Source of the DNA: Streptosporangiaceae bacterium
GTDB taxonomy: Bacteria > Actinomycetota > Actinomycetes > Streptosporangiales > Streptosporangiaceae
Reading direction: 5' to 3'
Assembly: GCA_035532295.1 (NCBI GenBank)
Contig: DATKRH010000242.1
Coordinates: 2,295 to 66,294 of the forward strand
Length of the DNA: 64,000 nucleotides
Below the pieces are notes generated by a model. That model ran no database searches. It was not told the DNA's origin and saw nothing but the letters and a program-made list of their open reading frames with translations. The translations under genes and the position numbers were made by a program. Shown piece after piece: positions 1 to 64,000 of this stretch (positions are counted from its first letter, which is position 1; the number at the start of each line of letters is the position of its first letter).

Positions 1-524
1 CCGTTGTTCTCGGTCGCGTGAGCGGCGATCACGACACAGCCGAGCTGCTCTCGGACATCCCGGAGAGCATCGTGGATCTGGTCACGAAGGTCGACGTCAT
101 CGTGCCCACAGCGGATCTCATCCGGGAACAGGAGGTCGGGTTTCCCGTGCTGGTGCCGGATGACCTCGGCGATGCGCTGCGGCTGCATCGTCGGGCTGCA
201 TACCAGCAAGAGGTGGACGCCCTTGCCGCCTCCCCGGCGTATGGACATCTCGGCGCCGGGCATGATGTCGATGCCGGCTCGCGCAGCGCGGTCGCGGATC
301 AGGCGAAACCACTCCAGCCTGACTCCCTGGTAGTCGGTGATCGCTGCCACGTTGATGCCGGCGTCCACAAGTCGCTGAACGTACTGGTCGGCGATCCGCT
401 CACGGTCAGCCAGCCGATGCACATCGACATCCGGAGGCAGGTCGAAACTGGTGACGCCGGGAGTATGCAGGTGCAGGTCGACGCACCGCCAGGTCGCGCC
501 GACCGGCACATCAGGTATGTCCAT
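1..524 (-). CDS. PHP-domain protein, N-terminal fragment (gene continues past the window start)
   Basis: The reverse-strand frame is open from the window edge to ATG at 524-522, with GGGAGA upstream. Translation MDIPDVPVGATWRCVDLHLHTPGVTSFD...GIDIMPGAEMS...VVIAAHATENN shows DLHxHT, GxE and AH motifs typical of PHP phosphoesterase domains. It is absent from the ORF track because there is no stop codon in the window. Confidence 0.6.
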   Translation of the reverse strand, partial: MDIPDVPVGATWRCVDLHLHTPGVTSFDLPPDVDVHRLADRERIADQYVQRLVDAGINVAAITDYQGVRLEWFRLIRDRAARAGIDIMPGAEMSIRRGGGKGVHLLLVCSPTMQPQRIAEVIRHQHGKPDLLFPDEIRCGHDDVDLRDQIHDALRDVREQLGCVVIAAHATENN

Positions 525-684
525 CACGATCTCATTCTCCCGCTAGCTGCGGACAAGTCCGCGCCGGCACGGCGAGTGGTACCAGAGTTTGCCGGGGCCG
601 CGCCCGCCACTCCCGCGGGGTCGGCGGCGCGGATCGGCCTCGTTCCCGGGCCGGGCTGACAGCCGGCTTGCATAGAGTTGCCCT

Positions 685-2766
685 GTGGCAGATCCGGCGA
701 GTTACCGGCCGGCCCCCGGCTCGATCCCGGAGTCCCCCGGCGTCTACAGATTCCGCGATGAGCGCGGCCGGGTTATCTACGTTGGGAAGGCCAAGAGCCT
801 GCGCTCCCGGCTCAACTCCTACTTCGCCGATTTCGTGAGCCTGCATCCGCGCACGCAGACCATGCTGACCTCGGCGGCGCGAGTGGACTGGACGGTCGTC
901 GGGACCGAGGTGGAGGCCCTCCAGCTCGAATACTCCTGGATCAAGGAGTTCGATCCCCGGTTCAATGTCCGATACCGCGACGACAAGAGCTACCCCTACC
1001 TCGCCGTTACGATGGACGAGGAGTATCCGCGGGTGCTGGTCATGCGCGGGGCACGGCGGCGCGGGGTCAGGTATTTCGGCCCGTACTCGCACGCCTGGGC
1101 GATCCGCGACACGGTGGACACGCTGCTGCGGGTCTTCCCGGTGCGGACGTGCTCGGCCGGGGTGCTGAAGCGAGCGGGCCAGATCGGCAGGCCATGCCTG
1201 CTCGGCTATATCGACAAGTGCTCGGCGCCGTGCGTCGGGCGGGTCAGCGCGGCCGAGCACCGGCAGCTAGCCGAGGAGTTCTGCGACTTCATGGCCGGGC
1301 ACTCGGGCAAGTTCATCCGGCGGCTCGAGGCGGAGATGCGCAGGGCGAGCGCGGCGGAGGAGTACGAGCGCGCCGCGCGGCTGCGGGACGACATCCAGGC
1401 TCTGCAGCGCGCCCTGGAGAAGCAGGCGGTCGTGCTCGCCGACGGCACCGACTGCGACGTCATCGCGCTGGCGGAGGACCAGCTCGAGGCGGCGGTACAG
1501 ATCTTCTACGTGCGCGGCGGCCGGGTGCGCGGGCAGCGCGGGTGGGTTGTCGACAAGGTCGAGGCGGTCACCACGGGCGAGCTCGTCGAGCAGTTCCTCG
1601 GGCAGGTCTACGGGGACGACGCGGTGGCGGCCGACCGGCCGGCCGGCCGCAGCCCCGGCTCGCGGCGCGGCGGTCCGGCCCACGGCGGTGACGGCAACGC
1701 GGCGACCTCGGCCGGCCTGGCGGCGGCCGGCGGCGGGCGCAGCGTGGTGCCCCGCGAGGTCCTGGTGCCCGTGCTGCCACCCGAGGCCGGCGCGGTGGAG
1801 GAGTGGCTGACGCAGCGGCGTGGCAGCCGGGTGGGCCTGCGGGTCCCGCGACGGGGCGACAAGAAGGCGCTGCTGGAGACCGTGGCCAGGAACGCGGCGG
1901 AATCCCTGGCGCTGCACAAGACCAGGCGCGCCAGTGACCTGAGCACGCGCAGCCGCGCGCTCAGCGAGATCCAGGAGGCGCTGGCGCTCGACGACGCGCC
2001 GCTGCGGATCGAGAGTTACGACGTGTCCAACCTCCAGGGCACGCACGTGGTCGCCTCGATGGTGGTGTTCGAGGACGGTCTGGCCCGCAAGTCTGAGTAC
2101 CGCCGGTTCGCCATCAAGGGCCTGGACGGAGCCGATGACGTGGCGGCCATTCATGAGGTGATCACCCGCAGGTTCCGGCGTTTCCTGGATGAACGCGAGG
2201 ACACCGACACGCAGTCGCGGGCCGAGGCGGCGGGCGAGGTGCAGCGCCAGCACAAGTTCGCCTACCCGCCGGGCCTCCTGGTGATCGACGGCGGGCCGGC
2301 TCAGGTCGCCGCGGCGGTGCGGGCGCTGGAGGAGGTCGGCGTCGTTGACGTGGCCGTTTGCGGCCTCGCCAAGCGGCTGGAGGAAGTGTGGCTGCCTGGC
2401 GACGACAGCCCGGTGATCCTGCCGCGCACCAGCGAGGGCCTGTACCTGCTGCAGCGCATCCGTGACGAGGCGCACAGGTTCGCGATCACTTACCACCGTA
2501 AGAAGCGGTCTGCCGCGCTGACCACCAGCGAGCTAGACGGCGTTGCTGGCCTCGGCCACTCGCGGCGGGCTACGCTGCTGCGACACTTCGGCTCGGTGCG
2601 CAAGCTGAGGGCCGCGACGGTCAGCGAGATCGCGGCACTGCCGGGCTTCGGGCAGCGAACGGCCGAGTCGGTCTACGGGGCGCTGCACAGCGACCCGCGG
2701 CACCAGGACCCGCGGCACCAGGACCCGCGGCACCAGGACGCACAGCTAACGGGGGGGAAGACATGA
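685..2766 (+). CDS. uvrC: Excinuclease ABC subunit C
   Basis: GIY-YIG N-terminus ([29 protein letters not shown]). C-terminal HhH region ([21 protein letters not shown]). GTG start. Carries a low-complexity Gly/Ala/Arg insert and a DPRHQ x3 tail. Confidence 0.95.
2692..2736 (+). repeat. Perfect 15-bp tandem repeat x3 (gacccgcggcaccag) encoding DPRHQ x3 at the uvrC C-terminus
   Basis: Read directly from the sequence; three identical in-frame units. Confidence 0.95.
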
Positions 2767-2782
2767 GTAACGGCGGCGGCGC

Positions 2783-3658
2783 ATGAGCGCGGACGACGCG
2801 TCACCCGAGATGGTCATCATCACGGGCCTGTCCGGCGCCGGCCGCAGCACGGCGGCCAAGTCGCTGGAGGACCTGGACTGGTTCGTCGCCGACAACATCC
2901 CGCCCGCCCTGCTGCCGACGATGGCCGACCTGGCCCGGCGGGCGAAGGGCGCGGTACCCCGGCTGGCCGCGGTGGTGGACGTGCGCAGCCGCGCGTTCTC
3001 GACGGACCTCAAGTCGGCCATCAGCGACCTGCACGCCCGCGGCGTCCGGCCGTACGTGGTGTTCCTGGAGGCCGGCGATGACACCCTGGTCCGTCGGTTC
3101 GACAGCGTGAGCAGGCCGCATCCCCTGCAGGAGGGCGGCCGGATCGTGGACGGGATCGCCGCCGAGCGCGAGCTATTGCAGCCGCTGCGCGCCGAGGCCG
3201 ACCTCGTCCTGGACACCTCGGCGCTGAACGTGCACGAGCTCAGGTCCCGGATGCAGGACGTCTTCGCATCCGAGGGCGAGACCGCGCTGCGCGTTACCAT
3301 CGTCTCGTTCGGGTTCAAGTACGGCCTGCCCGTCGACGCGGACATGGTCGCGGACTGCCGGTTCCTGCCCAACCCGCACTGGGTACCCGAGCTGGCGCCG
3401 CAGACCGGCCAGGACCGGCCGGTCCGGGAGTACGTGCTCGGGCAGCCGGGAGCGACCGACTTCCTGGACGCCTACGTTAAGGCGGTGCGGATCGCGCTGG
3501 CCGGGTACGACCGGGCCGGCCGTCATTTCGTGGTGCTGGCCGTCGGCTGCACGGGCGGCAAGCACCGCAGCGTGGTCATGGGCGAGGAGATCGCGGCTCG
3601 CCTGTCCGGATCGTGGTCGGGTATCCAGGTATCGCACCGGGACCTCGGGCGCGAGTAG
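2783..3658 (+). CDS. rapZ: RNase adapter / nucleotide-binding protein RapZ (YvcJ family)
   Basis: P-loop ITGLSGAGRSTA near the N-terminus and C-terminal GCTGGKHRSV motif. Conserved position upstream of yvcK-whiA. Confidence 0.93.
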   Translation: MSADDASPEMVIITGLSGAGRSTAAKSLEDLDWFVADNIPPALLPTMADLARRAKGAVPRLAAVVDVRSRAFSTDLKSAISDLHARGVRPYVVFLEAGDDTLVRRFDSVSRPHPLQEGGRIVDGIAAERELLQPLRAEADLVLDTSALNVHELRSRMQDVFASEGETALRVTIVSFGFKYGLPVDADMVADCRFLPNPHWVPELAPQTGQDRPVREYVLGQPGATDFLDAYVKAVRIALAGYDRAGRHFVVLAVGCTGGKHRSVVMGEEIAARLSGSWSGIQVSHRDLGRE

Positions 3659-3661
3659 CCG

Positions 3662-4705
3662 ATGCAGCGCGAGCCCGGTGCGGTCCAGGGGGACGGCGCG
3701 GTCCAGGAAGACGGCGCGGCTACTCCGCACGACGGGCTCGGCCCGGTCCCGGGGCGGCCGCCTAATCCCAGTGTGGTCGCGCTGGGCGGCGGGCACGGCC
3801 TGCACGCGTCGCTGTCGGCGCTGCGCCGGGTGACCCGCGATCTCACCGCGGTGGTCACGGTCGCCGATGACGGCGGTTCCAGCGGCCGGCTGCGCCGCGA
3901 GTTCGGCGTGCTGCCGCCCGGTGACCTGCGGATGGCGCTGGCGGCCCTGTGCGGCGACGACGCGTGGGGGACCACCTGGAGCCGGGTTATCCAGCATCGC
4001 TTCACGGGTGATCAGGAGCTCGGGGGGCATTCGGTGGGGAACGTCCTGATCGTCGCGCTCTGGGAACTGCTCGGGGACTCGGTGCAAGGGCTGGACTGGG
4101 TGGGCCGGCTGCTGGGCGCGCACGGCCGGGTGCTGCCGATGTCGTCGGTCCCGCTGGATCTGGCGGCCGAGGTAGAAGGCGCAGATCCCCGCAGGCCGGA
4201 CGAGATCAGCGTCGTTCGCGGCCAGGTGGCCTGCGCGACCACCCCCGGGCGGGTACGGTCAATGTCGTTGATCCCCGCCGACCCGCCCGCCTGCCCGGAG
4301 GCCGTGCAGGCGATCGGGGAAGCGGACTGGGTGGTGCTCGGGCCGGGCTCGTGGTTCACCAGCGTGCTGCCGCACCTGCTGGTGCCGGACCTGGCGCGCG
4401 CGCTGCTGCGCACCTCGGCGCGGCGGATCGTCGCGCTGAACCTGGTGCCGCAGCCGGGGGAGACGGAGGGATTCTCCCCGCATGCGCACCTGGAGGTACT
4501 GGCCAGCCATGCGCCGGAGCTGGTCGTAGACGTGGTGCTCGCCGACGTTAACGCGGTGGAGGGAACTAGGGCAGAGCTCGAGAAGGCGGCTGGGTTGCTC
4601 GGCGGCCGTCTCGTGCTGGCAGACCTGGCCATGGGGGACGGGTCGCCCCGCCATGATCCGCGACGGCTGGCTGGCGCATTCGCACGAATATTTGAGGGGG
4701 AGTGA
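3662..4705 (+). CDS. yvcK: Gluconeogenesis factor YvcK / CofD-like family protein
   Basis: [19 protein letters not shown] start of the conserved domain and [16 protein letters not shown] motif. Sits between rapZ and whiA with a 4-nt overlap into whiA. Confidence 0.9.
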
Positions 4706-5691
4706 GGCCCATGGCGCTGACCAGCCTGGTGAAGGACGAGCTCAGCCGGGTCACCGTGCTCAAGCCGTGCTGCCGGAAGGCAGAGGTATCGACCTTGCTG
4801 AGATTCGCCGGCGGCCTGCATCTGGCCGGCGGGCGGATCGTCATCGAGGCGGAGCTCGACACCGGGGTGGCCGCGCGCCGGCTCAGGAGGGACATCGCCG
4901 AGGTCTTCGGCCATTCCTCGGAGCTGATCGTGGTCGCTCCGGGAGGACTGCGCAAGGGCAACCGGTATGTCGTCCGGGTGAGCAAGGACGGTGACAGCCT
5001 GGCCCGGCAGACCGGCCTGGTCGACGGCAACGGCCGGCCCGTCCGCGGCCTGCCCCGGCAGGTGGTCTCGGGTACCACCTGCGATTGCGAGGCCGCCTGG
5101 CGCGGTGCCTTCCTCGCCCACGGCTGCCTCACCGAGCCCGGCCGCTCGATGTCGCTGGAGGTCACCTGCCCGGGGCCGGAGACGGCGCTGGCCATGGTCG
5201 GCGCCGCGCGGCGGCTGAAGATTCACGCCAAGGCCCGCGATGTCCGCGGCGTGGACCGCGTCGTCGTCCGCGACGGTGACGCCATCAGCGCGCTGCTGAC
5301 CCGGCTGGGCGCCCACGACAGCGTGCTGGCCTGGGAAGAGCGGCGGATGCGCCGTGAGGTCCGCGCGACGGCGAACCGGCTGGCCAATTTCGACGACGCC
5401 AACCTGCGGCGCAGCGCGCGGGCGGCGGTCGCCGCCGGGGCGCGGGTGGAGCGGGCCCTGGAGATCCTCGGCGCCGACGCCCCGGAGCACCTGATCGTCG
5501 CCGGCGAGCTGCGGATCAAGCACCGGCAGGCGAGCCTGGAAGAGCTCGGGCAGCTGGCCGAGCCGATCCTGACCAAGGATGCGATCGCCGGGCGGATCAG
5601 GCGGCTGCTGGCGCTGGCCGACCGCCGGGCGACGGAGCTGGGCGTGCCGAACACCGAGGCCACCTTGACCCCCGACATGCTGGTGCCCTGA
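4702..5691 (+). CDS. whiA: Sporulation/cell-division transcription factor WhiA
   Basis: [14 protein letters not shown]-terminus and C-terminal HTH ([24 protein letters not shown]). The start could be 4702 or 4711. Confidence 0.93.
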
Positions 5692-6861
<1,170 letters not shown>

Positions 6862-6868
6862 CGACGCG

Positions 6869-8098
6869 ATGATGAACAGCATCGACGATCTGGAGGTCAG
6901 CGGCGCCACGGTGCTGCTGCGAGCCGACCTGAACGTGCCCCTGGACGGGACCACCATCACCGACGACGGCCGGATCCGGGCCAGCCTGCCGACGATCAGC
7001 AAGCTGACCGGCCGCGGCGCCAAGGTCGTGATCTGCGCGCACCTGGGCAGGCCGAAGGGCGCCGATTACGCCGAGCGCGCGGCCGGCGGCCCGTCCCTGG
7101 CGCCGGTGGCGGCGCGGCTGGCGGAGATCCTCGGCCAGCCCGTTCCGCTCGCTGCCGACGTGGCCGGGGAGTCGGCGGCCGCCGTGGCGGCCAGCCTGTC
7201 CGGCGGCGATGTCGCGCTGCTGGAGAACGTCCGCTTCGAGCCGGCCGAGACGAGCAAGGACGATGCCACCCGGGCCGAGCTGGCCGGCCGGCTCGCGGCC
7301 CTGGCGCAGCTGTACGTGGGCGACGGCTTCGGCGCGCTGCATCGCAAGCACGCGAGCGTCTACGACGTGCCCGCGCTGCTCCCGGCCGCGGCCGGGGACC
7401 TGGTGCTCGCCGAACTGGCGGTGCTGCGCCAGCTCACGGCCGAGCCCGAGAGGCCGTATGTGGTCGTGCTCGGCGGGTCCAAGCCGTCAGACAAGCTCGG
7501 CGTCATCGCCAACCTGCTCGGCAAGGCCGACCGGGTGCTGATCGGCGGCGGCATGTCCTACACGTTCCTGCTGGCCCAGGGACACGAGATGGGCCGGTCG
7601 CTGCTGGAGGCCGACAAGGTCGACGAGGTGTCCCGGGTGCTGGCCGACGCGGCCGCCCGGGGCGTGGAGATCGTCCTGCCCGTGGACCTCGTCGGCGCGG
7701 CGAAGTTCGCCCCGGACGCGGAGCATCACGTCTTCGACGTCACGGCGTTCCCCGCGGACTACGAGGGTGTCGACATCGGCCCGGCGACCCGTGAGCTGTT
7801 CGCGGCCAAGCTGGCCGACGCCAGGACCGTGTTCTGGAACGGGCCGGTCGGGGTCTTCGAGTTCCCGGCCTTCGCCGGCGGCACGCTCGCGGTGGCCCAG
7901 GCAATCAGCGCCGTCCGGGGCCTGACGGTGGTCGGCGGCGGCGACTCGGCGGCGGCCGTTCGCCGGCTGGGCATCCCGGAGGACTCCTTCGGCCACATCT
8001 CCACGGGCGGCGGCGCCAGCCTGGAATACCTGGAGGGCACCACCCTGCCGGGCCTGGCCGCCCTCGACGCCGCGCAAGCACGGGGGGCCGCGGCGTGA
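6869..8098 (+). CDS. pgk: Phosphoglycerate kinase
   Basis: [24 protein letters not shown] and GGGDSAAAV motifs. 4-nt overlap with tpiA. Confidence 0.95.
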
Positions 8099-8889
8099 CC
8101 GCCAAGGCCCGCAAGCCCCTGGTCGCCGGCAACTGGAAGATGCACAACAGCCACTTCGAGGCGCTGGCCCTGACCCAGAAGCTGGCGTTCGCGCTCAACG
8201 CCAAGGACTTCGCGGCGGCCGATGTGGCCGTGCTGCCGCCGTTCACGGCGCTGCGCAGCGTGCAGACGCTGATCGACGGCGACAAGCTGCAGCTGTCCTA
8301 CGGCGCCCAGGACATCTCCTCGCACGACGACGGCGCGTACACCGGCGAGGTCTCCGGCCGGATGCTGGCCAAGCTGGGCTGCCGCTACGTGCTGGCGGGC
8401 CACTCCGAGCGGCGGCAGTACCACGGCGAGGACGATGCCCTGGTCAATGCCAAGGTCAAGGCGGCGCTGAAGGCCGAGATCGTGCCCGTGCTGTGCGTTG
8501 GCGAGCCGCTGGCGGTGCGCCAGGAGGGGCAGCAGATCCCGCACACGCTCGGCCAGCTCGACGGCGGCCTGAGCGGGCTGACCGGCCCGCAGGTCGCCGG
8601 CCTGGTGGTGGCCTACGAGCCGGTCTGGGCGATCGGGACCGGCGAGGTGGCCACCCCGCAGGACGCGCAGGAGGTCTGCGGAGCAATCCGTGCCCGCATT
8701 TCCGCCGTTCACGGGGACGAGGTGGCCGGTGGTGCGCGTATTCTGTATGGCGGGTCAGTGAAACCCGACAACATGCCCGCGATCATGGCTCAGCCAGACA
8801 TCGACGGGGCGCTGGTCGGCGGGGCCAGCCTGGATGCCGGAGATTTCGTCAGGATCTGCCGGTATCGTGAGCTGACCGCGGTTTCCTGA
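8095..8889 (+). CDS. tpiA: Triose-phosphate isomerase
   Basis: [21 protein letters not shown] and YGGSVK motifs. GTG start. Confidence 0.95.
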
Positions 8890-8941
8890 GCGGCGCCACG
8901 GCCAGACATGACCGACATGACAGAAGAGACGTGAAGCAGCA

Positions 8942-9172
8942 GTGACGGTCGCAATCTCCATCGTCTTGATCATTACGAGCCTGCTCATGGTGGTACTGGT
9001 CCTGCTGCACAAGGGCAAGGGCGGCGGGCTATCGGATCTCTTCGGCGGCGGTATCTCGTCGTCTCTGGGCTCGTCATCGGTGGTCGAGCGGAACCTGGAC
9101 AGGATCACGATCTTCACCGGAGTCCTGTGGTTCCTGTGCATCGTGGCGCTCGGCCTGCTGACAAATCACTGA
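8942..9172 (+). CDS. secG: Preprotein translocase subunit SecG
   Basis: 76-aa protein with two hydrophobic segments and the LLHKGKGGGLSDLFGGG SecG signature. Conserved position after tpiA. Confidence 0.85.
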   Translation: MTVAISIVLIITSLLMVVLVLLHKGKGGGLSDLFGGGISSSLGSSSVVERNLDRITIFTGVLWFLCIVALGLLTNH

Positions 9173-9232
9173 CGGTAGGGCATCTGGCCCGCGAGACTGG
9201 CGGTCAGTGCGTCTTGAGGCAAGGGGTGAGCA

Positions 9233-9568
9233 GTGAGTAGTGGCAACGCCATCCGCGGAAGCCGGGTGGGAGCTGGGCCGATGGGCGAGGCGGAGCGCGG
9301 CGAGGCGGCACCGCGAGTGCGAGTCTCCTTCTGGTGCAGCAGCGGGCACGAGACCATTCCCAGCTTTGCCAGCGACGCGGCGATCCCCGACACCTGGGAC
9401 TGCCCGCGCTGCGGCCTGCCGGCCGGCCAGGACGAGACCGCACCGCCGGCCCCGCCGCACGCCGAGCCCTACAAGACGCACCTCGCCTACGTGAAGGAGC
9501 GCCGCAACGACACCGATGGCGCCGCCATCCTGGCCGAGGCGCTGGCGCGCCTGCGCAAGGGCGCCTAG
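9233..9568 (+). CDS. rbpA: RNA polymerase-binding protein RbpA
   Basis: Zn-ribbon-like FWCSSGH...CPRCG and C-terminal KTHLAYVKERR sigma-interaction-type motif. Confidence 0.85.
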   Translation: MSSGNAIRGSRVGAGPMGEAERGEAAPRVRVSFWCSSGHETIPSFASDAAIPDTWDCPRCGLPAGQDETAPPAPPHAEPYKTHLAYVKERRNDTDGAAILAEALARLRKGA

Positions 9569-9598
9569 AGCTGGCACAGCGCAAGGGCGCCTAGCGCG

Positions 9599-11041
9599 CT
9601 AGTGCGCGAAGCCGCTGCGCGGCTTTCCGGGCAGGAGCGGGAGCGGCGGCGCGGGCTGCGAGGCCAGCGCGTCGGCCTGCGTCTTCAGGTCAGCGAGCAG
9701 CGAATCGGCTAGGTCCATGCTGAGCCCGTTCCGCACCACCAGCCGGAGCACGGCGGTGTCCTGCAGGTTCTCCGGGAAGGTGTAGGCCGGAACGAGCCAG
9801 CCGCGCTGCCGGAGTCGCTCGGACAGGTCGAAGACGCTGTAGCCCGCGCCACCCGAAGCGCTATCAGGCGAGCGCAGCCGGAAGGTCACCACCGGGAGGT
9901 CGGTGCCGTCCGAGAGCAGCTCGAACGGGCCCATCGCGGCGATCTTGCCCGCCAGGTGCCTGGCGACGTCCTGGCAGGCCTGCTGCACCTTGCGGTAGCC
10001 GTCGAAGCCCAGCCGCAGGAAGTTGTAATACTGCGCGACGACGTTGCCGCCGGGCCGGGAGAAGTTCAGTGCGAACGTGGGCATCTCGCCGCCGAGATAG
10101 TTCACCTTGAAGACCAGGTCGTCCGGGAGCGCCGCGGCGTCCCGCCAGATCACCCAGCCCACGCCTGGGTAGACCAGCCCGTACTTGTGGCCGGAGGCGT
10201 TGATGGAGGCCACCCGCGGGAGCCGGAAGTCCCACTCAAGGTCGGGGTGCAGGAACGGGGCGACGAAACCGCCGGAGGCGCCGTCGACGTGGATCGGGAT
10301 GTCCGGGCCCCCGCCCGCCTGCAACTGGTCCAGCTCCTGGCTGATCTGCGCCACCGGCTCGTAGCTGCCATCCATGGTGGAACCCAGCACGGCGACGACG
10401 CCGATGGTGTTCTCATCGCACCGCGCGGCCGCCTCGGGGCCGGTCAGGTGCAGCCTGCCGGGCTCCATCGGCACCATCCGGGGCTCGACCTGCCAGTACC
10501 GGCAGAACTTCTCCCAGCAGACCTGAACGTTCGCGCCCATGACCAGGTTCGGCCGGGCAGCGGATGCCCCGGCGGCGTCGCGGCGGGCGCGCCAGCGCCA
10601 CAGCAGCGCCATGCCGCCGAGCATGCATGCCTCGCTGGACCCGGTCGTCGAGCAGCCCGTCGAGCCCGGCTCGTCGCCGTCGGGATGCGGCGTCATTGAC
10701 GGCGCGTGCCAGAGATCAGCCAGGATGCTGACACAGCGGCGTTCCAGCTCGGCCGTCTGCGGATACTCGTCCTTGTCGATCATGTTCTTGCTGAAGCACT
10801 CGGCCATGAGCTGCTCGGCCTGCGGTTCCATCCAGGTCGTCACGAAAGTCGCGAGGTTCAGCCGCGCGTTTCCGTCCAGGATCAGCTCGTCCCGGACCAC
10901 CTGCAGGGCCGTGTCGGGCAGCATGCCCTGCTCGGCCATCCGGTAGCGGGGCACGGCGTGGCTGTCGGCCCGGACATACAGCGGGTTGATGTCAAGGTCC
11001 GGGGCGGCCGGCGGCTCGTCACCCCTAGCGTGCAGCGCCAT
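9599..11041 (-). CDS. gadB: Glutamate decarboxylase (PLP-dependent, group II)
   Basis: NLATFVTTWMEP and NMIDKDEYPQTAELERRCV motifs. PLP-lysine region SGHKYGLVYPGVGWVIWRD. Confidence 0.9.
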   Translation of the reverse strand: MALHARGDEPPAAPDLDINPLYVRADSHAVPRYRMAEQGMLPDTALQVVRDELILDGNARLNLATFVTTWMEPQAEQLMAECFSKNMIDKDEYPQTAELERRCVSILADLWHAPSMTPHPDGDEPGSTGCSTTGSSEACMLGGMALLWRWRARRDAAGASAARPNLVMGANVQVCWEKFCRYWQVEPRMVPMEPGRLHLTGPEAAARCDENTIGVVAVLGSTMDGSYEPVAQISQELDQLQAGGGPDIPIHVDGASGGFVAPFLHPDLEWDFRLPRVASINASGHKYGLVYPGVGWVIWRDAAALPDDLVFKVNYLGGEMPTFALNFSRPGGNVVAQYYNFLRLGFDGYRKVQQACQDVARHLAGKIAAMGPFELLSDGTDLPVVTFRLRSPDSASGGAGYSVFDLSERLRQRGWLVPAYTFPENLQDTAVLRLVVRNGLSMDLADSLLADLKTQADALASQPAPPLPLLPGKPRSGFAH

Positions 11042-11120
11042 GCTGGGTCATCCCTTTCCGCGCAATGCTGGTGATGCCGCGAGGCGGCGGCCCCGCGGCC
11101 CGTTCAGCCGGAACTCCACG

Positions 11121-11967
11121 CTAGACCGCGCGCACGTAGCGGCAGAACAGGTAGCTGTCATCGGCGAGGACGTGGGCGAGCCGGAGCGGCTCGGGAGTGC
11201 CCGGCTGCTGATCGCCGAGCGGGCCGCCGGACAGGATCCGCCGGGCCTGGCCGCCGGCCAGCACCGGGCTGACCGTCAGGCAGAGCTCGTCCAGCAGCCC
11301 TTCGGCCGCGATCTGCGCTAGCAGGCTCGGGCCGCCCTCGACCAGGACGCGAGTGTGGCCAAGGGCGGCCAGGGCGCCGATGACCTGGCCGGCCGTCAAC
11401 TGGTCCGTGTCGGCGACGACGAGGTGCGCGTGCCGGGCGATCGCGGCCCGCCCGTCGGCTGGAGCGGATCGCGTGGTCAGTACGATCGTGCGAGCATCGG
11501 CCGGGGCCTGGGCCAGGAGCGGAGCCTGCGGATCGAGATCGAGCCTGGCGCTCACCACGGCGATCGGCGGGGTCGCCGGGCGGCCCTGGCGCAGCGCTCT
11601 CAGGCCCGCCCCCGCCGCCCCGGCCACGGGCCGGGCCGGGCCGTACCCCTCGGCCCGCGCCGTGCCCGCGCCGACCAGGATCACGTCGGCCAGTGTCCGC
11701 AGGATCTGGAGCAGCCTCCGGTCGGCGGGGCCGCCCAGCGCGCCAGAGCGCCCGTCGATGACGGCGGCGCCGTCCACGCTGGCGATCATGTTGGCGCGAA
11801 CCCACGGCCGGCCCCGCCCGGCGTGACCGGGGTGACCGGGATAGGCGGTGTCGCCGGGGTAGACATACAGGCTGGCCAGTAGATCGGCGTCGTCCCGCGG
11901 GCCGCCCCGCGGACCTGCGTCCTCCGGTCCGGCGACGGGAAAGATCTGATGCACGGTGAGCAGTGAA

Positions 11968-11987
<20 letters not shown>
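11121..11987 (-). CDS. RibD C-terminal domain (pyrimidine reductase / DHFR-like) family protein
   Basis: ASVDGAAVIDGRSGALG and VLVEGGPSLLAQ motifs. The annotated start overlaps the glgX stop by 20 nt, so an internal GTG at 11954 is possible. Confidence 0.75.
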
Positions 11988-14208
<2,221 letters not shown>

Positions 14209-14217
14209 CCGCAGACC

Positions 14218-15897
14218 TTATCCGGGACCCGGGACAGACCGGGCAAGCACCTGCGCCAGGTCCACGCCAGCGGGCAGCGTGCCGAACGGGCCGCCGGGGC
14301 CGCCCAGGCCGGCGGCGGCCCCGGGATCGAGCCGGGAGGCGCAGAAGGCGTCCGCGACCGGCGCGGGCGCGAACCGGGCCAGCAGCGCGGCCTGCAGCAG
14401 CAGGGCCAGCAGTCCGGCTAGCCGGCGGGCGTGCAGGCCGGCCTCCGGGCCCGATGCTCCCGCCTCCTTGAGCTCGCGGCGCAGCCGCGCGGCGGCCCGG
14501 TCGAGCCGCTGGTCCGCGCCCGCCGCCTGCTCGATCTCGGCCAGGACGTAGTCAGCCGCCTGCGGGGTCCGGGCGAGGGCGCGGAGCACGTCCAGCGCGG
14601 TGACGTTGCCCGAGCCCTCCCAGACCGAGTTCAGCGGCGCCTCCCGGTACAGCCGCGGCAGCCCGGAGTCCTCGACGTAGCCGTTGCCGCCCAGGCACTC
14701 CAGGGCCTCGGCGGTCACCATCGGAGCCCGCTTGCAGATCCAGTACTTGGCCGCCGGCAGCGCCAGCCGCAGGAAGTCCGCCTCGGCGGCGTCGCCGCGA
14801 GCGGCCCGGTCCGCCGCGCCGGCCAGCCGCATGGCGAGCACCGCCGCGGCCTCCGACTCGAGGGTGAGATCGGCGATCACGCTGGCCATCAGGGGCTGAT
14901 CGATCAGCGCCGCGCCGAACGCCCGCCGCTGCGAGGCGTAGTGCGCCGCGGTCACGCAGGCCTGGCGGACCTGGGCGGCGCTGCCGAGCACGCAGTCCAG
15001 GCGGGTAGCGGTCACCATCTCGATGATCGTCGCGATGCCGCGGCCGGGCTCGCCGACCAGCCAGGCCAGCGCGCTGTCGTACTCGACCTCGGCCGAGGCG
15101 TTGGACCTGTTGCCCAGCTTGTCCTTGAGGCGCTGGATGCGCAGAGCGTTCCTGGTGCCGTCGGGCAGCACTCGTGGCAGCAGGAAGCAGCTGAGGCCCT
15201 CCGGGGCCTGTGCCAGTACCAGGAACAGGTCGCACATTGGCGCCGAGCAGAACCACTTGTGGCCGGTCAGCAGGTAGCTGCCGTCCCCGGACCCGGTTGG
15301 CGTCGCCCGCGTGGAGTTGGACCGGACGTCCGAGCCGCCCTGCTTCTCGGTCATGCCCATCCCGGCCAGCAGGCCTGCCTTGCCGTCGGGGATGTCCAGG
15401 CCGGGCTGGTAGTCGCGGGCGGCGAGCAGGCCCTCGTACCGGGCGGCCAGCGCCGGCTGATGGCGCAGCGGCGGGACGGCCGCGTAGGTCATGGAGACAG
15501 GGCAGCCGTGGCCCGCCTCGGCCTGGGTCCAGACATAGAACTTGGCGGCCCGCGCGACGTGCGCACCGGGCCGGGGATCACCCCAGGGGGCGGCGTGCAG
15601 GCCGTGCCGGACGGCCGTGGCCATCAGCTCGTGCCAGGCGGGATGGAAGTCGACTTCATCGATCCGGTACCCGAGCGCGTCATGGGTGCGCAGCACCGGC
15701 GGGTACACGTTGGCCAGCCGGGCCAGCTCCTGGGTGCTGGCCGCGCCGGCTTGCCGGCCCAGGTCGTGCAGCTCCCCGGTGACCCAGTCCGCGCCCTCGC
15801 GCGCCACGGCCGTCAGCAGCGCCGGATCGGCCGCTACGTCGTGCCCGGCTAGGGGCCCGACCTGGTTACTGACCTCATGGGTCGAATGCGGCGACAC
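14218..15897 (-). CDS. Acyl-CoA dehydrogenase family protein (AidB-like)
   Basis: GMTEKQGGSDVRSN motif and acyl-CoA dehydrogenase C-terminal helices (EALECLGGNGYVE). Confidence 0.85.
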   Translation of the reverse strand: MSPHSTHEVSNQVGPLAGHDVAADPALLTAVAREGADWVTGELHDLGRQAGAASTQELARLANVYPPVLRTHDALGYRIDEVDFHPAWHELMATAVRHGLHAAPWGDPRPGAHVARAAKFYVWTQAEAGHGCPVSMTYAAVPPLRHQPALAARYEGLLAARDYQPGLDIPDGKAGLLAGMGMTEKQGGSDVRSNSTRATPTGSGDGSYLLTGHKWFCSAPMCDLFLVLAQAPEGLSCFLLPRVLPDGTRNALRIQRLKDKLGNRSNASAEVEYDSALAWLVGEPGRGIATIIEMVTATRLDCVLGSAAQVRQACVTAAHYASQRRAFGAALIDQPLMASVIADLTLESEAAAVLAMRLAGAADRAARGDAAEADFLRLALPAAKYWICKRAPMVTAEALECLGGNGYVEDSGLPRLYREAPLNSVWEGSGNVTALDVLRALARTPQAADYVLAEIEQAAGADQRLDRAAARLRRELKEAGASGPEAGLHARRLAGLLALLLQAALLARFAPAPVADAFCASRLDPGAAAGLGGPGGPFGTLPAGVDLAQVLARSVPGPG

Positions 15898-15913
15898 CCT
15901 GCCCTCAGCGCCC

Positions 15914-16693
15914 TCAGCCGTGGATCCCGCACTCGGTCTTCCCGGTGCCCGCCCAGCGGCCGCTGCGCGGATCGGCGCCTTCCTCGACCCGGGCGGTGCA
16001 GGTGCGGCAGCCGATCGACGGGTAGCCCTCGTCGACCAGCGGGTTAACGAGCACGCCGTTGCTGGCGATGTAGTCGTCGACCTCCAACTGGGACCACTCC
16101 ACGATCGGGTTGACCTTCACCATCTCCCGCCGGGGGTCCCACTGGATCACGCGGGTGTCGCTGCGGGCGTCGGTCTCCTCGCGGCGCACCCCGGTGATCC
16201 AGGCGTCATAAGGCCCGAGCGCCTGCTCTAGGGGCACGACCTTGCGCAGGTAGCAGCACAGATCGGGGTTGCGGCTGTAGAGCCGGGGGCCGAGCTCGGC
16301 GTCCTGCTCGGCCACCGTCGTGGGCGGCGTGACGTTGATGAGGTTGACCGGATAGACGGCCGAGACCGCGTCCCGGGTGCCGATGGTCTCCGGGAAGTGG
16401 TAGCCGGTGTCCAGGAACAGCACGTCGATATCGGGCACCTGCTGCGCGGCCAGGTGAATGATCACCGCGTCGGTCATGGAGGACGTGATGCACAGCCGCC
16501 GCCCGAACGCCTGCGCTGCCCACGCGATGACCTCCTGAGCGGGCGCCCCGGCCAGGTCACTGGCGGCCGCGTCGGCTAGCCGCTCCATCTCGGTGGGCGC
16601 GGCGGCAGCGGGTCCCGTGGTTGAGGGAACCGCGGGCTGCGTGGCGGGCGGGGGGAGCCCCAGCCACGTCTGGCGTGGTTCGGCGGCGTTCAC
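15914..16693 (-). CDS. cysH: Phosphoadenosine/adenosine 5'-phosphosulfate reductase
   Basis: PAPS-reductase fold. Terminal KTECGIHG motif. A CC pair (DLCCYLRK) plus CRTC, as in Fe-S type APS reductases. Confidence 0.9.
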   Translation of the reverse strand: MNAAEPRQTWLGLPPPATQPAVPSTTGPAAAAPTEMERLADAAASDLAGAPAQEVIAWAAQAFGRRLCITSSMTDAVIIHLAAQQVPDIDVLFLDTGYHFPETIGTRDAVSAVYPVNLINVTPPTTVAEQDAELGPRLYSRNPDLCCYLRKVVPLEQALGPYDAWITGVRREETDARSDTRVIQWDPRREMVKVNPIVEWSQLEVDDYIASNGVLVNPLVDEGYPSIGCRTCTARVEEGADPRSGRWAGTGKTECGIHG

Positions 16694-16830
16694 GCGGTCA
16701 CCCCAGACTCAACTAGGCGGACAAATGGACCGAAACAGCTGGAACCGTCGACGCTGGAGCGAAAGCCACGAACTGAACCTCCCGGCCGCGTTGCCCTAAT
16801 CTTCGCTGCCCAACGATCATCTGACCGAGC

Positions 16831-16944
16831 CTATTCCTGCGACAGGTGCCTTCGCTGGTACCGCGGTGGCTGATGCTGGCAGTCGCACCAGCTGCCACCA
16901 GGACACTCGTCGTGGAGTTGCGCCCGGCACGCCTTGCACACCAT
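16831..16944 (-). CDS. Candidate 37-aa Cys-rich small protein upstream of cysH
   Basis: ATG 16944-16942 to TAG 16833-16831 gives MVCKACRAQLHDECPGGSWCDCQHQPPRYQRRHLSQE, which has five Cys. Too short for the ORF track. Same strand as cysH, 137 nt upstream. Confidence 0.4.
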   Translation of the reverse strand: MVCKACRAQLHDECPGGSWCDCQHQPPRYQRRHLSQE

Positions 16945-17088
16945 CTTCCCATTATCGCGCCCGCCTATCCTGACTCTCCAGTCAGGGCCTGCCGGGCGCG
17001 GGAGGCGCGGGAACCCTGGGAAGCGCCAGAGCCGGCCCGCTTCGCCCGAAGGCGAGCGAGCCGACTCTGGATCTGGCTAGTGGCCTGG

Positions 17089-17388
17089 TCAGGCCGCGTT
17101 GGCGCGGCGCATCCGGCGACGACGCTCGGAGGACCGCTCGTCCTCATTGAGACCGCCCCAGGTGCCGTACTTCTCCGGCCGGCTCAGCGCGTAGCCCAGA
17201 CACTCAGACCGCACCGGGCAGGAGGCGCAGATGGCCTTGGCCTGCCGCTCGCGGACTTCCCGTTCTGGCTGACGCTCGCCGTCCGGGCCGAAAAACAGCA
17301 CGACATCACGACCGCGGCACGCGGCGTCATCCTGCCAGCCCCAGTTCGGCCGTTGCATCAGGGCGGCCTGACGACGTACCTCAGACAT
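17089..17388 (-). CDS. WhiB-family (Wbl) Fe-S transcription factor
   Basis: Four-Cys Wbl pattern (AACRG...CASCPVRSECL), GTWGGL turn and basic C-terminal tail. Confidence 0.9.
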   Translation of the reverse strand: MSEVRRQAALMQRPNWGWQDDAACRGRDVVLFFGPDGERQPEREVRERQAKAICASCPVRSECLGYALSRPEKYGTWGGLNEDERSSERRRRMRRANAA

Positions 17389-17698
17389 GATTTACTCTCC
17401 TCATCAACCAGTTCGCCGTTACATTCCTGCCAAGCGGAGCGTCGGGCGCCCTGGACGCATAGTTTCTCGCGCGATGCGGCATTCGCCCCGTCGCATGACA
17501 CAACGCATGGCAAAGCCGTGGTGTTCCCTGCGTGGATCGCGGCGGGCTGGCGTGCTCATGACCGCCGCGTCAAGCCCTGACCGCGACTCAATGATGCCAC
17601 CCGGCACGGGCACCGCGCAGGCGAGATGGCGAATTTGCCCAGTCGCTCATCGGGGTATGAGTCACGGCAAGTGACCCTTAACTGGACAAGTCCGATGG

Positions 17699-18628
17699 TT
17701 GCGGGTCACCATAGGCACCATGTCGTCGTTCGACGCAGCCCCTCTGCCTCGTCTGGGTGAGGTCTTTTTCGACGTCAGGGGCAGCTCCCGGAGCATGAGG
17801 CTGAGCTGGTACAGCGATACCGGCGTGGCGGTCTTCAGCATCTGGCAGGGTGGCCGGTGCACCGGAACCTTTCGGCTGCCGGTGGATGATCTGGCGCGAA
17901 TGGTGGCGATGCTGCGTCGCGGCCCGGACGGCGGCCATCTCGACCGCGACCAGCCCGAGGCACCGGATCGCCTAGGACGCGCGGGACGCGCGCCGGACGA
18001 CGCGGCCACCGGTTACCTGGCCGGCCCGGCCGGCCCGGTCGGCCCGGCCTCCGGCAGCTACGAGACGGACTTCCCGACCGATTACCCGCCGGCGGAGCCG
18101 CCGCGGCCGCCATCGCGCGGCACCGGCGCGCCTGACATCCATCCCGACGATCCGCTCGGGATGGGTTATCAGGGCGGCACGAGCCATCCGCAGCCCGGCG
18201 GCTACCCGGAGCCCGGCGGTTATCGAGAGCCAGATGATTATGCGGAGCGCGACGCTTATCCCGAGCCCGGCAGGCGCCGGCGCCACGAGAGTTATCCAGG
18301 GCCCGGCACCCCATATGAGCCGGCCGACGCGGGCCGCACCGATCCCGGCGCGGTGGTGGCTGACCCCCCAGACTATCGGCTGGGTCATGGCCCGGATTAT
18401 CGGCGCGCTGATACGCGGGACTATCTGACGCGCGATGACGGGGACTATCCGCCCGGCGGAATCGCCGCGCCAGCGGTCGACGACCCCTCTGCCGATAGGT
18501 ACCGATCGCGGCGCGGATCGGATTCCGCCGCGCATTCATACCCGCGCGGATGGCCGGACGACCTGCCGGATACCGACGGCGCGGCGTACCGGCCCGCACC
18601 GCGGGGGCCGCGCGGGGATCCCCGCTGA
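17699..18628 (+). CDS. Hypothetical protein: compact N-terminal domain plus Pro/Tyr/Asp/Gly-rich tail
   Basis: Long ORF with an ordered N-terminus (LGEVFFDVRGSSRSMRLSWYSDTGVAVFSIWQGGRCTGTFRLPVDDLARMV). The tail is low-complexity with reiterated YPEPG/DYP motifs. Alternative start at 17720. Confidence 0.6.
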   Translation: MRVTIGTMSSFDAAPLPRLGEVFFDVRGSSRSMRLSWYSDTGVAVFSIWQGGRCTGTFRLPVDDLARMVAMLRRGPDGGHLDRDQPEAPDRLGRAGRAPDDAATGYLAGPAGPVGPASGSYETDFPTDYPPAEPPRPPSRGTGAPDIHPDDPLGMGYQGGTSHPQPGGYPEPGGYREPDDYAERDAYPEPGRRRRHESYPGPGTPYEPADAGRTDPGAVVADPPDYRLGHGPDYRRADTRDYLTRDDGDYPPGGIAAPAVDDPSADRYRSRRGSDSAAHSYPRGWPDDLPDTDGAAYRPAPRGPRGDPR

Positions 18629-18922
18629 GCGACGCGGCCGAGGAGACCGAACCGGCGTAGGATTGCTGGTCAGTGGCAGGCGCCGACGACCGGGCTCGGC
18701 GATGATGACCCGGCTCCCGGCTCGCGTCACCGCTGGGACGAGCCGCCCGCACGCTCGCTGAGCTGATTGGGCCGTCGCAACCGAGCCCGGCGCCGGGCTC
18801 GGCGGCCTTAGCCGGCGCCTCCGGCCCCCCCCGAAAGGTACGGCCAGAATGTTGCTTCAGTGCCGTTTACCGTACTGCGGCTGCTGGGGATACATTTACG
18901 GCGGGGGGAGGGGGATACAGAA

Positions 18923-19258
18923 GTGGCACAGAAGGTCTCAGTCACATTCGCTTGCGACTACGACTCTAAAGAGATTCCGGACGGCGAGCAGCTCACGCGG
19001 GCGTTCAGCCTCGATGGCCGGGACTACGAGATTGACCTATGCGAGAAGCACAGCCAGAAGTTCGACGAGGCGCTGGCGCGGTTCGCCGAGAAGGCCCGCA
19101 GGGTCACCGGCCGGGTCAGCCGACCCAAGCGCCGGACTGCGGCGCACCGCCAGCGCAGTGCTGATATCCGCGCATGGGCCAAGCGCAGCGGGATCGAGGT
19201 GAGCGATCGCGGCCGGATTCCGGCCCAGGTCATCGCCAAGTACGAGGCGAGTCACTAG
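18923..19258 (+). CDS. lsr2: Nucleoid-associated protein Lsr2
   Basis: VAQKVSVTF...DGRDYEIDLCEKH dimerisation domain. C-terminal AT-hook-like DNA-binding domain (IRAWAKRSGIEVSDRGRIPAQVIAKYE). GTG at 18923 fits better than the ORF-track start at 18860. Confidence 0.85.
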   Translation: MAQKVSVTFACDYDSKEIPDGEQLTRAFSLDGRDYEIDLCEKHSQKFDEALARFAEKARRVTGRVSRPKRRTAAHRQRSADIRAWAKRSGIEVSDRGRIPAQVIAKYEASH

Positions 19259-19265
19259 CCCAGGT

Positions 19266-19341
19266 ACGCCGTCGCGCTGGTGCGCGGCCCGGTGGCCGGC
19301 CTGTGCCGGCGCCAGGGTCCGCGCTGCCAGCGCGACGGCGT
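19266..19341. terminator. Long GC-rich hairpin between convergent lsr2 and mscS (candidate bidirectional terminator)
   Basis: Perfect 15-bp arms: acgccgtcgcgctgg (19266-19280) and ccagcgcgacggcgt (19327-19341). Further imperfect pairing occurs inside the loop. There is no U-tract. Confidence 0.4.
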
Positions 19342-19353
19342 TAGCGCCGGCGG

Positions 19354-20040
19354 CTAACGGGGATCAGCGGGCAGAGCCGGCTCGGCCGGCGGCTCCGGCA
19401 TGGGCGGGATCGGCCCGACGACGGCCGCGAGGGCCTGGGAGTTGGGCACGAAGACCAGGCCGTCCGACGTCTCCAGGCGGACATAGGTGATGCTGATATC
19501 GACGACGGTGCCGTCGAGCACGCCGCCGAGCGCGCCCGCGCGGAGCCGCACCGCGTCTCCGACCCGGAAGGGCCGCGCGAACAGCAGCACCATGCCCGCG
19601 AAGAGGTTGGCGAGGGACTGCTGGGCGGCGATGCCGAGCAGCACGCCGGTGACGGCTCCGCCGAGCACGAGGTTCCCCGCCGGCGCGTCGGCCAGCTTGA
19701 AGGCGATCAGCAGCGAGGTGAAGATGCCCACCAGCACTAGCGCGTACCGGGTCACGCCGGCGTGAGCCGCCCCGATGACCGGCCGCAGCAGATTCCTGGC
19801 CTGGCCGGACAGGCCGAAGGACGCGGCGATCCCGAAGACGAGGAACGCGGCCGAGCCACCGTAGATCAGCGCATTCTTCGTGGCCGAGTCCAGGTAGCTG
19901 GCATGCCGGCCGAACTCGACGGCAGCCACGCAGCACAGGGCCAGGACCAGGGCGATGATGGACCGCCACGGCCTGGTCCTGGCCTTCACCTTGGCTACCT
20001 GCCCGGCCATGTCAAGCTGGCGGCGTTCGTGTAGGTCCAC
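19354..20040 (-). CDS. Small-conductance mechanosensitive channel (MscS family)
   Basis: Three N-terminal TM segments followed by an MscS beta-domain motif (FRVGDAVRL...GTVVDISITYVRLETSDGLVFVPNS). Confidence 0.8.
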   Translation of the reverse strand: MDLHERRQLDMAGQVAKVKARTRPWRSIIALVLALCCVAAVEFGRHASYLDSATKNALIYGGSAAFLVFGIAASFGLSGQARNLLRPVIGAAHAGVTRYALVLVGIFTSLLIAFKLADAPAGNLVLGGAVTGVLLGIAAQQSLANLFAGMVLLFARPFRVGDAVRLRAGALGGVLDGTVVDISITYVRLETSDGLVFVPNSQALAAVVGPIPPMPEPPAEPALPADPR

Positions 20041-20159
20041 ATTCCTACGCTATCGGCCCCAGACACGCGCGAGCCCGGCGGCGCAGACGGCCGCCAGGCT
20101 CACGCGATGACCTTCCGGCTGGGTGTTCTGTGGACGGTTCTGGCTGAAACGGTACCGGT

Positions 20160-20789
20160 TTAGACGGTTCTGCTGAGGTTCAGCAGGGGCCGGCCGACCG
20201 GCGCTACGGCCCGGCCCGACATCCCGTTAAGGACGCCCGCGGCCGAGGTGTACCAGGCGACCAGCGCGGTGAGGACGCCGAGGTAGCCACCGACCTTGGT
20301 CATGCTGGCGCTGCCCGCGAAACCTCCGATGAACAGGAATATCTCGGTTAGCTCCAGTGTCAGGAAGACCCCGAACACGGCCGCGTTGACCTGCGTGCTG
20401 GCGATCAGCATGTAGGTGTTGAAGATGGCGAAGGACAGCAGGATCCAGCCGAGGTCCTTGTCCGCCGCCGTCCCGATGGCGTGCGGCGCGACCAGCAGCG
20501 CCCACAGGCCCAGGCCGATCCAGAACCCGCCATACGTCGAGAAGGCGGTGGCGCCGAACACGTTCCCGTTGCGGAATTCCCACATGCCGGCGAGCAACTG
20601 AATGAAGCCGCCGTAGGCAAAGGCATAGCCGAGCCAGTCGCTTCCGGTGGAATTCTTCGCCCAGCCCGCGTTGACCGCCGACAGCAGGAACGTGGTCAGC
20701 GCGAAGGCGGCTAGCCCGAGCGGCGCCGGATCGGCGATTCCGGTGACCGCCCGCGCGACCGGAGCTGGAGCATCATCGGTGGTGCTCAA
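20160..20789 (-). CDS. satP: Acetate/succinate uptake transporter (GPR1/FUN34/YaaH family)
   Basis: ADPAPLGLAAFALTTF signature, AYGGFIQLLAGMWEF and six hydrophobic segments. TTG start with AGGAGG upstream. Confidence 0.88.
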   Translation of the reverse strand: MSTTDDAPAPVARAVTGIADPAPLGLAAFALTTFLLSAVNAGWAKNSTGSDWLGYAFAYGGFIQLLAGMWEFRNGNVFGATAFSTYGGFWIGLGLWALLVAPHAIGTAADKDLGWILLSFAIFNTYMLIASTQVNAAVFGVFLTLELTEIFLFIGGFAGSASMTKVGGYLGVLTALVAWYTSAAGVLNGMSGRAVAPVGRPLLNLSRTV

Positions 20790-21129
20790 TGGCTTTCCTC
20801 CTGAGTGGAAGGCCGCCGCGGCCGCGAGCCGAGATGGCCGCAGCTCGGGCAGGCGCTCGGATAGGCAGGACGGCGTGATGACCAGACCAGGGCGACGGGC
20901 CGGCCAGGCAAGATATGCCCTGCTGCCGGAAACGAGCAGTCCGTGGCTCGGAGTACGAAAACGGCCATTCGTAGCCTTCCCGTGTCTTCATACCGGGCTC
21001 CCTAGAACCAGGCAGAAGATCTTGCCATGAGCGTAACTCTGACGGCCTTCGTTTGGGGAGACCCAGGTTCCAGCCTTTGCCGACTTTCCGGTTTCCGGGT
21101 GGGGCTCAGCAGTAGTTTCGAAAACCGGG

Positions 21130-22803
21130 CTAGCCGGGTTCCGGGCGGTCGAGCACCGAGTCCGCCCGCCCGAGCACGGTGGACAGGCCCGCCCGGGTCG
21201 CCAGGACGAAGACGCGGTCCCGTGCCGCCAGCCGGTAGTCCTGCCGGGGGGACCAGTCCAGCTCGGCGGCACCTGACCGGCGCAGGGCGATGACCCGCAC
21301 CGCACTGCGGTCGTGGATGTCCCCGATCGGCGCGCCGGTCAGCTCCGCGCCGCCGCGGACGGGCACGTCGGCGATCACCAGCACGTGCCGGCCGACGGCG
21401 ATGGTGCGCAGCACCTGGTGGTCGAGCATCGCCGCCGCGAACACCGGGGCGGCCAGGTAGGAGACCGACCGGGAGATGGTGTTGCTGATCGTCTGCTGGA
21501 CGCGGAGCGCGAGGTCGTCGTCGTAGAGCCGGACGACGACTCGCGGGTGCTCCGCCAGCGCGCGGGCGTGCAGGGCCGTCTCCAGGTTAACGATGTCGCT
21601 GTCGGTGACGGACACCAGGGCCTGGCAGCTGTCGATGCCGGCCGTCCGCAGCGTCTCCTCGCGGTGCGTCTCGCCGATGACCACCTTGAGGCCCAGCCGG
21701 CGGGCCATCGCCAGCCCGGACGCGGTCTCGCTCTTGTCCACGCAGACCACGTCGACACCGAGGTCATGGAGCTGGCCGACGATCCGGGTCCCCACGTTGC
21801 CGAGGCCGGCGACGATGACATGGTCGCTGATGGGCCGCTCGGCGCCGGCCACGGAGCCGGTGAGGCGAGCGCCCACGACCGCCGCGGTGAGCAGGGGCAG
21901 GAAGGCCAGCCCGTCGAAGGTCAGCAGGAACTGGGCCACCTTCTCCGGGGCCGGCAGCTGCGGGCTGGTCACGGCGGTCCCCGCCGCGTCCAGGAGCGTG
22001 AGGTACAGGGCGTCGCTCGCCGAGAAGTGGCTGGCGGTCGTCAGCAGGATGAAGCCGATGACCAGGACGCCGATCAGCGCGGCGAAGGCCGCTCCGATCC
22101 GGTGGCCGAACAGGGATCGCCCTAGCCGCAGGGCGGCGCTCAGCGGGTGGCGTCGCTGGCGCTCCAGCGGGTTGCGGGGCGTGCCGTCGGCGATCGCCAG
22201 CACCAGGCCGGTGGTCGCCTCCTGCGCCGGCCGCAGGTCCGGCTCGCTGGACTCGGCGCCGGAGGCCAGCCCGCAGACGATGTGCCCCGCGCGGACTTCC
22301 TCGCGTCGCGCCACGTAGAGCGTGCGGCCCGACAGCCGGACATGGCTGGGCGCGGGCTCGCCGAGGGCCGCGGCCACGAAGGCGGGCGCGGACATGGCTG
22401 ACTCCGACAGGACGGCGCAGTCGGCGAAGAACGTCCGGATCCGCTCCCCGAGGCCCGTATTGAAGATGGCGATGACGAGCCGCAGGCCCGGGTTAATCTC
22501 CTGAGCGCGCAGCGCCGCATGGAAGTTGCCGAGATCGTCCTGGTCCAGCAGCGCCAGGCCGCGCGCGGTGCCCAGGTCGGCCTCCAGGAATGCCTGCCGG
22601 TCGGCCTCCGCCCGCTCGATGATCCGGACGCCGGGCAGGGCGGCGAGTTGCGGCCCGTGGCTGCGGCTGGCCGACGGCAGGATGACCGTGACCCGCTCGG
22701 CGTACCTGACGGTCAGTTCCTCCACCATCCGGAACGCCAGGGCGTCGCCGCCGCACACGACGAGGTGATCGCGCCGGGCGCGCGGGCGCAGGGTAGGAGG
22801 CAT
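21130..22803 (-). CDS. Potassium channel / TrkA-N (RCK) domain protein
   Basis: Two Rossmann-type RCK starts (HLVVCGGDALAF and HVIVAGLGNVGTRI) flank a membrane segment. Confidence 0.8.
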   Translation of the reverse strand: MPPTLRPRARRDHLVVCGGDALAFRMVEELTVRYAERVTVILPSASRSHGPQLAALPGVRIIERAEADRQAFLEADLGTARGLALLDQDDLGNFHAALRAQEINPGLRLVIAIFNTGLGERIRTFFADCAVLSESAMSAPAFVAAALGEPAPSHVRLSGRTLYVARREEVRAGHIVCGLASGAESSEPDLRPAQEATTGLVLAIADGTPRNPLERQRRHPLSAALRLGRSLFGHRIGAAFAALIGVLVIGFILLTTASHFSASDALYLTLLDAAGTAVTSPQLPAPEKVAQFLLTFDGLAFLPLLTAAVVGARLTGSVAGAERPISDHVIVAGLGNVGTRIVGQLHDLGVDVVCVDKSETASGLAMARRLGLKVVIGETHREETLRTAGIDSCQALVSVTDSDIVNLETALHARALAEHPRVVVRLYDDDLALRVQQTISNTISRSVSYLAAPVFAAAMLDHQVLRTIAVGRHVLVIADVPVRGGAELTGAPIGDIHDRSAVRVIALRRSGAAELDWSPRQDYRLAARDRVFVLATRAGLSTVLGRADSVLDRPEPG

Positions 22804-22818
22804 GGCGCGATCTGCGCG

Positions 22819-23586
22819 TCAGGGTGACGCGATGCGGCCGAGCTGTGCAGGCACCTCGGCCGCCGCCGCCCGGTCGAGCAGCAGCAGCGTCTGCTGGCGG
22901 CCTCGGGCGCCGGCGGCGGGTACCTGGACGGGCCCGGCGCCCGACAGCGCGAGCCGCACCGCGGGCGCCTTGTCGGCGCCCGATGCGATGATCCAGACAT
23001 CACGGGCCGCCAGGATGGCGGGCCGGGTCAGGGTCAGCCGGGTCGGCGGCGGCTTGGGGGCGCCGTGGACGGCCACCACGGTGCGTTCTTGCTCATAGTT
23101 GGCCGGCAGGCCGGGGAACAGCGACGCGACGTGCGCGTCCGGCCCGATGCCGAGCAGCAGCACGTCAAACGACGGCACGTCGCCATGGTCCTCGGGCCGC
23201 GCGGCGGCGCGCAGCCAGTCGGCGTACCGGTCGGCGGCGGCCTCCGGGTTGTCGCCGTCGGGCCCGTCGGAGGCGGGCATCGGGTGCACCCGGTCGGGGC
23301 TGATGTCGATGTGGTCCAGCAGCGCGGCGCGGGCGCCGGTCTCGTTCCGCTCCGGGTGGCCCGACGGCAGGAACCGCTCGTCACCCCACCAGATGTCGAC
23401 GCGGCGCCAGTCGATGGCGTCCCGGGCCGGAGCGGCTGCCAGTTCGGCTAGCACCCGGGTGCCGATGCCGCCGCCGGTGAGGACCAGCGAGGCGGAGGCG
23501 CCCGCCGCGCAGGCGTCCACCAGGCGGGTCACCAGCCGGGCGGCGACGGCCTGCGCCAGCAGTTCGGCGTCGCGGTGCACGAGCAC
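22819..23586 (-). CDS. pgl: 6-phosphogluconolactonase
   Basis: LVLTGGGIG and WWGDERFLP motifs. Conserved position downstream of opcA. Confidence 0.88.
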   Translation of the reverse strand: MLVHRDAELLAQAVAARLVTRLVDACAAGASASLVLTGGGIGTRVLAELAAAPARDAIDWRRVDIWWGDERFLPSGHPERNETGARAALLDHIDISPDRVHPMPASDGPDGDNPEAAADRYADWLRAAARPEDHGDVPSFDVLLLGIGPDAHVASLFPGLPANYEQERTVVAVHGAPKPPPTRLTLTRPAILAARDVWIIASGADKAPAVRLALSGAGPVQVPAAGARGRQQTLLLLDRAAAAEVPAQLGRIASP

Positions 23587-23605
23587 CTGAGGCGCGCTGA
23601 TGGCG

Positions 23606-24523
23606 CTACCGCCAGTCAGCCGGGACGGCGGCGAACGCCGCGGCCAGGGTCTCGCCGTAGATCTCGTCCGGGTTCAGCCGCCGCAGTTCCTCGGCGAGCA
23701 GTTCGGCCGTGTCCCGCCGCTGCAGCGCGACGTGCCGGTCCGGCTGGCCCGGCCGGCTCAGCGTCGCGGTGCGGCCATCTGGCCGGGTGATCGTGATCTC
23801 GCCGTCGTCGACGGCGAACGACACCCCCGTGATCCCGGGGCCGCCGGAGATTTCCCGGCTAACGGGCACGTCCAGGCGGCTGGACAGCCAGGCCGCTAGC
23901 AGGTCGGCTGTCGGATTGCCCTCCTCGGCGGAGACGGTCCCGCCGCGGACGGCCTCGTCGGTCTGGTCGATCGTGGCGGCGAGCAGGGATCGCCACGACG
24001 TCGCCCTCGTCCAGCTCAGGTCCGTGTCGCCGGGCCGGTAGGCCAGGGCGAGCCCGTGCAGCGCCTCGGCCGGGCTGCTGGCCGCGGCGGCATCGGTCAC
24101 GCGACGCTGCGCCAGGGCCCCCAGCGGCTCGCCCGAGGGGACATCAGGGCCGTTGCCCGGCCACCAGGTGACCACCGGCGTGTCGGGCACCAGCAGCGGC
24201 ATGACGACGGAGTCGGGGTGCAGGCTCATCGGCCCGTACAGGCGCAGCAGCACCGTCTGCCCGGCGGCGCCGTCACCGGACCTGATCTCCGCGTCCAGCC
24301 GGGACGACCCGCTGGAGCCGCGGCTGATCACGCCGAGTATCCGGCAGGGATGCTCCCGGCCGGCCTGGTTGGCCGCGCGCACCGCGTCGTGCTGCCGGGA
24401 CTCGTCGGTCATGATGATCAGGTTGAGCACCACGCCCGTCGTGGGACCGCCGAGCTGGTCCCTGGCCCTGGTCAGGGCGCCCCGGATCTCGCCGGTGGTG
24501 GTGTCGGTCAGGTCGATGAGCAT
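23606..24523 (-). CDS. opcA: Glucose-6-phosphate dehydrogenase assembly protein OpcA
   Basis: Conserved zwf-opcA-pgl order. TWWPG motif region (VVTWWPGNGPD). Confidence 0.88.
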   Translation of the reverse strand: MLIDLTDTTTGEIRGALTRARDQLGGPTTGVVLNLIIMTDESRQHDAVRAANQAGREHPCRILGVISRGSSGSSRLDAEIRSGDGAAGQTVLLRLYGPMSLHPDSVVMPLLVPDTPVVTWWPGNGPDVPSGEPLGALAQRRVTDAAAASSPAEALHGLALAYRPGDTDLSWTRATSWRSLLAATIDQTDEAVRGGTVSAEEGNPTADLLAAWLSSRLDVPVSREISGGPGITGVSFAVDDGEITITRPDGRTATLSRPGQPDRHVALQRRDTAELLAEELRRLNPDEIYGETLAAAFAAVPADWR

Positions 24524-24565
24524 GCGGCCTCTTCTTCGCTAGCAATCCCTGGCGGTCGCCGGCAC

Positions 24566-26116
24566 CTAGATTCGGCGCCAGGCCCGGCCGTCGCGCCCGA
24601 TCAGCGCGTCGGCGCCCGGCGGCCCCGCGGTGCCGGCCGGGTACTGTTCTGGCTTGTCGTGGCCGGCCCAGTACTCCTCGATCGGGTCGAGGATCTGCCA
24701 GGACAGCTCGACCTCCTCCTGGCGAGGGAACAGCGGGGGATCGCCGATGAGCACGTCCAGCAGCAGCCGCTCGTAGGCCTCGGGGCTCGACTCGGTGAAC
24801 GACTCGCCGTAGGCGAAGTCCATGTTCACGTCGCGGACCTCCATGGCCGAGCCGGGTACCTTGGAGCCGAACCTGACGGTCACGCCCTCGTCCGGCTGCA
24901 CCCTGATCACCAGGGCGTTCTGGCCGAGCTCCTCGGTGTCGGTGGCGGCGAATGGCAGGTGCGGCGCCCGCTGGAACAGCACCGCGATCTCCGTCATCCG
25001 GGACGGCAGCCGCTTGCCCGTGCGCAGGTAGAAGGGCACCCCCGCCCAGCGCCTGGTGTCGATGGTCAGCCGCAGCGCCGCGTAGGTCTCGGTGGTGGAG
25101 TCCGGGGCGATGCCGTCTTCCTCCAGGAAGCCGCGCACCTCGATGCCGCCCTGCCAGCCCGCGCCGTACTGGCCGCGGGCGGTGCCGATGGCCATGTCCT
25201 CGGGGATCTTGACCGCCGACAGCACCTTCTCCTTCTCCGCGCGCAGTGAGTCCGCCGAGAAGGAGACGGGCTCCTCCATCGCGGTCAGCGCCAGGAGCTG
25301 GAGCAGGTGGTTCTGGATGACGTCGCGCGCGGCCCCGATGCCGTCGTAGTATCCGGCGCGGCCGCCGATCCCGATGTCCTCGGCCATCGTGATCTGGACA
25401 TGGTCCACGTAGCTGCGGTTCCAGATCGGCTCGAACAGGGAGTTGGCAAAGCGCAGCGCCAGCAGGTTCTGGACGGTCTCCTTGCCGAGGTAGTGGTCGA
25501 TGCGGAAGACCGTCCCGGACGGGAAGACCGCGGACAGGATGTTGTTGAGCTCCCGCGCGCTGGCCAGGTCATGGCCGAACGGTTTCTCGATGACCACCCG
25601 CCGCCACGGCTTGCGGTCGCCGTTTGAATCAGCGCTGTCGCGCTCCGGCGGCGTGGACAGGCCGGACCGCTTGAGCTGCTGGACCACCTGCTGGAAGGCC
25701 TTGGGCGGGACGGACAGGTAGAACGCGTAGTTGCCGCCGGTCCCGCGCTCGGCGTCGAGCTGCGCGACGGTCTGGGCGAGCTGGTCGAAGGCAGCATCGT
25801 CGGCGAACTCGCCGGACACGAAGCGCACGCCCTCCGACAGCTGCTGCCAGACCTCCTCGCGGAACGGCGTCCGCGAATGCGCCTTCACCGCGTCGTGCGT
25901 GACCTGGGCGAAGTCCTCGTCCTCCCAGTCACGGCGAGCGAAGCCCACGAGCGAGAAGCCCGGCGGCAGCAGGCCGCGGTTGGCCAGGTCGTAGATGGCC
26001 GGGAGCAGCTTCTTGCTGGCCAGGTCCCCGGTCACGCCGAACAAGACGAGGACGCACGGCCCCGCGACCCGGGGGATCCGCCGGTCCCGCGGGTCGCGCA
26101 GCGGGTTGGGGATCAT
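24566..26116 (-). CDS. zwf: Glucose-6-phosphate dehydrogenase
   Basis: LVLFGVTGDLA NADP motif and RIDHYLGKE active site. ATG 26116 with GGAGGAC upstream; the longer ORF-track start at 26278 would overlap tal. Confidence 0.93.
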   Translation of the reverse strand: MIPNPLRDPRDRRIPRVAGPCVLVLFGVTGDLASKKLLPAIYDLANRGLLPPGFSLVGFARRDWEDEDFAQVTHDAVKAHSRTPFREEVWQQLSEGVRFVSGEFADDAAFDQLAQTVAQLDAERGTGGNYAFYLSVPPKAFQQVVQQLKRSGLSTPPERDSADSNGDRKPWRRVVIEKPFGHDLASARELNNILSAVFPSGTVFRIDHYLGKETVQNLLALRFANSLFEPIWNRSYVDHVQITMAEDIGIGGRAGYYDGIGAARDVIQNHLLQLLALTAMEEPVSFSADSLRAEKEKVLSAVKIPEDMAIGTARGQYGAGWQGGIEVRGFLEEDGIAPDSTTETYAALRLTIDTRRWAGVPFYLRTGKRLPSRMTEIAVLFQRAPHLPFAATDTEELGQNALVIRVQPDEGVTVRFGSKVPGSAMEVRDVNMDFAYGESFTESSPEAYERLLLDVLIGDPPLFPRQEEVELSWQILDPIEEYWAGHDKPEQYPAGTAGPPGADALIGRDGRAWRRI

Positions 26117-26156
26117 CGCCGTCCTCCGGTCGTCAGCTTTCGCGCGGGCCAGTTCG

Positions 26157-27281
26157 TCACAGGCTGCCCTTAGCGGCCATTTCGGACTTGATGGTGTCCA
26201 GCAGCTGGTTCCAGGAGGTGGCGAACTTCTCCACGCCCTCGTCCTCCAGCACCTGCACCACGTCGTCGTAGCTGACACCGACGGCCGCGAGTTGCTCGAA
26301 GTACCGCCGGGCCCCGTCGTAGGTGCCGTGAATGGTGTCGCCGCGCACGTCGCCGTGGCCGGCTATCGCGTGCAGCGTCGGCTCGGGCATCGTGTTCACG
26401 GTCCCGGCCGCGACCAGGTCCGTGACGTACATGGTGTCCTTGTACGCGGGGTTCTTGGTGCTGGTCGACGCCCACAGCGGCCGCTGCGGGCGAGCGCCGC
26501 GGCCCTGGAGGGCCGCCCACCGGCTGGTGGCCGACCGCTGCTCGAACAGCTCGTAGGCCAGCCGCGCGTTCTCGATCGCGGCCCGGCCGCGCAGCGCCAG
26601 CGCGTCGGCCGAGCCGATCTTCTCCAGCCGCCCGTCCACCTCGGTGTCGACGCGGCTGACGAAGAACGACGCCACCGACGCGATGGCGCAGAGGTCGTGG
26701 CCGGCCGCGTCGGCGGCTTCCAGGCCCGCCATGTACGCGTCGATGACCTCGCCGTATCGTTCCAGCGAGAAGATCAGCGTGACGTTGACGCTGATACCCT
26801 GCGCAAGCGTCTGAGTGATCGCCGGCAGGCCCTCGGTCGTGGCGGGGATCTTGATATACATATTCGGCCGGTCCACCGCCCACCACAGCGCCTTCGCCTC
26901 GGCGATGGTCTTGACGCTGTCCCGCGCGATCCGCGGGTCGACCTCGATCGAGACTCGCCCGTCCAGGCCGCCGGAGGCGTCATAGGCCGGGCGCAGCACG
27001 TCCGCGGCCCAGCGGATGTCGTAGGTGGTGATGGCCCGGGATGCCTCGTCGAGGGTGACGTCGCGGATCTGCAGGTCGGCGATCTGCTCGTCGTAGGCGT
27101 CGCCCTTGGACAGGGCACTGGCGAAGATGGTGGGGTTGGACGTCACGCCAACGACATGGAAGTCGCGCATCAGCGCGGCCAGGTTGCCCGTGCGCAGCCG
27201 CTCCCGGCTGATGTCATCGAGCCACACTGCCACGCCGAGCGCGCTCAGCTGCCCCAGCTTGTCGTCGGGCTGGGTCGTCAT
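26157..27281 (-). CDS. tal: Transaldolase
   Basis: [13 protein letters not shown] and [13 protein letters not shown] motifs. Confidence 0.93.
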
Positions 27282-27340
27282 GACTTTCTCCTTCTAGCTT
27301 GCTCAATAGCTTCGGGGCTCGGCTGCTTCGGCGCAGCCTG

Positions 27341-29494
27341 CTACGGCGCAGACGGCGTCGGGGCGGCAGCCCCGCGCGCCCCGCGCGCCCCGCGCGCTCG
27401 CGCCAGGCTCGCCTGCGCTGCCTTCACTACGTGCTCGGCAGTCAGGCCGAATTCCTCGTACAGCTTCTGATAGTCGGCCGAAGCACCGAAATGCTCGAGG
27501 CTGACGCTCTCGCCGAGATCCCCGACGTACTCCCGCCAGCCCAGGGCAATGCCCGCCTCGACGCTGACCCGGGCCCGGACGCCAGCCGGCAGGACCTCTT
27601 CCCGGTAGGCCCCGCCCTGCTCCTTAAACCATTCGACACACGGCATCGATACCACCCGGGCCGCGACACCTTGCTCCTGGAGTTGCTCGCGCGCCGCCAG
27701 CGCGATCTGGACCTCGCTGCCGGTGCCGATGAGGATGACCTCGGGGCTGCCGCCGGCCGCCTCGGCGAGCACGTAACCGCCCCGCACGGTGCCGTCCGCG
27801 CTAGCCAGGCCGCCCGGCCCGGCCGACCTGTCGAACACCGGGACGTTCTGCCGGGTCAGGCACAGCCCGGCCGGATGATCGGTGCGCTCCAGGATCGTCC
27901 GCCAGGCGACCGCCGTCTCGTTGCCGTCGGCCGGCCGCACGATGTCCAGGCCCGGGATCGCGCGCAGCGACCATAGGTGCTCGACGGGCTGGTGGGTCGG
28001 GCCGTCCTCGCCCAGGCCGATCGAGTCATGGGTCCAGATGTAGGTGACCGGCTGCTTCATCAGCGCGGCCAGCCGGACCGCGCCCCGCATGTAGTCGCTG
28101 AACACCAGGAACGTGCCGCCGTAGGGCCGGGTGAGGCCGTGCAGCGCGATCCCGTTGAGGATGGCGCCCATCCCGTGCTCGCGGATGCCGAAGTGCAGCG
28201 TCCGCCCGTACGGGTTGCCGGGGAACATCTCGGTCTGGTGCTCGGTGGGGATGAAGGACGGCTCGCCCTTCATCGTGGTGTCGTTGCTGCCGGCCAGGTC
28301 GGCCGACCCGCCCCACAGCTCCGGCAGCACCGGCGCTAGCGCGCCGAGCACCTGCCCGGAGGCCGACCGGGTCGCGATTCCCTTCGCGCTGGGCTCGAAC
28401 GTGGGCAGCGCCTTGGTCCAGCCCGCCGGCAGCGCGCGGGCCGCCAGCCGGTCCAGCAGCTCGCGGCGGTCAGGGCTGGCCGCCGACCACGCCGCGAACC
28501 GCTCGTTCCAGCGCGCGTGCAACTGCTTGCCCCGCTCGGCCACCTGGCGGGCGCGGGCCAGCGTCTCGTCCTCGACCGGGAAGTCGGCCGCTGGGTCGAA
28601 GCCGAGGATCTGCTTGGTCGCGGCGACCTCGTCGGCCCCCAGGGCGGAGCCGTGCGCGGCGCCGGTGTTCTGCTTGTGCGGCGCGGGCCAGCCGATGATC
28701 GTCCGCAGCGAGATCAGCGAGGGCCCGGCCGTATGGTCGCGGGCCGCCTGGAACGCCTGGTACAGCGCCTCGACGTCCTCGGCGTAGCCCGTCGGGTGGC
28801 GCCAGTCCACCCGCTGCACGTGCCAGCCGTAGGCCTCGTAACGGGCGCAGACATCCTCGGACTTGGCGATGCTGGTGTCGTCCTCGATGGAGATGCTGTT
28901 GTCGTCGTAGAGCACCACCAGGTTCCCCAGCTCCTGGTGCCCGGCGATCGAGGACGCCTCGTGGGTGATGCCCTCCTCGATGTCTCCGTCCGAGGCGAAC
29001 ACGTAGATGTGGTGGTCGAACGGGCTGGTGCCCGGCTCGGCGTCCGGGTCGAGCAGGCCCCGCTCGCGGCGGGCGGCCATGGCCATGCCCACCGCCATGC
29101 TCAGGCCCTGGCCGAGCGGGCCGGTGGTGCACTCGACTCCCGGCGTCAGCCAGTGCTCGGGGTGACCCGGGGTCAGGCTGTCCCACGTCCGGTAGGCCTT
29201 CAGGTCATCCAGGGTCAGCCCGTAGCCGGACAGGTAGCTCTGGATGTACAGGGTCAGGCTGGAGTGCCCGCAGGACAGCACGAACCTGTCCCGGCCCTGC
29301 CAGGCGGCGTCGGACGGGTCGTGCCGCAGGACGCGCTGGAACAGCAGATAGGCGGCCGGGGCCAGGCTCATGGCGGTGCCCGGATGGCCCGATCCCGCTT
29401 TCTGGACCGCGTCCATGGCCAGGACCCGGACCAGGTCCACGGCCCGCCTGTCGGCCTGGGTCCACTCCAGCTCCGCGGGCATCTCGCTGCTCAC
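27341..29494 (-). CDS. tkt: Transketolase
   Basis: GSGHPG, SDGDIEEGITHEA (ThDP motif) and HDSIGLGEDGPTHQP. The C-terminal tail has ARG repeats. Confidence 0.95.
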   Translation of the reverse strand: MSSEMPAELEWTQADRRAVDLVRVLAMDAVQKAGSGHPGTAMSLAPAAYLLFQRVLRHDPSDAAWQGRDRFVLSCGHSSLTLYIQSYLSGYGLTLDDLKAYRTWDSLTPGHPEHWLTPGVECTTGPLGQGLSMAVGMAMAARRERGLLDPDAEPGTSPFDHHIYVFASDGDIEEGITHEASSIAGHQELGNLVVLYDDNSISIEDDTSIAKSEDVCARYEAYGWHVQRVDWRHPTGYAEDVEALYQAFQAARDHTAGPSLISLRTIIGWPAPHKQNTGAAHGSALGADEVAATKQILGFDPAADFPVEDETLARARQVAERGKQLHARWNERFAAWSAASPDRRELLDRLAARALPAGWTKALPTFEPSAKGIATRSASGQVLGALAPVLPELWGGSADLAGSNDTTMKGEPSFIPTEHQTEMFPGNPYGRTLHFGIREHGMGAILNGIALHGLTRPYGGTFLVFSDYMRGAVRLAALMKQPVTYIWTHDSIGLGEDGPTHQPVEHLWSLRAIPGLDIVRPADGNETAVAWRTILERTDHPAGLCLTRQNVPVFDRSAGPGGLASADGTVRGGYVLAEAAGGSPEVILIGTGSEVQIALAAREQLQEQGVAARVVSMPCVEWFKEQGGAYREEVLPAGVRARVSVEAGIALGWREYVGDLGESVSLEHFGASADYQKLYEEFGLTAEHVVKAAQASLARARGARGARGAAAPTPSAP
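27370..27396 (-). repeat. 9-bp tandem repeat x3 (ccccgcgcg) encoding the ARG-repeat tail of tkt
   Basis: Read directly from the sequence. Confidence 0.9.
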
Positions 29495-29549
29495 CTTGGC
29501 TCAGGCCTCCCTGCTCTTTATGCGCCATTCCTCTTTACGGACCGACCTT

Positions 29550-29591
29550 ATCCCGGACCCGCCACGCGTAATCCCGGACGCGCCACGCGTC
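29550..29591 (-). promoter_or_regulatory. Two tandem 21-bp direct repeats upstream of tkt, each containing ACGCGT
   Basis: atcccggacccgccacgcgta then atcccggacgcgccacgcgtc (2 mismatches). They lie 56-97 nt upstream of the tkt start codon, in the ctaA-tkt spacer. Confidence 0.3.
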
Positions 29592-29604
29592 ACCTGCCGC
29601 GCGG

Positions 29605-30630
29605 TCACTGCGCTAGCTGACCGCGGTCGCGGAGCGCATACGGCAGCAGCAGGACGGTCACCCAGATCGCGGTCGCCCCGGTCTCGTGCACCCAGACCAG
29701 GCCGGCCGGCAGCCCGCTGAAGTACTGCGAATAGCCGACCGCGCCCTGCACGAGGATCAGGCCGACCAGCAGCCAGCCCAGCCGCACCGCCCGGCGCGGC
29801 GCGGCCGACAGGCGCATGGCCACCATCAGCGCGACGACCAGCCCGCCGAGCAGCCAGCCGATGTCGGCGTGCAACTGGGTCACGCCGGTCAGCGGCAGCG
29901 GGTACCTGGGCACCGACCGGGCGCCGGCCAGGGGCCCCGTTCCGGTGACGACCGTGCCGGCCGTCAGCATCAGCGCGATGGTGCCCACCAGGGCGAGCGA
30001 CAGCAGTCGCACCTCCGGGCGGACCAGCGGCCGGGCCGGGCCGGCGGGCTCCTGGCACCGGACATACAGCGCGACCGCCGCCGCGATCAGTGCCGCCGAG
30101 GCCAGGAAATGTACCGATACCCAGGCCGGATTGAGCTTGGTCAGCACGACGATGCCACCCAGCACGGCCTGCACCACGATCGCGCCGGGCTGCGCGACCG
30201 CCAGCCAGACCAGGTCCTTGCGGCGGCGGCCGTCCGGACCGGGACGGAACCGCCACGCCGCGACGCAGACAACCACGGCGATAACGAAGATCGCGATGGT
30301 CACCAGCCGGTTGCCGAACTCGATCCACCGGTGGACCAAAGAGCCGCCGGTGTCGCCGCCGGCCACCAGGCTGCGCGCCGTGCACTGCGGCCAGTCGGGA
30401 CAGCCGAGGCCGGACTGGCTGAGCCGCACCGCGGCGCCGGTCAGGATGATGGCGGCCGAGGCCGCGACCCCGGCGAGCGCGATCCGCCGCATGACCGCCG
30501 GGGATGGGTCCGCCACGATGTCCGCCAGGCTCCGCGCCCAGCGCGCCCAGCGCGGCCGGTGCGATCCGCCCAGCGTGGCCGGCGCGGCCGGGCTCGCGGC
30601 CGGCGGCGGAGTGGCAAGATGTCCGGGCAC
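29605..30630 (-). CDS. ctaA: Heme A synthase (COX15/CtaA family)
   Basis: RLSQSGLGCPDWPQC motif plus multiple TM segments. I chose GTG 30630 because the 615-aa ORF-track version runs over the EamA gene. The start is uncertain. Confidence 0.85.
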   Translation of the reverse strand: MPGHLATPPPAASPAAPATLGGSHRPRWARWARSLADIVADPSPAVMRRIALAGVAASAAIILTGAAVRLSQSGLGCPDWPQCTARSLVAGGDTGGSLVHRWIEFGNRLVTIAIFVIAVVVCVAAWRFRPGPDGRRRKDLVWLAVAQPGAIVVQAVLGGIVVLTKLNPAWVSVHFLASAALIAAAVALYVRCQEPAGPARPLVRPEVRLLSLALVGTIALMLTAGTVVTGTGPLAGARSVPRYPLPLTGVTQLHADIGWLLGGLVVALMVAMRLSAAPRRAVRLGWLLVGLILVQGAVGYSQYFSGLPAGLVWVHETGATAIWVTVLLLPYALRDRGQLAQ

Positions 30631-30656
30631 GAGCCCATCGTAGGACCGCGCGCGGA

Positions 30657-31547
30657 CTAGCTGGCCGGCGGTTGGGGCATTCCGGTCCCGGGCTCCGCCC
30701 GGTGATCTCGCGGGCTGCCGCGGGCGGCCCCGGCGCTGGCCACGGTCACGCAGGCGATGGCCAGCCACTGCCGGGCGGCCAGCGCCTCGCCGAGCACGAT
30801 CAGGCCCACCAGCGCGGCGACGGCCGGCTCCAGGCTCATCCAGATGCCGAAGACCCGGGCCGGGACGCGGCGCAGCGCCTCGAGCTCCAGTCGGTAGGGG
30901 ATGACCGAGGAGAGCAGCCCGATCCCCAGGCCGGCCGCCAGCACGCCGGGGCGCAGCAGCGCCGGGCCGCTGTCGGCGATGGCCGCCGGGGTCACCACAA
31001 CGGCGGCCACCAGCATCGCGATGACCAGGCCGGAGGACCCGCCGAACCGCTGGCCCGTGGACCGGCTCAGCAGGATGTAGGCGGCCCACGTGGCGGCGGC
31101 CACCAGCGCGAACACCACTCCCGCGAGGGCCGCCCCGCCCGAGATGCCCGCGAACCCGCCGCGGGTGAGCAGGGCGACGCCGGCGCCGGCCAGGACCACC
31201 CAGACCGCGTCGACCAGCCGCCGGGACGAGGCGACGGCGACGGCCAGCGGGCCCAGGAACTCGATCGTCACCGCGACGCCCAGCGGGATGCGGGCGAACG
31301 ACTGGTAGATCGAGTAGTTCATGACACCCAGCGTCACGCCGAAGGCCAGGACGACCGCGGCGTCCCGCCAGGCTCGGTTCGCGATGATCGCGCGCACCGC
31401 GGCGGCCAGGCCGCGGCCGCCGACGGCGGCCAGGATGGCCGCCGCCCACCACAGCCGCACGCCGGTGATCCCGGCGGCGGCGACCTGGCTGAACATCCGC
31501 CCGGCCAGCCCGGCGCCGAGCTGCACGGAGACGATCCCGGTGAGCAC
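30657..31547 (-). CDS. EamA/RhaT-family (DMT superfamily) transporter
   Basis: About ten hydrophobic segments in a duplicated EamA-like arrangement (…YSIYQSFARIPLGVAVTIEFLGPL…). Confidence 0.8.
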   Translation of the reverse strand: MLTGIVSVQLGAGLAGRMFSQVAAAGITGVRLWWAAAILAAVGGRGLAAAVRAIIANRAWRDAAVVLAFGVTLGVMNYSIYQSFARIPLGVAVTIEFLGPLAVAVASSRRLVDAVWVVLAGAGVALLTRGGFAGISGGAALAGVVFALVAAATWAAYILLSRSTGQRFGGSSGLVIAMLVAAVVVTPAAIADSGPALLRPGVLAAGLGIGLLSSVIPYRLELEALRRVPARVFGIWMSLEPAVAALVGLIVLGEALAARQWLAIACVTVASAGAARGSPRDHRAEPGTGMPQPPAS

Positions 31548-31643
31548 CAGCGCCGATGGCGGGACGCCGCCAGGTCCCGGCCGCCGGCGGCTCCTGGCCG
31601 CCGCGGTGCCGCTGTCCGGGCTCGCCTGCCGCGCGGGGACGGC

Positions 31644-32426
31644 CTACTCCCAGCGGAAGGTGCGCGCGGCGATGGCGATGGTGACGGCCGCCCAGGCGAT
31701 CAGCACCAGCAGATCCGCGGCCGGCAGGCCGCCGCCGTGGGCCAGGGACATGCGCAGGCCGTCCGCGAGCGCGCCGGCCGGCAGCAGCTTGAGCTCGGGC
31801 TGGATCGCGGCCGGGAACTTGTCGAGTGGGAAGACCACCCCGCCTATTCCCAGCATGACCAGGTAGAGCAGGTTCGCCGCCGCCAGCGTCGCCTCGGCCC
31901 GCAACGTCCCCGCCAGCAGCAGCGCCAGGCCGCTGAAGGCGGCCGTGCCGGCCAGCACGAGCAGCAGCGCCCAGGCCACGCCGGCCGGGCTCGTCCGCGG
32001 CTGCCAGCCCAGCACCGCGCCCAGGCCCGCGATCACGATCACCTGCAGCGCCTCGACGGCCAGCACGCTCAGCGTCTTGGCGGCGATCAGGCCGCCGCGC
32101 GACAGCGGCGACGCGCCGAGCCGCTTCAGCACGCCGTAGCGGCGCTCGAAGCCGGTCGCGATCGCCTGGCTGGTGAAGGCCGTCGACATGACCGCGAGCG
32201 CGAGAATGCCCGGCACCACGAAGTCGATCCGGCTGCCGCTGATGCTGACCAGCGGCTCATGGCCGAACGCGAGCAGCAGCAGAACCGGGATGATCAGCGT
32301 CAGCAGCAGCTGCTCGCCGTTACGGAGCAGGATCCGCAGCTCCATCCCCGCCTGCGCGGCGACCATCCGCGGCAGCGGCGCGGCGCCGGGCGCCGGGGGC
32401 GGCCACCGCGCCAGGGTGTCGGTCAT
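31644..32426 (-). CDS. ABC-2 type transporter permease
   Basis: Six TM segments. MTDT start forms an ATGA overlap with the upstream ATPase stop. Confidence 0.85.
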   Translation of the reverse strand: MTDTLARWPPPAPGAAPLPRMVAAQAGMELRILLRNGEQLLLTLIIPVLLLLAFGHEPLVSISGSRIDFVVPGILALAVMSTAFTSQAIATGFERRYGVLKRLGASPLSRGGLIAAKTLSVLAVEALQVIVIAGLGAVLGWQPRTSPAGVAWALLLVLAGTAAFSGLALLLAGTLRAEATLAAANLLYLVMLGIGGVVFPLDKFPAAIQPELKLLPAGALADGLRMSLAHGGGLPAADLLVLIAWAAVTIAIAARTFRWE

Positions 32427-33388
32427 GATCGCAGCTCCCGTCCGGTCAGCTCGAGGAAGACGTCCTCGAGCGTGCGGCTCTCGATGCGCAGGCTCTGGGC
32501 GAGGATGCCGCGCTCCGCGCACCAGGCGGTGACCGTGGCGACGAGCCGGGGATCAACGCCGTCGGTCACCTCGATCATGTAGTGCCCGGCGGGCGACTCC
32601 TTGGCCGCGCTGCCGGCGGGCAGCGCCGCCAGCAGGGCCTCGATGTCCAGGCCCGGCTCGGCCCGGAACCGCAGCTGCCCGGACGAGCCGCACAGCTCGT
32701 CGAGCGTGCCGGCCACCGCCAGCCGCCCGTGGTCGACGATGACGATGCGGTCGGCGAGGCGCTCGGCCTCTTCCATGTAGTGCGTGGCCAGGATCACTGC
32801 CGTGCCGGCGGCCCGCAGTCCCTCGATCAACTCCCAGGTGGCGTGCCGGGCCTGCGGGTCCAGGCCAGCGGTCGGCTCGTCGAGGAACACCAGCTCGGGA
32901 CGGCCGACGACCGCGGCGGCCAGCGACAGCCGCTGCTGCTGGCCGCCGGACAGGCGGCGGAACGGTGTCCGGCCGCAGCCCTCCAGGCCGAGCATCGCCA
33001 GCAGCAGGGCCGGGTCGATGGGATGGGCGTAGAAACTCGCCATCACGCGCAGGTACTCGCTCGCCCTGGCGGCCGTGGGGATGCCGCCGGACTGCAGCAT
33101 GACGCCGACCCGGGGGCGGAGCTCGCGAGCATCGCGCACCGGGTCGAGCCCCAGGACGGCGACGGTGCCGTCGTCGGGCCGCCGGTAGCCCTCGCAGATC
33201 TCGATGGTGGTGGTCTTGCCGGCGCCGTTCGGCCCCAGGATCGCGGTTACCTGGGCCCGGCCCGCGGTCAGCGAGAGGCCGTCCACGGCGGGCTTGCCGC
33301 CGTAATGCTTGACCAGGCCGCGGATGTCGACGGCCGGAGCGCTGCTCACGCTGGCGAGTCTAGGGTTCGCCCGGCGCTGCCCCGCCAT
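32423..33388 (-). CDS. ABC transporter ATP-binding protein
   Basis: Walker A GPNGAGKTT, signature LSGGQQQRL and Walker B LVFLDEPT. Confidence 0.92.
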   Translation of the reverse strand: MAGQRRANPRLASVSSAPAVDIRGLVKHYGGKPAVDGLSLTAGRAQVTAILGPNGAGKTTTIEICEGYRRPDDGTVAVLGLDPVRDARELRPRVGVMLQSGGIPTAARASEYLRVMASFYAHPIDPALLLAMLGLEGCGRTPFRRLSGGQQQRLSLAAAVVGRPELVFLDEPTAGLDPQARHATWELIEGLRAAGTAVILATHYMEEAERLADRIVIVDHGRLAVAGTLDELCGSSGQLRFRAEPGLDIEALLAALPAGSAAKESPAGHYMIEVTDGVDPRLVATVTAWCAERGILAQSLRIESRTLEDVFLELTGRELRS

Positions 33389-33420
33389 GGGCCGGCCGGC
33401 AGGCGGCCGCCAGGCGGCCG

Positions 33421-33942
33421 GTGCGGCGGCCGGCCCATGAGAGCCTGGAGCGCGTGAATATCTCCCCCGCCACCCCCCGCACCCCCCGCCGCGCCGGCCG
33501 CGTGCTGGTGATCGACCCCGACGGCCGGGTCCTGCTGCTGCAGGGATTCGATCCGGCGGTCCCGCAGCGGCGGTTCTGGTTCACGATCGGCGGGGGAGCG
33601 GACCCCGGCGAGACCCTGGTTCAGGCCGCGGCCCGGGAGCTGCGCGAGGAATCCGGCATCACCGCCGAGCCCGCCGCCCTCGGCGAGCCGGTCTGGCGGC
33701 GGGTCGCCGAGTTCAGCTATGACGGCCGGCGCTACCGGCAGGACGAGGAGTACTTCCTGCTGCGCACTGGCGTGGTGGAGATCACCCTGGACGGGCTGGA
33801 GGAAGCCGAGCAGCAGACGGTCATCGCGCACCGGTGGTGGGGCGCCGACGAGCTGGTCGCCTCGGGCGAGCCGTTCGTTCCGCTCGAGCTGCCCGCCCTG
33901 CTGCGCGAGCTGGCCTGCCCCGCTCACGAGGCGGCGCGATGA
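33421..33942 (+). CDS. NUDIX hydrolase
   Basis: Nudix box GGGADPGETLVQAAARELREESGI. Start uncertain. Confidence 0.8.
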   Translation: MRRPAHESLERVNISPATPRTPRRAGRVLVIDPDGRVLLLQGFDPAVPQRRFWFTIGGGADPGETLVQAAARELREESGITAEPAALGEPVWRRVAEFSYDGRRYRQDEEYFLLRTGVVEITLDGLEEAEQQTVIAHRWWGADELVASGEPFVPLELPALLRELACPAHEAAR

Positions 33943-34247
33943 TCGTGGGCCTGGCGGATGATCTCGGCCGGGAGCGCGCGCCCAGCTTGCCCAGGATGTG
34001 CGAGACGTGGGTCTGGATGGTGTTGCGGGACAGGAACATCGCGGCCGCGATGTCGGGGTTGGACAGCCCGGCTCCGACCAGCCCGGCGACCGTCAGCTCG
34101 GTCGGGGTCAGGGACTCCCAGCCGGCGGTCGGGACCGACCGGTAGCTGCCCCGGCCGCGCCGGACGCCGTAGGGCTCCCAGCGCCCCGACCAGCCCGTCC
34201 AGGAGCGCCAGCTCGGCGGCACGCCCCACAAACCAGTCATCCGTCAT
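33924..34247 (-). pseudogene. Decayed LuxR-family regulator remnant (internal deletion plus frameshifts)
   Basis: Frame 1 gives MTDDWFVGRAAELALLDGLVG, typical of the N-terminus of large ATPase-LuxR regulators, and ends ...AEIIRQAHDHRAAS. The LuxR HTH itself (LTPTELTVAGLVGAGLSNPDIAAAMFLSRNTIQTHVSHILGKLGARS) lies in a second frame (ORF 33821..34240). Confidence 0.45.
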
Positions 34248-34330
34248 AAGCGCGATCGTAGTGGCACAAACTACCGCGATTCCCGCGAGTCTCGGCGGGG
34301 CTAGCGAGCCCGTGGTGAGCGAGCCTGTGG

Positions 34331-35842
34331 TTAGCGCGCGGGCGTCACGAACCGGGCGAGCTGCTCCGACTGCTCGATCCGGCTGGGCTCGTGCACGTAC
34401 ATCATGTGGCCCGCCTCGAAGTAGCTGAACTCGATGTTGGCCGCCAGTTCCGGCGGGACGGCCAGGTGGGCGAAGGTGTGCTCGGCCGCGAAGTACGGGG
34501 TCGCCCCGTCGTGGTAGCCGCAGGCCACGTGCACCCGCATGTGCGGGTTCGTCCGCATCGCCGCCGCCAGCTTGTCCGCCACGTACAGGTGGGCGCCCTC
34601 GAACTCCTTGTAGGACCAGGGGCGGACCCGGCTCGTCAGGATCTCGTACGGCAGGTCGCTGTGGTACTCCAGCTCGCCCCGCACGTAATGGTTGAGGGTG
34701 GCGGCATACGGGCCGGTGATGGCGTCGATCGAGGGATCACTGGTCCAGTGCTCCCGGCCGTAGTCGTCCTCCCAGCCGGTGAACCGGCCGTCGAGCCGGC
34801 CCACGGTCCGCCGCTGCGACCGCAGCAGCTCGGTGAAGAAGCGGACGTGCTCGGGCCGCAGGTTGACCCGGTCGACGTAATCCTCCGTCAGCCCGGTCAG
34901 CGCCGCCACCCGCGCGATGGCGGTCGCGCGCTGCGCCGCGCTGAGCCGCGAGCCGCGGCCGAGCGCCCACAGGTAGTCCCGCGACGCGTACGCCTCCGCC
35001 TCGTCCAGCACCTCGCGCAGCGGCCGGCCGCCGTGCTTGCCGTGATAGTGCGCGATCGCCGCGTAGGTCGGCAGGTAGTGCACGAAGGCGTCGTCGTTGC
35101 CGCTGCTGAAGACCGTGGTCCCGCCGTCCAGGAAGCAGGAGATCAGGATGAGGCCGTTCAGGTACATTCCATAACGTTCCTGCAGGTGCCGGGCCAGGCC
35201 CGCCGCGCGGGTCGTGCCGTAGGACTCGCCGCACAGGTACTTGGGGGATATCCACCGGTCGTTGCGCGTGGTCCACAGCCGGATCACCTCGCCGACCGAC
35301 TCGATATCGCCGGCGAACCCGTGGAAGTCGGCGGGCTTGCCGCCGGTGACCGCCCGCGAGAACCCGGTCGAGACCGGGTCGATGAACACCAGGTCGCTGT
35401 GCCGCAGCAGGGTCTGCTCGTTGTCCGCCAGCCCGTAGGGCGGTGGCAGCAGCGCGCCGGCGTCCCCCATCAGCACCCGGCGCGGCCCGAGCAGGCCCAG
35501 GTGCAGCCAGACGCTGGCCGAGCCAGGCCCGCCGTTGAACGCGAAGGTCACCGGGCGGTCCGCCACGTCCGCCCCGTCGGCGGTGTACGCGACGACGAAC
35601 ACCTCCGCGGTGGCCTTATGGCCCTCGAACGCGTCGTCGGCCTGCTGCTCCTTGCGCAGCACCATCCGGCCCGCGGTGACCGTGTACGACAGGGGTGCGC
35701 CGGGTGCGCCGGGTGCGCCGGGTGCGCCCCCGACGGTGATCTCGTGATGGGTGACGGTCAGGTCGTCCTTCGGATCGGCCCGCTTGTCCCGCTCGTCCCG
35801 TGCGGCCCGCTCGTCCCGCTCGCCGTTGTCCGCCTCGGTCAT
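34331..35842 (-). CDS. Serine carboxypeptidase (peptidase S10 family)
   Basis: FAFNGGPGSASVWLHLG and catalytic-Ser region LCGESYGTTRAAG. The N-terminus has DER and GAP repeats. ATGA overlap with the upstream hydrolase gene. Confidence 0.85.
   Translation of the reverse strand: MTEADNGERDERAARDERDKRADPKDDLTVTHHEITVGGAPGAPGAPGAPLSYTVTAGRMVLRKEQQADDAFEGHKATAEVFVVAYTADGADVADRPVTFAFNGGPGSASVWLHLGLLGPRRVLMGDAGALLPPPYGLADNEQTLLRHSDLVFIDPVSTGFSRAVTGGKPADFHGFAGDIESVGEVIRLWTTRNDRWISPKYLCGESYGTTRAAGLARHLQERYGMYLNGLILISCFLDGGTTVFSSGNDDAFVHYLPTYAAIAHYHGKHGGRPLREVLDEAEAYASRDYLWALGRGSRLSAAQRATAIARVAALTGLTEDYVDRVNLRPEHVRFFTELLRSQRRTVGRLDGRFTGWEDDYGREHWTSDPSIDAITGPYAATLNHYVRGELEYHSDLPYEILTSRVRPWSYKEFEGAHLYVADKLAAAMRTNPHMRVHVACGYHDGATPYFAAEHTFAHLAVPPELAANIEFSYFEAGHMMYVHEPSRIEQSEQLARFVTPAR
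35694..35729 (-). repeat. 9-bp tandem repeat x4 (ggtgcgccg) encoding GAP repeats in the S10 peptidase
   Basis: Read directly from the sequence. Confidence 0.9.
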
Positions 35843-36633
35843 GGCACCGAAGCCGCGGTGCTCCGCGCCGCGGCGGCGGCCAGCGCCCGGAACAGGCTCG
35901 GGTCATCGCCGGCCTCGGGGTGCCACTGCACCGCGACCGCGAACGGGTGCTGGGCACGATCGAGCTCCACCGCCTCGATCGTGCCGTCGGGGGCCCAGGC
36001 GGTGGCGGTCAGGCCGTCACCCAGCCGCTCGATGGCCTGATGATGATGAGTGGGCACGACGACCGGCAGGTGGTCGGTCAGGTCCGTCCGGTTCAGGATC
36101 GAGGCCAGGCGGCTGCCGGGCGTGATGGCGACCTCGTGGCGGCCATAACCGCCCGGCTCCGGCGAATGGCCCTCATGGCCGACCAGGTCCGGCAGGTGCT
36201 GGTACAGGGTGCCGCCCATCGCGACGTTGAGGACCTGCAGGCCGCGGCAGACGCCGAGCACCGGCAGCCGGCGGGACACCGCGGCCGTCAGCAGCGCCAG
36301 CTCCGCGCCGTCGCGAGCGGGGCTGGCCGGGCCGCAGTGCGGGTCGCGCTCCGCGCCGTAGCGGGCCGGATCGATGTCCCCCCCGCCGGACAGCACGAGC
36401 CCGTCGAGGCGGCCGATCACCTCGTCGATCCCGGCGATCGGCGGCAACAGCACCGGGATCGCGCCCGCCGCGGCCACCTGGGTGACGTAGCGATCCGGGA
36501 GCAGCACGGCGGGCAGGTCCCAGGCCCCCCAGCGCGCCTGCTGGCCGTAGGCGCTGATGCCGATCAGAGGCGGCCGGGCCCCGGCCTCGCCCAGCGGGCT
36601 CCCGGGCCGGTCGATCCGGGTCTCGCTCACCAC
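35839..36633 (-). CDS. Gamma-glutamyl-gamma-aminobutyrate hydrolase family protein (class I GATase / peptidase C26, PuuD-like)
   Basis: Nucleophile elbow GVCRGLQVLNVAMGGTL and the HH..A pattern (PTHHHQAIE). Confidence 0.88.
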   Translation of the reverse strand: MVSETRIDRPGSPLGEAGARPPLIGISAYGQQARWGAWDLPAVLLPDRYVTQVAAAGAIPVLLPPIAGIDEVIGRLDGLVLSGGGDIDPARYGAERDPHCGPASPARDGAELALLTAAVSRRLPVLGVCRGLQVLNVAMGGTLYQHLPDLVGHEGHSPEPGGYGRHEVAITPGSRLASILNRTDLTDHLPVVVPTHHHQAIERLGDGLTATAWAPDGTIEAVELDRAQHPFAVAVQWHPEAGDDPSLFRALAAAAARSTAASVP

Positions 36634-36671
36634 GTCACCTCCGTGTCAGCCGAACTACCGTGTCCGCCGAA

Positions 36672-37436
36672 CTACAAGGGTGTCACATACGCACCGCTGA
36701 TACCGCCGTCCACCAGGAACGACGATGCCGTCATGAACGAGGAGTCGTCGCTGGCCAGGAACGCGACGGCGGCCGCGATCTCCTCGGGCTCGCCGAACCG
36801 GCCCATCGGCACGTGCACGAGGCGCCGGGCCGCCCGCTCGGGGTCGGAGGCGAATAGCTCGCGCAGCAGCGGCGTGCTGACCGGTCCCGGGCACAGCGCG
36901 TTCACCCGGATGCCCTCGCGCGCGAACTGCACGCCGAGCTCCCGGCTCATCGCCAGCACCCCGCCCTTGGAGGCGGTGTAGGAGATCTGCGAGGTCGCGG
37001 CGCCCAGCACGGCGACGAACGAGGCGGTGTTGATGATCGATCCCTTGCCGGCGCGCCGCATGTGCGGGATGACGTACTTGCAGCACAGGTAGACCGAGGT
37101 GAGGTTGACCTCCTGGACCCGGCGCCACGCGTCCAGGCCGGTGGTCAGGATGGAGTCATCCTCGGGCGGCGAGATGCCCGCGTTGTTGAACGCGATGTCG
37201 ATCCGGCCCAGCCGCTGCGCCACCTCGTCGAACAGCCCGCGGACCTGCTCCTCGCTGGCCACGTCGGCCGCCAGGAACAGGCCGCCAACTTCGTCCGCCG
37301 CGGCCTGCCCCGCGGCCTCGTCGATGTCGACGGCGACCACCCGGGCGCCCTCGGCGGCCAGCCGCCGCACGCTCGCGAGCCCGATGCCGCTACCCGCGCC
37401 GGTAACCACGGCGACCCGATCCTGCAGGCGCTCCAT
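36672..37436 (-). CDS. SDR-family oxidoreductase
   Basis: VTGAGSGIG cofactor motif, NNAG and YTASKGG catalytic motif. Confidence 0.9.
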   Translation of the reverse strand: MERLQDRVAVVTGAGSGIGLASVRRLAAEGARVVAVDIDEAAGQAAADEVGGLFLAADVASEEQVRGLFDEVAQRLGRIDIAFNNAGISPPEDDSILTTGLDAWRRVQEVNLTSVYLCCKYVIPHMRRAGKGSIINTASFVAVLGAATSQISYTASKGGVLAMSRELGVQFAREGIRVNALCPGPVSTPLLRELFASDPERAARRLVHVPMGRFGEPEEIAAAVAFLASDDSSFMTASSFLVDGGISGAYVTPL

Positions 37437-37463
37437 CAGCTAGCCCTTCTACTCGTCGGTGCT

Positions 37464-37493
37464 TCAGACATCGGTGCGTCAGACATCGGTCGA
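37464..37493 (-). repeat. 15-bp tandem duplication that includes the aldehyde dehydrogenase stop codon
   Basis: On the coding strand: ACCGATGTCTGA CGC ACCGATGTCTGA AGC ACCGACGAGTAG. These are three degenerate units, each ending in an in-frame stop. Confidence 0.85.
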
Positions 37494-38852
37494 GATGAAG
37501 ACGTTCTTGGTCTCGGTGAACGCCTCCAGCGCGTCCGGACCGAGCTCACGCCCGAGACCGGACTGCTTGAACCCCCCGAACGGGGTCCAGTAGCGCACCG
37601 ACGCATGCGAGTTGACCGACAGGTTGCCGGTCTCCACGCCACGGGCCACCCGGATCGCCCGGCCGACGCTGCCGGTCCAGATGGAGCCGGACAGCCCGTA
37701 GGGGGTGTCGTTGGCGATCGCCACCGCGTCGGCCTCGTCGGTGAACGGCGTGACCGTGACCACCGGCCCGAATACCTCGTCGACAAAGGCGGGGCAGTCG
37801 GGGCCGGCCGGCGCGAGCACGGTCGGCGGGAACCAGTACCCCGCTCCCCGCGGCGCGCTGCCGCGGAACGCGACCGGCGCGTCGTCGGGCACGTAGGCCG
37901 CGACCCGCTCGCGGTGCGCGGCCGAGATCAAGGGCCCCATCTGGGTGGCCTCGTCGGCCGGGTCGCCGACCCGGACGCTCCGCACCGCGGGCTCGAGCAG
38001 CTCCATGAAACGGTCATAGACCGAGCGCTCCACGAGGATCCGGGACCGCGCGCAGCAGTCCTGCCCGGCGTTGTCGAAGACCGCCTGCGGCGCCGCGGCC
38101 GCCGCGCGCTCGATGTCGGCGTCGGCGAACACGATGTTGGCGCTCTTGCCGCCCAGCTCCAGCGTCACGCGCTTCACCTGGCGGGCGCAGCCCGCCATGA
38201 TCTCGCGGCCGACCGCCGTCGATCCGGTGAAGACGATCTTGCGGACGGCCGGGTGGTCGACCAGGCGCTGGCCGACCACGCTGCCCTGGCCCGGCAGGAC
38301 CTGGAAGACGTGCTCGGGCAGCCCCGCCGCCAGGGCCAGCTCGCCGATCCGCATCGCGGTCAGCGGGGTGACCTCGGCGGGCTTGGCGATCACCGTGTTG
38401 CCGGCCGCCAGCGCCGGCGCCATGCCCCAGGCCAGGATCGGCATCGGGAAGTTCCACGGCACGATCAGGCCGACCACGCCCAGCGGCTCCGCGAAGGTGA
38501 CGTTCAGGCCGCCGGCCACCGGGATCTGCTTTCCGATCAGCCGCTCCGGCCCGGCCGAGTAGTACAGCAGCACATCCCGGACATGCTCGGCCTCCCACGT
38601 CGCCTGCCCGATCGGGTGCCCCGAGCCCGCGACCTCGAGCGCGGCCAGCTCGGCGGCGTGGGCGTCCACCTCGGCTGCGAACCGGCGCAGCAGCCGGGCC
38701 CGGTCGCCCGGCGCGACCGCGCGCCAGGCGGCCTGCGCGGCGGCCGCCCGCTCGATGGCGGCGTCGGCCTGCCGCGCCGACGTCAGCGTCACCGTCGTGA
38801 CCGGGTCCTCGGTGGCCGGGTTCACCACGGTGTACTGCGTGCTTTCAGACAT
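37479..38852 (-). CDS. Aldehyde dehydrogenase family protein
   Basis: FTGSTAVG, ELGGKS and catalytic-Cys region NAGQDCCA. I prefer the MSESTQ start at 38852 over the ORF-track 38897. Confidence 0.92.
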   Translation of the reverse strand: MSESTQYTVVNPATEDPVTTVTLTSARQADAAIERAAAAQAAWRAVAPGDRARLLRRFAAEVDAHAAELAALEVAGSGHPIGQATWEAEHVRDVLLYYSAGPERLIGKQIPVAGGLNVTFAEPLGVVGLIVPWNFPMPILAWGMAPALAAGNTVIAKPAEVTPLTAMRIGELALAAGLPEHVFQVLPGQGSVVGQRLVDHPAVRKIVFTGSTAVGREIMAGCARQVKRVTLELGGKSANIVFADADIERAAAAAPQAVFDNAGQDCCARSRILVERSVYDRFMELLEPAVRSVRVGDPADEATQMGPLISAAHRERVAAYVPDDAPVAFRGSAPRGAGYWFPPTVLAPAGPDCPAFVDEVFGPVVTVTPFTDEADAVAIANDTPYGLSGSIWTGSVGRAIRVARGVETGNLSVNSHASVRYWTPFGGFKQSGLGRELGPDALEAFTETKNVFISTDV

Positions 38853-38933
38853 GACTGCTCTCCCGCTCGTCCCGCTCGTCCCGCTCATCCCGCACATCAG
38901 TTTCCCGCCCGGCGCAGCCGGACACCCGGCGCG

Positions 38934-40325
38934 CTAGATGCGCTCGAAGCAGCGCCGCAGCTCCCAGTCGGTCACCGCCGCGTCGTAGGCGGCCAGCTCG
39001 ACGCGGGCGTAGTTCGCGTAGTGGCTGATCACCTCGGGCCCGAACGCCGCGGCCGCGAGGTCGCTGCCTTCCCAGAGCGCCAGCGCGTCGCGGAGCGTCT
39101 GCGGCACCCGGACGCTGTCGTCGGCGTAGGCGTTGCCCGGGTAGGCGGGCTCCAGGGGCAGCTCGTTATCGATCCCGTGCAGGCCCGCGGCGATCATCGC
39201 GGCGACCGCGAGGTAGGGGTTGACATCACCGCCGGGCGTGCGGTTCTCCGGCCGGAGCGAGGGCCCGTGCCCGACCAGCCGCAGTGCGCAGGTCCGGTTG
39301 TCGACGCCCCACCGGACGGCCGTGGGCGCGAAGCTGCCCGCCGCGAACCGCTTATAGGAGTTGATGTTGGGCGCGTAGCACAGGGTCAGCTCGCGCAGCG
39401 CGGCCAGCTGGCCCGCCAGGAAATGCTCGCCGGTCTTCGACAGCCCGTGCGGGCCGTCTCCGGCCAGCACGGGCCCGCCGTCCTCATCGCGCACCGACAG
39501 GTGGATGTGGCACGAGTTGCCCTCGCGGGCGTTCGGCTTGGCCATGAACGTGATGCTCATGCCCTCCTGAGCGGCGATCTCCTTGGCCCCCGTCTTATAA
39601 ATCGAATGGTTATCGCAGGTGGTCACCGCCTCGGCGTACCGGAAGGCGATCTCGTGCTGGCCGAGGTTGCACTCGCCCTTGGCCGACTCCACGTACATGC
39701 CCGCGTCGGCCATCCCCAGCCGGATCCTGCGCAGCAGCGGCTCGACCCTGGACGTGCCCAGGATCGAGTAGTCCACGTTGTACTGGTTGGCCGGGGACAG
39801 GTCGCGGTAGTCCTTGGCGGCCGCCTCCTCATAGGTGTCGGTGTAGACGACGAACTCCAGCTCCGTGCCGGCCAGCGCGATCCAGCCGCGATCGGCCAGG
39901 CGGCGGATCTGCCGCTGCAGGATCTGCCGCGGCGAGGCGGCCACCGGCGATCCGTCATGCCAGATCAGGTCCGCCAGCACCAGGGCCGTGGCCGGGTGCC
40001 ACGGAACCCGCCGCAGGGTGTCCAGGTCCGGCCGCAGCACGAAGTCGCCGTAACCCGTGTCCCAGGACGACATGGCGTACCCGTCCACCGTGTTCATGTC
40101 GACATCCACGGCCAGCAGGTAGTTACAGCCCTCCGAGAAGTTCTCCGCGACCTCGTCGAGGAAGAACTCGGCGGATAGCCGCTTGCCCTGGAGCCGGCCC
40201 TGCATGTCGGTGAAGGCGAGCACGACCGTGTCGATCTCGCGCTCGCCCACCTCCACGCGCAGCCGCTCGAGGGTCAGCATCCCGCGCTGCTGGCTGTAGG
40301 GGCCATGGCCCCGGTAGAGCGGCAT
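38934..40325 (-). CDS. Glutamine synthetase family protein (GlnA-like gamma-glutamyl-amine ligase)
   Basis: GS catalytic-domain motifs (NSCHIHLS, NSYKRF). Operon context with a PuuD-like hydrolase and an aldehyde dehydrogenase. Confidence 0.9.
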   Translation of the reverse strand: MPLYRGHGPYSQQRGMLTLERLRVEVGEREIDTVVLAFTDMQGRLQGKRLSAEFFLDEVAENFSEGCNYLLAVDVDMNTVDGYAMSSWDTGYGDFVLRPDLDTLRRVPWHPATALVLADLIWHDGSPVAASPRQILQRQIRRLADRGWIALAGTELEFVVYTDTYEEAAAKDYRDLSPANQYNVDYSILGTSRVEPLLRRIRLGMADAGMYVESAKGECNLGQHEIAFRYAEAVTTCDNHSIYKTGAKEIAAQEGMSITFMAKPNAREGNSCHIHLSVRDEDGGPVLAGDGPHGLSKTGEHFLAGQLAALRELTLCYAPNINSYKRFAAGSFAPTAVRWGVDNRTCALRLVGHGPSLRPENRTPGGDVNPYLAVAAMIAAGLHGIDNELPLEPAYPGNAYADDSVRVPQTLRDALALWEGSDLAAAAFGPEVISHYANYARVELAAYDAAVTDWELRRCFERI

Positions 40326-40386
40326 CCGGCTCCGATCGTGTCGATATCCTGGTACTGGCGTTATTCATTCCCGGCGTGGACAGGGC

Positions 40387-41922
40387 TCAGGCCGACAACT
40401 CCCGCTCGATCGCCGCCAGCTCGTCCGGCGAACCCTGGACCCGCGGGCCGGTGAACCACTTCCGGGCCGAGACGAGCCAGTAGATGCCGGCGAAGCCGAC
40501 CACTACGGCGACGGCGATCACGGCGTAGTTGAACGTGGACCAGGTGATCGGGCCGACCTGCGGCAGCATGAACAGGATCGTGATGATGACGACCCAGGTC
40601 ACCGCGATGATCCCGATCGGCTTGCTCCACCGGCCCAGGTGCCAGGGGCCGCGCTCGAAGCTGTCGCCCTGGCGCAGGCGCAGGAAGGTCGGCAGCACGT
40701 AGGCGATGTACAGGCCGATGACGGCGATGGACGTGACCGCCGCGTAAGCGGTGTAGTTCCAGAGGTAGGGCAGGCCAAGGATGAGGGCGCCGACGGCGGC
40801 CAGCCAGATCGCGTTCGTGGGCGTCCGGGTGCGCTTGTTCACCCGGTGCCAGAACGCGGAGCCCGGCAGGGCGCCGTCCCGCGAGAACGCGTAGATCATC
40901 CGCGAGTTGGCGGTCACCGAGGACATGCCGCAGAAGAGCTGAGCGCCGATCGCGATGAGCAGCAGCAGCTTGCCCACGGCCGACCCGGCGGCGTCGATGA
41001 AGATCTGGGCCGGCGGCACTCCCGTCGCGGACAGCCGCTCGGGCTCGTAGTGCTGGATCGCGAAGGTGATCCCGATCAGCAGGATCCAGCCGGCGAACAG
41101 CGACACCACGATCGAGCTCACGATGCCGCGGGGGCCGCTGCGGGCCGCGTCGTGGGTTTCCTCGGTCATGTGCGCGGAAGCGTCGTAGCCGGTGAAGGTG
41201 TACTGCGCCAGCAGCAGCCCGATCAGCACGATGTAGATCGTGCCGATGTGCAGTCCGGTGTCGTTGACGAAGTGCCCGAAGACGAAGCTCGCCGACTGGT
41301 GGTGGGTCGGCTTGAAGGCCAGTACCCCGACGATGATGAGCACGCCGAGGATGTGCCACCAGACGCTGATGTCGTTCAGCAGCGCGACCAGCCTGATCCC
41401 GAACTGGTTCAGCAGGCCGTGCACGAGCAGGACGATGGCATAGATCAGGACGGTCACCCAGTGCGCCGTGCTCCAGCCCCACTCCAGGGTGCCGAAGGCG
41501 TTGATGAAGAACGCCGCGCCGAAGTCGATGCCCGCGGTCACCGCCACCTGGCCGAGGAAGTTGAACCAGCCCGTGAACCAGGACCAGGCGGGCCCGTTGC
41601 GGCGAGCCAGTTTCGCCGACCAGTAGTACAGGCCGCCGGCGGTCGGGAAGCTGGAGCAGACCTCCGCCATGGCCAGGCCGACGAACAGGGTCATGATGCC
41701 GACGAACGGCCAGCCCCAGACGATGACAGCCGGCCCGCCGGTACCCATGCCGTACCCGTACAGCGTCAGGCAGCCGGACAGGATCGAGATGATCGTGAAC
41801 GAGACGGCGAAGTTCGAGAAGCCCGACATCCGCCGTCGCAGTTCCTGCGCGTAGCCGAGCCTGTGCAGGGTCTCCTCGTCGCTGCTCAGCGGCGCGGATG
41901 ATGCGTGCTCATTGACCGCCAC
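40387..41922 (-). CDS. APC-family amino acid/amine permease
   Basis: About 12 TM segments and LRRRMSGFSNFAVSFTIISIL start region. GTG 41922 is preceded by AAGGAGAG; the ORF-track start at 42042 is probably too long. Confidence 0.88.
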   Translation of the reverse strand: MAVNEHASSAPLSSDEETLHRLGYAQELRRRMSGFSNFAVSFTIISILSGCLTLYGYGMGTGGPAVIVWGWPFVGIMTLFVGLAMAEVCSSFPTAGGLYYWSAKLARRNGPAWSWFTGWFNFLGQVAVTAGIDFGAAFFINAFGTLEWGWSTAHWVTVLIYAIVLLVHGLLNQFGIRLVALLNDISVWWHILGVLIIVGVLAFKPTHHQSASFVFGHFVNDTGLHIGTIYIVLIGLLLAQYTFTGYDASAHMTEETHDAARSGPRGIVSSIVVSLFAGWILLIGITFAIQHYEPERLSATGVPPAQIFIDAAGSAVGKLLLLIAIGAQLFCGMSSVTANSRMIYAFSRDGALPGSAFWHRVNKRTRTPTNAIWLAAVGALILGLPYLWNYTAYAAVTSIAVIGLYIAYVLPTFLRLRQGDSFERGPWHLGRWSKPIGIIAVTWVVIITILFMLPQVGPITWSTFNYAVIAVAVVVGFAGIYWLVSARKWFTGPRVQGSPDELAAIERELSA

Positions 41923-42208
41923 GGCTTGCTCTCCTTGGGTCCGAACTACGGTTGGAGTACCTGCTGCGGGCCGCCCCCGCCGCACGCCTCCGTCGCGCGA
42001 CCCCGCACCCCCGCACTGGGGGCTGGCGAGTGAGAAATCCAATGGTCTAATATCAGACCAATGATGGCTAGACCTGAGGCAATGTCAATAGTCCGGACGA
42101 AATTTGTCCGCGACGCCGCATAGTTCCCGAGCCGCGGGCGGGTCTGACCCGCGCGCCAGGCCGCCTACAGTCGGCCCAGCAGTGCCAGCGCAGCGGAGGG
42201 CGGTAACG

Positions 42209-42931
42209 GTGGGCGCCGGGGTCGATCTGGGCGCAGTACTGCGGCCCGTGCGGCAAGGCAACGCGTTCGAGGAGACCGTCGAGCGGCTGCTGACCGTGAT
42301 CAAACTCGGCATGATCGCGCCCGGCGAGCGGTTCCCGGCCGAGCGTGAGCTGGCGGTCCAGCTCGGGATCAGCCGGCTGACGCTGCGCGAGGCACTCCGG
42401 GAACTGCAGGAGGCGGGCTACGTCAGCTCCCGTCGCGGCCGGTTCGGCGGGACGTTCGTCACCTACACGCCGCCCGCCCCGGACCGGGACGAGTTCCGCC
42501 GCCTGGCTCGCGAGGACGGGGCCAAGCTGGCCGATGCGCTGACCTTCCGGCTCGCCGTCGAGAACGGCGCCGCCGAGATCCTGGCCGGCCTGCCGGCCGA
42601 CGAACAGGCGCGCGAGACCCTGCTGGCCCGGCTCGCCGAGGTCAACGCCGCCGGCCCGGCCGATTACCGCCGCCTGGACACGCTTTTCCATCTCGCCATC
42701 GCCGAGCTGACCGGGTCCAGCCTGCTGCTGGCCGCGTGCACCGACGCGCGGATGCGGCTGGTCGGCCTCCTCGATGCCATCCCCATGCTGCAGCGCAACA
42801 TCGATCACAGCAACGTCCAGCACGCCGCCATGGTGACCGCGATCCTGGCCGGAGACGCGCAGCAGGCGCGCGCGGCGGTCACCGAGCACCTGTCGGGGAC
42901 GGCATCTCTCCTGCGCGGCTTCTTGGGCTGA
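42209..42931 (+). CDS. FadR/GntR-family transcriptional regulator
   Basis: Winged HTH ERELAVQLGISRLTLREALRELQEAGYV plus an FCD-type helical C-terminal domain. GTG 42209 with GGAGGG upstream. Divergent from the permease operon. Confidence 0.85.
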   Translation: MGAGVDLGAVLRPVRQGNAFEETVERLLTVIKLGMIAPGERFPAERELAVQLGISRLTLREALRELQEAGYVSSRRGRFGGTFVTYTPPAPDRDEFRRLAREDGAKLADALTFRLAVENGAAEILAGLPADEQARETLLARLAEVNAAGPADYRRLDTLFHLAIAELTGSSLLLAACTDARMRLVGLLDAIPMLQRNIDHSNVQHAAMVTAILAGDAQQARAAVTEHLSGTASLLRGFLG

Positions 42932-42934
42932 CGG

Positions 42935-43240
42935 GGCTGACTGGGCTGCTGGCTCTGGCCGCGGTGACGAAGCTGTCGGAGTCGCAGGTCAGCGTCATGG
43001 CCGCCGAGCTGGATGAGATGATCACAACCCGACGCCGCCTCGGTCCGCGCTCAGCAAGCCCAGGTCGTGACCGCCCACCGCGCCCCCCGCGAGAGCTGGC
43101 GCCAGGTGTGGAGCAATAACCCCCGGGAACGCCTCAATAAAGAGATGCAGGCGAACTAATGGGAATGACGTGACAATCGAGGCCATTGGTGCTTAATCAG
43201 AACCTGATCGCGAGGTGGCATTCTCTCACACACCACCCGT
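42935..43240 (+). mobile_element. IS256-family (mutator-type) transposase remnant, internally deleted and interrupted by stops
   Basis: Translated fragments TKLSESQVSVMAAELDEM and SWRQVWSNNPRERLNKEM match the conserved ...SKSQVSR.AAELDE... and ...HWRQ.WS.NP.ERLN.EI.RR... blocks of IS256-type transposases. A degraded ...IGA...E..D.E.A block follows. The hundreds of residues normally lying between these blocks are missing. Confidence 0.55.
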
Positions 43241-43452
43241 CGGGACGTGACCCTTCGGGCAGCGTGCTGTGACCAATTTCGGATGGACTCCAGCGCGCCG
43301 TAGCGTTGTGGCATAACCTGTCTAGGATGACTACAGGTTGTCTGGACCTGCAACTAGCGTCCCAGCTACTCCACTGCCAAACCTCGCAACCGGCGCCGCC
43401 TGGGCGCACGCCACGACTGCCGGAAATTGAGCCATGACATGGGCAGACTGAG

Positions 43453-44133
43453 ATGACGGAACTTGGACGGGGCCCGACCAGCAGGGGCAACCGCTGGCCG
43501 CCGCAGTGCTGCGTGCCCGCGTTTCTGGGAAGCGCAGTCGCTGCGTTCTATGATTGTCCTGATATTATAGATAATGAAGAAGTTCGTCGAAAAATTGCAA
43601 AAATCACGCGCGTGGTGCTTTCACCCAGTGATGAGAACCCATGGAGCCTGCCAACCTCCGCTACCTATGCAGAGTGGGGCGTCACGCGGCAGAAGGCAAG
43701 AAGTAGCTTCACCTCGATACAGAAGTTCCTCACTGGCCGCAGCGATCTGACGCTGGATTTTGTAGAGTTGAATAAGGTTGTTTACGGCATGTACGAGGAT
43801 GCTATTGCAGACTTCGTTCGGGAACAGGCGATCGTCGGCATAGACTTTGATTTCTTTTATCTAGCGCAGTTTTGCCAGGTCGATTGGACTGAATCCGTCG
43901 CAAAGGCTGACCATGTCGTTCGCCTGACACCACTGGGCGACGAAGTTGAGGAGGCCCCTAATATTCTCTCAGCGGAGTTCCGTCTTGATTACTCTAGCCG
44001 CTTGCATGTCTTTGATGATTCGAGCGAGATCGGAAAGTCTGAGTCGCTGGTGGACTGGCAAGCGCTCGTTCGCGCTTCCCGGATTATCGACGGGTCGTTC
44101 TGGATTATCCGACGCCCGGGTCAGGCAGGCTAG
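43453..44133 (+). CDS. Hypothetical protein, possible papain-fold (C39-like) Cys/His/Asp enzyme; first gene of the island operon
   Basis: 226-aa ORF in the AT-richest part of the window. The order QCCVPAFLGSAV ... ADHVVRLTP ... LHVFDDSS resembles Gln-Cys ... H-hydrophobic-hydrophobic ... hydrophobic-x-D of papain-like/C39-like folds. The function call is weak. Confidence 0.55.
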   Translation: MTELGRGPTSRGNRWPPQCCVPAFLGSAVAAFYDCPDIIDNEEVRRKIAKITRVVLSPSDENPWSLPTSATYAEWGVTRQKARSSFTSIQKFLTGRSDLTLDFVELNKVVYGMYEDAIADFVREQAIVGIDFDFFYLAQFCQVDWTESVAKADHVVRLTPLGDEVEEAPNILSAEFRLDYSSRLHVFDDSSEIGKSESLVDWQALVRASRIIDGSFWIIRRPGQAG

Positions 44134-44164
44134 TTATTGGCAAACCCAGCGCAGGCGCTCGTTC

Positions 44165-45814
44165 ATGGCGGTGCGAGCCGACGCAGAAGATCTTGATCTC
44201 TGGCAGGGGAACTGGCCTCTGCCGTATGCGGCCTGGAGGTCTCGGTTGATGAGCGACCAAGGGGAGCCGATGATTTTCGATCCGCTCTATTATTCCGACC
44301 GGCTGACTATTGTGAATCCAGTCGGGGATGTCGGGCTCGTCACCCTGTGGAATCCGTTGGACGCTGCTATGCGCGTGCTGGGGCGCATTTCGCCGGACAT
44401 CCTCGATCCTGGAAAGTCCCGGATCGCCGTCGTGTCAAATCTTTACGGCGATGGCATGTATCAGATGCTGTGTAACTTGCTGTACAACCCGCAGATCCGG
44501 CACCTGATCGCGGTCGGGGAAGACATGGACCTGCCCACAGTCACGGAAATTGGTGCCTTCCTTGAAACCGGCTTGGAAGAGACCGTAATGCTCGGTACTA
44601 CGGTGTGCCGGATTCCCGGCACCACCCGGTTGTTCCCGTCTCTCCGGGACTTCGACGCTCATCGTCTACAGCGCCAGCTCACCTTCTGTTACCTCGGGAA
44701 GCTGGCTGGCGGCGAGGCGGCGCGGAGGCTGCCGGATTACCTCGCCGCGCTCACGCGATACCGGCCGCCGGAGGCCGGGGAGCGGCTGCGGGTCGACATT
44801 CCGCCGGATGACTATACATACCGGCCTTCGGATGTCATGGGTCACCAAGTGGTGCGCCGACGGCCTCTTGACTGCTGGGAGGAACTGGTAACCAGGACGG
44901 TCAGGTTCGGGCATCCCGTCAGCCTGAGCAGCGGCCCCCGGCGGGAACTGCTTAACACTCAGGTGGTCATAACTGACCCGGCGGAGGATGCCGCCGACGT
45001 GCTCGACAAGTACGGTTTTTCCCTGGAGCGTCTTCACGATTATCAGCGGAAGATGCTGGACGGGGAAGTCCCGCCGGGAATCTCGTACACCTACGGAAAC
45101 CGGCTGCGCGGGTACTTCCGGAGAGACGGGAAGAAGATCGACACCCTGAGCTCCGCTGTCCGGACGCTGCAGGCAGACCCAGAGAGTCGGCACGCTTACA
45201 TCTCGCTATGGGACAACGCCGCAGACCTCCCGGGAGACCGGGAACGCGGCTCCTCCGTGCCGTGCCTGGTGACACTGTTCTTCCGGCGCTCGCAAGACCG
45301 GCTGACTCTGACTGCTACGTACCGCTCCCATAATCTGCTCACCGCCTGGCTGCAGAATGTGTACGGGCTGATGGCCATCCAGCAGTGGGTATGCGACCGC
45401 ACTCACATGGCACCTGGTCCGATCACGGTGATCAGTCACTCGTTGGGCATCAACCCGCGCGATCCTCGGTATGAGTTCGCCCGGGGCATCGCCGAGCGGT
45501 GGACGCGGGACGAGGATGTCAACCGCAGCACCGGCAAGCATTCCCTGCGCGAGGACCCGAACGGCTACTTTGTCGTTACCGTCAATAAGGACCCTCCGGA
45601 AATTGTGGCTGAGCACCGATACGGAGGACTGCTCGTGAAGCGCTACCGCGGCGACACGGCTGCCAAGATCGAGCGGGAGGTGATCGGTGACATGGCGGTC
45701 AGCCTGGTCTCGCACGCGCTCTGGCTTGGCCGTGAGCTGATGACCAAGGCGGAGATGCTGCCGCGGCAGCCTGATCGCCGTCGAGCTCCGGCTGAGACCG
45801 ACGAGGGCTCGTGA
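44165..45814 (+). CDS. Three-module fusion protein: MtrA-like N-terminal module, thymidylate synthase/dCMP hydroxymethylase-like core, DUF4346-like C-terminal module
   Basis: N-terminal module: VGDVGLVTLWNP ... VVSNLYGDGMYQMLCNLLYNPQIRHLIAVGEDMD, an MtrA-like pattern. Core: DPESRHAYISLWDNAADL, VPCLVTLFF (nucleophile-type Cys, codon 45263-45265), YRSHNLLTAWLQNVYGL and VISHSLGI line up by eye with TS motifs SRR..WNP, PCH, QRS.D...G.PFN and H.Y. C-terminal module: DPNGYFVVTV...HRYGG...GDTAAKIEREVI, DUF4346-like. Alternative start ATG 44249 has GGAGG 9 nt upstream. The ORF-track start at 43946 overlaps the previous gene. Confidence 0.78.
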   Translation: MAVRADAEDLDLWQGNWPLPYAAWRSRLMSDQGEPMIFDPLYYSDRLTIVNPVGDVGLVTLWNPLDAAMRVLGRISPDILDPGKSRIAVVSNLYGDGMYQMLCNLLYNPQIRHLIAVGEDMDLPTVTEIGAFLETGLEETVMLGTTVCRIPGTTRLFPSLRDFDAHRLQRQLTFCYLGKLAGGEAARRLPDYLAALTRYRPPEAGERLRVDIPPDDYTYRPSDVMGHQVVRRRPLDCWEELVTRTVRFGHPVSLSSGPRRELLNTQVVITDPAEDAADVLDKYGFSLERLHDYQRKMLDGEVPPGISYTYGNRLRGYFRRDGKKIDTLSSAVRTLQADPESRHAYISLWDNAADLPGDRERGSSVPCLVTLFFRRSQDRLTLTATYRSHNLLTAWLQNVYGLMAIQQWVCDRTHMAPGPITVISHSLGINPRDPRYEFARGIAERWTRDEDVNRSTGKHSLREDPNGYFVVTVNKDPPEIVAEHRYGGLLVKRYRGDTAAKIEREVIGDMAVSLVSHALWLGRELMTKAEMLPRQPDRRRAPAETDEGS

Positions 45815-46536
45815 GCGCACCGCTGGTTGTCCTTGACATCGGGTCGTCGCTGGTCGCCGGGCCTGCCCGCGGGCCAGCCTCGCGGATCGCCGAGACCGCT
45901 GGTCTGGATGTTGCACATAAGCGCGCCCTGCACAACCTGCTGATGACGACGGACTACGCCAATTCATCGGACGCTTGCGCTGCTGTACGCGCGCGGCTCG
46001 GGCTAGGCGGCCTGGTGGTCGAGTCAGCCGTGGCCGATATCTGGGACGCGCAGGAGAACGAAGCGAGGTTGATTCCCGGAGCATTCGAGGCTCTGGGGGC
46101 CTTCGTCGCGCAGGGCTGCCGGCTGGCGCTGCTCTCGAACATCTGGACTCCCTATTTCCGGTCAGTCCGCCGGCTGCTGGGCGAGTTCTTCGACGCGCAC
46201 ATCCCGGCTGAGCTCCAGCTGCTGTCCTGCCGCGAAGGGCTGGCCAAGCCGGCGCCAGCGCTGTTCAGCCGGGTTCTGGAGCGGGCCGCCGTCGATCCTT
46301 CGCAAACCCTGATGGTCGGAGACTCCTACGGCAAGGACATCGAACCAGCCATCGCGTGCGGGATGCGCACGCTTTGGCTGTTGCACGACCCAGCACGAGA
46401 GGCACGCGCGCTGGTGCAGGTTCTCAACGGCGCTGCCGCCGCGCCAACCCGGGCGCTATGTTCGCTAGCAGACATCGATATTGCGGGTGCCTGGCTACTC
46501 CAGGTGCTCGCGGCCACTACTACGGCAGGCGATTGA
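45811..46536 (+). CDS. HAD-superfamily hydrolase (subfamily IA-like) with atypical motif I
   Basis: Motif I VVLDIGSSL (the second Asp of DxD is replaced by Gly), motif II LALLSNIW, motif III GLAKPAP and motif IV MVGDSYGKDIEPAIACGM. The GTG start overlaps the upstream stop (GTGA). Confidence 0.8.
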   Translation: MSAPLVVLDIGSSLVAGPARGPASRIAETAGLDVAHKRALHNLLMTTDYANSSDACAAVRARLGLGGLVVESAVADIWDAQENEARLIPGAFEALGAFVAQGCRLALLSNIWTPYFRSVRRLLGEFFDAHIPAELQLLSCREGLAKPAPALFSRVLERAAVDPSQTLMVGDSYGKDIEPAIACGMRTLWLLHDPAREARALVQVLNGAAAAPTRALCSLADIDIAGAWLLQVLAATTTAGD

Positions 46537-46552
46537 CAACCTGGGGAGCGCC

Positions 46553-47182
46553 ATGCGGATTCTTTCAGTCGAGACAATTACGGCCGACCAGTTGCTGTCC
46601 ACGATCCGGCAGACGCGGCTCCGCGGGTTCGGCCGCGCGCAGCCTTACCTCGATGCCTCACTGGAGGTCGTCCACGCGCTTGATGCCGACACTCTGGCCC
46701 CAGCGCAGAACTACGTTCTGACGCCGGGTGTTGCCAAGGTCCTTGACCTTCGGGACGCCTTGCTGCCTGAGGGGGTAGACATCTTCGCCCTCAATGGTGG
46801 GGTGTACGTGACGACGTCGGATGACCCCGGCGAGCGGATCCCGGTCCTCCCGCCTATCGTCGAGGAGTCCCGCGAACCTGACGGCCGGACCGTCCTGCTG
46901 ATCAACGACGGCATGCACCGGATTTTTGCCGCGCGCTCGCTCGGACTGCCGATCTCGATCGTGGTGGCGCGCAGCGTGCCCGCTGAGTATCCCTACTACG
47001 CCTTCGCGCTGGACGGCGGCTGGTCGCGGGTCACGCCGCTGGCGGAACTGCCGGACGGGTACCAGAAGAAAGAATACCGGCAGCCCGCCAATTATAAGTC
47101 ACTCTTCCGCGAATTTAATGATCTGTTCCCAGGGGTCCAGAAAGAACGGAAACAGTCCAATCCGAGTCACCTGGCGATGTAG
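46553..47182 (+). CDS. ParB/Srx-fold (ParB N-terminal domain-like) protein
   Basis: LLINDGMHRIFAARSLG (DGxHR motif, 46907-46921). ATG 46553 follows GGGGAG. Paralogous to the C-terminus of the next gene. Confidence 0.75.
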   Translation: MRILSVETITADQLLSTIRQTRLRGFGRAQPYLDASLEVVHALDADTLAPAQNYVLTPGVAKVLDLRDALLPEGVDIFALNGGVYVTTSDDPGERIPVLPPIVEESREPDGRTVLLINDGMHRIFAARSLGLPISIVVARSVPAEYPYYAFALDGGWSRVTPLAELPDGYQKKEYRQPANYKSLFREFNDLFPGVQKERKQSNPSHLAM

Positions 47183-47228
47183 GACTCCGGCCTCCGGTCG
47201 TCCGTTCAGCTGATGCTGAAGGAGAGCC

Positions 47229-50200
47229 ATGCACCTTGTCACGGATGATTTCCTGGCTAGCCTTGAGCGCGACGGTGACAGCCCGGCCGCCGGGGACGGA
47301 AGCAGCGCGGGTATCACCGATATCTGGATAGATCGTAAGGGGCCCTGGCGTTTCGACATCGAAGTGATCTCGGACCTGCGTATCGACGGCGCGCTACCGG
47401 ATCCGGATGCTGGCTACCCCGTGGCAGCGGCGCGGGCACTGCGTGCCGCGTTTGTCGACCGATACAAGCACCTGCGCGGCGCTTTCAACGTGACGCGCAC
47501 CGCCGACCTGATGGTGAACTGCGGAGACCTGATCGCGGGGCGCAAGGACGCCACCGAAGCCGAGTCGCGCCGGGTCACGTCCGCCTATGCGGATATCTGC
47601 CTGCCCGCCTTCCGCGAACTGCGGGAGGCGGATCGCGAGAAGCGCACGCCAGACCCCGACCGGCTCTTCCCCGACCTGCTGAGTATCCCTGGCAATGAGG
47701 ACGTCTACGGCGGTGGAGGGCCGGTGCGCGGGCCGTGGGCCCCGGCACCGTCCCGGCAGGGGGAGGCTGAGCCGCAGCCTAATCCTTACTATTCGCATTT
47801 CGTCGGTGAACTGGCGGCTAATTCAGACCCGGAACAGAAGCGGCCAGAGTCGCATCCCGTAGCCGCAGTATTCCGGATCATGCCGCGCAGCGACCCCGGA
47901 GCGGCAGGCGGCCTGGAGAACGCACCGATTGCCTACATTGCGGTGATCGGGTTCGACTCCAACAGCGTGCAGTATGAGCATGATTTGGCGGCCGACTACG
48001 GCCAGGTCAGCGAGGAACAGTTGCAGTGGTCACGCGACCTGGTCAGCAGGCTGCGCGATGTGGCGGCCCGCAGCACGCCGCTCTATGTGATCGCCGTGAC
48101 CCACCACAACCTGCTGCCGGTCGAGGACCGGGTCGTGTACCCCCCGGGCGGGGAGGACGACGAGCGCGTGACGAGTTTTCAGAATCTGCTCAGGGGAACC
48201 GCCGGAGTCTGTGACCCGATGTCTCGCCTGTGCGTGACCAGGAACTTCCTCGCGGAGAATGCGCGCGGCACAACCTCGAACGCCTCGGGATTCCTGAGCC
48301 ACTGCCTGCAGTTGCGCGCCTCCCTGGTGCTGCATGGCAACATGCACCAGCGGGCGGTCACGACGCTGGTGAGCACCCCGCTGCTAGCAGGCCGTCCTGC
48401 CACGGAGGTGTCGGTGCTGGCCGCGCCCGCCTTTGCCGCAGGCCGGCCGTCATCGGGAATGGCGCGCATCAGCCTGGATCTGTGGAAGGGCCAGGCAGAG
48501 ATCGCGTTCCACTATGACACCGCACTGGACGGCGGCTCGTCCGACGGGCCAATCCAGGTCATCAGGCCGCTGATCTCGGCCTCCCGGGTAAGCAGCGCGG
48601 AGCGCCGGCTTTACGCGAAGGTCTGCGACCTGGTAGCCGACGCCCTGAAGAGGGACGCGCCGAAGCGCAGTCCCCAGGTGCTGGCCTTCGCCGCCCATGT
48701 CGCCGAGGTCTGGGAGAGCGACGGCTACACCCCGGTCTGCATGCCGGACGGCACGCTCCCGCATCTCGGAGTCGCCACCCGGCAGAACCGCTACTACCTT
48801 CTCCTCCTGCTCCGCGAGACCGAAGGCGGTAACTACGAGATGCTGCTCAGTCGGCACAACCCGCTCCGGCCCAGCGAAGTAGCGGAGTGGGATACCTTGC
48901 TGATGCCTGCCTTCCGGAACGTCAGGGACCTGATGGAGCGATTGCATCTCGATGTCGTCCGGCAGGTGGTGACTCAGGCCGAGGACATGAGACGGGCCTC
49001 TAGCGCCAGGACGTTCGACGATGCGGTGGAACGGATCCAGGAAGGTGGCGGCAACCTGGCGGACGACATCTGGATCGATAAGATCCGAGAACTGGATACC
49101 ACTCGCACGCAGAAGATCTCGCCGGCTACGGGGGAGATCACCGACTATGAATACCGCATGGTCGTGCTGACACCATTCGTGCGCGATCGCCAGTCGGTGG
49201 ACCTGGACTCGGCGGTCGGCAAGCAAAGGAAGCAGCTCGAAGCGGAACTTACCGTGGTCGACTGGCTGACGGAGCTGCCAAGCGTGCAGCTGCGCGGCGC
49301 GCCCCTCAGCGGTCGGCGGACGATTCCGCTTGAGGCGATCATGACTGGCGGCGCTGGCTTGCGCTGGGAGCCAGCCGCCGACCCGGACGACCCGGACGAC
49401 ATCAGTGAGGACGAGGCCCGGCGCCGTACGGTGCTGCCGCCTGGCGCGGTCTGGTTCCCGCTGCCGGAGATCGATGACCGCGAGGGACCGTGGACGCTGG
49501 CTCCGTCGCTCCTGGCGCGCAACGCGGACGTCATGCGATGGGTCGAGCAGCGGCTGATCGCGCGGCGGACGGCAGATGGCCACTTTCCCCCGCACATCGT
49601 GCTAGGGCAGATGAAGGAGACCACCGGTTACCACCTGGCCGAGGGCCCCTTCCCCTACCTCCAGCCGCTCGGCGCCGACGGCAGCGACGCGGGGCTCGCT
49701 ACGTCCACGATGGAGGCCATGAACCGCATCGAGTACACCGGCGACTTCGACCTGCGCAAGCAGCGCCCGTATCAAGGGCTTGACGTCCGGCGGGTCGCGC
49801 TGGTCCGTCGCACGATCCAGGTGCGAAGCGGGCGTCGGCGTGACGTGATTCTGGTTTTCGACGCGACACCACGAGACGGGTCCCGGATAGACCTCTCGCT
49901 CTTCAGGACCTGCCCATCCGATACCGGGAACGGGCTGCTGGGAGTACTGCGCCCCGCGCAGCGGTACGTCCTGGAGGCGGGCCTGGAGCGGGCGGGGTGG
50001 GTCAATGACTTCCTCGCCCAGCACTGCGGTGATGACCCGTGGGGATTCCTGCGGGCGACGTTCGGCGGGGCGGGCGACCCGGTGGCGCTGACCCCCCCCG
50101 TAATCGAGCAGGTACACCCAGATGACTGGGACTCCGACGACGACAGCATGCTTGAGTTCGTTGTGTGTGATGGTAACCACCGCATTATCCGTAAGGTCTG

Positions 50201-50498
50201 GAATGGTGGCGATGTCGCTCCCGCCATTGCCGTTGTCAGCCCGCCGCGTCAGCCGTACTACGCGCGGCCGTTCTCCCCCTATGAGTGGGACATCACCGCG
50301 GGTAACCGCCTCACCGTCTCGCCGGACCCGCGCTTCCGGTACGCGCCCCGGCCGGTTGACCCTGACAAGCTCGAGATCACGCCCGAAGCCCGGGAGGAGC
50401 TGAGGTCGAAACCCGAGGAGTCGCTCTTCCGGCGGTATTACCGGGACATCAGCACCGGTTTCGGCCCGGTGGGCGGGCAGGGTGGCCGCTATGCGTGA
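47229..50498 (+). CDS. Large multidomain protein: degenerate calcineurin-like metallophosphoesterase N-terminus, about 500 aa of unassigned middle, ParB/Srx-like C-terminus
   Basis: MPE-like motif series ISDLRID, NCGDLIAG, IPGNEDVYG, AVTHHNLLP and LVLHGNMHQ. C-terminal EFVVCDGNHRIIRKV (50169-50183). AAGGAGAG precedes ATG 47229. Confidence 0.8.
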   Translation: MHLVTDDFLASLERDGDSPAAGDGSSAGITDIWIDRKGPWRFDIEVISDLRIDGALPDPDAGYPVAAARALRAAFVDRYKHLRGAFNVTRTADLMVNCGDLIAGRKDATEAESRRVTSAYADICLPAFRELREADREKRTPDPDRLFPDLLSIPGNEDVYGGGGPVRGPWAPAPSRQGEAEPQPNPYYSHFVGELAANSDPEQKRPESHPVAAVFRIMPRSDPGAAGGLENAPIAYIAVIGFDSNSVQYEHDLAADYGQVSEEQLQWSRDLVSRLRDVAARSTPLYVIAVTHHNLLPVEDRVVYPPGGEDDERVTSFQNLLRGTAGVCDPMSRLCVTRNFLAENARGTTSNASGFLSHCLQLRASLVLHGNMHQRAVTTLVSTPLLAGRPATEVSVLAAPAFAAGRPSSGMARISLDLWKGQAEIAFHYDTALDGGSSDGPIQVIRPLISASRVSSAERRLYAKVCDLVADALKRDAPKRSPQVLAFAAHVAEVWESDGYTPVCMPDGTLPHLGVATRQNRYYLLLLLRETEGGNYEMLLSRHNPLRPSEVAEWDTLLMPAFRNVRDLMERLHLDVVRQVVTQAEDMRRASSARTFDDAVERIQEGGGNLADDIWIDKIRELDTTRTQKISPATGEITDYEYRMVVLTPFVRDRQSVDLDSAVGKQRKQLEAELTVVDWLTELPSVQLRGAPLSGRRTIPLEAIMTGGAGLRWEPAADPDDPDDISEDEARRRTVLPPGAVWFPLPEIDDREGPWTLAPSLLARNADVMRWVEQRLIARRTADGHFPPHIVLGQMKETTGYHLAEGPFPYLQPLGADGSDAGLATSTMEAMNRIEYTGDFDLRKQRPYQGLDVRRVALVRRTIQVRSGRRRDVILVFDATPRDGSRIDLSLFRTCPSDTGNGLLGVLRPAQRYVLEAGLERAGWVNDFLAQHCGDDPWGFLRATFGGAGDPVALTPPVIEQVHPDDWDSDDDSMLEFVVCDGNHRIIRKVWNGGDVAPAIAVVSPPRQPYYARPFSPYEWDITAGNRLTVSPDPRFRYAPRPVDPDKLEITPEAREELRSKPEESLFRRYYRDISTGFGPVGGQGGRYA

Positions 50499-50578
50499 TG
50501 TCCGCTGGATGCTGAAGCAGCAGTGTTGACCATGCCGCCATAGAATACTTGCCCCTCGCAACCTGACCTGGTCGCTTG

Positions 50579-53500
50579 TTATGTGGGGTCGGCAATCCGC
50601 AGAGCCACGACGCCCTGGGTGGCGCCGACCACCAGACGGCCCGGAGGTTCCTCCTGCCAGAACTCCTGTGGCATCGCCACCTTGAGGACTTCGCAGTCGA
50701 ACCGAATGGTGGCTCGTTCTTCCCAGCTGCGCTCCGCCGTCCAGGACGACAGCGTGACGGTCTCGCCGGCGGCGACGGCTACCCACGTGCAATCGATGCC
50801 CTCGTACTCGGGATAACCGCGTGGCTGAGCGGTAATGGCATTCACTTCTCCCGAGCCGTGGGGCACCTCACCTACGGATTCACGGGTCTGCAGGTTCCAT
50901 GCCAGGACCGTGCCCGCGTCGTCGCCGGAGATCACCACGGGCGTCCGGGCTAGGGATGTTGCGGCCAGGGCTCGAACGGCGCTGCTATGCCCGGTGAAGG
51001 GTGCTCCGATCCGCGCCCCGGTCTGCAGAAGCGAGACGGCGATGGTCTTATCGGTGCTGCCGGACACGATGACGGGCTGTGAATCGCCGGCATCTAGGCC
51101 GTCGGCTATCCCGACAGCGCGGATGCCTTCGGAGTGAAGCTTCCTGGGCGCCCCGATAGCGACCATCTTGGTGAGGTCCCAGACAGCCACGTGACCGTCG
51201 CCGCTGGCTGAGACAGCGACCGGCCCAATGCCAGGCAGCGTGGCGACGGCGAGCGCTCGAACCCAGTCCCCGTGTACACCCAGCCGGCCCAGAAGTCGTC
51301 CACTTGCGAGATCCCACACCTTCAGCCGATGATCAACGCCACCAGAGACGATGATCGGGCGGTCTGCCGCGGCAACAGCCAGCGCGCGGACGCCCTGGTG
51401 GTGGGCCGCCAGTATGCGCTCCTCCTGCGTCCGGTCCCAGTCCAGGTCTCGGATCTGGATGGTGTCGTCATCGCTGCCGGAGATGACCATTACCGTGTCT
51501 GCCGCGGCATCTTCTTTCTCTGTATAGTCCGCCTCAGGATCTCGCTCCGTAGGTGCGGTGACGGCGAGCGACCGCACCCAGCCACGGTGCACAGTTCGCA
51601 GCGGCGCCTTGCGTTCCAGGTCCCAGACCCGGATGATCGCGTCGCCGCCACTGGAGAAGACCACGGCCCGGCCCTCGGCGGTTCCCACTGTCAGCGTTAG
51701 CGCGCCTCCGGCATGTATCCGAGGGTGAGCCGTGACCTTCGGCGAATACCCGGAGAACTGCGTTCCTGCGGGGAACCTCGTGGTCCCCTCAGCGAACTGG
51801 ACTGTCCCGTCGGCGTGAGCGCTGGCGATCACCACCGAGTCCTGGCCGGGCACGAGGGCTATTGCCCGGACCGCCGAGGCCTGCCTGCACCACTCCTGCG
51901 ACCCGGTGTCCGTTGCCAGATCGCAGACCCGGATCACTCCGTCGTCACCACCTGAGACGACCCAGGAGGGATGTGACGGCATGACAGCCAGGGCAGTGAC
52001 GGTCTCATGCCCGCTCGCGAGGGTCCGCACCTGGTCTCCCGAAGCAGGATCCCAGATGTGCAGGACACCATCTGCGCCAGCAGAGACTATCAGCGGATAA
52101 GGCGCGGCTGGATCGAGCTCGATCTCCTGCAAGGCCCGGACCGTGCCCTGATGCCCCTGGTAACGCGCTGTCTCCTCACCGGTCGCCGGGTCCCAGACCA
52201 CTACGATTCCGTTGAGGTAGGCAGAGATGACCCGCGTTGCCGCATCGTTCGGGATGACCAGGAGCGCTGTTACCGAGGCCGGGCGCTTTGCGATCCTGAA
52301 GGGCTCCCGTTCCTCCGCGCCCGTTGCGGCATTCCAGACTCGCACTGTGGTATCGGCGCCGCCGGAGAGGATGCACGAGTGCCCGCCGATGTCCGTTACC
52401 GCGAGAGCGCTCACATACTGGTGATGGCGTCTCAGGGGGCGCCCCATCATGGCCCCGGTGTCCGGATCCCACCGCCGTATCGTCGCATCGGTACTGCCGG
52501 AGATCAGCCGGTTCCGACCGTCGATCTGGGTGAATAGCAGCGACCGGATCTTCTGCTGGTGCCCCGTGAATGCCTCGTTGGCTGCTCCTGCTGCGGTGAG
52601 GTCCCAGATCCTGGGTATCCCGTCATCGCCGCCTGAGATGACGATGGCGCGGTTGCCGGCGTCGGTCACGGCCAGGGAGCGAATTTTCGCGTCGTGTCCG
52701 GTGAAGGGCGCGCCGATCGGAGTGCCGTTCGCGGCGTCCCAGACCCGGGCGGTCTTGTCGGCGCCGGCGGAGACGATGACGGGCCGGCCGTTCACCTCGG
52801 CGACCGCTAGCGCCCAGATCCCGTAGGTATGCACGGCCAGGGCGTCGCGCCGGGCGTCCTGGATCGCCGGATCCCAGACGTAAATGGCGCCATCATCGCC
52901 GGCGGAGACGATCATGGGCCGCTCGCCGAAAGTGGCGGTCGCAAGCGCCCGCACTGCCCGCGTTCCCCAGTGGTGCGTCAGAACGCGGGGGATGGGAGGA
53001 ACCAGGCTCCACACATGAACGTCGCCGCTAATACGCGCTGTGACGACATGGGTGGCGTCGCCCAGCCGGATCACGGTGATCGCGGTGACCTGGGTTCTGT
53101 ACCTGTCGTATGCTTTTCTGACTTCTTGGCCGGATTGCGGATCCCATAGCCGGACCGTGCCGTGGGCATCGCCAGTAACGACGGTTGTACCGCGGCGCAG
53201 GTGTGCTACTGCCACCCCTCGCACCGGGGCCTTGTGCGCGGTGAACGTCGTCATGGCCGTATCGTCGTTGGCGGCTAGGTTCCAGACCCGGACCGCGTAG
53301 TCTTCTCCGGCGGATACTACGATCGGCGTGCCGTCCTCAAGACTGCCTGCGGCCAGCCCTAGAATGCCGCCGCTGTGCGCGTGGGAGATGGCGCGGATCA
53401 GGACGCCCCGCAGCACATCCCAGATCCGGATCCCGCCATCACCGCCTGCCGTTACCACGACCGCCCGATCGTCGGCCAGTGTCGCGGTCGCCACGGTCTG

Positions 53501-55795
53501 GACCGCGTCGGTGTAGCCGGTGAGCCGGACGTGCGGCTGCTGCTGACGCCAGGTTGCCCAGGTGGCCTGCCACGGGGCCTGGCCTGGTCCAGTTCCGAGG
53601 CCGATGCGGCTCGCCAGAGCGTCCGCTCCCCGGCATCGGGCTGCAAGGGATAGCTGCGCGAGCAGCGCATGCACGTCGTCTGGGCTCCGTCCGCCCCCTG
53701 ATCCGGCCGTGGCCACCTCAGGACGCGCGGTGAGTGCAGCAAGCGCGGAGCTGTAGGCGTCTGCGACGGCCCGGTGTCGCGGCTCAGTCAGGCTGCCCAG
53801 GACGGCACGCAGCTCGGCGTCTCGGCCATGCGCCAGGAAGCCCGGGTCCAGCACCAGTTCGTCGATGTCGTCAAGGAATCCGCCGGCGACCGCATGCTCA
53901 AGGAGGTGATCACGCAGGTAGGACGATGCCCGTGCCCAGTTGCGGGTCGCGCCTGGGCGCTGCCGGACCTGGTCAAGCAACGTCCGGGTAATGGCCTGCT
54001 CATCGGCGGCCAGGTCACGCTTGCCCCGCGGAGGCCGGTCGGCCGCTCTTAAGTAGGTGCTCAGCGACTGGTGGTATAGGTGGAAGAGCGGTCGATCCGG
54101 CTCGGCGGACGGACTCGCTACCACATAGGAGCTCGCATGCTTGCGGATCCAGTCGAGGTCGGCATTCCCGTACGTCGTAGCGCCACTCGGCCGCAGCGCG
54201 TTGGCTAGCGGCAGCCATACCTCCGCCCACGGGATGCCGTTACCCCGGCCGTAGGCAAGCGGCAGCAGCAGGTCAATGGCGCGCTGGGCCTCGCTGGCCC
54301 GCAGCCGTGCCTGGAGTTCCGCCTGCATAGCCGGGCCAGCGTCCTTCGGAAGGTCACCCTTCCACCGCTCGCTGCGAGGGTCCGGCAGTTCCCTGATCCG
54401 TGCCTGCGCCCTGGCGATCGCTTCGCCAATGTAAAACGAGGATCCGGCGATGTCGACGATGGCGTCCACAGCAGCCCGGACCACGGCGTCGTCTGCGTCC
54501 CGCCACGGCGATGAGTAGTCAGGCACATCTGCGCTCAGAGGATCCCGACCACGCAGCACCGTCTCCACCCATCCGTGAAGCGCAACGGGATCCTGATACT
54601 CCCCGTCGAGATCAATGACCCTTTCATCCTGGGCTGCTGGTCCAAAACCCGCCAGCGGCATGACCTGCCCGCGGCCGCCGAGCAAGAAGCGAACAGGCGA
54701 TTCCGGGTCAGTGGTGAGTGGCTTCAGCAGTATCTGGCCGAGATCATCGAGGTCCTGGGACGACCCCGCTTCACCATCCTCCTGCATGGACTCCTCATCG
54801 AGCGCGTCGAGCAAGACAGTCATCTGCTTGTGCCGCGCCCGCAGGTAACCGACGAGTGAGGCAACCCCATCCGCCAGACTCTGAGCACTTCTGATGCTCG
54901 CGATTTCGCTCGTCGACATGCCCGCCGCTTCTGCCAGGCGGACGAGAATAGTGCGTGGGACCATGTTGCGCACGTACAGGGCGATGTCGATGGATACTGC
55001 AGGCGGAAGGCAGTCTTCGGGAAGCCAAACCTTGACCCAGTGGCGGTGCCCCGAGGCCAGATGGGCTATCAGGCCGAGCAGGGCGGTCTTGCCGGATCCA
55101 GGGCCGCTCGTGACGAAGCACGACTCGCGGTCTCCTGCGTTGGCGAGCCACACAGCGATCTTGCGCAGCGCACCATGCCGACCCTCGAACGTGCTCAGCC
55201 CTCGGCTGAACTCAGTCGCGATCGCCTGCTGCCCGGGCAGTTGCTCCCTTGGCTGGCCGCGACGAGCCTCCTCCTCCCTGGTCGGAAGAGGCGGCCTTGA
55301 ACCTAGCGGGCGCGGCGGGTTATACGGCTGCTCGAATATATGTCGCAGGATTGAGTCGATGCCTTCCTGCGTGAAGCTCTCAACTCTAAAGCGCGTCCGG
55401 CCCGCGGGGGTCAGCCAGTCAGGCAGATCATCGGCCGAGCGTCCGGGGAGCACGACCGGCATGATTTGCTTGTTTACGGCAGCATCCCCAAGATTAAAAA
55501 TCTTGTTCCTAAGTAGTCGTGCTTCATAGCGCACCCCTCGCCCGACTTCAGACGCATCCTCTGAGTCGGCGTAGATCCTATAGCCTGGGGAGGCGATGAC
55601 CAAAATGTGATCGGCATCGACTGCTTTGCTCATCCACATCGGCCACTCTTGTGCCTCAGCGTGCTCATCCCAGAATGCGTCGACGCCGTTATCGCGCAGG
55701 ACATCGCAGAGTCTCCCCACGGCCGCGATGTGATCTGGGCTCTCCCGTGCGAACGAGATAAACGCCCGTGGCGGCAACTTCTCCCCATCAGCCAT
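50579..55795 (-). CDS. NLR-like STAND protein: TIR/SEFIR-like N-terminus, NACHT-type P-loop NTPase, WD40 repeat array
   Basis: N-terminus: PRAFISFARESPDHIAAVGRLCDVLRDNGVDAFWDEH...ADHILVIASPGY. Walker A: CFVTSGPGSGKTALLG. Walker B: MTVLLDALDE. The C-terminal 1000 aa or so consist of WD-type repeats (H..V.alav....g...vvSgg.DgtvRvWD). Confidence 0.9.
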   Translation of the reverse strand: MADGEKLPPRAFISFARESPDHIAAVGRLCDVLRDNGVDAFWDEHAEAQEWPMWMSKAVDADHILVIASPGYRIYADSEDASEVGRGVRYEARLLRNKIFNLGDAAVNKQIMPVVLPGRSADDLPDWLTPAGRTRFRVESFTQEGIDSILRHIFEQPYNPPRPLGSRPPLPTREEEARRGQPREQLPGQQAIATEFSRGLSTFEGRHGALRKIAVWLANAGDRESCFVTSGPGSGKTALLGLIAHLASGHRHWVKVWLPEDCLPPAVSIDIALYVRNMVPRTILVRLAEAAGMSTSEIASIRSAQSLADGVASLVGYLRARHKQMTVLLDALDEESMQEDGEAGSSQDLDDLGQILLKPLTTDPESPVRFLLGGRGQVMPLAGFGPAAQDERVIDLDGEYQDPVALHGWVETVLRGRDPLSADVPDYSSPWRDADDAVVRAAVDAIVDIAGSSFYIGEAIARAQARIRELPDPRSERWKGDLPKDAGPAMQAELQARLRASEAQRAIDLLLPLAYGRGNGIPWAEVWLPLANALRPSGATTYGNADLDWIRKHASSYVVASPSAEPDRPLFHLYHQSLSTYLRAADRPPRGKRDLAADEQAITRTLLDQVRQRPGATRNWARASSYLRDHLLEHAVAGGFLDDIDELVLDPGFLAHGRDAELRAVLGSLTEPRHRAVADAYSSALAALTARPEVATAGSGGGRSPDDVHALLAQLSLAARCRGADALASRIGLGTGPGQAPWQATWATWRQQQPHVRLTGYTDAVQTVATATLADDRAVVVTAGGDGGIRIWDVLRGVLIRAISHAHSGGILGLAAGSLEDGTPIVVSAGEDYAVRVWNLAANDDTAMTTFTAHKAPVRGVAVAHLRRGTTVVTGDAHGTVRLWDPQSGQEVRKAYDRYRTQVTAITVIRLGDATHVVTARISGDVHVWSLVPPIPRVLTHHWGTRAVRALATATFGERPMIVSAGDDGAIYVWDPAIQDARRDALAVHTYGIWALAVAEVNGRPVIVSAGADKTARVWDAANGTPIGAPFTGHDAKIRSLAVTDAGNRAIVISGGDDGIPRIWDLTAAGAANEAFTGHQQKIRSLLFTQIDGRNRLISGSTDATIRRWDPDTGAMMGRPLRRHHQYVSALAVTDIGGHSCILSGGADTTVRVWNAATGAEEREPFRIAKRPASVTALLVIPNDAATRVISAYLNGIVVVWDPATGEETARYQGHQGTVRALQEIELDPAAPYPLIVSAGADGVLHIWDPASGDQVRTLASGHETVTALAVMPSHPSWVVSGGDDGVIRVCDLATDTGSQEWCRQASAVRAIALVPGQDSVVIASAHADGTVQFAEGTTRFPAGTQFSGYSPKVTAHPRIHAGGALTLTVGTAEGRAVVFSSGGDAIIRVWDLERKAPLRTVHRGWVRSLAVTAPTERDPEADYTEKEDAAADTVMVISGSDDDTIQIRDLDWDRTQEERILAAHHQGVRALAVAAADRPIIVSGGVDHRLKVWDLASGRLLGRLGVHGDWVRALAVATLPGIGPVAVSASGDGHVAVWDLTKMVAIGAPRKLHSEGIRAVGIADGLDAGDSQPVIVSGSTDKTIAVSLLQTGARIGAPFTGHSSAVRALAATSLARTPVVISGDDAGTVLAWNLQTRESVGEVPHGSGEVNAITAQPRGYPEYEGIDCTWVAVAAGETVTLSSWTAERSWEERATIRFDCEVLKVAMPQEFWQEEPPGRLVVGATQGVVALRIADPT
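50582..53525 (-). repeat. WD40 repeat array, about 20-21 divergent units (consistent with three 7-bladed propellers)
   Basis: Units counted by eye in the translation. The units are diverged rather than near-identical. One unit carries an acidic insertion (TERDPEADYTEKEDAAAD). Confidence 0.75.
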
Positions 55796-55817
55796 GAACT
55801 CAAGGTTAACGAGGCCG

Positions 55818-55836
55818 TGTCATGCGTGGTATGACA
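55818..55836. promoter_or_regulatory. 6-bp inverted repeat (TGTCAT-N7-ATGACA) in the divergent promoter region between the NLR-like gene and the 2-TM gene
   Basis: Read directly from the sequence. It lies 23 nt upstream of the NLR-like start codon in a locally AT-richer spacer. A short palindrome could arise by chance. Confidence 0.2.
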
Positions 55837-56024
55837 TCAGAATAATGGACAAAGACCTTTACAGTCCCTGATGTCCGTGCGGAGGACGCCCTGCGGTTGG
55901 TCCCGGCATGCTCCGCGCCGTCGCCTACCCTGTATCGACGGCCGTCGCCGGAAGCAGGTCGCGGAGTCCATGGAGCGATGTGTATGCTACCCGACCTCAC
56001 GATTGCGCACACAGCGTGAGCGCC

Positions 56025-56696
56025 ATGAAGCTGCGCTTCAGCGGCCGCTGGTCTCGCATGGCGCTGGGACTCCCTGTCGGCGCGGCAATAGGCGCGGCCG
56101 TGTTCTGGGCCGGCCAGCTCCACGGAGCAGGCCTGTACCTGCTGACAGGGGCTACGGCCGGGGCCGTCGCCGGCCTGCTAGTGCACGCCTACAGCGGCAG
56201 TGTCGGGCTGCAGGACGTGACCATCACCATTCCGCAGCTATCGCAGCTGCACTTTATCGTGTCGCCGGATAACCGGCTGGTCGCCTGGCGATTGTTCATC
56301 GAGACTACGACACGGGTATCGACTCAGCCGCTGGTGCCCGACAGCGGCAACCTGCGCGAGGCCCTGACCTCTCTGTACAACCTTTTCCAGGAAGTGCGGA
56401 CCAGCCTAAAGGAGTCCAGGCCCTCCCGGTCAGCGTCGAACGGGCCGACTGTCGAGGAACTCGGCGTCGCGATGCTGAACCTGGAACTGAGGCCGTTCCT
56501 AGCTCGCTGGCACCCGCGGCTAGCCGAGTGGGAGGGCAGCCACCAAGGCGAGCCGGAACGATCATGGGAAGGCAACCTGCAGTGCCGGGCTGAGCTGGCC
56601 GAGTTGCAACAGCGGCTGGGCAGGTACGTTACCGGATTTGCTGCTCTTGCCGGGCTCCAGTCCATCACGGCGTGGCCGCCACCAAACGGAAAATAA
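56025..56696 (+). CDS. Hypothetical membrane protein: two N-terminal TM helices plus a helical soluble domain
   Basis: MKLRFSGRWSR then MALGLPVGAAIGAAVFWAGQL and GLYLLTGATAGAVAGLLVHAY, then about 170 aa of non-repetitive sequence. Start ATG 56025 chosen; alternatives are 55908 and 56058. Confidence 0.55.
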   Translation: MKLRFSGRWSRMALGLPVGAAIGAAVFWAGQLHGAGLYLLTGATAGAVAGLLVHAYSGSVGLQDVTITIPQLSQLHFIVSPDNRLVAWRLFIETTTRVSTQPLVPDSGNLREALTSLYNLFQEVRTSLKESRPSRSASNGPTVEELGVAMLNLELRPFLARWHPRLAEWEGSHQGEPERSWEGNLQCRAELAELQQRLGRYVTGFAALAGLQSITAWPPPNGK

Positions 56697-56771
56697 AGGC
56701 GGGTCCGTGCTGGATGCAGGAAGGGCGGCAGGCGTACTCGCGTAACGCCGGGAAGGCCTTCGCGCTCTAAT

Positions 56772-57420
56772 ATGCAAGCAATGGCACTTAGATCGCCGGG
56801 CGAGGCCAGGTCTGATGACATCCAGCGCCTGCTGCGCCGGGCGGACTGGGATGTCGACGGGATCCGTGATGACGTGCGGGACATCGGCGAGTCGGGCTGG
56901 CTGGCCGGTTTCGTCGAGGCGGCCGGCCGTGCGCGACGGCGGGGCGCTAGCCGAGGGCTTCCTCGGCTGCTGCCCGATTACTCGCTGATCGACACGGCCA
57001 CGAGGCTGGAAGCCACTCTCACCTGGGAGGATCAAGGGCCGGAGAAGGACAGCGTCTACCACAGCGAGCTGCGGGACTACGGGCGTCCGGCCCGTTATGC
57101 CCTGACCGAGTTTGCCCCAGGCAACCTCTACTACATTCCCGGCTATCGTCACAAGATCTCCGGACTGGACATTGGCACGCCTGCCCGGCCCGCCTAGTGA
57201 CCGCCACCATGCCCGACCACGGGACCGGGCGCGGCGCCGGTTCCTGATCCTGCACGACACGCTGCCCGGCGGCACCGGATACCTCCACCGCCTGGCCGAC
57301 GAGGCTGACTTCCGCGAGCACATCGACGGTGACAAGTTCGACCTGCGGTCGTCCTGCCCGGTGAGGATGTCGAGGCCGCGAATCGCACCGCTGCTTACAC
57401 GGCAGCGGGCTGGCACGTCC
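56772..57420 (+). pseudogene. Decayed remnant of a DUF1998-type (MrfA/DrmB-like helicase-associated Zn-binding) domain gene
   Basis: RYALTEFAPGNLYYIPGYRHKISGLDIG in one frame and RRFLILHDTLPGGTGYLHRLADEADF in another. These resemble the conserved EFAPG...Y..G and l.l.D..pGGtGy..rl blocks of DUF1998 domains. Here the blocks are much closer together than usual and separated by stop/frameshift. Confidence 0.35.
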
Positions 57421-57528
57421 TGGAGCAGTTCGACCGCAGTCACGCCCGGCGGCAGCGGCGCGTCGTTCCCGAGCACGACGATCCCAGCGGCAGCGGGGGG
57501 GCGATTGCGCGGACGGAAGTATTTACGG

Positions 57529-57543
57529 CACAATGATGTTGTG
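57529..57543. promoter_or_regulatory. Perfect palindrome CACAA-N5-TTGTG immediately upstream of sufR (candidate SufR operator)
   Basis: cacaatgatgttgtg read directly from the sequence. It sits in an AT-richer patch just before the sufR ATG (57550). Confidence 0.3.
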
Positions 57544-57549
57544 AAAAGC

Positions 57550-58356
57550 ATGGGACTGGATGACGCGAGCGCTCGCACCCCTGGTGGTGCGCAGGTCAGC
57601 GTCGCCCCTGCCCAGAAGTTCACCACGCAGTCGGCCCTCCTCGCCTCGCCGGCCCCCGCCCAGCCGGGCTCGGATCGGGGCACCAGAGGCCACATCGCGC
57701 GGCTGATCCTGGAAAACGGCCCGGTCACGGCGGCCGGCCTGTCGGCCCGGCTGGGCCTCACTCCGGCGGCGGTCCGGCGGCACCTGGACAACCTGCTGGC
57801 CGACGGCCTGATCGAGACGAGGATCGCCCGCACCTACGGGAACCGGGGCCGCGGCAGGCCCGCGCGGATGTTCGCGATCACCGACGCCGGCCGCTCCGCG
57901 TTCGAGCATGCCTACGACGGCCTGGCCAGCAGCGCGCTGCGGTTCCTCGCCGAGACCGCCGGGCCAGAGGCCGTGGCGCGGTTCGCCCGGCAGCAGGTCT
58001 CCGAACTGGAGCGCCGTTACCGGCCCGTCGTGGACGCCGCCGCGCCCGGCCAGCGCGTCCAGGCCCTGGCCGAGGCGCTGTCCGCCGACGGGTACGCGGC
58101 CGGCGCCAGCGGTGCGCCGGCGGCCGGCGGGGGAGAACAGCTCTGTCAGCATCACTGCCCGGTGGCGCATGTCGCCGCGCAGTACCCGGAACTTTGCGAG
58201 GCGGAGACCGAGGCCTTCGGCCGCCTGCTCGGCACCCCCGTGCAGCGCCTCGCGACCATTGCCCACGGCGACGGCATCTGCACCACGCACGTCACGGCGC
58301 CGGGGCTAGGGCACAACCGCAACATCGACACCAAGTCCGGAGGAACCTCCGCATGA
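57550..58356 (+). CDS. sufR: Fe-S cluster assembly transcriptional regulator SufR (ArsR-type wHTH)
   Basis: w[33 protein letters not shown]-terminal Cys cluster (CQHHCPV...LCEAE...GICTTH). ATGA overlap with sufB. The ORF-track start at 57112 fuses it with the upstream remnant. Confidence 0.85.
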
Positions 58357-59768
58357 CGACTACTACGGCACACCCCGAGCTAGAGGGGCTGGAGCGTTAC
58401 AAGTTCGGCTGGGCCGACTCAGACGTGGCCGGCGCCACGGCCCGCCGCGGCCTGTCCGAGGACGTCGTCCGGGACATCTCGGCCAAGAAGAACGAGCCCC
58501 AGTGGATGCTGGACCTGCGCCTCAAGGGCCTGCAGCTGTTCCGCCGCAAGCCCATGCCGACCTGGGGCTCTGACCTGTCGGGGATCGACTTCGACAACAT
58601 CAAGTACTTCGTGCGGTCGACCGAGAAGCAGGCCACCAGCTGGGACGAGCTGCCTGCGGACATCAAGAACACCTACGACAGGCTGGGCATCCCCGAGGCC
58701 GAGAAGCAGCGGCTCATCGCGGGTGTCGCCGCCCAGTACGAGTCCGAGGTCGTATACCACAAGATTCGCGAGGATCTTGAGGAAAAGGGCGTCATCTTCA
58801 AGGACACCGACACCGCGCTGCGCGAGCACGAGGACCTGTTCCGGGAGTACTTCGCCACGGTGATCCCGGTCGGGGACAACAAGTTCGCCGCGCTCAACAC
58901 CGCGGTGTGGTCGGGCGGCAGCTTCATCTACGTGCCCAAGGGCGTGGATGTGGAGATCCCGCTACAGGCCTATTTCCGGATTAACACCGAGAACATGGGC
59001 CAGTTCGAGCGGACGCTGATCATCGTCGACGAGGGCGCGAACGTCCACTATGTCGAGGGCTGTACCGCGCCGATCTACTCCTCGGACTCGCTGCACTCGG
59101 CGGTCGTCGAGATCATCGTGAAGGCCGGCGCGCACTGCCGCTACACGACGATCCAGAACTGGTCGGCCAACGTCTACAACCTGGTGACCAAGCGTGCCGT
59201 GGCCCAGGAGGGCGCGAGCATGGAGTGGGTCGACGGGAACATCGGGTCCAAGGTCACGATGAAGTACCCGGCCGTCTACCTGATGGGCGAGCACGCCAGG
59301 GGGGAGACCCTGTCCGTGGCGTTCGCCGGGCCGGGCCAGCACCAGGACGCCGGGGCCAAGATGGTGCACTGCGCGCCGAACACGTCCTCGTCGATCGTGT
59401 CCAAGTCGGTGGCCCGGGCGGGCGGTCGCACCTCCTACCGCGGCCTGGTCCAGGTGCAGGAGGGCGCCGAGCACTCCAAGTCGACGGTCAAGTGCGACGC
59501 GCTGCTGGTCGACGCCGTGAGTCGCAGCGACACCTACCCCTACGTCGACGTCCGCGAGGACGACGTGGAGATGGGTCACGAGGCCACGGTCTCCAAGATC
59601 TCCGAGGACCAGCTGTTCTACCTGATGAGCCGCGGCATGACCGAGGACGAGGCGATGGCCACCATCGTGCGCGGCTTCGTCGAGCCCATCGCGCGCGAGC
59701 TGCCCATGGAATACGCCCTTGAGCTCAACAGGCTGATTGAGCTGCAGATGGAAGGAAGCGTCGGCTGA
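58353..59768 (+). CDS. sufB: Fe-S cluster assembly protein SufB
   Basis: [20 protein letters not shown] start and strongly conserved SufB body (…[17 protein letters not shown]…HCAPNTSS…). Confidence 0.95.
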
Positions 59769-60925
59769 TGTCGGTCCTACAGGGGGCCGTTGAGTCAACG
59801 GCCCCTGTTTCGAGGCTGCACGAGCGGCAGTCATTCGACCCGGCGGACTTCGGGGTGCCCACCGGGCGCGAGGAGGAGTGGCGGTTCACGCCGCTGCGGC
59901 GCCTGCGCGGCCTGCACAGCGACTCCGTCGTGGCGGACGGGAAGGTGTCGGTCGACGTCGCCGCCGCGCCAGGCGTCAGCGCCGAGAAGGTCGAGCGCGG
60001 CGACCCCCGGCTGGGTACCGCCTTCGTTCCCGCCGACCGGGTCAGTGCCCGCGCGTGGGCCTCGTTCACCGAGGCCACGGTCATCACGGTGCCGGCCGAG
60101 CTGGACAGCAGCGAGCCGACGTGGATCGCCGTGCGCGGCGAGAACGCCGCCGGCGCCGCGTTCGGTCACCTGGTGGTCGATGTCCAGCCGAACGCCAGGG
60201 CCGTCGTGGTGCTGGAGCACACCGGCTCGGCCACCTACGCCGACAACGTCGAGCTGATCGCGGGTGACGGCGCTTCGCTGGCGGTGGTCAGCCTGCAGGA
60301 ATGGGCCGACGACGCGGTGCACCTGTCGCATCATCACGTGCGGCTGGGCCGGGACGCCAAGGTCACCCATACGGCCGTAACGCTGGGCGGCAGCCTGGTC
60401 CGGCTTGCCCCGACGGTCCGCTACGGCGGACCGGGCGGCGACGCGGAGCTGCGCGGGCTGTACTTCGCCGACGCGGGCCAGCACCTGGAGCACCGGCTGT
60501 TCGTGGATCACACGGAGCGCAACTGCCGTAGCCGGGTGTCCTACAAGGGCGCGCTGCGGGGACAGGACGCGCACGCGGTGTGGATCGGCGATGTCGCCAT
60601 CCGCCCCGAGGCGACCGGGACCGACACCTACGAGTACAACCGGAACCTCGTGCTCAGCGACGGGACGCGGGTGGACTCGGTGCCGAACCTGGAGATCCTG
60701 ACGGGCGAGGTGGTCGGCGCCGGGCATGCCAGCGCGAGCGGGCGCCTGGAGGACCAGCACCTGTTCTACCTGATGGCCCGCGGCATCCCGTTCGAGGAAG
60801 CGCGGCGGCTGGTCATCGAGGGCTTCTTCGGCGAGCTGATCGGGCAGATCGAGGTTCCCGAGCTGCGGGACCGGATCGGCGCCGCGATCGAGCGGGAGCT
60901 GACGATCGGCGCGGGTGAGCGCTGA
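59768..60925 (+). CDS. sufD: Fe-S cluster assembly protein SufD
   Basis: Position after sufB and SufD beta-helix region (…YKGALRGQDAHAVWIGDV…LFYLMARGI…). Confidence 0.9.
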   Translation: MSVLQGAVESTAPVSRLHERQSFDPADFGVPTGREEEWRFTPLRRLRGLHSDSVVADGKVSVDVAAAPGVSAEKVERGDPRLGTAFVPADRVSARAWASFTEATVITVPAELDSSEPTWIAVRGENAAGAAFGHLVVDVQPNARAVVVLEHTGSATYADNVELIAGDGASLAVVSLQEWADDAVHLSHHHVRLGRDAKVTHTAVTLGGSLVRLAPTVRYGGPGGDAELRGLYFADAGQHLEHRLFVDHTERNCRSRVSYKGALRGQDAHAVWIGDVAIRPEATGTDTYEYNRNLVLSDGTRVDSVPNLEILTGEVVGAGHASASGRLEDQHLFYLMARGIPFEEARRLVIEGFFGELIGQIEVPELRDRIGAAIERELTIGAGER

Positions 60926-61239
60926 TGGCCGAGTTCGCACGCGCCTGCGCCGTATCCGAGCTGCCGGACGAGGGAGCGATCGGCGTCCAGATCGGCGACG
61001 TCCCGGTCGCGATCATCCGGGCCGGGGGCGACGTCTACGCGATGCGCGACGTGTGCTCGCACGAGGAGGTCCCGCTGTCGGAGGGCGAGGTCTACGACCA
61101 CACGGTGGAGTGCTGGCTGCACGGCTCCTGCTTCGACCTGCGCACTGGCAAGCCCACCGGACCGCCGGCCACCCAGCCGGTGGTCACCTACCCAGTCAAG
61201 ATCGACGGCGATGACGTGTACGTCTCGCTGCCCGCATAG
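60925..61239 (+). CDS. Rieske (2Fe-2S) ferredoxin-type protein of the actinobacterial suf operon
   Basis: CSHEEVPLS ... CWLHGSCF, i.e. the CxH...CxxH Rieske ligands. Confidence 0.85.
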   Translation: MAEFARACAVSELPDEGAIGVQIGDVPVAIIRAGGDVYAMRDVCSHEEVPLSEGEVYDHTVECWLHGSCFDLRTGKPTGPPATQPVVTYPVKIDGDDVYVSLPA

Positions 61240-61250
61240 ACGCAGGAGAG

Positions 61251-63839
<2,589 letters not shown>

Positions 63840-63843
<4 letters not shown>

Positions 63844-64000
63844 CCGAGCAGAGCACGGAACTGAGCGAGTCCGTCGAGACAGCGGGGCCCGGCGGCGAGC
63901 TGACCCCGGAGACCGAGGACCTGCTGGAGGCGCTGCGGGACGTGGTTGACCCGGAGCTGGGCGTCAACGTCGTGGACCTCGGGCTGGTGTACGGCGTCTC
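63840..64000 (+). CDS. sufT: Metal-sulfur cluster assembly factor (DUF59/SufT-like), 5' part; truncated by the window end
   Basis: ATG 63840 overlaps the sufU stop. LRDVVDPELGVNVVDLGLVYGV is the typical DUF59 start. Confidence 0.8.

Follow-up and report, generated by a model that had tools for sequence, protein, structure and literature searches.

Five co-directional genes (g1–g5), the adjoining STAND gene g6 and probably the small gene orf223 are interpreted here as one horizontally acquired, STAND-gated conflict system directed at the pool of pyrimidine deoxynucleotides and most likely anti-phage, a reading to which we assign a probability of about one half. What was observed directly is the structure of the genes, the identity of their domains, the conservation of catalytic residues and of neighbourhoods, the gene fusions, and the foreign base composition of the locus, all of which are described below.

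Organization of the locus

As claimed in an earlier note on this DNA, five intact open reading frames lie in the same direction within positions 43453–50498 of the window (the whole stretch of 64,000 nucleotides analysed). On the forward strand, they encode a 226-aa papain-like Cys/His/Asp protein (g1, 43453–44133), which is accessory and lineage-variable; a 521-aa protein composed of an MtrA-like module, an archaeal-type thymidylate-synthase (TS) core, and a PterinBD-DUF4346 module (g2, hereafter TSL, 44249–45814); a 241-aa hydrolase of the HAD family, atypical in its motif I (g3, 45811–46536); a 209-aa ParB-CE protein, with the ParB/Srx fold of a 'conflict effector' (g4, 46553–47182); and a 1089-aa protein joining a degenerate calcineurin-like phosphoesterase to a ParB-CE module (g5, the G5 family, 47229–50498). 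The junctions described earlier were also seen, namely the GTGA stop/start overlap of g2 and g3 at 45811–45814, the 16-nt gap preceding 46553, and the 46-nt gap preceding 47229, the two gaps containing the Shine-Dalgarno-like sequences GGGGAG and AAGGAG, respectively. The start of g2 is best placed at ATG 44249, which is preceded by GGAGG 8 nt upstream and matches public gene calls; TTG 43946, the start of the longest open reading frame, is unlikely. Convergent with g5 across an 80-nt spacer is g6 (50579–55795, reverse strand), encoding a 1738-aa protein with a SEFIR/TIR-like head, a STAND NTPase, and WD40 propellers. It is followed by orf223 (56025–56696, forward strand), encoding a predicted membrane protein with no significant Pfam match.

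Base composition marks the locus as a foreign island, its GC3 being 0.59–0.82 as compared with 0.89–0.95 in the flanks. The GC3 of orf223 (0.78) is island-like, and in the Frankia locus L007 a homologue with 62% identity (18713–19315) immediately precedes the g1 homologue; orf223 is thus a possible further accessory of the system. For the region at 42736–43119, previously taken as an IS remnant, a Pfam search gave no match.

Predicted products of g1–g5

The domain assignments made earlier for all five products were borne out. In TSL, the MtrA-like module, TS core, and DUF4346 module occupy approximately 44249–44836, 44870–45463, and 45551–45760, respectively. The latter two score above the Pfam cut-offs (PF00303, 36.8 bits; PF14251, 55.1 bits), and the family profile matches MtrA (PDB 8q3v_A; E, 1.9e-4) as well as many thymidylate synthases; the score against TIGR03283 is 120 bits, below the cut-off of 174.55. 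The codon at 45263–45265 (forward strand), pointed out earlier as that of the TS-like Cys, encodes Cys339 of the 521-aa protein and aligns with Cys146 of E. coli ThyA, within a P-C-L motif that is invariant in alignments of 29 and of 116 homologues. The equivalents of Tyr94, Arg126, Cys146, Arg166, and Asn177 of the E. coli enzyme are invariant, with Asp169 replaced by Asn and Arg127 by His. The specificity residue, equivalent to Asn177, is an invariant Asn of the uracil type. TSL evolves slowly, the best 120 relatives all being at least 50% identical.

The g3 protein matches PF00702 with 49 bits, above the Pfam cut-off, and also PF13242 and PF13419. Its motif I is D-x-G instead of D-x-D, the general acid/base Asp at the +2 position being Gly in all 29 aligned sequences, in which motifs II (SNIW), III (K-P), and IV (GDSxxxD) are kept. 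The g4 protein matches PF24392 with 109 bits, and its family retains the motifs DGxHR, PP[IV][IV]E, and PYYA. In g5, a phosphoesterase region (residues ~1–450), a conserved middle region (~450–870), and a ParB-CE module paralogous to g4 (~870–1089) are arranged in this order, the last matching PF24392 at 49944–50291 (33 bits); both scores exceed the cut-off. The two DGxHR motifs noted before are present as NDGMHR (g4) and CDGNHR (g5). The N-terminal ~450 residues of g5 adopt a calcineurin-like fold according to Foldseek, with matches to purple acid phosphatase (1war; E, 7.7e-6), 2dxl, GpdQ, and UshA. PF00149 (Metallophos) is matched by 11 of 18 family members, and the remote members L016 and L017 score 29.3 bits against it. 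It is not matched by the window copy, in which the motifs are D49-x-R51 (His lost), G99-D100, G155-N156-E157-D158 (His replaced by Glu), H292-H293, and H369-G-N371-M-H373, so that five of the seven canonical metal ligands are retained. Because two metal ligands and the general acid/base Asp of the HAD protein are lost, g5 and/or g3 may be non-catalytic or carry out other chemistry.

The AF2 model of g1 has a pLDDT of 91.5, and its Foldseek matches in the PDB are exclusively papain-like folds, of which the phytochelatin-synthase-like Alr0975 is the best listed (E, 3.6e-4; TM, 0.43), followed by PeiR, CtaG, staphopain, and Josephin. Cys20, His154, Asp179, and Asp188–Asp189 are conserved. No match to g1 was found in Pfam, NCBIfam, or PADLOC. 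The family is small (21 clusters); at least six share contigs with g5 relatives, and the homologue lies within the operon after ParB-CE in one locus (L101) and at a distance of ~6 kb in L007 and L009.

Conserved neighbourhoods and the STAND partner

Conserved homologues of all five genes were found in the same arrangement in other genomes, and the set is therefore far beyond chance. The genes are thus conserved together as the earlier note supposed, but the unit is not confined to five: relatives additionally carry a divergent second TS (ThyA2), DHFR, HIT, dCMP-deaminase-like, and cytidylyltransferase-like genes, none of which was found in the window. Judged from its gene content, the window copy is a trimmed version of a wider family. 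The pair of TSL and ParB-CE is the oldest core, to which HAD, g5, and STAND are an add-on. A g4-type ParB-CE accompanies TSL as its constant partner in 24 of 26 TSL-seeded metagenome loci and is fused to it in P0132/L020, while the HAD gene is present in 17/17 loci with g5 and in only four loci without it. Physical or functional links are indicated by this tracking of G5 by HAD and by the fusions of ParB-CE both to TSL (P0132) and to the phosphoesterase (G5). The block of STAND-WD40, TSL, HAD, ParB-CE, and G5 is maintained over g5 identities of 37–81%, with carriers including Frankia, Catellatospora, Krasilnikovia, Actinokineospora, and Solirubrobacteraceae; cultured carriers are Actinokineospora, Catellatospora, Krasilnikovia, Phycicoccus, and Frankia. 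The distribution is patchy, the flanking genes vary from genome to genome, and G5 proteins are very rare, with 168 relatives in a set of 1.84 billion representative proteins, which together with the foreign GC3 points to mobility of the island. No relatives were found among viral contigs or in phage and plasmid collections.

Residues 6–182 of g6 match the PADLOC model bSEFIR (84.8 bits), and the protein further matches the TIR_2/SEFIR, AAA_16, and WD40 families, with intact Walker A (GPGSGKT) and Walker B (VLLDALDE) motifs. This gene had been regarded as part of the defence-island surroundings; instead, it is a conserved partner, occurring with g5 relatives in 15 of the 17 informative loci, i.e. 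those with enough flanking sequence. The STAND-WD40 homologues near g5 relatives are 29–43% identical, bear TIR/SEFIR or caspase heads, and lie in either orientation; none was found in long loci lacking G5. The retention of STAND with G5 despite changes of orientation and swaps of the head suggests a functionally linked module, not chance neighbours. STAND proteins elsewhere are self-sufficient abortive-infection effectors, and for this reason the linkage could also reflect two cooperating but mechanistically separate systems.

Proposed mechanism and alternative explanations

From the genes and their conservation, we infer all activities and substrates, the sequence in which the steps occur, that STAND is coupled to the enzymes, and that the system serves in defence at all. 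As the proposed sensor and switch, g6 would sense an invader through its WD40 propellers, become activated by NTP-dependent oligomerisation, and fire its SEFIR head. The g5 and g4 proteins and the atypical HAD protein would bind and dephosphorylate (d)NTPs. TSL, carrying its own pterin (possibly corrinoid) cofactor on the MtrA-like and DUF4346 modules, would use dUMP derived from dC/dU nucleotides and add a one-carbon unit at C5, yielding dTMP or 5-hydroxymethyl-dUMP; this step would make the pool drain irreversible. The source of dUMP is assumed, because the window contains no deaminase. The pool would become dCTP-poor or chemically wrong, leaving a GC-rich phage unable to replicate. The g1 protein would be a papain-like Cys-His accessory enzyme. 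A modified pyrimidine in the nucleotide pool or in DNA had been suggested before. The focus on pyrimidine nucleotides is supported, since the catalytic residues of TSL (Cys, Arg, and the uracil-type Asn177 equivalent) are invariant and two unrelated dC-to-dU deaminases (dCMP-deaminase-like or DCD-type dCTP deaminase) are recruited beside it in relatives; DNA modification has no direct support, and no DNA-acting enzyme is present.

A less likely possibility is that the genes constitute a pathway to a deoxyuridine nucleotide with a non-canonical substituent at C5, for example 5-hydroxymethyl-dUMP or a derivative in activated or nucleotidylated form, serving as a poison nucleotide, a signal, or a precursor for the cell's own DNA, with ParB-CE being a kinase-like enzyme or TSL activator instead of a degradative effector. 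Retention of all TSL catalytic residues, the TSL::ParB-CE fusion, pairing of a cytidylyltransferase-fold enzyme, acting on phospho-alcohols, with a HIT protein, the resemblance of the extended gene set to the precursor genes of phage T4, and association of DHFR with ThyA2 and not with TSL, as expected if TSL makes no dihydrofolate, are consistent with such a pathway, as is the activation of thymine C5 dioxygenases by phage ParB homologues (PMC13229309). However, the product is wholly hypothetical, and the neighbourhoods contain no conserved nucleotide kinase, glycosyltransferase, DNA transferase, glycosylase, or restriction partner; the absence of relatives from viral, phage, and plasmid sequences also argues against it, as do the intact genes of a window devoid of nucleotidyltransferase, HIT, deaminase, and second TS. 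We consider it rather unlikely that the locus is an accessory island for thymidylate or pyrimidine salvage (or pool sanitising) with a cofactor-bound alternative TS, beside which STAND is an independent defence gene. The commonest simple relatives do look like metabolism, consisting of TSL and ParB-CE beside ThyA2-DHFR-HIT and nucleotidyltransferase-deaminase genes without STAND, G5, or HAD (8/26 unbiased loci, or 10/26 counting two ParB-CE-only loci); TSL is slowly evolving, and ThyA2 is catalytically complete and paired with DHFR. Yet ThyA2 is only 30–37% identical to E. coli ThyA, to which the housekeeping actinobacterial enzyme is far closer, so that ThyA2-DHFR is not the housekeeping thyA-folA operon. 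The patchy distribution, variable flanks, and foreign GC3, the persistence of the STAND-G5 linkage through divergence and rearrangement, and the effector signatures of ParB-CE and of the calcineurin-like/HAD pair weigh further against a metabolic role. A C1-cofactor side pathway, offered in the earlier note, may apply to the simple family members.

TS domains bind dUMP-like ligands tightly, and TSL might accordingly be a non-catalytic sensor that, on binding phage-made modified pyrimidine nucleotides, allows the phosphoesterase and ParB effectors to act. Other components of defence systems have been proposed to detect modified nucleotides of phage origin (PMC10853773), and PUA-Cal-HAD has been shown to be triggered by m6-dAMP (PMC12871103). 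Nevertheless, ligand sensing alone needs neither the nucleophilic Cys and full catalytic set, invariant in 116 homologues, nor the two conserved cofactor-handling domains, and the deaminases and DHFR with which TSL is associated speak for turnover, making this role improbable. Least credible is a nucleoside natural-product cassette of the mildiomycin/bacimethrin type based on a CMP or dCMP hydroxymethylase, another alternative of the earlier note: the TSL profile weakly matches the CMP 5-hydroxymethylase MilA (5b6d; E, 4.7e-3), but the specificity residue is Asn and not Asp, the neighbourhoods contain no glycosyl/peptidyl tailoring, exporter, or resistance genes, and linkage to a STAND-WD40 death-domain protein is atypical of biosynthetic clusters.

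Comparison with known systems

The earlier statement that no named system is recognised agrees with the PADLOC models, none of which matches g1–g5, and no published description of this gene combination was found. Two kinds of components, ParB-CE and nucleotide depletion by calcineurin with HAD, are nevertheless already described, so that the parts are not wholly 'unrecognised'. In phage T4, the precursor set comprises hydroxymethylase, dCTPase, dCMP deaminase, td, and frd, to which TSL, ParB-CE, the deaminase, ThyA2, and DHFR of the extended relatives would correspond. PF24392 is itself named 'ParB CE domain', CE denoting conflict effector. In PUA-Cal-HAD, a calcineurin-CE protein acting with a HAD protein was found experimentally to deplete dNTPs (PMC12871103), and the gene content of the present locus resembles that of PUA-Cal-HAD in pairing the calcineurin-like g5 with the HAD protein g3.

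Gene structure and borders of the island

All five open reading frames that the earlier note had claimed as an operon (g1–g5; 43453–50498, plus strand) were found in the window exactly as described, and the sequence also contains the GTGA overlap between g2 and g3 and the gaps of 16 and 46 nt with their Shine–Dalgarno-like sites, GGGGAG and AAGGAG, respectively. The start codon of g2 is most likely ATG at 44249, which gives a protein of 521 aa, has GGAGG 8 nt upstream, and matches the public gene calls; TTG at 43946, the start of the longest ORF, is not considered a likely start. On the opposite strand, the gene for a 1738-aa protein (g6; 50579–55795, minus strand) ends at 50579 with 80 nt between it and the end of g5 at 50498, so that the two genes are convergent.

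The overall GC content of the window is 0.70. The GC3 values of the genes from g1 to orf141 (43.4–57.2 kb; 43453–57197) are 0.59–0.82, with g1 being the lowest (0.59), and those of the flanking glnA-like, permease, gntR, sufB, and sufD genes are 0.89–0.95; this sharp drop marks an acquired island of ~13.8 kb between gntR and the suf operon. The same locus was also found on nine metagenomic contigs, and the genes flanking the loci of relatives are different in every genome examined. Downstream of g6, orf223 (56025–56696, plus strand) encodes a predicted membrane protein with an island-like GC3 of 0.78. Because a homologue with 62% identity (18713–19315) immediately precedes the g1 homologue in the Frankia locus (L007), and because of its GC3, orf223 may be a further accessory of the system. 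The following orf141 (56772–57197, plus strand; GC3 0.77, also island-like) has no Pfam match, and its homologues in the fetched loci are only copies of the same genome.

The stretch between gntR and g1 (42736–43452) looks non-coding, with a short ORF at 42736–43119. This ORF, which the earlier note had taken for an IS remnant, showed neither a Pfam match nor any resemblance to the fragment of a mutator-type transposase found in L007, and the interpretation was not confirmed; a ~17-aa segment in the stretch (LSESQVSVMAAELDEMI) presumably resembles IS256-type transposases. An origin from a phage or plasmid was rejected, since no relatives of the g2 family were found in the viral contigs searched, and phage genomes and plasmids gave distant matches only (to the thymidylate-synthase core in the former, and a single one in the latter).

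Domain structures of the g1–g5 proteins

The domain assignments previously made for the five proteins all proved correct. The g2 protein (the family is referred to as TSL) consists of an MtrA-like domain, a thymidylate synthase (TS) core, and a C-terminal DUF4346 domain. The core matched PF00303 with 36.8 bits (cut-off, 24.3) at residues 380–495 of the 622-aa ORF, and the methanogen-type thymidylate synthase model TIGR03283 with 120.4 bits over profile positions 10–197 of 201, below the equivalog cut-off of 174.55; it is of the archaeal compact type, a relative of TIGR03283 but not an equivalog. The C-terminus matched PF14251 (PterinBD-DUF4346; 55.1 bits; gathering score, 29.6), and the match to NF002128 is confined to this part. 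No Pfam family was matched by the N-terminal domain, and the family profile matched MtrA (8q3v_A; E 1.9e-4; query 65–196 to MtrA 57–186). The positions that align with Y94, R126, C146, R166, and N177 of E. coli ThyA (the Y281 region, R314, C339, R359, and N370 of g2) are invariant across 29 to 116 homologues, with His at the R127 and Asn at the D169 equivalent. On the basis of the invariant residues, g2 is predicted to be a working enzyme on a uracil nucleotide, and its product could be dTMP or 5-hydroxymethyl-dUMP. The TSL family comprises at least 654 clusters at 90% identity. Some TSL proteins of ~800 aa (P0045 and P0047), ~280 residues above the usual length, have an extra region without Pfam annotation, and are located between a STAND-WD40 gene and a ParB-CE gene.

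The g1 protein had no family match in the Pfam, NCBIfam, and PADLOC searches. Its predicted structure is confident (pLDDT 91.5), and Foldseek retrieved papain-like folds only, the best being the phytochelatin-synthase-like Alr0975 (E 3.6e-4); PeiR, CtaG, staphopain, and Josephin were also matched, and the TM scores of all these matches are just 0.4–0.5. The family consists of 21 clusters, and an alignment of 20 members shows conservation of Cys20, His154, and several Asp residues; in the model, C20 begins a helix (20–32) and H154 is within a strand (153–157). The modeled structure has the features of a papain-like cysteine peptidase/transglutaminase fold with a putative Cys and His/Asp triad. 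The g3 protein is a HAD-fold member by its Pfam score (49 bits), in which motif I is D-x-G and not D-x-D in all 29 aligned sequences and motifs II–IV are retained; as judged from these motifs, it has the HAD fold without a canonical phosphatase active site. A full ParB-CE domain constitutes g4 (PF24392; 109.4 bits; cut-off, 23), and the C-terminal ~220 residues of g5 are its clear paralogue (33 bits against the same cut-off of 23), PF24392 being matched by all 18 members of the g5 family (termed G5). The DGxHR and other motifs of ParB-CE are conserved in g4 and g5.

The N-terminal ~450 residues of g5 are predicted to adopt a calcineurin-type phosphoesterase fold (Foldseek matches to 1war, E 7.7e-6, GpdQ, and UshA), in which five of the seven canonical metal ligands are retained and two are lost in the window protein. 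PF00149 gave no match to the window protein at E ≤ 1, and does match 11 of the 18 family members and two remote orthologues. The score against NF053862 (Calcineurin-CE anti-phage phosphoesterase) was 28.4 bits, restricted to residues 237–300, versus a cut-off of 420. The middle 400 residues are conserved among relatives, with no Pfam match in any of the 18 members. A Nudix-like domain in this region was considered on weak Foldseek matches (E 0.035–0.4) and kept as no more than a faint, uncorroborated hint; hhalign of the region against a MutT sequence gave nothing. A search of PDB sequences with the g5 profile also gave nothing meaningful. G5 is rare, with 168 relatives at E ≤ 1e-3 among 1.84 billion representative proteins. 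Stand-alone "long" ParB-CE proteins of ~260–315 aa (L019 13348–14190; P0217–P0238) are equivalent to the final third of G5 (profile ~745–1062), and since they include the part that precedes the ParB-CE domain, this region is itself a mobile module. A Magnetococcales MAG has G5 and ParB-CE without TSL.

Partner genes in relatives and variant loci

The notion of a five-gene unit stood in part: the TSL–HAD–ParB-CE–G5 block is conserved in relatives, but the unit also involves a STAND gene, and the window copy is trimmed from a larger family. Most relatives have five further genes next to the block, encoding a second, divergent thymidylate synthase (ThyA2), DHFR, a HIT protein, a dCMP-deaminase-like protein with an additional N-terminal domain of 130 aa, and a cytidylyltransferase-fold protein, none of which was found within the 64-kb window. 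ThyA2 always travels with the other four, as at L006 18402–21745, L018 (Actinokineospora spheciospongiae) 16050–19332, L013 (Catellatospora aurea) 13094–16365, and in many of the L02x–L08x loci. Even close relatives of the window copy retain them: all five are present in L024 and L025 (70–71% identity), and ThyA2 is located between G5 and STAND in L021 (76% identity). ThyA2 shares 30–37% identity with E. coli ThyA, retaining all catalytic residues, with R127 replaced and an insert ahead of the PCH motif, and scores 180 bits versus the ThyA equivalog cut-off of 327. With the housekeeping actinobacterial ThyA as the benchmark, this identity and score identify ThyA2 as a divergent paralogue and not the housekeeping thyA; on these grounds and the variable contexts, a housekeeping thyA–folA operon was rejected as the identity of the ThyA/DHFR block.

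To count partner genes, metagenomes were scanned with the TSL alignment as the seed, and the 26 loci whose sequence extends 4 kb or more beyond TSL were used; because of this seeding, the sample is unbiased for partner genes. ParB-CE was present in 24 of the 26 loci, the ThyA2-type block in 18, HAD in 14, G5 in 11, and STAND in 8. The commonest architecture (8/26) has TSL and ParB-CE beside HIT–DHFR–ThyA2 and nucleotidyltransferase–deaminase genes, with no HAD, G5, or STAND, and one protein, P0132, is a fusion of TSL with ParB-CE. The deepest core of the family is TSL plus ParB-CE. HAD always accompanies G5, and occurs without it in four loci only. In a distant Gram-negative-type genome (L101), TSL forms an operon with a DCD-type dCTP deaminase, HAD, ParB-CE, and a g1 homologue, and g1 is hence a true operon member there. 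L101 has thus recruited a dC-to-dU deaminase unrelated to the first, which adds weight to the inference that dUMP derived from deoxycytidine nucleotides is what TSL acts on.

Several variant loci contain further genes. The L101 region at 1990–11700 includes, on the flanks of the operon, genes for DHFR, a radical SAM enzyme of 512 aa, a SAM methyltransferase, and two unassigned proteins of 287 and 338 aa. In the simple (type I) locus L099, a 355-aa protein (15885–16952) directly follows the deaminase, scoring 18.9 bits as a MazG pyrophosphohydrolase, below the cut-off of 22. A SAM-dependent methyltransferase gene (L016 13233–13937) abuts the end of G5 in the Bryobacteraceae version, which has no STAND gene nearby. 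In the Frankia locus, DHFR and HIT genes are duplicated and flank the system on either side (L007 645–1486 and 14381–15328), and several transposase fragments are present, suggesting that this island was recently rearranged.

The STAND partner gene

The g6 protein begins with a SEFIR/TIR-like head (bSEFIR, 84.8 bits; the sole match in PADLOC-DB v2), followed by a STAND NTPase (AAA_16 over residues 205–370) with intact Walker A (GPGSGKT) and Walker B (VLLDALDE) motifs, and a long C-terminal WD40 array. With its effector head, P-loop NTPase, and repeat domains, it has the predicted make-up of a STAND NTPase sensor. Distant g5 orthologues with 37–55% identity were examined from an Actinomycetota MAG, Frankia sp. 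Hr75.2, Catellatospora aurea, Krasilnikovia sp., Actinokineospora spheciospongiae, a Solirubrobacteraceae MAG, and metagenome contigs; a homologous STAND-WD40 giant adjoins the TSL–HAD–ParB-CE–G5 block in these loci, upstream and co-directional in some and downstream and convergent in others, with a head of either TIR/SEFIR or caspase type. A STAND gene is present in 15 of the 17 G5 loci with enough flank, the two without it being the most divergent, and no STAND match was found in the long loci without G5. Thus, g6, which had been regarded as mere defence-island surroundings, is instead a conserved partner. Each caspase-headed STAND-WD40 gene is directly preceded by a ~300-aa alpha/beta-hydrolase gene (L009 734–1636; L010 858–1727; L013 848–1732; L014 1477–2364; L018 3957–4856), and the TIR/SEFIR-headed ones are not.

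Proposed working and alternatives

We give a probability of about one half to the reading that the island genes deplete or corrupt the pyrimidine dNTP pool upon sensing by the STAND protein. G5, g4, and g3 would act on (d)NTPs, as is proposed from the precedents of Calcineurin-CE with HAD and of NTP binding by ParB/Srx folds. TSL would then convert the resulting dUMP irreversibly at C5, by means of a cofactor that its MtrA-like and DUF4346 modules carry. The SEFIR-STAND-WD40 protein may serve as the infection sensor, which gates these enzymes or gives a parallel death signal, and the net effect would be a drained or corrupted pyrimidine dNTP pool, especially harmful to the GC-rich phages of the hosts. 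The weak points of this reading include the degenerate phosphoesterase site of the window g5, the D-x-G motif of g3, the lack of a deaminase in the window, and the metabolic appearance of the simple family members. In our judgment, an accessory island for pyrimidine salvage, with a STAND neighbour that has nothing to do with it, is distinctly unlikely; even this outcome would establish a new pair of divergent thymidylate synthases.

Biosynthesis of a non-canonical dU nucleotide is a rather unlikely reading. In its favour are the resemblance of the gene set to that of T4, the pairing of the nucleotidyltransferase with HIT, the fusion of TSL to ParB, and a precedent, the thymine dioxygenases that ParB activates (PMC13229309); the lack of any kinase, transferase, or DNA-level enzyme weakens it. 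In a bolder and unlikely reading, TSL plus ParB-CE would be the engine of a new type of immunity, in which the TS-family enzyme produces a non-canonical deoxyuridylate, substituted at C5, that serves as poison nucleotide or alarm signal. The product could then be 5-hydroxymethyl-dUMP, perhaps phosphorylated by the ParB/Srx-fold protein and, in full versions, nucleotidylated by the cytidylyltransferase-like enzyme, with the STAND sensor and G5 gating or amplifying the response; the MtrA-like domain would in that case imply a corrinoid or pterin one-carbon relay, new to TS enzymes. That the TS-like protein is itself the sensor is very improbable, and a CMP-hydroxymethylase or natural-product cassette is hardly credible, having been rejected on the grounds of the gene context and of the specificity residue, an invariant Asn.

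If the depletion or corruption of the dNTP pool holds, the island would represent the first case of an immune or conflict system centred on a TS-family enzyme, would tie one-carbon/thymidylate metabolism directly to STAND/NLR-type sensing, and would give a biochemical role to the ParB-CE family and to the unusual MtrA-like/TS/DUF4346 fusion. Because the family is compact, conserved, and present in cultured actinomycetes, direct testing is possible; the cultured carriers are Actinokineospora spheciospongiae, Catellatospora aurea, Krasilnikovia sp., Phycicoccus flavus, and Frankia sp. Hr75.2.

Comparison with known systems

No match was obtained in PADLOC-DB v2 for g1–g5, or for the L018 homologues of G5, ThyA2, the nucleotidyltransferase, and the alpha/beta-hydrolase, and a named defence system was rejected as the identity of the island on this result. 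The parts are of known kinds, namely nucleotide-targeting effectors and STAND sensors, and their assembly matches no PADLOC system. No description of the gene combination was found in the literature, in a search that stopped short of the 2023 comparative-genomics paper naming the effector families.

The g4 protein and the C-terminus of g5 are members of the ParB-CE family (PF24392) by the Pfam threshold. Reportedly, ParB-CE was introduced as a conflict effector with predicted nucleotide degradation by Nicastro, Burroughs, Iyer and Aravind (NAR, 2023). Unlike ParB-CE in general, a family whose activity is predicted, it is here the constant partner of a TS-like enzyme, to which it is fused in some cases. 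ParB/Srx-fold proteins bind and hydrolyse CTP, ATP, or GTP (PMC12704722).

In the PUA-Calcineurin-CE-HAD system of E. coli ECOR28, where "CE" denotes conflict effector, dNTP is degraded stepwise, to dNDP by HAD and on to dNMP by Calcineurin-CE, so that the dNTP pools collapse and phage infection is aborted (PMC12871103). The island likewise encodes a phosphoesterase-like protein of predicted calcineurin-superfamily fold and a dedicated HAD in one compact operon, with HAD strictly co-occurring with the phosphoesterase-bearing G5. In contrast, it has no PUA sensor, its phosphoesterase is degenerate in the window, and its HAD has D-x-G; furthermore, ParB-CE is fused to the phosphoesterase, and a second ParB-CE, a TS-like enzyme, and STAND-WD40 are added. 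In its head, STAND P-loop NTPase, and WD40 propellers, g6 resembles the STAND/NLR-like sensors Avs, bNACHT, and bSEFIR; whereas these are single-gene or two-gene systems, the g6-type STAND is stably linked to a cluster of four to ten nucleotide-enzyme genes.

The precursor pathways of phages T4 and SPO1 contain dCMP or dUMP hydroxymethylase, dCTPase-dUTPase, dCMP deaminase, td, and frd. In the extended family, a single cluster similarly brings together a putative C5 transferase of the TS family, a second TS, DHFR, a dC-to-dU deaminase, and proteins that may hydrolyse NTPs, but the family is cellular, has no dNMP kinase or glucosyltransferase, and contains ParB/Srx, HAD, and calcineurin folds and the link to a STAND sensor. 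With the methanogen-type TS (TIGR03283), the g2 core aligns along nearly the whole profile, and the N-terminus appears to resemble the cobamide-binding MtrA; in g2, however, the fusion of three domains is bacterial, with the TS core inserted between the MtrA-like and DUF4346 domains, and Asn and His replace the equivalents of D169 and R127, respectively. Finally, the phage thymine dioxygenases (5mYOX) have a ParB-fold protein as the obligate cognate partner of a pyrimidine C5-modifying enzyme (PMC13229309), and a ParB-type partner accompanies the putative pyrimidine C5 enzyme here too. The 5mYOX enzymes are Fe/2-oxoglutarate dioxygenases acting on DNA post-replication, and their ParB is of PF02195 with a C-terminal dimerisation domain, whereas the enzyme of the island belongs to the TS family and is expected to act on mononucleotides, with a ParB of the ParB-CE type.

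What the first reader, a model, noticed from the sequence alone, without database searches (positions are those of the whole stretch)
44165..45814. Thymidylate-synthase-like enzyme flanked by MtrA-like and DUF4346-like modules
The central region aligns by eye with TS-family motifs. DPESRHAYISLWDNAADL matches SRR...WNP..L. VPCLVTL matches the PCH nucleophile. YRSHNLLTAWLQNVYGL matches QRS.D...G.PFN. SHSLGI matches the H.Y region. The N-terminal ~120 aa (VGLVTLWN...NLYGDG...NPQIRHLIAVGED) resembles the soluble MtrA fold. The C-terminal ~90 aa resembles DUF4346. If the alignment holds, the residue matching the base-discriminating Asn of TS is Asn (LQN). That would favour a uracil-type rather than a cytosine-type substrate. 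The SRR to SRH and RS.D to RSHN changes suggest altered phosphate/substrate contacts, so this is unlikely to be a housekeeping ThyA.
Basis: partly seen in the sequence, partly recalled or inferred. Interest (0 to 1): 0.7.

Follow-up and report, generated by a model that had tools for sequence, protein, structure and literature searches.

The report
Rewired thymidylate-synthase fusion in nucleotide-targeting island
The gene encodes a three-domain relative of archaeal-type thymidylate synthase that keeps its catalytic cysteine but has lost the residues that hold deoxyribose and folate, and it sits in an operon of nucleotide-degrading "conflict effector" proteins, so it is probably a nucleotide-modifying part of an uncharacterised anti-phage system, not a housekeeping enzyme.

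Summary
The gene, better placed at 44249-45814 (+), encodes 521 aa with three domains: MtrA-like, methanogen-type thymidylate synthase (TS), and PterinBD/DUF4346.

The architecture is a large, old family with two sub-families.
- Type A keeps every canonical TS residue. It is fused or adjacent to thymidylate kinase in housekeeping contexts, so it is a genuine TS.
- Type B, which includes the window protein, keeps Cys146, Tyr94, Arg126, Arg166 and Asn177 (E. coli numbering). It has Asp169->Asn, His207->Gly/Ser/Thr, Tyr209 lost, Arg127 variable, and a new invariant Arg231.

Type B is next to a ParB-CE gene in 19 of 20 well-flanked loci, and is sometimes fused to ParB-CE or HAD.

In the window it heads an operon with a DxGxS HAD, a ParB-CE protein and a 1089-aa metallophosphoesterase+ParB-CE protein. 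The operon lies in a low-GC island beside a TIR-STAND-WD40 giant.

The MtrA-like domain lacks the cobalamin ligands.

Best reading: a neofunctionalised, pterin-dependent uracil-nucleotide C5-alkylating enzyme in a nucleotide-pool-targeting conflict system. Substrate and product are unknown.

I found no experimental work on it. The paper that names ParB-CE (Nicastro et al. 2023) could not be read. Novelty: new variant of a known kind. Interest is moderate to high.

The parts
43453..44133 (+). 226-aa protein of unknown function directly upstream; an occasional accessory gene of the system
   Evidence: No Pfam, NCBIfam, PADLOC or PHROG hit. Homologues lie beside the TS fusion in L007 (65-75% identity) and in L039 (39% identity).
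44249..45814 (+). TS-fusion gene: 521 aa, MtrA-like + methanogen-type TS + PterinBD/DUF4346, type B clade
   Evidence: Start chosen from the GGAGG 8 nt upstream and from the identical 521-aa P0001.
44270..44803 (+). MtrA-like Rossmann-type domain (aa ~8-185) without the cobalamin ligands
   Evidence: Profile A2 against PDB hits MtrA 8q3v_A at E 1.7e-5. MtrA His84 aligns to Leu95 and Glu54 to Tyr66, and the GAIPF-Y/F-xEN motif is absent (one search read against PMC4915002). The model is confident here, pLDDT mostly 82-96.
44843..45514 (+). Thymidylate-synthase-fold catalytic domain (aa ~199-422)
   Evidence: TIGR03283 covers aa 236-433 of the 549-aa reading. Foldseek matches to ThyA, MilA and AfhB at E about 1e-12. 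Residue map.
45263..45265 (+). Codon of the predicted nucleophile Cys339 (equivalent to E. coli Cys146)
   Evidence: Translation gives VPCLVT. Invariant in A1 and in all but one of the sequences aligned at this position (one has Ser).
45551..45760 (+). PterinBD/DUF4346 domain (aa ~435-504)
   Evidence: Pfam PF14251, E 1.1e-14, above the gathering score. The same region hits the C-terminal part of a 390-aa MtrA model and of the DHPS-like TIGR00284 model.
45811..46536 (+). HAD-superfamily hydrolase with non-canonical motif I (D-I-G-S-S); its start overlaps the TS stop by 4 nt
   Evidence: Pfam HAD families. Weak similarity to YjjG and pyrimidine 5'-nucleotidases. The DxGx[ST] motif is conserved in 23 homologues. 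Fused to the TS fusion in P0150.
46553..47182 (+). Small ParB-CE (ParB/Srx-fold 'conflict effector') protein, 209 aa
   Evidence: Pfam PF24392, E 2e-31. Present next to the TS fusion in 19 of 20 well-flanked loci. Fused to it in P0104. Conserved PAQxY, PxxE, DGxHR and PYYA motifs.
47229..50498 (+). 1089-aa protein: N-terminal calcineurin-like metallophosphoesterase, a middle region of uncertain fold, and a C-terminal ParB-CE domain
   Evidence: Pfam ParB-CE at aa 906-1021. Weak hit to the DS9_1 anti-phage phosphoesterase. GD, GNED, HH and GNMH motifs plus CDGNHR are conserved. Foldseek matches to purple acid phosphatase, YydD and UshA at E 6e-8 to 5e-3. Homologues follow the TS fusion in 10 of 20 loci and in Magnetococcales.
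50579..55795 (-). 1737-aa TIR/SEFIR - STAND (AAA_16) - WD40 NLR-like protein, convergent with the operon; membership of the system is probable, not proven
   Evidence: PADLOC bSEFIR E 4e-24. TIR_2, SEFIR and AAA_16 hits. WD40 arrays. Homologous giants with a caspase or other N-terminus abut the TS fusion in L001, the P0017 locus, L005 and L035.
55908..56696 (+). 262-aa protein of unknown function, divergent from the giant gene; inside the low-GC island, link unproven
   Evidence: No family hit. No homologue in the related loci.

Best explanation
The gene at 44249-45814 encodes a derived ("type B") member of a three-domain thymidylate-synthase family. The three domains are an MtrA-like Rossmann domain that no longer has the cobalamin ligands, a minimal methanogen-type TS catalytic domain, and a PterinBD/DUF4346 domain.

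Shown: the domain identities; conservation of the covalent-catalysis set (Cys339, Tyr282, Arg314, Arg359, Ser360) and of the uracil-reading Asn370; clade-wide replacement of Asp169, His207 and Tyr209 and loss of a fixed Arg127; and tight linkage or fusion to ParB-CE and HAD proteins.

Inferred:
1. The enzyme still attacks C6 of a uracil nucleotide and transfers a one-carbon unit from a reduced pterin (methylene-tetrahydrofolate in an actinobacterium). The two flanking domains probably help to bind or deliver the pterin.
2. Because the sugar-3'-OH, second-phosphate and pterin contacts are rebuilt, its substrate or product differs from plain dUMP->dTMP. Candidates are a ribo- or differently phosphorylated uracil nucleotide, or hydroxymethylation in place of methylation.
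3. It works as one unit with the HAD, the ParB-CE protein and the metallophosphoesterase+ParB-CE protein. These are predicted to strip phosphates from (d)NTPs and so supply or consume its nucleotide.
4. The net effect would be to drain or chemically poison the pyrimidine nucleotide pool. This would be the effector arm of an anti-phage or conflict system, possibly controlled by the adjacent TIR-STAND-WD40 sensor.
For: Domains. Pfam calls MtrA+TS+DUF4346 in distant homologues.

Family breadth: 770 hits among 90%-identity clusters. Among 50%-identity representatives there are 1213 hits, 131 of them at E<=1e-30, and full-length matches extend down to 27% identity.

Clade split: about 200 of 271 sequences have Asn362 with Gly/Ser/Thr400 and an invariant Arg231. 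About 25 keep Asp, His and (in 16 of them) an aligned Tyr, in an S-A-H-I-Y-type motif.

Context of type A: fused to thymidylate kinase in Aenigmatarchaeota; next to tmk among gyrB, recO and era; or stand-alone. None has ParB-CE.

Context of type B, in 20 loci with at least 3 kb on both flanks: ParB-CE 19, HIT 17, ThyA-like 16, deaminase 16, CTP_transf 15, DHFR 14, HAD 11, large protein 10.

The TS fusion + ParB-CE + metallophosphoesterase-ParB-CE trio recurs in a proteobacterium at 40% identity.

Gene fusions: TS-ParB-CE (P0104) and TS-HAD (P0150).

Window operon: 4-nt TS/HAD overlap and short gaps. Island GC3 is 0.74-0.82 against 0.89-0.96 in the flanks, and the island lies between catabolic genes and the suf operon.

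Effector character:
- "CE" means conflict effector. A Calcineurin-CE+HAD pair has been shown to deplete dNTPs in E. coli (PMC12871103).
- The large protein has a metallophosphoesterase fold.
- It gives a weak hit to an anti-phage phosphoesterase model.
- The neighbouring giant carries TIR/SEFIR here and a caspase domain in L001 on a homologous STAND-WD40 body.
Against: No biochemical or genetic data exist for any member that I could find.

PADLOC has no model for the four operon proteins.

Only 3-4 of 20 loci have a STAND giant nearby. Such giants are common in actinobacteria, so the sensor link may be coincidental.

Most type-B loci carry a full dTMP-synthesis set (dCMP-deaminase-like, canonical-looking ThyA, DHFR). 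That set would also fit a metabolic pathway with no defence role.

The HAD lacks the Asp+2 catalytic residue, unlike the HAD of the proven dNTP-depleting system, so a simple phosphatase cascade is not assured.

The functions of Asp169, His207 and Tyr209 are taken from knowledge of E. coli ThyA, and the alignment of the last two rests on MAFFT/HMM alignment, not on a superposition I could inspect.
Confidence: 0.5

Rival explanations
1. It is simply a bona fide thymidylate synthase (dUMP->dTMP) of the archaeal three-domain type. It would serve as an alternative or back-up TS inside a pyrimidine deoxynucleotide salvage and synthesis cluster. The ParB-CE, HAD and phosphoesterase proteins would then be salvage nucleotidases.
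For: Type A relatives with the same architecture are fused or adjacent to thymidylate kinase. The nucleophile, Tyr94, Arg126, Arg166, Ser167 and Asn177 equivalents are all kept. Most type-B loci also hold a dCMP-deaminase-like gene and DHFR. Databases name the protein thymidylate synthase.
Against: 16 of 20 type-B loci already carry a separate ThyA that keeps almost every canonical residue checked (all but Arg127->Thr, and Arg21->Lys in two of three), so a second plain TS would be redundant. Type B has lost Asp169, His207, Tyr209 and a fixed Arg127, all of which type A keeps. The window copy sits in a foreign low-GC island with no deaminase, DHFR or HIT within 64 kb. It scores below the TIGR03283 equivalog cut-off.
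Confidence: 0.2
2. It is a pyrimidine hydroxymethylase or methylase that makes a precursor for a hypermodified base in the cell's own DNA, or for a nucleoside-type secondary metabolite. This would be analogous to T4 gp42, SPO1 dUMP hydroxymethylase, MilA or BcmA. The deaminase, ThyA, DHFR and NTP-hydrolysing partners would play the roles of the phage nucleotide-precursor enzymes.
For: Foldseek places MilA and the phage dCMP hydroxylase AfhB among the best structural matches. The extended cluster in other genomes mirrors the T4 set of dCTPase, hydroxymethylase, cd, td and frd (the T4 comparison is from my own knowledge). The weak YjjG-like similarity of the HAD suggests a non-canonical pyrimidine nucleotide as its substrate.
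Against: No glycosyltransferase, dNMP kinase, DNA-level transferase, polymerase or antibiotic-type tailoring or export gene is conserved with it. No phage in 50,697 records carries the fusion. The base-reading residue is Asn, so cytosine chemistry of the gp42 or MilA kind is unlikely.
Confidence: 0.15
3. The TS-like domain is a sensor, not an enzyme. It would bind (perhaps trap covalently) a phage-derived or abnormal pyrimidine nucleotide and switch on the ParB-CE, HAD and phosphoesterase effectors. The PUA domain plays this role when it senses m6-dAMP in PUA-Cal-HAD.
For: The gene sits in front of effector-type domains and is sometimes fused to them. Sensor-effector logic is established for a related effector pair (PMC12871103). 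The cofactor and sugar contacts are degraded relative to type A.
Against: The nucleophilic Cys, Tyr94 and both remaining phosphate arginines are invariant or nearly so across about 200 sequences down to about 30% identity. Two pterin-associated domains are also retained. This pattern is expected for catalysis, not for mere binding.
Confidence: 0.1

Closest known systems
Methanogen-type thymidylate synthase (NCBIfam TIGR03283; e.g. the ~210-aa TS of Methanobacterium virus PhiF1)
   Same: Same minimal TS core: P-C-L nucleophile motif, Y-x-Y-G, R-S-x-x...N. This is the best family-level sequence match (E 5e-35; 31% identity to PhiF1 TS).
   Different: The window protein scores below the equivalog cut-off and has two extra domains. 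It has Asn for Asp169, Gly for His207 and no Tyr209, and Arg127 is not fixed. PhiF1 TS keeps all of these.
Type A MtrA-TS-DUF4346 proteins (e.g. Aenigmatarchaeota MFB6089089.1 fused to thymidylate kinase; bacterial P0288 next to tmk)
   Same: Identical three-domain order and full-length homology at 27-35% identity.
   Different: Type A keeps RR, RSxD and S-A-H-I-Y, lacks Arg231, lives in housekeeping contexts with thymidylate kinase, and has no ParB-CE partner.
Classical ThyA (E. coli, M. tuberculosis)
   Same: Same fold (Foldseek E about 1e-12) and same catalytic Cys, Tyr94, Arg126, Arg166, Ser167 and Asn177 equivalents.
   Different: About 15-19% identity. The Trp80/Trp83 folate-binding segment does not align (Trp80 falls in a gap, Trp83 aligns to Met). 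His147, Asp169, His207 and Tyr209 are changed. Extra N- and C-terminal domains are present.
TS-fold pyrimidine hydroxymethylases and hydroxylases (MilA CMP hydroxymethylase 5jnh; phage AfhB dCMP hydroxylase 9iqu)
   Same: Show that the TS fold is reused for non-thymidylate chemistry. Good structural matches (rmsd 3.1-3.8 A).
   Different: These enzymes act on cytosine nucleotides. The window protein has the uracil-type Asn, and they have no MtrA-like or DUF4346 domains.
MtrA, the corrinoid subunit of methyl-H4MPT:coenzyme M methyltransferase (8q3v, 5laa)
   Same: The N-terminal domain is homologous: shared G-x-x-x-M-x-x-N-L-x-x-N-P-x-I-R-x-L segment, profile E 1.7e-5.
   Different: The cobalt ligand His84, its partner Glu54 and the GAIPF-Y/F-xEN motif (PMC4915002) are all absent. 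There is no membrane anchor and no Mtr partner genes.
Nucleotide-targeting 'conflict effector' systems (ParB-CE, Calcineurin-CE; PUA-Cal-HAD dNTP-depletion defence, PMC12871103)
   Same: Co-operonic ParB-CE, calcineurin-like phosphoesterase and HAD proteins. Patchy, island-borne distribution and a neighbouring TIR-STAND sensor-type gene.
   Different: No PUA sensor. The HAD has DxGx[ST], not DxDx(T/N). The TS-fusion component does not occur in PUA-Cal-HAD, the only characterised system of this kind I could read. Defence activity is untested.

Membership tests
Thymidylate synthase superfamily (Pfam PF00303) | Score above the curated Pfam gathering threshold | tested here: met
   37.1 bits against 24.3, E 2.6e-9, but only profile positions 91-203 of 266 are matched.
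Thymidylate synthase superfamily (Pfam PF00303) | TS fold | tested here: met
   AlphaFold model with pLDDT 80. Foldseek probability 1.00 and E about 1e-12 to many ThyA structures, MilA and AfhB.
Thymidylate synthase superfamily (Pfam PF00303) | Nucleophilic Cys (E. coli Cys146), with Tyr94, Arg126, Arg166 and Ser167 | tested here: met
   Cys339, Tyr282, Arg314, Arg359 and Ser360 are invariant or nearly so.
dUMP-methylating thymidylate synthase (ThyA function) | Uracil-reading Asn177 | tested here: met
   Asn370 is invariant.
dUMP-methylating thymidylate synthase (ThyA function) | Deoxyribose 3'-OH ligands His207 and Tyr209, second inter-subunit Arg127, and pterin ligand Asp169 | tested here: not met
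   Gly400, no Tyr, His315 (variable in the clade) and Asn362. Type A relatives and PhiF1 TS keep all four. The roles of these residues are taken from established E. coli ThyA structural knowledge.
dUMP-methylating thymidylate synthase (ThyA function) | dUMP + CH2-H4folate -> dTMP + H2folate activity; complementation of thyA | not testable with these tools
   Needs an enzyme assay and genetics.
Methanogen-type TS equivalog (NCBIfam TIGR03283) | Score above the curated equivalog cut-off | tested here: not met
   120.8 bits against a cut-off of 174.55.
MtrA (Pfam PF04208; corrinoid protein) | Sequence homology to the MtrA soluble domain | tested here: met
   The family profile against PDB hits 8q3v_A at E 1.7e-5 and 5laa at E 3e-3. 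Pfam MtrA is not reported for the window protein itself but is reported for distant full-length homologues.
MtrA (Pfam PF04208; corrinoid protein) | Cobalt axial ligand His84, its partner Glu54, and the GAIPF-Y/F-xEN motif | tested here: not met
   These align to Leu95, Tyr66 and G-T-x-R-x-F-P respectively (read against PMC4915002).
PterinBD/DUF4346 (Pfam PF14251) | Score above the curated threshold | tested here: met
   55.4 bits against 29.6, E 1.1e-14.
PterinBD/DUF4346 (Pfam PF14251) | Pterin binding | not testable with these tools
   The name comes from Pfam. I found no experimental paper.
ParB-CE-containing nucleotide-targeting conflict systems | A ParB-CE protein encoded in the same operon | tested here: met
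   PF24392 at E 2e-31 in the gene at 46553-47182, and a second copy at the C-terminus of the 1089-aa protein. Linkage in 19 of 20 loci.
ParB-CE-containing nucleotide-targeting conflict systems | Protection against phage or another selfish element; nucleotide degradation by the effectors | not testable with these tools
   No PADLOC model matches the operon. No experiment is available.
PUA-Calcineurin-CE-HAD defence system | PUA-like sensor fused to Calcineurin-CE | tested here: not met
   No PUA domain was detected in any operon protein. The phosphoesterase is instead fused to ParB-CE.
PUA-Calcineurin-CE-HAD defence system | HAD partner with canonical DxDx(T/N) motif I | tested here: not met
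   D-I-G-S-S here, and DxGx[ST] in all 23 homologues, against D7/D9 in the characterised system.

The most novel reading that the evidence does not exclude
Type B MtrA-TS-DUF4346 proteins catalyse a reaction not yet known for the TS fold. An example would be C5 methylation or hydroxymethylation of a ribo-, di- or triphosphate uracil nucleotide handed over by the ParB-CE partner. The modified nucleotide would act as an antimetabolite or as a signal in a widespread, cross-phylum anti-phage system. That would make a thymidylate-synthase derivative an immune effector.
Probability: 0.3. Interest if true: 0.8.

Novelty: new variant of a known kind. Interest (0 to 1): 0.55.

Why it matters
Thymidylate synthase is one of the best-understood enzymes, and every known offshoot of its fold has revealed new nucleotide chemistry (hydroxymethylases, the flavin-dependent hydroxylase).

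Here a large clade keeps the catalytic machinery but has systematically rebuilt the sugar, phosphate and cofactor contacts. It comprises hundreds of sequences and spans at least Actinobacteria and Proteobacteria. The clade is tied to ParB-CE, HAD and metallophosphoesterase proteins.

If it makes a modified nucleotide inside an immune system, it would add a one-carbon-transfer step to the emerging theme of nucleotide-pool warfare. It would also give a function to the ParB-CE and DUF4346 domains.

The type A / type B contrast provides ready-made reversion mutants (N362D, G400H, N402Y), so the question is directly testable.

Separately, the finding shows that genes labelled "thymidylate synthase" in many actinobacterial genomes are probably mis-annotated.

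Tried and rejected
- **Cobalamin-dependent methyl transfer through the MtrA-like domain.** Rejected because His84, Glu54 and the GAIPF-Y/F-xEN motif are absent.
- **Phage or prophage origin of the fusion.** tblastn against 50,697 phage records finds only TS-domain matches of at most 33% identity, and no full-length hit. There are no PHROG hits for the partner proteins except the HAD, and no tRNA genes in the window.
- **Known defence system.** PADLOC recognises only the bSEFIR domain of the giant protein.
- **Housekeeping thyA/thyX nearby.** tblastn finds no ThyA, DHFR, HIT, deaminase or cytidylyltransferase homologue in the 64-kb window. An RHR(x7)S scan gave only chance matches.
- **Sequence searches of the 1089-aa protein and the small ParB-CE against PDB.** Both found nothing. 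Fold search was needed.
- **Promoter and terminator scan of 42.8-57.2 kb.** Promoter-like sites were few (5 against 1.9 +/- 1.5 expected) and terminator-like sites were at chance level; none marks the operon boundaries.
- **Literature.** DUF4346, PterinBD, ParB-CE with immune or Calcineurin-CE, and MtrA + thymidylate synthase + pterin all returned nothing relevant. Nicastro et al. 2023 (NAR 51:11479), which defines the "CE" domains, is not in the library, so I could not check whether it already describes this TS-containing system.
- **A procedural mistake.** The single genome-collection scan was run with one protein where an alignment was needed, and it returned only one locus.
Full report
**1. 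What is at the coordinates**

The window is high-GC (about 70%) actinobacterial DNA. An ORF on the + strand ends at 45814. Three observations place the start at ATG 44249 (521 aa):
- The identical database protein P0001 ("thymidylate synthase", Streptosporangiaceae MAG) is 521 aa.
- All homologues begin around "M-x-F-E-P-L-Y-Y".
- ATG 44249 has a GGAGG 8 nt upstream.

**2. Domain identities**

- TS core and C-terminus. Pfam reports Thymidylat_synt (E 2.6e-9, above the gathering score but covering only profile positions 91-203) and PterinBD-DUF4346 (E 1.1e-14).
- TS subtype. NCBIfam's best model is the methanogen-type TS, TIGR03283. It scores E 5e-35 and 120.8 bits, below the equivalog cut-off of 174.55.
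- Solved structures. PDB sequence and profile searches hit only thymidylate synthases, CMP hydroxymethylase MilA and MtrA.
- Fold. An AlphaFold model built on 32 homologues has mean pLDDT 80, with three compact domains joined by low-confidence linkers. Foldseek matches ThyA, MilA and the phage dCMP hydroxylase AfhB at E about 1e-12.
- N-terminus. A profile of the N-terminal ~185 aa hits MtrA (8q3v_A, E 1.7e-5; 5laa, E 3e-3) over about 100 residues, including a shared N-L-x-x-N-P-x-I-R-x-L segment. Pfam itself calls MtrA in distant full-length homologues.

**3. The MtrA-like domain is not a corrinoid protein of the MtrA kind**

Wagner et al. (PMC4915002) identify three key elements in MtrA: His84 as the cobalt ligand, Glu54 as its hydrogen-bond partner, and the consensus 109-GAIPF-Y/F-xEN. 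In the alignment these positions fall on Leu95, Tyr66 and G-T-x-R-x-F-P. The archaeal homologue P0302 also lacks the His. The domain nevertheless has strongly conserved motifs of its own, N-L-Y-G-D-G and C-N-L-L-x-N-P-Q. That argues for a ligand-binding or interface role that remains unknown.

**4. The active site, and two sub-families**

Residues were mapped onto E. coli ThyA.

| E. coli ThyA | Window protein |
|---|---|
| Tyr94 | Tyr282 |
| Arg126 | Arg314 |
| Arg127 | His315 |
| Cys146 | Cys339 |
| His147 | Leu340 |
| Arg166 | Arg359 |
| Ser167 | Ser360 |
| Asp169 | Asn362 |
| Asn177 | Asn370 |
| His207 | Gly400 |
| Tyr209 | absent |

An HMM alignment of 271 family members shows a clean split.
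- Type B: about 200 sequences, including the window protein and every close homologue. They have Arg231, a variable residue at 315, Asn362, Asn370, Gly/Ser/Thr400 and Asp/Asn/Ser402.
- Type A: about 25 more distant sequences. They keep Arg-Arg, R-S-x-Asp, Asn and an S-A-H-I-Y-type motif (the final Tyr is aligned in 16 of the 25), and they lack Arg231.
- The stand-alone methanogen-type TS of Methanobacterium virus PhiF1 resembles type A.

PCH->PCL is therefore a general methanogen-type trait. SRR->SRH, RS.D->RSHN and the loss of H.Y are specific to type B.

By established ThyA structural knowledge, Arg127 binds the dUMP phosphate from the partner subunit, His207 and Tyr209 bind the deoxyribose 3'-OH, and Asp169 binds the pterin ring. 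Type B has therefore kept the chemistry and rebuilt the substrate and cofactor contacts.

**5. Gene context separates the two types**

Type A:
- An Aenigmatarchaeota protein is MtrA+TS+DUF4346+thymidylate kinase in one chain.
- A bacterial member lies directly after tmk, among gyrB, recO, era and ybeY.
- Another member is stand-alone.
- None has a ParB-CE neighbour. Type A looks like a genuine, little-described form of thymidylate synthase.

Type B was examined in six loci found by exact-protein look-up and 55 metagenome loci, scored by tblastn against reference proteins. Among the 20 loci with at least 3 kb on both sides:

| Neighbouring gene | Loci (of 20) |
|---|---|
| Small ParB-CE | 19 |
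| HIT | 17 |
| ThyA-like | 16 |
| dCMP-deaminase-like | 16 |
| HldE-domain-II-like nucleotidyltransferase | 15 |
| DHFR | 14 |
| HAD | 11 |
| ~1000-aa metallophosphoesterase+ParB-CE | 10 |
| STAND-WD40 giant | 3 |

Further points on type B:
- The extra ThyA keeps almost every canonical residue checked; Arg127 is Thr, and Arg21 is Lys in two of three.
- Fusions exist: TS fusion-ParB-CE (P0104), TS fusion-HAD (P0150), and forms with a second DUF4346 copy.
- A Magnetococcales genome carries TS fusion + ParB-CE + metallophosphoesterase-ParB-CE beside a nucleoside transporter, at 40% identity. The core module therefore crosses phyla.
- No phage record carries the fusion.

**6. The window's version**

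The operon reads as follows:
- 226-aa unknown (43453-44133), conserved in L007 and L039.
- TS fusion (44249-45814).
- HAD (45811-46536), with a 4-nt overlap onto the TS gene.
- ParB-CE (46553-47182).
- 1089-aa protein (47229-50498).

Convergent with it is a 1737-aa TIR/SEFIR-AAA_16(STAND)-WD40 protein at 50579-55795.

The window lacks the ThyA, DHFR, HIT, deaminase and nucleotidyltransferase genes entirely, as does the Magnetococcales locus. So the TS fusion + ParB-CE + large protein (with or without HAD) is a self-sufficient module.

The segment from about 43.0 to 57.0 kb has GC 0.63-0.68 and GC3 0.74-0.82, against 0.70-0.76 and 0.89-0.96 in the flanks. It lies between a gamma-glutamyl/polyamine-type catabolic cluster with its GntR regulator and the sufR-sufBDCSU operon. 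This is the pattern of a horizontally acquired island.

**7. The partner proteins**

- "CE" stands for conflict effector. The name comes from Nicastro et al. 2023, as cited in PMC12871103. That preprint shows experimentally that a PUA-Calcineurin-CE protein and a HAD protein deplete dNTPs. The HAD converts dNTP to dNDP, and Calcineurin-CE converts dNDP to dNMP.
- The 1089-aa protein has conserved GD, GNED, HH and GNMH metallophosphoesterase motifs and a C-D-G-N-H-R ParB/Srx motif. Its model (pLDDT 70) matches purple acid phosphatases, YydD and UshA 5'-nucleotidase over about 435 residues, at E 6e-8 to 5e-3. The middle region gives only weak, non-significant Nudix-like matches.
- The small ParB-CE and the C-terminal ParB-CE share PAQxY, PxxE, DGxHR and PYYA.
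- The HAD is unusual. Motif I is D-x-G-x-[ST] in all 23 homologues, so the Asp+2 general acid/base is missing. The PUA-Cal-HAD enzyme has D7/D9.
- Giants homologous to the window's (34% identity over about 1600 aa), but carrying a caspase N-terminus, sit 10 nt upstream of the TS fusion in Actinokineospora. A similar arrangement occurs in the P0017 locus. This effector swapping on a common STAND-WD40 body is typical of conflict systems, but the association holds in only a minority of loci.

**8. Most likely mechanism**

Shown: a catalytically equipped, uracil-reading TS-fold domain with pterin-associated accessory domains, obligatorily partnered with ParB/Srx-fold and phosphoesterase proteins, carried on an island.

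Inferred: the phosphoesterase, ParB-CE and HAD proteins convert (d)NTPs to the nucleotide form that the TS fusion accepts, or else process its product. The TS fusion adds a one-carbon unit at C5 of uracil. The outcome is depletion or chemical corruption of the pyrimidine pool during conflict with a phage or another element, possibly gated by the TIR-STAND-WD40 protein.

Type A is fused to thymidylate kinase while type B is fused to ParB-CE at the same end. This suggests that ParB-CE acts on the nucleotide made by the TS domain. I cannot say whether it phosphorylates or hydrolyses that nucleotide.

I put about 0.5 on this system-level reading. The domain-level description is near certain.

**9. 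Rivals**

- Ordinary TS in a salvage cluster (0.2). It is favoured by the type A relatives and by the deaminase, ThyA and DHFR neighbours. It is disfavoured by redundancy with the co-clustered ThyA and by the lost residues.
- Hydroxymethylase for a modified DNA base or a nucleoside metabolite (0.15). The extended cluster resembles the T4 nucleotide-precursor set (my knowledge). However, no downstream DNA-level or tailoring genes are conserved with it.
- Non-catalytic nucleotide sensor (0.1). This is disfavoured by the invariant catalytic residues.

**10. Novelty**

The family is present in databases under the name "thymidylate synthase" or "thymidylate synthase (methanogen type)". Pfam models exist for all of its recognisable parts.

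I found no paper in the library on the fusion, on DUF4346/PterinBD, or on ParB-CE. The paper that named ParB-CE could not be read and may already list this neighbourhood as a prediction.

The type A / type B split, the active-site signature, the missing cobalamin ligands and the DxGx[ST] HAD are, as far as I can tell, undescribed and untested. I therefore class it as a new variant of a known kind, with interest 0.55. The most novel reading that the evidence does not exclude is a new TS-fold reaction serving as an immune effector (probability about 0.3, interest 0.8 if true).

Noticed in passing
window 45811-46536 (and 22 homologous genes in L001-L060): The HAD hydrolase partner has motif I D-x-G-x-[ST] (LDIGSSLV) where DxDx(T/V) is expected. 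The Asp+2 general acid/base of HAD phosphatases is therefore universally Gly in this family. Motifs II-IV (SN, K, GDSxxxD) are kept.
   Followed up: partly
L063 2825-4807; L067 7212-10514; L065 8001-9488: A sister sub-family (type A) of MtrA+TS+DUF4346 proteins keeps every canonical TS residue. It is fused to thymidylate kinase (Aenigmatarchaeota), lies next to tmk in a housekeeping region, or stands alone. It looks like an under-described form of genuine thymidylate synthase.
   Followed up: partly
window 50579-55795 (-); L001 2846-7990: Giant NLR-like protein with TIR/SEFIR + AAA_16 STAND + many WD40 repeats. Its Actinokineospora homologue (34% identity over about 1600 aa) carries a caspase (Peptidase_C14) N-terminus on the same body, which is effector swapping.
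   Followed up: partly
window ~43000-57000: Low-GC island (GC 0.63-0.68, GC3 0.74-0.82, against 0.70-0.76 and 0.89-0.96 in the flanks). It is inserted between a GntR-regulated catabolic cluster and the suf operon. No tRNA was found in the window.
   Followed up: partly
window 47229-50498: The middle region (about aa 450-880) of the 1089-aa metallophosphoesterase+ParB-CE protein gives only weak, non-significant Nudix/Ap4A-hydrolase-like fold matches. Residues 687-772 are modelled with very low confidence. Its fold is unresolved.
   Followed up: partly
L001 14050-14943; L002 10416-11336; L006 13367-14275: The ThyA-like gene co-clustered with type-B fusions in other genomes is divergent: 297-306 aa, with 177 bits against a cut-off of 327 for NF002497. 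It keeps E58, W80, W83, Y94, C146, H147, D169, N177, H207 and Y209, and only Arg127 is Thr (Arg21 is Lys in two of three).
   Followed up: partly
L006 15900-16811; also L004, L013, L015, L016, L023, L026, L040: A conserved ~300-aa gene with no family match follows the deaminase gene in eight related loci. It has no homologue in the window.
   Followed up: no
L001 15870-17332 and equivalents in 15-16 of 20 loci: A conserved gene pair in type-B clusters. One member is an HldE-domain-II-like nucleotidyltransferase. The other is a dCMP-deaminase-domain protein with a ~140-aa N-terminal extension. A HIT protein accompanies them. This could point to synthesis and turnover of a dinucleotide-type molecule. 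All three are absent from the window.
   Followed up: no
L062 13681-14928: In the Magnetococcales locus the TS fusion-ParB-CE-large protein trio is followed by a concentrative nucleoside transporter gene (Nucleos_tra2).
   Followed up: no
P0017, P0019, P0152 (about 790-800 aa homologues): Some family members carry a ~280-aa C-terminal extension that ends in a second DUF4346 copy.
   Followed up: no
window 34331-42931: A gamma-glutamyl/polyamine-type catabolic gene set lies upstream of the island. It comprises glutamine-synthetase-like, aldehyde dehydrogenase, SDR, Peptidase_C26 and amino-acid permease genes plus a GntR/FCD regulator. It is ordinary housekeeping.
   Followed up: no
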